A DNA stretch of 20,000 bases, taken from the IMG/VR virus record IMGVR_UViG_3300008266_011401. The stretch is one strand, 5' to 3'. Origin of the DNA: an uncultured virus (IMG/VR IMGVR_UViG_3300008266_011401) (lineage: Duplodnaviria; Heunggongvirae; Uroviricota; Caudoviricetes). Under the pieces are notes generated by a model. That model made no database searches and was not told where the DNA came from. It saw only the letters and a program-made list of their open reading frames with translations. Position numbers and translations under genes: made by a program. This document shows positions 1-20,000 of this stretch, piece by piece. Position 1 is the stretch's first letter, and every line of letters begins with the position of its first letter.

Positions 1-184
1 CAACATCATCCTCTTCTGGATTATCAATGATATTGAAGTTATACTTAAATCCCGAACAACCACCAGGTAATACCGAAATACGGAAATATTCACTATTTTC
101 CGCTTCGGAAAACTTTTTCATTTCACCCAATGCCGCGTTGGTGAAGGTAATACTAAAATCAGCCGCCTGTTGAACCGAATCCAT
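1..184 (-). CDS. iscA: IscA/HesB-family (A-type) iron-sulfur cluster carrier protein, N-terminal part; runs off the left edge
   Basis: Not in the ORF track. Manual translation from the ATG at 184 (preceded by GGGGAG) gives MDSVQQAADFSITFTNAALGEMKKFSEAENSEYFRISVLPGGCSGFKYNFNIIDNPEEDDV..., with the family hallmarks 'ITFTxAA' and 'RISVxxGGCSGFxY'. Overlaps the dUTPase 3' end by 26 bp. Confidence 0.9.
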   Translation of the reverse strand, partial: MDSVQQAADFSITFTNAALGEMKKFSEAENSEYFRISVLPGGCSGFKYNFNIIDNPEEDDV

Positions 185-578
185 TGCTCCCCCTTCCATC
201 TTCCGATGTGAGTTCAGTAACCTCTTCTACTGCAAAATCCACTGTTGGTATTAAGATTAGTTGTGCAATCTTGTCACCAATGTAAACTGTCTTAATATCT
301 GGTCCACCGTTGTGTAATGCTACCTGAATTTCACCTGTATATCCGTTATCAATTATACCCGCTACTACAAATAATTTTTTCTTCGTAGCGATGGAAGAAC
401 GATCACGAATAATACCACCATACCCAGCGGGAAATCCTATAGCGATACCGGTCTTTACCAATAATGTTTCATCTGGATATATTGAGACTTGTGCATTGGC
501 GTATAAATCATACCCCAAATCTCCAGCGTGTGCTTTTGATGGGAGTATAGCCGTGTCATATAATCTTTGTACTTTCAA
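159..578 (-). CDS. dut: Trimeric dUTPase
   Basis: Motifs 'GDLGYDL', 'RSS', 'GIIDNGYTGEI', 'GDKIAQL' and 'RGSNGFGSTG'. TTG start with an AGGAG Shine-Dalgarno (plus-strand ctcct at 586-590). Confidence 0.96.
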   Translation of the reverse strand: MKVQRLYDTAILPSKAHAGDLGYDLYANAQVSIYPDETLLVKTGIAIGFPAGYGGIIRDRSSIATKKKLFVVAGIIDNGYTGEIQVALHNGGPDIKTVYIGDKIAQLILIPTVDFAVEEVTELTSEDGRGSNGFGSTGG

Positions 579-607
579 GTTAGTGCTCCTGATATAATTA
601 GTTTTAA

Positions 608-886
608 TTATTTGTCAAATTTACCATTTATAACATCATTAATTAATTCGGTATATCCAGCTTTTGAATTTGCACCTGTTAACGATACAACATCAATATC
701 ATTTTTAAAGATAATAATTGTTGGAACTGATCGAACTTTATACTGCGTTGCCAAATCAGGACTTGCATCAACATCAACTGTTTCAAATGTAACTGCTGGC
801 ATTTCTTCCTGCAATTGCTTAAAAATAGGAGCAATCATTTTACACGGCGCACACCACGGTGCGGTAAATCTCATTACTTTAATCAT
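608..886 (-). CDS. trxA: Thioredoxin
   Basis: 'FTAPWCAPCKMIAP' active site and 'VRSVPT' cis-Pro motif; 92 aa; GAGG SD upstream. Confidence 0.95.
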   Translation of the reverse strand: MIKVMRFTAPWCAPCKMIAPIFKQLQEEMPAVTFETVDVDASPDLATQYKVRSVPTIIIFKNDIDVVSLTGANSKAGYTELINDVINGKFDK

Positions 887-895
887 ATTAACCTC

Positions 896-3800
896 TTAAA
901 AATTAATTCGGATACCTGCTTGCATTTGCCAACGTGATAACAAATCATCGTACTGATATGTTTTTACGGTTGGGTCGAAACTATACGTAGGTGTTCCACC
1001 CACTGCGCGTCCAGAACGGTATTGTAACGGATATACGTTTTGGTTATTGAGATTAGGAACGAAATACGACCTGCCCCACGAATCATTCAGTAAATTACCA
1101 ATATTCGCTATATCAAATGTATACTGCATTCTACCATGCGTTTCTGTTACACGAACATCTACTCTATGGTTCCACGGTGTTCTTCCACCATTACGTTCCG
1201 TGTACTGTCCTCGACGACTGTTTAAATATACATCATTTGATATAAACTTGTCAAGGTCTGCCCAGATTTGTGCTTCCGTTCGTGTATCGGTTTGTCCAGT
1301 AGGTCGTGCTGAAGGGACCAATTTAATTTCCGAGGCGTTTCGTGGTACATATAATAAGTCATTATGACTGGACCCATCTCCATTCAAATCACCCGAATAC
1401 ACATATGAGAACGGTGAACCAGATGCTCCTGTATACACTGCGGAAATTACGGTATTCTTTTTTACATTCCACGAGGCGTTAGACACGATTCTATGACGAA
1501 CATCATAGTTGGACCATGTTAATTCATATTCATTAGCTTTCACTAATTGATTATATTCTACGTGCGATTGAAATGAGTTACGTTGACCATTGGCCAAATC
1601 CTTTGCTTGACCATAGCTATACGCTGTCATCATATCCCACCGATTCCACTTTTTACTAAGATTTGCTGTTAAATTATACCGATATCCTAGATTGGTATTT
1701 TGTAATGCAAACACCGATGTGTAGGGATTTGTTGCCGTTGTGGACAATCGCGTTGAGGTGTATACAGGACGAGTATCAGCTCCTCCCAAATTACCCGCAG
1801 CTCCAGGTAATCCCACATTGGTGAATAAAATATCATTCAATGTTTTTGTATAGGTTCCATCTAACACCAACAATGCATCACCAGGAAGTTTAATATCCAA
1901 TGCCAAATTTCCACGTACCATTTGTGGTTGTACATATTTGTCCGTGATGATGTTCATTTCATAGTTGGTTGTACTACTCACGGAACGTTGACGTAGTGGG
2001 TCAACAATTAAAGGAACTGTGGTTGTTGGTCGGGCATCCACATTTCCTACCACCAAACCATTATGAATGAAGGGGTAAGCAAACCATGCGAATGGCATAC
2101 GTCCTTGGAACAATCCTGCACCACCACGAACAGTAACTTTATTTGTTTCCCAAATGAATCCCGCACGAGGCGCAATCATTAATGACGTACCATAATTGTT
2201 AGTAAACTTGGTATATGGTTGTGTCCCGTCCGTTAATGTTAGATTGGTAAACTCTGTCGCCTGTGTTGGTGTATCAATGATGTTCCAATCCGCACGAATG
2301 CCCAGACTTACTTTCAATCTGTCGGTTAGTGTAATTTCATCTTGCAGATACACGCTTGGTACTGCGATATTGAAATTCGCTCCAGGATTATTCAATACAT
2401 AATCTAAACTGTTATCCGTTAAATCAAAAGTGGAACGAATACGATTAGGTCTGTTAGCAAAGAATGATGCAATGTTTGAATATTGCCAACGTCCCGCATA
2501 TCCATTCACGAATGTGTACTGGACATTATAGAATTCATTGTGTGTACCCAAAGTAACTGTATGATTGTTCTTGGACCAGATTAAATTATCTGTGAGTTCA
2601 AACGTGCTAGTTCGGGTACGATACACCACGCCTTCACGATCTGCGCCAGCATTAATTTGTCCAAATTGAATATCTTGGATTTCAATCTGTGGTGCGTATT
2701 CTGAACCGTAAGGGTCACGATGGTCATTTACCAACGAATATCCTGCTAGTAAACTATTGGACACACCCACACCTAATTGTGATTTCAACTCTGCTACTGT
2801 GCTCAATGTTCTACTGATGTGATTGAAATCTTGTGAGGCAAGTTTATTTAATGCTTGACCACGTTCTAAATTACCTGCCGATGCATTAACAAAATTACTT
2901 CGAACTGTGAGAATGGAATTACCAACGTTCCAATCTAACCGCCCGAAGTATTTTTCACTATTTGCCTGAATGTTGTATGCTCCAATCGTACCAGGATCAA
3001 AGTTTGATATACCTGATTTTGCTGCAAATGAAATTAAACTATCTTGAATTTGTTGTGCAATTTCTTTACTTAACAATGCACCTTGACTTCCTGGTGCGAA
3101 TAGCACAGGGTCCGTTCTACGAGAAATTTCCGTATTGAAGAAATAGAACAATTTATCTTTGATTACAGGACCACCAATACGACCGCCGAATTGATATTCA
3201 TTGAATGATGATGGAATATCACCCGACAATCCATTTCCCACCAATTGCGGTGCTCTTCCAAAACTATAAATTGATCCTTCTTGTTTGTTTGTTCCCGAAC
3301 GAGTCACCGCATTAACACTACCGCCTGTGAAGTTACCAATCTTTACATCATATGGAGCAATAGCAACAGACACTTGTTCGATAGCATCTAATGAAATAGG
3401 TTGGGTACGTGATAGTGAACCTGGGGTTCCAGTAGGTACAGATGCAGTAGATTGACCAGATGACTGACTAAATCCGAATGCATCATTAGATGCTGCACCA
3501 TCAATAGTTAAGTTGTTATACCGATAATTGGAACCTGCAAATGACACACCATTACCTTGTGGTGTCATTCTGGTCATATCCTGCAAACTACGACCCAACG
3601 TTGGTAATACTTCCAACTTATCTCTATTTAACTGTGCAGTCACCCCATCTTTTCTTGCCTGCGCCGCTACATCGGAAACAACTTGTACACCCTCTAACTG
3701 TACAACAATCTTATCTAAAATAATTTCTTTATTAGTTGTTCTACCCAACTCAACGGAAATATCGCCCAAAGACTTTGGACGATATCCCAATGAAGTTATA

Positions 3801-4036
3801 GAAATAACATAAGGACTTCCTGGTTTCAGGTTAGTAATACTAAACTTACCGTATTCATTTGTACGTGTCATCACCTTTTGTGATGTTGGAACAAATGTGA
3901 CTGTAACCGTTGCATTACTAATAACATTACCAGTATTATCTTTTGTTATACCGCTTAAAGTTCCACTCGTAACCTGTGCGAAGGATGCGTTGGCGCACAA
4001 TACTGTCAGCGCAAGAATGCTCTTCAAAAATCTCAT
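896..4036 (-). CDS. TonB-dependent outer-membrane transporter, Oar-like, with N-terminal carboxypeptidase-regulatory-like domain
   Basis: Sec signal peptide (MRFLKSILALTVLCANASFA|Q); N-terminal 'GTLSG...ATVT...TNEYGKFSITNLKPGSPY' domain; plug motifs 'NNLTIDGA.SNDAFG' and 'PISLDAIEQVSV...YDVKIGNFTGGSVNAVTRSGTN'; many amphipathic beta-strands; 'DLNGDG' loop; C-terminal beta-signal ending in Phe (WQMQAGIRINF). GGAG SD. Confidence 0.92.
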   Translation of the reverse strand: MRFLKSILALTVLCANASFAQVTSGTLSGITKDNTGNVISNATVTVTFVPTSQKVMTRTNEYGKFSITNLKPGSPYVISITSLGYRPKSLGDISVELGRTTNKEIILDKIVVQLEGVQVVSDVAAQARKDGVTAQLNRDKLEVLPTLGRSLQDMTRMTPQGNGVSFAGSNYRYNNLTIDGAASNDAFGFSQSSGQSTASVPTGTPGSLSRTQPISLDAIEQVSVAIAPYDVKIGNFTGGSVNAVTRSGTNKQEGSIYSFGRAPQLVGNGLSGDIPSSFNEYQFGGRIGGPVIKDKLFYFFNTEISRRTDPVLFAPGSQGALLSKEIAQQIQDSLISFAAKSGISNFDPGTIGAYNIQANSEKYFGRLDWNVGNSILTVRSNFVNASAGNLERGQALNKLASQDFNHISRTLSTVAELKSQLGVGVSNSLLAGYSLVNDHRDPYGSEYAPQIEIQDIQFGQINAGADREGVVYRTRTSTFELTDNLIWSKNNHTVTLGTHNEFYNVQYTFVNGYAGRWQYSNIASFFANRPNRIRSTFDLTDNSLDYVLNNPGANFNIAVPSVYLQDEITLTDRLKVSLGIRADWNIIDTPTQATEFTNLTLTDGTQPYTKFTNNYGTSLMIAPRAGFIWETNKVTVRGGAGLFQGRMPFAWFAYPFIHNGLVVGNVDARPTTTVPLIVDPLRQRSVSSTTNYEMNIITDKYVQPQMVRGNLALDIKLPGDALLVLDGTYTKTLNDILFTNVGLPGAAGNLGGADTRPVYTSTRLSTTATNPYTSVFALQNTNLGYRYNLTANLSKKWNRWDMMTAYSYGQAKDLANGQRNSFQSHVEYNQLVKANEYELTWSNYDVRHRIVSNASWNVKKNTVISAVYTGASGSPFSYVYSGDLNGDGSSHNDLLYVPRNASEIKLVPSARPTGQTDTRTEAQIWADLDKFISNDVYLNSRRGQYTERNGGRTPWNHRVDVRVTETHGRMQYTFDIANIGNLLNDSWGRSYFVPNLNNQNVYPLQYRSGRAVGGTPTYSFDPTVKTYQYDDLLSRWQMQAGIRINF

Positions 4037-4076
4037 AAATCTCCGATGTATGGGTAATATAACCCGTTATTGTTTA

Positions 4077-5927
4077 TCAAACAACTTCACAGGCACCACC
4101 ACCACATGCTACCTCGCCAGACAGATTAGTACCATCTACGAATTCTACTACATCGTCTAGGTTGATATCGTGTAAATGCCCAATAAGTTCATTATAGGTT
4201 TCTTCGTTTACATCTTCGAATGGTGCTTGAATATATGAGTGGTCGGAATACGGGAGTACTGACAATGCTGTGAAGTTCTCGCGGTTTTCCCACATCCACT
4301 CACCCACTTCTTGCCATTCACCATCCTTAATAGACACGGTAACGGATACATTATTCTTATTTGCACCCTTACGATGACCTGGCTTCACCCATTCCTTCCA
4401 TACCTTAGATACACGCTTCAACAAATCCAATGCGGATTCCTGACGAGTGACCGCGCCTTCGGGTGCCTTTTGTGGCACTTCAATGACAGCTTGAAGATTT
4501 GGTTTAAAATACTCGTCTGTAATTAATTCTGGGTGATTAATTTTTAGATAGCTATAGATACTTTCATTCTTTCCAACACGGATACGACGAATGTAGTGCT
4601 TGTTATGCCAAGCGTGGATACCACTACTCGTACCCAAAACGAGGGACGATGTGCCTTCCGGCTTCACGGTTGTGCAACGGGCCGCTGGCATCGTACCAAT
4701 TATGGACGATACACGTGCATTCTCTTCCTTTACCATATTTGCAGCTTCCTTCATGTCGAGTTTCAACACTCCACCCGATGCGATTCCAGTCATACTCACG
4801 CCGATTAACGCTTCCTTCTCCGTGGTTCTCTTCCATATATCTCTCAAATAGTGAAAATCTGTGTACGATGCTTGTAATGTGCCAATAAATGCTGCTGCCT
4901 TTGCACGCGCATTCAAATCATCTTGATCAACAACATCACCAGCATGAATAGTGGTAAGATTACAGAATTGGAAAGGACGAAGTGAAATTTCTGCACACGG
5001 GTTCATGCCCCAATCCTTGTCATTTGTAAAGAAGAATCCAGGTTCACCAGAACCAGAGAGTTCAATCTTCTTCCACAATTCAAAGAATGTTTCTTCTTCA
5101 ACCTTTGAACGAACGATTACTGCACTATTATTTGCACGACCACGTTGTGGATTATTTTCCCACCAGTTGCCGAACTTACAAGTCAACATATCATCATCGT
5201 CAATGTCGAACAACGAAATCATAGCGGAACGACGAATTCCACCAGCAAGTACAGCGTCAGCAATATAGCATAGAATATCGTGGACTTCAATTGTGGTGAG
5301 CTTTTCACCATTTTGCTTACGGTCAAGAACTTTTTGAACATTATGTAAACAATCCTTTAATGGTTCTGGTCCTGGTGCCTTGCCACCGGAAGTGATAAGT
5401 TGTGCACCCTTTGGACGAATATCGGAAAAATCATATACTGGTAATGCCTTGCCCTTCATATACGCAGTAATCATTACCTTCACTGCATCTGCCCAACCTT
5501 CAATACTATCACCGACGAGATAACGACGGGACTTGGTGGGCTTATTAATTTCTGGGAGTTGCTCAATGTGATGACGTTGGACAGAATATCCTACACCTGT
5601 TCCAGACAACAAAAGGAACATTACTTCACTGAATGCGTCTACATTATCAATTGGTAAAAAGCAGCAATTGTATAAACGTGCATTGTTAATAGCAATTGGC
5701 TTACCAGCGAATTGTAAACTACGCATGGATGGAAGAATCTTTTTATCGTAAACAAATTTATAGGCGCTTTCTATTTCATCCTTTAAGTTTGGATACTTCT
5801 CCAAATGCATTTCTTTATTTCTATCAACTAATTCTTTCCAGTTTTCTCTACGTTGTAGTTCTGGATTATATTTTGCATACTTCATAAACACTGTAATATC
5901 ACTTAAAATCTTTGCTTCAATCTGCAT
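4077..5927 (-). CDS. nrdJ: Class II (adenosylcobalamin-dependent) ribonucleotide reductase, monomeric RTPR-like
   Basis: 'LPSMRSLQFAG', 'YNCC', 'GTGVGYSVQ', 'GGIRRSA', catalytic 'NPCAEI', 'TTVKPEGT' and C-terminal redox pair 'ACGGGACEV'. 616 aa, no ATP cone, no adjacent beta subunit. Confidence 0.92.
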   Translation of the reverse strand: MQIEAKILSDITVFMKYAKYNPELQRRENWKELVDRNKEMHLEKYPNLKDEIESAYKFVYDKKILPSMRSLQFAGKPIAINNARLYNCCFLPIDNVDAFSEVMFLLLSGTGVGYSVQRHHIEQLPEINKPTKSRRYLVGDSIEGWADAVKVMITAYMKGKALPVYDFSDIRPKGAQLITSGGKAPGPEPLKDCLHNVQKVLDRKQNGEKLTTIEVHDILCYIADAVLAGGIRRSAMISLFDIDDDDMLTCKFGNWWENNPQRGRANNSAVIVRSKVEEETFFELWKKIELSGSGEPGFFFTNDKDWGMNPCAEISLRPFQFCNLTTIHAGDVVDQDDLNARAKAAAFIGTLQASYTDFHYLRDIWKRTTEKEALIGVSMTGIASGGVLKLDMKEAANMVKEENARVSSIIGTMPAARCTTVKPEGTSSLVLGTSSGIHAWHNKHYIRRIRVGKNESIYSYLKINHPELITDEYFKPNLQAVIEVPQKAPEGAVTRQESALDLLKRVSKVWKEWVKPGHRKGANKNNVSVTVSIKDGEWQEVGEWMWENRENFTALSVLPYSDHSYIQAPFEDVNEETYNELIGHLHDINLDDVVEFVDGTNLSGEVACGGGACEVV

Positions 5928-6009
5928 TTGCTTACTCCAAACTTACTCTATGTTAAATGGTTATGGTAAAATAAATAGGTTGCTTCTGTCTGAAAAAATT
6001 ATATGTTAC

Positions 6010-7416
6010 TTAATCATCCAAACTTTCTAGTCCACTCATTTCTGCTAGCTTTTTTCTCAAATTACTTCGTTCATCATTTGCTTGATTATCCATTTGTTTT
6101 TTCAAAAGGATACCCTTTGTGGACTTCTCATCATAAATATTGATTTGACCGATACTTGTATCCATTACGACAGGGAAAGTTTGTCCGTCTGCGCCAAATC
6201 TATTTTTAATGATATGGGCACGTCCTGTCTTATTGACTTTATCCTCTAACTTTCTGCTCAGAGAAATAACCAAGTCTGCCGTCATAATCTTATTATAACT
6301 TTCGGAAATCTTATCTGCTTGAATTACATCGTCTTGAATAGAACTTCTCTGCGTCTGCGAAGCAGTCCAACACGGAATATTCAATTCTCCAGCGATACCA
6401 CGAAGTTCTTCGTAAATTGCACCAAGTTCTTGATACCGTGCATCTACTCGTTCTGCTGACCTCAATAGGTCTGCGTAGTCAACCAACATAATATCTGGTT
6501 TATATCCCAATGCAGTTAACTGTTGCACGTGTGCCATTAGTGTATTACACGTTGCACTTCGAGCAGGATAATACTTAATAATTAATTGTCCGTTAATCTG
6601 TGACACCACATCTTTGACTGTATCAACGTTATCTGGAATCTTACCAGGTTCAATACCAGTGAAAATAGTATCATAACGAATACCGACATAATTTTCATTT
6701 AGTTCAAGTGTGTAATGAACAACACGTTTTCCTTTCTTCAATGCGTTTGCACCGATGGTAGACAATGCCCAACTCTTACCAATACCCGATGGAGCAGCGA
6801 TAACACCAAGTTCACCACCACCCAATCCACCACCAGTAATTGCATCAATTACGTCCCAACCAGTTGCCACAGTATCACGAGAAATGCGAGCCAAACGACC
6901 CTCAATATCTTCTGACCAGTTTAGACCGATTTCCTTTGGTTGACCACTACGAAGGGCATTATCAACTACGGTTTTAATTGCATTATAGTCGCCACTTTGC
7001 AATAAATCTACCGATTTAATAATTGCTGATTTAAGTGATTGGTTACGAGCGAAATCAAGAAACTTATCACGAACATATTGTGCATCGCTGTCTGTAACCT
7101 TGGTGACAACCTTTCTGAGCAGTTCGATAGTTCCCGCACGAAGAGAATCATCACTCTCGTGCGATAGTTCGATCTTAAAATATTCTAATGTTGGTAAAGT
7201 GCGGTATTCGTTGTAATATGTTAATGTTTTCTTCGCAAGCCATTTACCGGAATCACTGTCAAAGAAGTATGGATTGATGACATCAAACGATTGCTCTAAA
7301 AAGTCAGGAGCTGAAATAATAGATGCTAATACTTTTGTTTGGAATTCAATTCCATACTTTGAAAGATTGTCTACATTACTATCATAGTTTTGTGGTGCTG
7401 CTACTATTGGAACCAT
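6010..7416 (-). CDS. Replicative SF4 DNA helicase (DnaB / T4 gp41-like)
   Basis: Walker A 'APSGIGKS', 'HYTLEL', Walker B 'VDYADLL', 'WTASQTQR', 'IIKNRFG'. GAGG SD inside the upstream gene (35-bp overlap). Confidence 0.93.
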   Translation of the reverse strand: MVPIVAAPQNYDSNVDNLSKYGIEFQTKVLASIISAPDFLEQSFDVINPYFFDSDSGKWLAKKTLTYYNEYRTLPTLEYFKIELSHESDDSLRAGTIELLRKVVTKVTDSDAQYVRDKFLDFARNQSLKSAIIKSVDLLQSGDYNAIKTVVDNALRSGQPKEIGLNWSEDIEGRLARISRDTVATGWDVIDAITGGGLGGGELGVIAAPSGIGKSWALSTIGANALKKGKRVVHYTLELNENYVGIRYDTIFTGIEPGKIPDNVDTVKDVVSQINGQLIIKYYPARSATCNTLMAHVQQLTALGYKPDIMLVDYADLLRSAERVDARYQELGAIYEELRGIAGELNIPCWTASQTQRSSIQDDVIQADKISESYNKIMTADLVISLSRKLEDKVNKTGRAHIIKNRFGADGQTFPVVMDTSIGQINIYDEKSTKGILLKKQMDNQANDERSNLRKKLAEMSGLESLDD

Positions 7417-8458
7417 TAGAGAACCTCGTTAGTGGAACAAATGTGGATGTTAACCACATATCGTAATTCGGGAAGTTAGATATAACTTTACTGCGTATGA
7501 GCAACTTTGTCAAGTCCATCTTGCGTAAATCTGTCTTAGTTGTATCCAACTTATGAATAATTTTCATCTTTGCATCAGTAGAAATATTCACATCACGTAA
7601 TTGCATTAATTGCATATTACGTTCTATAACATCTTTATTATCTAAAATATTTTCAATTAATTTTGGTTTCTTTTTTACATCAGTATATTTTTGTTCTATA
7701 AAATTGTAGTCTACCATGTCGGAATTATCTAACAATTCTGGTAATAGTTTAAGAACTGTTTTTTCTCCCGCCCCACGGATACCATCAATATTATCACTCT
7801 TGTCACCAAGTAACGCTCGATAATGTACGAAATTATCGGGATGAACGCCGTATGCTTCTATTACGGTATTTACATCAAACGTCTTTTTCTTAACAGGATT
7901 ATATACTCTGGTAGTTTCTGTAACCATCTGCAAGAAATCTTTATCTGTTGAGTAGATAATAGATTGTCCACCTTGTGCGGTAACCATTTCCGATGCATAT
8001 GCAATCACATCATCCGCTTCGATGTTGTCCATAGTAAATACCGTTACTGGTAAACACTCCAACATTTCTACCAACGTTACCAGTTGATATTTCATATTTT
8101 CCGTTTCTTGCTGTTCGGTTGTCATATCATATTGACGATTCAACCGAGTTGGTGGTTTACGATTTGCCTTGTAGTCAGGATAAATTTTTCTTCGTCGTTG
8201 ACTACCACCCTTACCATCAAACACAATAACAACACGAGTGGGTTTAAAATCACGTATAACCGAACCAATACTTTTTAGAAATCCAGACATTCCACCAATA
8301 TGATTTCCATTGTCATCCAATGTTGGAATTGCTGCATAACTTCTAAGGAAGGTGTTCAAAGCGTCAATCAGGAGGACACGACTGTTGTAGGTCATTCCCT
8401 CCTGATTGTTATTTTCGAAATTCATTGATGCAAAAACCTTTTGTAGATCACTCATCAT
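7382..8458 (-). CDS. 5'-3' exonuclease / flap endonuclease (PolI N-terminal domain or T4 RNase H-like), stand-alone
   Basis: 'LLIDALN', 'VFDGKGGS..RRKIYPDYKANR', 'EADDVIA', 'STDKDFLQ' and the H3TH motif 'LLGDKSDNIDGIRGAGEKT'. Confidence 0.93.
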   Translation of the reverse strand: MMSDLQKVFASMNFENNNQEGMTYNSRVLLIDALNTFLRSYAAIPTLDDNGNHIGGMSGFLKSIGSVIRDFKPTRVVIVFDGKGGSQRRRKIYPDYKANRKPPTRLNRQYDMTTEQQETENMKYQLVTLVEMLECLPVTVFTMDNIEADDVIAYASEMVTAQGGQSIIYSTDKDFLQMVTETTRVYNPVKKKTFDVNTVIEAYGVHPDNFVHYRALLGDKSDNIDGIRGAGEKTVLKLLPELLDNSDMVDYNFIEQKYTDVKKKPKLIENILDNKDVIERNMQLMQLRDVNISTDAKMKIIHKLDTTKTDLRKMDLTKLLIRSKVISNFPNYDMWLTSTFVPLTRFSNGSNSSSTTKL

Positions 8459-8753
8459 TACTCTCTGCCGTCGAGTTCATAAACCCCAATTTTTGTGCAA
8501 GTGCAATAATTTCATTATCATCCATTGCGTTAATATCCAATCCTTCAAGTTCTTGAAGAATGGGGTCATTTGCAGTAACCGATAAGTTTGCTTCAAACGG
8601 AACTGGTACCACAGGTTGCGAAATTGCAACCTGTGGCGTCATTACATTATTGTATGACATTAGTTTCCGTCGAAGTTGTAATTCAAACTTATCTACATCA
8701 CCCGATGCGTTGGTAAATGCTTCAAGTGCAATAGATATGAATTCTTCTAACAT
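8448..8753 (-). CDS. Hypothetical small acidic protein
   Basis: 101-aa ORF filling the gap between recA and the exonuclease and overlapping the latter; no recognisable motif. Confidence 0.7.
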   Translation of the reverse strand: MLEEFISIALEAFTNASGDVDKFELQLRRKLMSYNNVMTPQVAISQPVVPVPFEANLSVTANDPILQELEGLDINAMDDNEIIALAQKLGFMNSTAESNDE

Positions 8754-8756
8754 ATA

Positions 8757-9920
8757 TTAATCCAGTAAGAGTTCTTTCTTATCTTCTTCACCAGTATCTA
8801 ACGACATCGCATCTGGATCGTATTCCGTCTTGTATTTCATAATCAGTGCGTCACAAATCTTCTGGTAGATAGATTCCTTTCTATCCATATCTTCATCCAA
8901 AATCTTTGGGAAATCCTTAGACTGGAATTTCAATTCTTCACCAGTAGTGTCATCAACCAGAGTATACCATGCACCCGATTGCTTGACCAAACCATTGTCC
9001 TTCAAGACATCCAACCAGCTACCATAGTCATCAATACCACGGTCGAAGTAGATATCAAATTCCGCGACACGATGCGGTGGACCAAGACGATTCTTTACCA
9101 CTACCGCCTTTACCTTAACACCAACCACATTTTTACTTGAATCGTTGATTTTACCAATCAATGACAAACGAATACGAGTAGATGCGTGGAATGCGATAGC
9201 CTTACCACCCGAAGTAGTCCACGGGTCACTGAACGCAGGAGCGTTCATCTTCTGACGAAGTTGATTGGTAAAGACTAGTGCGATTCGCTCTCGTCCAAGA
9301 AGTCCTGTAATCTTACGCATCGCTTTGGAGATAATGATTGCTTTATCTGTTGCATATCCGTCTTTTCCAAAATCGGCTTCCATTTCTTTCTTGGTAGACG
9401 CAGCGGCAACGGAGTCAACGATAATCGTGACAAGCTTATCCTTTTCCTTACCAGTTCTAACTTTTTCAATAATGTTTGTAATCGCATCGAAGATATCTTC
9501 TACGGTAGAAAGATGAACATATACTAGTTTATTCATATTGATACCCACCGCCTTGAAGAAGTCAGGATTGACTGCGGTTTCGGTATCAATAAGTACTGCC
9601 ACACCACCACGTTTCTGCGTGTTAGCGATAAGCTGTGCACCAACCAATGACTTACCAGAACCTTCAAGACCAGTAAGTTCAGTAATACGACCGACTGCGA
9701 TACCTCCATACGGACGATTGCTCACCGCAATGTCCAACATAGTTGCACCAGTAGAAATAAAATCGGTAAAGTCGGTTGGTGTTTCTTCTTGCCCATCAAG
9801 GAAATAAGCAACCTGATCGGAATCCTTATTTAACTTGTTGAGTGAGTCTGCGATGACTTGTGCCAATTCGTCACGATTTGCTGACGGCATTGGTTTCTTA
9901 GTTTTCTTTTCGGTACTCAT
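8757..9920 (-). CDS. uvsX: RecA/UvsX-like recombinase
   Basis: 'ISTGATMLD', 'GRITELTGLEGSGKS' (Walker A), 'IDTE', 'IIVDSVAA', 'FTNQLR', 'TSGGKAIAFHASTRI', 'VVKNRLGPP', 'KQSGAWY'. Confidence 0.93.
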   Translation of the reverse strand: MSTEKKTKKPMPSANRDELAQVIADSLNKLNKDSDQVAYFLDGQEETPTDFTDFISTGATMLDIAVSNRPYGGIAVGRITELTGLEGSGKSLVGAQLIANTQKRGGVAVLIDTETAVNPDFFKAVGINMNKLVYVHLSTVEDIFDAITNIIEKVRTGKEKDKLVTIIVDSVAAASTKKEMEADFGKDGYATDKAIIISKAMRKITGLLGRERIALVFTNQLRQKMNAPAFSDPWTTSGGKAIAFHASTRIRLSLIGKINDSSKNVVGVKVKAVVVKNRLGPPHRVAEFDIYFDRGIDDYGSWLDVLKDNGLVKQSGAWYTLVDDTTGEELKFQSKDFPKILDEDMDRKESIYQKICDALIMKYKTEYDPDAMSLDTGEEDKKELLLD

Positions 9921-9932
9921 AATGATTACCGA

Positions 9933-10751
9933 TTAATTGTCGAATAGCTTATCAAATTCATCAAGCGCGTTCTTGACCTGTGCCGATTCAGAAATCTCTG
10001 TCTTAACGTCGAGAATTTCCGCCGTCACACTCTTAACCTCAGGACTACCCTTTGCAGGTGCGGGGGTTGGTGTTGTGCTATCAGGATCGAGATACTTTTC
10101 CAGAACCACACGAAGTTCCTCGTACGAAGGTTCCTTGTACAGGGAGAAAATATCGGGCTGCTCAGAAAGAAGCTTCTTTGCAAGGTCCACATCAGCAACA
10201 ACAGGAGTCTGATTCGGCTTCACCTTAACTGAGGTCTTAGCAAAATTCGTGTCCGACTTTTCCTGCGGAATGTACTCTACTACAATGTCACGACCAGCCT
10301 TCGGGTCGGTGATATCACCGTAGTCAGGGTCAGCGATGTACGAAAGAAGGTCCTGATAGACTGTCTTACCGAATGAGAAGAAACGAACACCCTTGCTCTC
10401 TTCACCACGAACGATGATAGGAACATACGTACGGAGCTTCGGACGGAAAGCACGTGACTGCGAATACGCAGCCTTCTCGGCGTCACGACCCTCACGGCGT
10501 GCATCTTCAACTAGCTTGTCTGCGAATTCCGCGATAGGGTCACGGCGCCCAAACGAAAGAGGTGAGATGTAGGTCTTATTACCAAGATAATGGAAATAGA
10601 GCTCAATAAAGGGATTCTCACGATTCTGCACCCACGGGACGATACGGATAGTCGTCTTACCTTCGGTGGGCTTCCAAATGGATTCACTGCGGTCAGTCTG
10701 CTTAGTGAATGTGTTCAGCTTTGCCTTTAGGGCATTAAAATCCAGTGCCAT
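9933..10751 (-). CDS. Single-stranded DNA-binding protein, T4 gp32-like
   Basis: 'WKPTEGKTTIRIVP', 'NPFIELYFHY', 'GVRFFSFGKTVYQDLL', 'DYGDITDP..GRDI' and an acidic tail (DEFDKLFDN). Start reassigned to the ATG at 10751 (MALDFNALK), which has an AGGAG SD at 10759-10763. Confidence 0.85.
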   Translation of the reverse strand: MALDFNALKAKLNTFTKQTDRSESIWKPTEGKTTIRIVPWVQNRENPFIELYFHYLGNKTYISPLSFGRRDPIAEFADKLVEDARREGRDAEKAAYSQSRAFRPKLRTYVPIIVRGEESKGVRFFSFGKTVYQDLLSYIADPDYGDITDPKAGRDIVVEYIPQEKSDTNFAKTSVKVKPNQTPVVADVDLAKKLLSEQPDIFSLYKEPSYEELRVVLEKYLDPDSTTPTPAPAKGSPEVKSVTAEILDVKTEISESAQVKNALDEFDKLFDN

Positions 10752-10793
10752 ACTTTTACTCCTTTTAGTGTTTAGTGTTGAGAGTTTAAAACT

Positions 10794-10817
10794 CCTCGTC
10801 ATAGTATTATAACGAGG
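10794..10817. repeat. 24-bp imperfect palindrome over the -10 box and start site (candidate operator)
   Basis: Plus strand cctcgtcata-gtat-tataacgagg; the 10-bp arms are complementary at 9 of 10 positions. Confidence 0.6.
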
Positions 10818-10834
10818 TACTGCTTATTTGTCAA
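10806..10834 (-). promoter_or_regulatory. Perfect-consensus sigma70 promoter driving the SSB-recA operon
   Basis: Minus strand reads TTGACA (10834-10829), a 17-bp spacer (aataagcagtacctcgt), then TATAAT (10811-10806), with AT-rich sequence upstream. Confidence 0.9.
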
Positions 10835-10844
10835 GTAGTGATTT

Positions 10845-11246
10845 TTATAAATTAATTATATTAGAAATTTTAGTATTTACTTTTTTCAAACGACCATATG
10901 CAGTCACCAATACAGTGTTCTGCAATTCAGACCAATCAATCTTATATGATTTATCTAATACACCACCATTCTTTTCTTCAATTAACTTGTTAATTGCATT
11001 AATTGTGTAAATGGTATTTGTTTGTTTCTTTCTATGAACTGAAATTGTAGATTCCGGTGCTGCACCACGAACAGGTTTCGACATATCAATGTTGTAGGTT
11101 AATATGACTTGATTTTCATCATTCACATTGTCCAACACATATACTGAATTAAATGCAAGAGTATAAACTTTCTTAATCTGTTCGATTGTTACTTCTATGT
11201 CTTTCTTTGCACAAAAAGTACAGAGTAATTGCGTTTCTGCTTTCAT
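10845..11246 (-). CDS. Hypothetical phage protein
   Basis: 133-aa ORF between the polymerase and SSB genes; motif-like stretches 'QLLCTF' and 'ISVHRKKQTNTIYTINAIN'; function not recognised. Confidence 0.8.
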   Translation of the reverse strand: MKAETQLLCTFCAKKDIEVTIEQIKKVYTLAFNSVYVLDNVNDENQVILTYNIDMSKPVRGAAPESTISVHRKKQTNTIYTINAINKLIEEKNGGVLDKSYKIDWSELQNTVLVTAYGRLKKVNTKISNIINL

Positions 11247-11317
11247 AATATAAACTCATTAGGGTAAAGCTTTCCAGCGTTAATCTCCTAATAAATATTA
11301 TTATGTACGGTGAAACC

Positions 11318-12628
11318 TTATATTTTTATCATCTCCAACTCATCATAATTTCTACCTTTATACATTCTTGTTGGATATCCACCTTCTTCCAACAAACTCT
11401 TGATACGGGGAAGCATAGCGGTTTCTGACCTATGTAAATCCAATAGTAATGCATCGTATGTATATAGAATTGGTTTGGTCAATTTACCTTCCAATAATTG
11501 ACACACCATAGATACTTTGGACAATGCTTCTTCTGTTTCCAACCATTGTACGGAATAATTAAATACTTTGTTGGGTGAGGGTTCATCTACTATTATACGT
11601 TTTCCACTGTTTGTTTTAATAAACCCCATAACCTTATAAAAATCCCATAACTGTTCAGAATATTTTCGTACATTATGGAAAAACTCTACCCCACCAAAAT
11701 CCTCGTTCATACCATACATTAGTGCGAATGTACGCGCCTTTGACTGCTCGTACTCGTCTGGCGTCACTTCCTGCTTGCCGTAGTATTGTTGGGCGAGATA
11801 GGTGTGTACAGAACTCGTGGGCAGGTTATAATTGATTTGTGCCCCAACCAATCGAAGATGAAACGCCTCATAGTCAAATTGGATAAGTAAACCATCATCA
11901 CCATATCTACTGGTAAATGCTCGTCGAGTACCATCGTTTTTATTGATTGCCGCGAAGTTAATTCCACCATACTTGTTACTTGGACGACCTGTTGATGTAT
12001 AGGGATTGTACTCAGAATATATAGTATTATTGTTTATATACTTTTTCACATCACCATAATGTTCCATCAACACAGCAGAATCAACATAAATACCAGATTT
12101 CTCAATAGTAGTTAATGTTGGTATAACTTTATTATTAACAAAATCATACCCATCTGGAATTTTATTATAAAAAGATTCTTTTAGAAACTGAGTTAGTTTG
12201 TATCCATATTCGACCCACATCATAAGTGGAACACTCAGATGTAAATTCTTAAACTGGAATTGTTGCAACATTCTGGTGATAATCGGGGTATAGTATTCTC
12301 GTATTTCGGGAATGACTTTACTGGATAGATGTAGTATTGTTGCAACATCATGCACACGTTCCTGCGGGATGTTGAACGTGTGAAGAATTTCTCTTTTATA
12401 AAGTGTGATTACTTTAAATGCACGTTCCAATGAAATGGACATTGGTATTGCGTCGGGATGATTAAATGGAACGCAGTAGTAATCTTTATCAATAAGAATG
12501 TGAAGTGACGAGATGGTATTTATTGCGGGATGTGAGTGTTGATCGACAAAAATAGGCACCACGACTGATGCCTCAGTTTCAATTCTGTTTTGTAGTTTTT
12601 GTAACTCCGTAACCGATTGAACGACCAT
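11318..12628 (-). CDS. Compact, divergent family A DNA polymerase-like protein
   Basis: 'STGRPS' (cf. TGRLS), motif A 'QFDYEAFHLRL', motif B 'SKARTFALMYG', 'FNYSVQ', motif C 'YTYDALLLD'. 436 aa. The start abuts the upstream stop (TAAATG). Confidence 0.8.
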   Translation of the reverse strand: MVVQSVTELQKLQNRIETEASVVVPIFVDQHSHPAINTISSLHILIDKDYYCVPFNHPDAIPMSISLERAFKVITLYKREILHTFNIPQERVHDVATILHLSSKVIPEIREYYTPIITRMLQQFQFKNLHLSVPLMMWVEYGYKLTQFLKESFYNKIPDGYDFVNNKVIPTLTTIEKSGIYVDSAVLMEHYGDVKKYINNNTIYSEYNPYTSTGRPSNKYGGINFAAINKNDGTRRAFTSRYGDDGLLIQFDYEAFHLRLVGAQINYNLPTSSVHTYLAQQYYGKQEVTPDEYEQSKARTFALMYGMNEDFGGVEFFHNVRKYSEQLWDFYKVMGFIKTNSGKRIIVDEPSPNKVFNYSVQWLETEEALSKVSMVCQLLEGKLTKPILYTYDALLLDLHRSETAMLPRIKSLLEEGGYPTRMYKGRNYDELEMIKI

Positions 12629-13042
12629 TTACTCCCCCGACCAAAACTCCATATAGTTTCGTAAGTGATTCGTGATACCAGGTAACTTTTCCTCTGCAAG
12701 CGATAAAAGTTCTTTGTTTTGGCTAATCACTCCCTTGATTAATATATTGTCCCCACTTGGCAAAGTCAAGATGGTATCTTCCAATTTACCACGTATTATC
12801 CAATCAATGGTAGTTTTTCTAAATAAGTTATTATCTTCAATAGCTGCGTACTGCCCACCATCCAATTCATATATCAAACCATTACGTTGCGCAGTATACT
12901 TGGCAAAATATCGTGGTTTGACACGTTTATCAATATCTTCTTGTGTAAGTGTAGGAATAACATTTTGTATACTGGCAAGCAAGGTTTTCTTTACATCCGT
13001 GTTTCCTAGTATGTCAAATAATCCAGTAGGTATACTATCCAT
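12629..13042 (-). CDS. Hypothetical phage protein at the end of the tail block
   Basis: 137-aa ORF collinear with and tightly packed between its neighbours. Confidence 0.75.
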   Translation of the reverse strand: MDSIPTGLFDILGNTDVKKTLLASIQNVIPTLTQEDIDKRVKPRYFAKYTAQRNGLIYELDGGQYAAIEDNNLFRKTTIDWIIRGKLEDTILTLPSGDNILIKGVISQNKELLSLAEEKLPGITNHLRNYMEFWSGE

Positions 13043-13055
13043 AAATTATTTACGG

Positions 13056-14351
13056 TTAAGTTTGATTTCTAAAATACGGTGCCATAATATTAAATGGTAT
13101 GATATTCAATCTAGCATAAATATTAGTTGTCCATCCTCTATCCATTGTAATAGTTTCTGTAAGGCCGAATACTTGGAAAGCGCCTATCTTTTTGTATTGC
13201 TCAGAAATTCTATCTACCCAAAATATCTGACCGATACTAAATCCTGCTACACCAGGTATGGTTAATTCTACCGTTGTTGCTAGTTTACCAGGTGCTCTCC
13301 ATGCATGAGGATTTGCGGGAGTTATAGTATTAATACCCAGCTTACCACTCGGCATTTCCGTTTCCGATGCCATTTCTTCTCGCATTCTATCTGGAAAGAA
13401 TTCAAATAAATTTTGTGCCACGAGGAAATATTGTTCCGATGGAATGAAATTACCAATGTTGGTTATAATATTTTGCGTCTGTTGTCTATATTCCGTAAGT
13501 GCCTGATCTGTGTTATCCAGTAATGCCAGTTCACCAGCCAGTTGTTGTTCATTAATAATGACTTGATTTAACGCAATACGATTTTTTAAGTCTTGTAAAA
13601 ATGTAATGGTACTAGGTGTAGTTGCACCACCTGCATTTGTATATGCTGACCGTGGAGCGGATGGAACTGTTAATAGTTTTAATATTTCATCATCATTTAT
13701 TGGTGTGACGTATGTTGTTCGTTCATAATCACTAACACTTAAAAAAGTTCCCGATGTAACAGTGTATGATGGTATACTTAATCCAACAGTCGTATAATAA
13801 TTTTGAAGTAACGGTAATGCAGCGTCATTGTTATCTTTCAACCTGCCATCGTTCCATTTCGAACGTTCTGTATTTACTGTATCTACGATAGTTGTAACTT
13901 TATCTTGTGGTGGACGTAAAATAACAAATGGTATTGCTCGTTTATCTTGTAATGACGTTGAGGTAATTCCACCATTTACCAATGTTAAATTATTATTGAA
14001 TCCAACCGTGTCCGATAAATTTCCACCAATAATTCTTGCACTCGTAGGACTTACAGATACAACGATATCACCGTGCGAAACACCAGTCCAAGAAGTTGTC
14101 TGTGTATATGTTTGGGTGTTCCATACGTTATTTTCACTTCTGTTTGCTACTACTATATCGCCAACTTGTAGTTTGGAGTTGAGAGGATTTAATACTTGAA
14201 ATCCTCTACTATTTCGTCGTAAGTCTTGTGCGTACGCCGTATGAGAAGTTCTCGCAGGAAAATCAACACCGGCAGTTTTCATAACATAACTTATGAACGC
14301 TGCACTCCACGCTGTATTATTGATAAATGTTTGTTGTGATGTTGTTGGCAT
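13056..14351 (-). CDS. Putative virion-associated cell-wall hydrolase: DUF2272/CHAP-like domain plus baseplate-hub-like C-terminus
   Basis: 'AWSAAFISYVM', 'SHTAY', 'LQVGDIVV', 'SHGDIVV' and 'IIGGNLSDTV' match my recollection of DUF2272. The C-terminal 'VELTIPGVAGFSIGQIFWVD...FQVFGLTETIT...GWTTNI' resembles hub (gp27/VgrG-like) C-terminal barrels. Confidence 0.65.
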   Translation of the reverse strand: MPTTSQQTFINNTAWSAAFISYVMKTAGVDFPARTSHTAYAQDLRRNSRGFQVLNPLNSKLQVGDIVVANRSENNVWNTQTYTQTTSWTGVSHGDIVVSVSPTSARIIGGNLSDTVGFNNNLTLVNGGITSTSLQDKRAIPFVILRPPQDKVTTIVDTVNTERSKWNDGRLKDNNDAALPLLQNYYTTVGLSIPSYTVTSGTFLSVSDYERTTYVTPINDDEILKLLTVPSAPRSAYTNAGGATTPSTITFLQDLKNRIALNQVIINEQQLAGELALLDNTDQALTEYRQQTQNIITNIGNFIPSEQYFLVAQNLFEFFPDRMREEMASETEMPSGKLGINTITPANPHAWRAPGKLATTVELTIPGVAGFSIGQIFWVDRISEQYKKIGAFQVFGLTETITMDRGWTTNIYARLNIIPFNIMAPYFRNQT

Positions 14352-16837
14352 TATCGTATCTTACTATTTACAATGTTTACTAAATTAGCTTGCGACTGCG
14401 TTATTTTGTCTACCACTTTTTTCTTTCTCTCATCGGTAAATAATGCCTTGTTAATTCCCGTCGTACTGGTGGCATCTGCAGCAAATCCAGGTCTTGCTCT
14501 ACTTTGCGTACTTCCTCCCGATGCTTGTGTATCATACGCGGATACGAATTTATCAAGTTCATCTTTCTTGAAGTTATTAATCAATGATACCGTGCGTGCA
14601 GCAAATATTTTTTTCAATGCGGTTAATTGCTGCGGTGTTAGTTTTGGATTGAGAGTATTTAATTCTTGATTAATTGCAGCAGCTTCGGCGGTAGTTAACA
14701 AATTTTTGTTTGCAAACAATCGTTTTAAAATACTTTCAATTGGTGCTGGTATGTTAGTTGCTCCAAATCCAGCTTCGTTCAAACTATTTTGTACAACACT
14801 ACTTAATCCAGAAAATTGTGTTTGTTTTAAATTTGCGTCAATAAATGCACTGACCGTGGCTCCCGTTGCTGCGGCTGATGCCTGTGCCTGTGGTTGTGTC
14901 TGTCTGGTTTGTTGTACATCCACTGTTGGTGAAAATATGTCATCAACTACTCGTGCCCGAACAAAGTCTGTTTCTCGTCGTTCTGGTGAACTTACGTTAT
15001 TATTTAATGCCGATATAGCTAATTGTGAAAACACCGCTTTCGGATAATCGGTTTTAACTTCAACATTAAGAACATCTGGTCCGATTGTATCCTCATCCAA
15101 ACTACTTAATTTTTTATTGAATGTATATATTGGTTGCGTTCTATTTCCAGCTTGTGGTCTACGTACATTATCATCCAATATACGGAACCCTGCAACATCG
15201 TCGTCAAAGAAAAGTTTTAAATCCCAGTAGTTTTCAGTTGCGGAATTCATATTTCGTAATAGTGTTTCGAATCCATCCATCCACGTTCTTGCATTTAAAA
15301 ACGCATTCTGTACTGCTTTACTGTTTACGAATACACCACTGGATAATGGGATAGCATCACTAACTCTTCCAACTGATTGAAATTGCGAAACATTTAATTT
15401 ACTAAATACTTGATTTACCCCACCCACTTGGGTACCTGCGGCAGCATTAACATCATTAAATCTATTGGATGCTGATCCAGATTCAATCTTACCCAATACA
15501 GAGGTTTTAAGTGTATAATCACGACTATTGGAATTACTTTTATTAATCTTGTCTAGATTATAGATAATCATTGTAGCCGGTTGTGTAGATCGTAAATCTT
15601 TATGGAATCCAATATATGTATCTGCCGCTTTATTGATTAAAAACGGTAGTTTATCTGTTGGTTTAATTCCGCTATTTACAATTTTGAGTAAACCGTCATT
15701 TACATCGTTTATGAAATAATCAATGAAAAAATCAAATCGAATGAAAAATGTATCTTCGAATCCAAGGTCATTAGTTACGTTGAGTGTCTGTGATGTAGGC
15801 AATGCATCCTTGATAGCTTTGACATCATCTGGATCGTTAAATTGTAACACCGCCAATGCCTTTACATCACTTGGAGGTAATGCTGCGATTTCGTGTAGTA
15901 ATTTAGAAAACTTTCCATTCAATTTAAAATATTGATTTATGGAAGTATTATCTTGATTACCTGTTTGTCCAGAAGTTAGTGGATTATTTGTTGCGTATGC
16001 CGAGACATACATAATATTATCCGCTTGACCGTACGCAGTAATTGTTACTTTGTATACATTATTTTCTAATGTTGTTTTTACATTGGCGATTCGTGCTACG
16101 GAAAAATCATAGTTGAAATTATTTGGCTTACACCATTCTTCTATTATCTTTGTTCTTGATGTTTTATTAAAATCACGAATGACTTGTAAATCTCTATTGT
16201 TCTTAAAATCTAAAATCTTCGTTAGTGATTTTGTACCAGTTGGTGTTGTAGATACTGATCCCCATTCAAGTATAGCTGTCATTCCAGGTACAAATGATAA
16301 TATCTCCAACAATTCCAATTGTTGTTGGGTATAACAACTTACTTCAAGTGTAAATTTTAATACATTACCATTTCGTGTACGTTCTATTCTTGCACTTGTA
16401 ATACCAGGTGGTGGAAAATTCTTATTGGATTCTCTTCCCCCCTCTGTTACTAATGTAGGTAAGGTTCCTCTACCCCCTGTGTTTGCTAACGTATACGAGC
16501 TATCTTGTTGTACATGTGTGTACACTAATTTCTGTTCACCGGTATTATATGTTGTTCCGATAACCAATCCATTATTTGCAGCTGTACCGTACAGGTCGGA
16601 CGTAGAATAATTTAAATTATCCCACCCATGCAATCCCAACGTAAATAAACGATATCCTTTGTAAATTGAGTATCTTGTGCCCAATCTAGCTTCCAGATCA
16701 GACATATCGGCACCAGTAGTAAATCGTAAAAACGGAGCACGTGTACGTACTAGTTCTTTTGAACGAGAACGTTTATTTAATTCCGTTTGTAAATCTTCTC
16801 GAAAAACATTTAGTGTTTCTACTGGGTTTATTGACAT
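14351..16837 (-). CDS. Putative baseplate hub / tail structural protein
   Basis: 828 aa. N-terminal 'PPPGITSARIE...FTLEVSCYTQQQLELLE...PGMTAILEWG' resembles hub-like proteins of large phages; located after the LysM/tail-X-like gene. Confidence 0.55.
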   Translation of the reverse strand: MSINPVETLNVFREDLQTELNKRSRSKELVRTRAPFLRFTTGADMSDLEARLGTRYSIYKGYRLFTLGLHGWDNLNYSTSDLYGTAANNGLVIGTTYNTGEQKLVYTHVQQDSSYTLANTGGRGTLPTLVTEGGRESNKNFPPPGITSARIERTRNGNVLKFTLEVSCYTQQQLELLEILSFVPGMTAILEWGSVSTTPTGTKSLTKILDFKNNRDLQVIRDFNKTSRTKIIEEWCKPNNFNYDFSVARIANVKTTLENNVYKVTITAYGQADNIMYVSAYATNNPLTSGQTGNQDNTSINQYFKLNGKFSKLLHEIAALPPSDVKALAVLQFNDPDDVKAIKDALPTSQTLNVTNDLGFEDTFFIRFDFFIDYFINDVNDGLLKIVNSGIKPTDKLPFLINKAADTYIGFHKDLRSTQPATMIIYNLDKINKSNSNSRDYTLKTSVLGKIESGSASNRFNDVNAAAGTQVGGVNQVFSKLNVSQFQSVGRVSDAIPLSSGVFVNSKAVQNAFLNARTWMDGFETLLRNMNSATENYWDLKLFFDDDVAGFRILDDNVRRPQAGNRTQPIYTFNKKLSSLDEDTIGPDVLNVEVKTDYPKAVFSQLAISALNNNVSSPERRETDFVRARVVDDIFSPTVDVQQTRQTQPQAQASAAATGATVSAFIDANLKQTQFSGLSSVVQNSLNEAGFGATNIPAPIESILKRLFANKNLLTTAEAAAINQELNTLNPKLTPQQLTALKKIFAARTVSLINNFKKDELDKFVSAYDTQASGGSTQSRARPGFAADATSTTGINKALFTDERKKKVVDKITQSQANLVNIVNSKIR

Positions 16838-16840
16838 AAA

Positions 16841-17113
16841 TTATAGTAACCCTGCTGATGGAATAATAAGTTCAATACCGCCAGGAATGAAAACAGTTCC
16901 ATTGACATATCCGTTGGCTTTGGCAATAATCCACCACTTAGATGCGTCTTTATAATATCGTGTTGCCAACGAATCAAAACGATCACCATCTTGCGTTACA
17001 ACTTTAAATTGAAACGCATCGGGAGTAATTGGGGACGGTAGTATAGTGGTATAATACTGTACCCCCTTATCAGTTTTTTCAATTTCTAAGTTAGTAGTAT
17101 ATCGTGATAACAT
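16841..17113 (-). CDS. LysM-like / tail protein X-like baseplate wedge protein
   Basis: 'VVTQDGDRFDSLATRYYKDASKWWIIAKANG...GIELIIP' is a LysM-type fold signature typical of contractile-tail baseplates. Confidence 0.8.
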   Translation of the reverse strand: MLSRYTTNLEIEKTDKGVQYYTTILPSPITPDAFQFKVVTQDGDRFDSLATRYYKDASKWWIIAKANGYVNGTVFIPGGIELIIPSAGLL

Positions 17114-17119
17114 ATTATA

Positions 17120-19273
17120 TTATGGGTTAATTATTGGATTTCCACTTTCATCAAGAGGAACAGTGCCTTCATTATTTAAAACTGCTGTTGTTCTACCAAT
17201 CAAATCAGCATATGATGCTGGTGTGGGATTGTCTGCACGTTCTAAACGAGGTAGTGATATAGTATTCTTTGATACGGTGTTTACACCCGATGGTCGTGGT
17301 GCAAGTTGTCGTGCTAATGCGTTTAGTCCTGGAATTTGTGATTGTACGTATGCTTTTTGTTTGTTCAAGAATTCTTGTGCAGCAATTCTACTGTCTGATA
17401 TTCCTGTGTTTGCGATTACATCATCACCGAACAATTGTGTAGTGAGTATTGGACTTGTATCCAATTGTTTTATGTATTCCTTTTCAATAATATTGTATGT
17501 CATATTCAACTTAATTGCTTGTGGGAGTTCTTTATCTATATCCCATGGAATTTCTTGAAAACGCATGTCAATATTTTCTACATACCCAGGTTGATTAACT
17601 ATTACATTTCCTATTGTAATCCTTGCAAGTGGTGGAACCATAAAACCACCCGCATTATCTATTGGGTAAACTAATTTGTTTAACATATTTGCACGAGTCC
17701 AAATAGTTTCCAATTCTGCTTCACTAAATGCAATAAGGTACATACTGAACGTTAAGGTTCTGTTCATACCTTTGTATGTGATGAATCGTTCTGGTCGTCC
17801 AACGTATCGAACTTCGTCGTATTGACCCTTTGCATTGTGATTGATATCTTCAATAAATGCACGAAAATTAATACCATTATCAAATACGCCAGGAACAGCT
17901 ATTTTGAATTTAATATAGTCTGCGTTTTCGTTTTGTCCATCCAAAAATGTTGCATCTACTACCGCTCTATTATTTTGTAAATTAAAGTTATCTTTAATAT
18001 AGGTTGCGGTAGTTATACCATTAAATGTTTTTGGTGTTGTTGCACTACGAACAGAATCGGTATAATCTGCTGAACTACGATAATCATTTCGTGGATCTAC
18101 ACCATATGCAACTGTTGCTTTATTTGTATTGTTTAAATCCTTTACCTTAGCAATTGCCAACGTTGCACGTTCTAAATAGGCAGATTTCTCACCTTGATGG
18201 CTACGTATAACACCATCATTTTCTTTCATTATTGGCCACAAATCAGCTGCGTATAATGAATCGTATGCAGTTTGGTCTTTGGTCAATGTTGAATTTGACG
18301 CATTCAATCCTCGTAGTATTGCATTACCCGTTGCAGCAACGGTTTGTATACCTCTACCTATTTGACCCAAGTTGACTGTATTACCGATTGAAAAATTCGT
18401 TCCCAATCTACTATTCAACCAACTGGTTCCTCTGCGAATAATTCCAGGTACAGGAATATTTGTTCTATTTGCAATACCACGTAACGCGTTATTAACTACA
18501 CCACCTGCTGCGTTAATCAATCGTGATTGTAATGTACGTTGTGCACCACCAACGAACTTTAAACGTAATCTGTCTTGGGTACTGATTACCGTTTCCTTTT
18601 GTATTCTTCCCCACAAATCTGAGTTAATTGTGGCGTCATTTGGTACAATACGTGATACACGTGCCAATGGATTATTTAAATTTGCATTTGCATAGTTACT
18701 AACTGCAAGGGGAACAGATAATGGATTGTATGCACGAGTTTGACCAAACGTATTACCCGCCTGTAATCGTTGTTGTAGTGCGAGAAAGCTAATTCCTTCA
18801 CCACTCAACAAGTATTTTCTCATACGTGTAATATCACGAGGGCCTGATACTATTGGTAATGCTTGTGAATTTTGGCGAATAAAACTACTTTCCGCAACAT
18901 CACTACTGTATGGTTTTATTTCAATTAACGTATTGTTTGTTGGAGTATTTTTATTTGTGATTAATCCATTACTCAACGGAAAATCATCATACAACAAAGT
19001 TGGTCGTTTTCTTGTATAGGTGGAAGGGGTACGTAAAGGATTTCCAGAAAACGTAATACTTTGTCTTGGTGGTACAGTATTGTACGTATCATATATTGGA
19101 CTAATACGACGAATATCTATTAAATTTTGTGGTGCATCTGGTACGCCAATCGTTTCCGAAACGCGGTCACGTATAGCAACAAATGCAGTGTTATCATTAT
19201 TTACAGTAGAATCGGCATATATGTTTCCTATACCTTTATTGTTATTTGCAATATTTTGGAAAAGTTTAGCCAT
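17120..19273 (-). CDS. Putative tail-tube initiator / baseplate protein
   Basis: C-terminal 'FRAFIEDI...YDEVRYVGRPE..ITYKGMNRTLTFSM...PPLARITIG...PGYVENI...PWDI' is tube-fold-like (gpU/gp48/54-like); directly follows the tape measure gene. Confidence 0.55.
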   Translation of the reverse strand: MAKLFQNIANNNKGIGNIYADSTVNNDNTAFVAIRDRVSETIGVPDAPQNLIDIRRISPIYDTYNTVPPRQSITFSGNPLRTPSTYTRKRPTLLYDDFPLSNGLITNKNTPTNNTLIEIKPYSSDVAESSFIRQNSQALPIVSGPRDITRMRKYLLSGEGISFLALQQRLQAGNTFGQTRAYNPLSVPLAVSNYANANLNNPLARVSRIVPNDATINSDLWGRIQKETVISTQDRLRLKFVGGAQRTLQSRLINAAGGVVNNALRGIANRTNIPVPGIIRRGTSWLNSRLGTNFSIGNTVNLGQIGRGIQTVAATGNAILRGLNASNSTLTKDQTAYDSLYAADLWPIMKENDGVIRSHQGEKSAYLERATLAIAKVKDLNNTNKATVAYGVDPRNDYRSSADYTDSVRSATTPKTFNGITTATYIKDNFNLQNNRAVVDATFLDGQNENADYIKFKIAVPGVFDNGINFRAFIEDINHNAKGQYDEVRYVGRPERFITYKGMNRTLTFSMYLIAFSEAELETIWTRANMLNKLVYPIDNAGGFMVPPLARITIGNVIVNQPGYVENIDMRFQEIPWDIDKELPQAIKLNMTYNIIEKEYIKQLDTSPILTTQLFGDDVIANTGISDSRIAAQEFLNKQKAYVQSQIPGLNALARQLAPRPSGVNTVSKNTISLPRLERADNPTPASYADLIGRTTAVLNNEGTVPLDESGNPIINP

Positions 19274-19276
19274 AGA

Positions 19277-20000
19277 TTATCCCACCACAGATAGACGGTC
19301 CATTGGTGACCGTGCGTTTAATGAAACCCGTCCTACTGTGTTACCATCCATTTCAATCTTAATCCCGGCGAACGCCGATGCCAATCTATCTAATTTAGCT
19401 TCTAATTTAGACATATCTACATTGACAGTATTTGTTACTGCCGGTGCTTGTTGTTGTGCTGTCATTGGTGACGTAAGTGTACCAGCGGATAATAACTTTG
19501 TACCGGCCATTACAGTATCTTTGTTATTTAATGAGATAGTTTCATTTGGTGTTACCAGTACACGACTACCATACCCAGGAGAAGAAATGACATCATCTCC
19601 TTCTTCTGACTTCATACCCATCGCAGCGTATCCACCACCCGCTAACGCACCTGCCCCCAATAGTGCTAAGGATGCTCCACCACTGGGTATTGCTCCTAGT
19701 ATAGCAGCAGCTGTGAGTAATGTACCTATTCCTCCACCTATTGCACCAAGTCCAATACCTGTTTTTGTATTACCTTGTTCAACAAGTTCTCTACCAGCCA
19801 TAGCACTACCAACCCCAACAGTAAGACCTGCTGCACCAAGACCGACTCTACCAGCTGTGCCTCCTAATAATTTTCCAAACATTCCAGAACTTCCCATCAT
19901 AGCAGTATTTGCTACTAACGCAGCAGTATTTGCTATTAATGCCAAAGTTTGTGGATTTACAACAGATACCAATCCACCAATTCCAGTTAAGAGTGGTCCT
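19277..20000 (-). CDS. Tape measure protein, C-terminal part; starts beyond the right edge
   Basis: The frame stays open to the window edge (GPLLTGIGGLVSVVNP...). Gly/Ala-rich hydrophobic segments, 'GDDVISSPGYGSRVLV', 'IEMDGNTVGR'; sits upstream of the baseplate genes. Confidence 0.7.
   Translation of the reverse strand, partial: GPLLTGIGGLVSVVNPQTLALIANTAALVANTAMMGSSGMFGKLLGGTAGRVGLGAAGLTVGVGSAMAGRELVEQGNTKTGIGLGAIGGGIGTLLTAAAILGAIPSGGASLALLGAGALAGGGYAAMGMKSEEGDDVISSPGYGSRVLVTPNETISLNNKDTVMAGTKLLSAGTLTSPMTAQQQAPAVTNTVNVDMSKLEAKLDRLASAFAGIKIEMDGNTVGRVSLNARSPMDRLSVVG

Follow-up and report, generated by a model that had tools for sequence, protein, structure and literature searches.

We found that a freshwater phage carries an intact gene for an Oar-type TonB-dependent transporter (TBDT), and we put at roughly one in two the probability that the product is a working TonB-coupled transporter, captured from a bacterium long ago and kept by the phage as a moron-like cassette. 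We read the protein this way because its TonB-box-like motif and its plug are its best-kept parts. The gene lies in the window, by which we mean the whole 20,000-nucleotide stretch of DNA analyzed, and its features are collected in Table 1. The window comes from a 104,871-b IMG/VR freshwater phage record that is phage-like throughout, and the surroundings of the TBDT gene encode RecA/UvsX, gp32, DnaB, a 5'-3' exonuclease, PolB, a T4-type baseplate and a tail chaperone.

Table 1. Features of the TBDT gene and its neighbors in the window.
Feature	Coordinates	Strand	Basis or remark
Oar-type TonB-dependent transporter (TBDT), 1046 aa	896..4036	-	intact ORF, stop codon 896-898; Pfam, fold, dN/dS
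Sec-type signal peptide, residues 1-20	3977..4036	-	by eye; predicted cleavage before Q21
CarboxypepD_reg N-terminal extension, residues 26-106	3719..3961	-	Pfam PF13620, 2.9e-15
TonB-box-like motif, residues 114-122	3671..3697	-	pattern L-x-x-[VI]-x-[VI]-[VTIS]-[ASV]-[DS]; function inferred
Divergent plug domain, residues 123-262	3251..3670	-	Pfam Plug E=0.07; structural alignment, conservation
Beta-barrel with long loops and C-terminal Phe, residues 263-1046	899..3250	-	PF25183, 6.7e-35; Z 27-32
Class II (B12-type) RNR, 616 aa, upstream neighbor	4077..5927	-	RNR-II_ins_dom 4.9e-8; PHROG 367 3.2e-128
40-b RNR-TBDT spacer	4037..4076	-	small hairpin 4050-4067 and GGAG before ATG
Thioredoxin, 92 aa, downstream neighbor	608..886	-	Pfam PF00085, 2.1e-22
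dUTPase, next same-strand gene	159..578	-	Pfam PF00692, 1.2e-25

The TBDT reading frame opens with ATG, contains no internal stop and has GGAG 4 b upstream of its start, which lies 40 b past the RNR stop; the thioredoxin ATG follows 9 b past its end. An earlier reading made from the letters alone (the sequence-only reading) had described an intact 1046-aa Oar-type TBDT with this spacing and its own Shine-Dalgarno (SD) sequence, all of which held. It had also listed a signal peptide, an N-terminal extension, a plug, a barrel and a C-terminal Phe. The signal peptide, judged by eye, combines a pair of basic residues with a hydrophobic stretch and an S-F-A/Q junction; residues 2-14 form a helix in an AlphaFold model, and Q21 is invariant in an alignment of 25 TBDT relatives. 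The CarboxypepD_reg extension (PF13620), a mark of the Oar subclass, was found in all 25 aligned relatives, and the last residue, F1046, is likewise invariant. OMP_b-brl_4 (PF25183) covers residues 358-964, and TonB_dep_Rec_b-barrel (PF00593) matches weakly (5.1e-5; 23.8 bits, below the 27-bit cut-off). Run against the whole protein, Pfam Plug (PF07715) gave no match at E<=0.01, and it stayed below threshold on residues 110-270 alone (E=0.07, 14.1 bits versus a cut-off of 23.9); 2 of 25 family members matched it at E<=0.01. No NCBIfam family, neither BtuB nor SusC/RagA nor any other named one, matched the TBDT at E<=1. Among PHROGs, the N-terminal domain weakly resembled a tail fibre (6.3e-4); this resemblance reflects a shared carboxypeptidase-regulatory fold, and a role in the virion was rejected.

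The AlphaFold model of the TBDT (pLDDT 75.4, pTM 0.73) has two parts of low confidence, residues 111-133 and 162-212, with pLDDT below 50. Solved 22-stranded TBDTs align to it with Z 27-32 and rmsd 2.9-4.8 Å over 507-643 residues, and the 22-stranded barrel is assigned by this similarity. The structural alignments begin at model residues 119-130, opposite the N-terminal plug of the solved TBDTs; model residue 120 pairs with BtuB residue 6, and residues 119-121, in the TonB-box-like motif, lie opposite the TonB-box residues 4-7 of BtuB, in a stretch of the model where pLDDT is <50. The model suggests a TBDT-type fold that runs from where the TonB box would sit through to the final strand, and it is the model rather than Pfam that supports the plug, with low confidence across its residues 162-212. 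SusC chains are among the fold matches (8aa4_A). E. coli BtuB and Bacteroides BtuB1-3 share the plug-and-barrel fold (Z 27-31.6), but BtuB has ~600 aa, lacks the N-terminal extension and shows no sequence-level match to the window's TBDT; a profile of 25 TBDT sequences run against solved structures matched no chain at E<=0.001, BtuB included. In fold, BtuB scores on a par (Z 29.4-29.6) with PirA, FecA, FusA and Cir (Z 30.4-31.8), and the model resembles receptors for iron, ferredoxin or colicins at least as closely as it does BtuB.

The locus is not a chimera, because five other assemblies are collinear with positions 1-6000 of the window, gapless and at 99.78-100% identity, and are identical across both junctions, the continuity that the sequence-only reading had left to be checked. 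As that reading had noted, no transposase or integrase flanks the gene; neither turned up anywhere in the window or elsewhere in the 104,871-b record, and the flanking repeats are short, imperfect and at chance level. Its impression of a phage-like, AT-rich composition was also correct (GC 0.400 in the gene versus 0.394 in the whole record). Codon usage matches that of the phage, GC3 is 0.30 versus 0.64 and 0.81 in Gemmatimonadaceae homologues, and the composition of the gene is fully ameliorated to the phage.

Copies of the TBDT in sister phages are 73-77% identical. Unsaturated pairs (dS 0.28-0.49) gave dN/dS values of 0.054, 0.044 and 0.114, and comparisons with the window's copy gave 0.065-0.093, compared with 0.088-0.094 for RNR, 0.078-0.097 for PolB and 0.082-0.127 for RecA. 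Selection is thus not relaxed: the TBDT is under strong purifying selection (dN/dS 0.04-0.11), like RNR, PolB and RecA. With the collinear assemblies and matching codon usage, these values bear out the suggestion that this is a domesticated phage gene. Mean column conservation in the 12-sequence phage clade is highest in the plug (0.92), against 0.82 in the barrel and 0.68 in the N-terminal extension; the 12 nearest cellular sequences follow the same order (0.85, 0.81 and 0.67). The TonB-box-like pattern, which alternates hydrophobic residues, is kept in 24/24 of these phage-clade and nearest cellular sequences, and the barrel loops of the phage clade are no more variable than those of cellular relatives. 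Two short contigs from one lake metatranscriptome match exactly, one of 151 nt in the TBDT gene and one of 260 nt in RNR, and DNA carry-over is possible for both. Among the four RNA runs screened, words were present in that one only (share 0.06), and the other three yielded no contigs, a result that does not prove absence.

Seventeen viral or metagenome records of clade A carry the TBDT gene; in 16 of them no stop occurs in the part of the gene seen, whereas an in-frame TAG interrupts it near codon 176 in the related record L010. Together, these genomes place the gene in four contexts, the window's included. It lies between PolB and ligase in six related records (two are cut within the gene and show the PolB side only), where RNR leads directly to another thioredoxin; it adjoins a Mom-like gene region and dCMP deaminase in two; and it stands ahead of a permuted tmRNA in two. 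The thioredoxin of the window is only 27-28% identical to the one that follows RNR in sister phages. The place beside nucleotide-synthesis genes is therefore not conserved. The sequence-only reading had coupled the gene functionally to nrdJ and thioredoxin and had suggested a survey of nrdJ linkage; the three other contexts among sister phages speak against the coupling, and RNR adjacency is absent in the six PolB/ligase-context records and in four others.

A 5' hairpin leader with 2-3 compensated pairs is conserved with the TBDT gene in five sister records, as is a terminator-like hairpin past the stop. The window's 40-b spacer aligns only partly with the sister leader, most of which has been lost. 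We read the gene as a single-gene, moron-like cassette that changes place among related genomes. Like phage outer-membrane protein (OMP) morons such as lambda Lom, it is a host-derived outer-membrane gene forming a self-contained unit, with its own hairpins and varying slots, but Lom is an 8-stranded barrel and the window's protein is predicted to be a 22-stranded energised transporter. T4-type phages contain mobile promoter-stem-loop cassettes, with which the TBDT gene shares hairpins and varying slots, although no promoter is defined for it and the window's copy is mostly without the leader.

The nearest cellular relatives, 58-62% identical, are patchily distributed, high-GC Gemmatimonadaceae genes, and trees nest clade A in the high-GC/Gemmatimonadaceae group. 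The TBDT of a second set of phages, clade B, falls beside Arcicella within Bacteroidota, and an AU test rejected a single phage clade (p=5e-52). Most likely, the clade A gene was captured long ago from Gemmatimonadaceae-like bacteria; the clade B lineage acquired its Oar-type TBDT independently, from Bacteroidota. Wherever a clade-A record shows both genes, the RNR is of class II, at 82-83% identity, and no NrdB was found in the 104,871-b record. NrdA and NrdB (class I RNR) are encoded in three of four clade-B records, the fourth being a 37% fragment without a match, and the class II RNR query matched 0/4. A secreted ~500-aa protein follows the clade-B TBDT in 3/5 records (L031-L033). Among cellular relatives, L194 has AcrB directly upstream on the same strand, and L037 has a divergent HlyD-AcrB operon. 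Relatives of 63-68% identity (P0008-P0010) were not found in the viral collection, the metagenome scan gave few of the 50-68% relatives, and tblastn with the TBDT hit 1 of 50,697 phage records in GenBank, a gut fragment of 6 kb matched at 29.7%.

On the working-transporter reading, an ancestor of the freshwater phage lineage captured a bacterial Oar-type TBDT gene whose product, during infection, would be exported through Sec. Because it carries a C-terminal aromatic signal, host BAM would be expected to insert it into the outer membrane. There, the conserved TonB-box-like motif could couple it to host TonB-ExbBD, assuming host compatibility, and the infected cell would gain an extra energised gate for some substrate; expression, membrane insertion, TonB coupling and import are all steps that we infer. 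The nrdJ/trxA neighborhood would be a local accident of the window's phage species, not a functional link. The literature on Oar-type proteins, as far as its accessible portions extend, yielded no importer substrate. The record also contains a surface-glycan gene block (GT2, two GT4, GT11, two epimerase/dehydratases, a cytidylyltransferase and a cupin isomerase). Against the transporter reading, conservation of the TonB box equally fits TonB titration, and the many envelope-glycan genes suit surface remodelling; the sub-threshold Plug match, the low confidence of the modelled plug and the TAG in L010 also count against it.

It is possible, though clearly less probable than transport, that the phage barrel remodels the envelope or excludes superinfection, flooding the outer membrane or soaking up TonB and so blocking rival phages and bacteriocins. 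The size of the glycan block would suit such a role, TonB titration also needs a conserved TonB-box-like motif, and interference with the receptor landscape has been proposed for phage OMPs, with lambda Lom binding LamB cited, in one preprint (bioRxiv 10.64898/2026.10.24.761521). However, an arms-race surface protein is expected to be loop-variable, and here the plug is the most conserved part, the loops are not extra-variable and dN/dS is uniformly low; no partner or receptor is known. An outward channel, through which a phage or host protein would leave the periplasm, such as an enzyme whose target is the cell surface or neighboring cells, seems unlikely. Its model is Myxococcus Oar, required for PopC secretion, in E. 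coli too (PMC6434023), and the only experimentally studied protein of such architecture that we found in the literature as accessed. RND pump genes beside the nearest cellular relatives and the secreted protein after the clade-B TBDT would fit export, but the RND linkage amounts to two loci, no candidate cargo lies beside the clade-A gene, and its neighbors differ by context.

Import of cobalamin for the adjacent B12-dependent RNR, as the sequence-only reading had proposed, is more doubtful still. The 40-b distance to a class II RNR in the window's phage species, the class II enzymes of clade A and the missing NrdB make the idea attractive. Yet the adjacency is lost in the other contexts, and Rfam detected no cobalamin riboswitch or other family in the window (gathering scores) or in 301 b around the sister leader (E<=1), such a riboswitch being usual, not universal, in BtuB-type leaders. 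Neither NCBIfam nor the search of solved structures linked the protein to BtuB, which is tied in fold with PirA, FecA, FusA and Cir, and clade-B phages carry their TBDT alongside a class I RNR. Least credible of all is an assembly chimera or a decaying passenger gene without a role: the TAG in L010 and the movement of the gene among genomes might hint at it, but six records, the window's own included, share the junctions, all other clade-A copies are free of stops where seen, dN/dS is low and the composition is ameliorated.

By architecture, the window's protein resembles Oar (MXAN_1450) of Myxococcus xanthus in its signal peptide, CarboxypepD_reg, putative TonB box and plug, and large barrel (~1050 aa) and in having no SusD-type partner. 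Oar itself depends on its TonB box and is functional with the Ton system of E. coli (PMC6434023). Unlike Oar, it is phage-encoded, its Plug and PF00593 matches are below threshold with the barrel recognized by PF25183, and neither PopC-like cargo nor dedicated ton genes (tonB or exbBD) were seen in the phage record. It shares an N-terminal carboxypeptidase-regulatory-like domain and a large barrel with SusC/RagA of Bacteroidota, but a SusD-like neighbor is absent in every context and the NCBIfam SusC/RagA family is unmatched.

The sequence-only reading called full-length TBDTs atypical phage cargo, which is overstated, because a 2026 preprint reports 1,603 beta-barrel OMPs in 1,303 huge phages, 22-stranded TonB-dependent receptors included, and describes Lak-phage TBDTs (cluster HP2985) as transcribed (bioRxiv 10.64898/2026.10.24.761521). 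A SusC-like gene is reported in marine megaphage Mar_Mega_1 (PMC9723777) and six TBDTs in phages of ammonia oxidisers (bioRxiv 10.64898/2026.05.02.722434). Phage TBDTs are thus already in print (2021; two 2026 preprints), and the window's gene adds a member. Like those, it is full-length, belongs to a large phage, is presumably host-derived and is read as an auxiliary or envelope gene; as far as the accessible parts of the reports go, those are SusC-like, siderophore or haem receptors, or untyped, whereas the window's is Oar-type. The same parts make no mention that we found of selection, positional mobility, a leader hairpin or a double origin.

To the published gene lists, our analysis adds evolutionary evidence: purifying selection has acted on the gene over the long term as strongly as on replication genes, the TonB-box-like motif and the plug have been retained, the gene moves as a cassette, and one transporter subclass was captured twice independently. 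It also sets aside the appealing idea of B12 import for the neighboring RNR as unsupported, and offers a well-defined single-gene candidate for a first functional test of a phage TBDT. A phage-supplied energised outer-membrane gate would alter uptake or release by the infected cell, which bears on lake nutrient flow and phage-phage competition. Tentatively, large aquatic phages may have acquired Oar-type TBDTs as a tool repeatedly and convergently, here in the form of a self-contained cassette (structured leader, gene, terminator) that changes slots within a Mel-JY01-related lineage. It would have been taken from Gemmatimonadaceae-like bacteria, implying either a first large Gemmatimonadota phage group or a cross-phylum transfer, and might be, instead of a nutrient importer, a TonB-powered gate used in export or in keeping rivals out.

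The sequence-only reading's expectation of a diderm host stands, because the product is of an outer-membrane transporter type. The phage RibB and RecA match Gemmatimonadaceae and Bacteroidota about equally (43-46% and 34-39%), and no tRNA genes were found in the 105-kb record. Of 122 crudely called genes, 38 have an SD-like motif ahead of them, versus a 3.9% background, a weak hint against a Bacteroidota host. The phage lineage is related to Microcystis phage Mel-JY01, and the record also carries RibB and RuBisCO-like genes.

The window corresponds to bases 63,821-83,820 of a 104,871-b IMG/VR virus record (CheckV completeness 55%), and its long ORFs all lie on the minus strand. In transcription order they encode tail and baseplate proteins; a DUF2272 protein and a PolA-like protein; a gp32-type SSB, RecA/UvsX, a 5'-3' exonuclease and a DnaB helicase; and then class II RNR, the 1046-aa TonB-dependent transporter (TBDT), thioredoxin, dUTPase and an IscA-like protein. 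The remainder of the record is likewise phage-like, encoding PolB, ligase, a clamp loader, ThyX, a T4-type baseplate protein, collagen-like fibres and a tail chaperone, with no integrase or transposase.

We found both junctions of the TBDT gene to be genuine: window bases 1-6000 are collinear, without gaps and across both junctions, with five other viral contigs at 99.78-100% identity. These contigs bear different dataset numbers in their names and are separate assemblies, possibly from one campaign. The phage-like composition noted in the sequence-only reading was borne out (GC 0.400, GC3 0.30, codon usage that of the phage), as was its description of the ORF, with a signal-peptide-like N-terminus, a CarboxypepD_reg extension, a barrel (PF25183 match) and a terminal Phe. 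The plug it described drew its support from structure and not from domain search. Pfam Plug remained below threshold (E=0.07 for the isolated region), and because only 2 of 25 relatives match Plug, the weak match characterises the subfamily as a whole. An AlphaFold model (pLDDT 75.4, pTM 0.73) aligned to solved TBDTs with Z of 27-32, from residue ~120 (opposite BtuB residue 6) through the last strand, with low confidence in the plug part (pLDDT <50 at residues 111-133 and 162-212).

Orthologues at 73-77% identity are present in 11 further viral or metagenome records, whose core proteins share 64-89% identity with those of the window; the gene is single-copy in each searchable record. Nei-Gojobori dN/dS was 0.054, 0.044 and 0.114 for three unsaturated TBDT pairs and 0.065-0.093 against the window's copy, with 0.088-0.094 for RNR, 0.078-0.097 for PolB and 0.082-0.127 for RecA. 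One related record carries an in-frame TAG at about codon 176, in place of a conserved Leu, which may reflect a sequencing error, a pseudogene or recoding. The anticipated linkage to nrdJ was not conserved, as related records place the TBDT gene in other contexts. Six have the order PolB-TBDT-ligase, with RNR directly preceding a different thioredoxin; in two the gene adjoins a Mom-like gene region, in one of them ahead of dCMP deaminase; and in two it lies ahead of a permuted tmRNA gene.

A 5' leader of ~50 nt accompanies the gene to these positions in five sister records and three contexts, and two to three pairs of its hairpin are altered on both sides among them. Directly after the stop codon, a terminator-like hairpin with a T-rich tail moves with the gene in five records and two contexts. 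Neither element matches any Rfam family, and in the window's copy just a short hairpin remains, in a 40-b spacer. A TATAAT-like plus TTGACA-like stretch precedes the terminator-like hairpin of the sister records and may serve the next gene. The permuted tmRNA exceeds the Rfam gathering scores of both tmRNA_permuted (RF04321) and beta_tmRNA (RF01850), and encodes the tag peptides GTYNTPLALAA and GTYNAPLALAA.

Coordinates of features in the window's full phage record (G000:C1) and in related loci.
Feature	Location	Remark
Conserved TBDT leader	L009:9950-10003	sister phage; same stretch in L010, L011, L012, L118, L120
Terminator-like hairpin	L009:13139-13230	same stretch in L011, L012, L118, L120
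Permuted (two-piece) tmRNA gene	L010:13129-13449; L123:10111-10421	sister phages; directly after TBDT stop codon
In-frame TAG in TBDT	L010:10526-10528	
RND pump genes beside cellular homologues	L037:1-4779; L194:5049-6197	Gemmatimonadaceae genomes
Secreted ~500-aa protein gene	L031:11054-12640; L032:9113-10636; L033:11307-12800	clade B; right after TBDT
Mom-like genes (PF25680)	G000:C1:45842-46669; 53530-54120	
DruA-like protein (PF14236)	G000:C1:48500-49936	
Surface-glycan gene block	G000:C1:19,800-41,600	GT2, two GT4, GT11, two NAD-dependent epimerase/dehydratases, methyltransferase, cupin isomerase, cytidylyltransferase; includes RibB (DHBP synthase)
RuBisCO-large-subunit-like gene	G000:C1:24075-25304 (L014:4845-6074, minus strand)	PF00016, 2.9e-33

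Among 1,194 database relatives of the TBDT, identity drops in steps: 100%; 75-76%; 63-68% (~1045 aa); 57-62% (1073-1120 aa); 50-53%; and 39-44%. Within the 57-62% group is a Gemmatimonadaceae MAG contig (58.8% GC) whose gene has ordinary cellular neighbours (AcrB/HlyD pump, two-component system, PEP mutase), and metagenome relatives of 42-52% identity also lie on high-GC contigs (58-65%). When sampled genomes were queried with the phage protein, copies this close turned up in 1 of 151 for the phylum of the Gemmatimonadaceae (next best 35%), in 2 of 201 for the family, and in 3 of 61 and 2 of 20 for two genera; thus, in the nearest cellular clade the gene is accessory and patchily distributed. 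The window's clade nests inside the high-GC group in a 90-row FastTree and a 31-row IQ-TREE phylogeny, which suggests that the gene was captured from bacteria of this kind and has since ameliorated fully. At one of the two Gemmatimonadaceae loci, AcrB lies directly upstream on the same strand, and the other has a divergent OmpR/histidine-kinase-HlyD-AcrB operon; in L128, a 46% relative, the TBDT follows a response regulator and a kinase.

The TBDT would also point to Gemmatimonadaceae as a possible host, but the GC gap is about 20 points. The permuted tmRNA may be a further host clue: in two sister phages it scores as Rfam beta_tmRNA, and tmRNA is standard in both Gemmatimonadaceae genomes checked. 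Among cultured relatives, Microcystis phage Mel-JY01 ranks first (PolB 43%, RNR 64%, RecA 54%); 26 of 122 predicted proteins match its first 150 kb in conserved order, and Mel-JY01 has no TBDT homologue. The replication module (PolA-like, SSB, RecA, exonuclease, helicase, class II RNR and, further on, thioredoxin, dUTPase and PolB) is collinear between window 1-20000 and PP395634.1 46,600-75,700 (Mel-JY01, 190 kb) at 26-64% protein identity, and GenBank annotates the Mel-JY01 RNR as 'hypothetical protein'.

Within the phage clade, conservation is highest in the plug (0.92), a TonB-box-like motif at residues 114-122 is present in all 24 sequences compared, and the conservation profile runs parallel to that of the cellular sister clade. 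Since these features are kept, we read the protein as sharing the function of its cellular relatives, presumably as a TonB-coupled gate. Oar, the one studied protein of this architecture in the literature consulted, is reported to be needed for protein secretion and to function with the Ton system of E. coli (PMC6434023). The sequence fits equally a protein that may titrate TonB or mask receptors instead of transporting, and the numerous glycan genes of the record fit a surface-remodelling theme. For gated transport, one substrate proposed was cobalamin, serving the adjacent class II RNR, and every test applied went against this: adjacency to RNR is not conserved, we found neither a riboswitch nor BtuB-specific similarity, and three of four clade-B records examined, from a second TBDT-carrying phage lineage, encode class I RNR. 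Evidence for TBDT expression is thin: a single lake metatranscriptome holds two exactly matching contigs, one within the TBDT gene and one within RNR.

Clade B comprises five other viral records (57-195 kb, 28-33% GC, one rated 100% complete), whose Oar-type TBDTs share 37-38% identity with the window's and branch beside Arcicella, inside Bacteroidota. Constraining all phage rows to one group costs 806 log-likelihood units (AU p=5e-52, with groups named once the first tree had been seen). The secreted ~500-aa protein encoded next to the clade-B TBDT combines a long low-complexity linker, rich in Ser/Ala and Lys/Glu, with a beta-rich C-terminal domain (59-90% identity across the three records), and may be an outer-membrane partner of the TBDT.

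Phage TBDTs as such are already published. Earlier reports describe a SusC-like gene carried by marine megaphage Mar_Mega_1 and by LR745206 (PMC9723777), and six TBDTs from phages of ammonia oxidisers (bioRxiv 10.64898/2026.05.02.722434). A survey of huge phages lists 1,603 beta-barrel OMPs across 1,303 of them, gives a tree for those with 22 strands and reports transcription of a Lak-phage TonB-dependent receptor (bioRxiv 10.64898/2026.10.24.761521). The present case adds selection evidence, cassette mobility, the Oar subclass and a double origin. The same phage record also carries two Mom-like genes, a DruA-like protein and, within its long surface-glycan gene block, RibB. More than 100 database sequences are related to its RuBisCO-like gene at 75-88% identity, and the contigs that carry them reach 346 kb.
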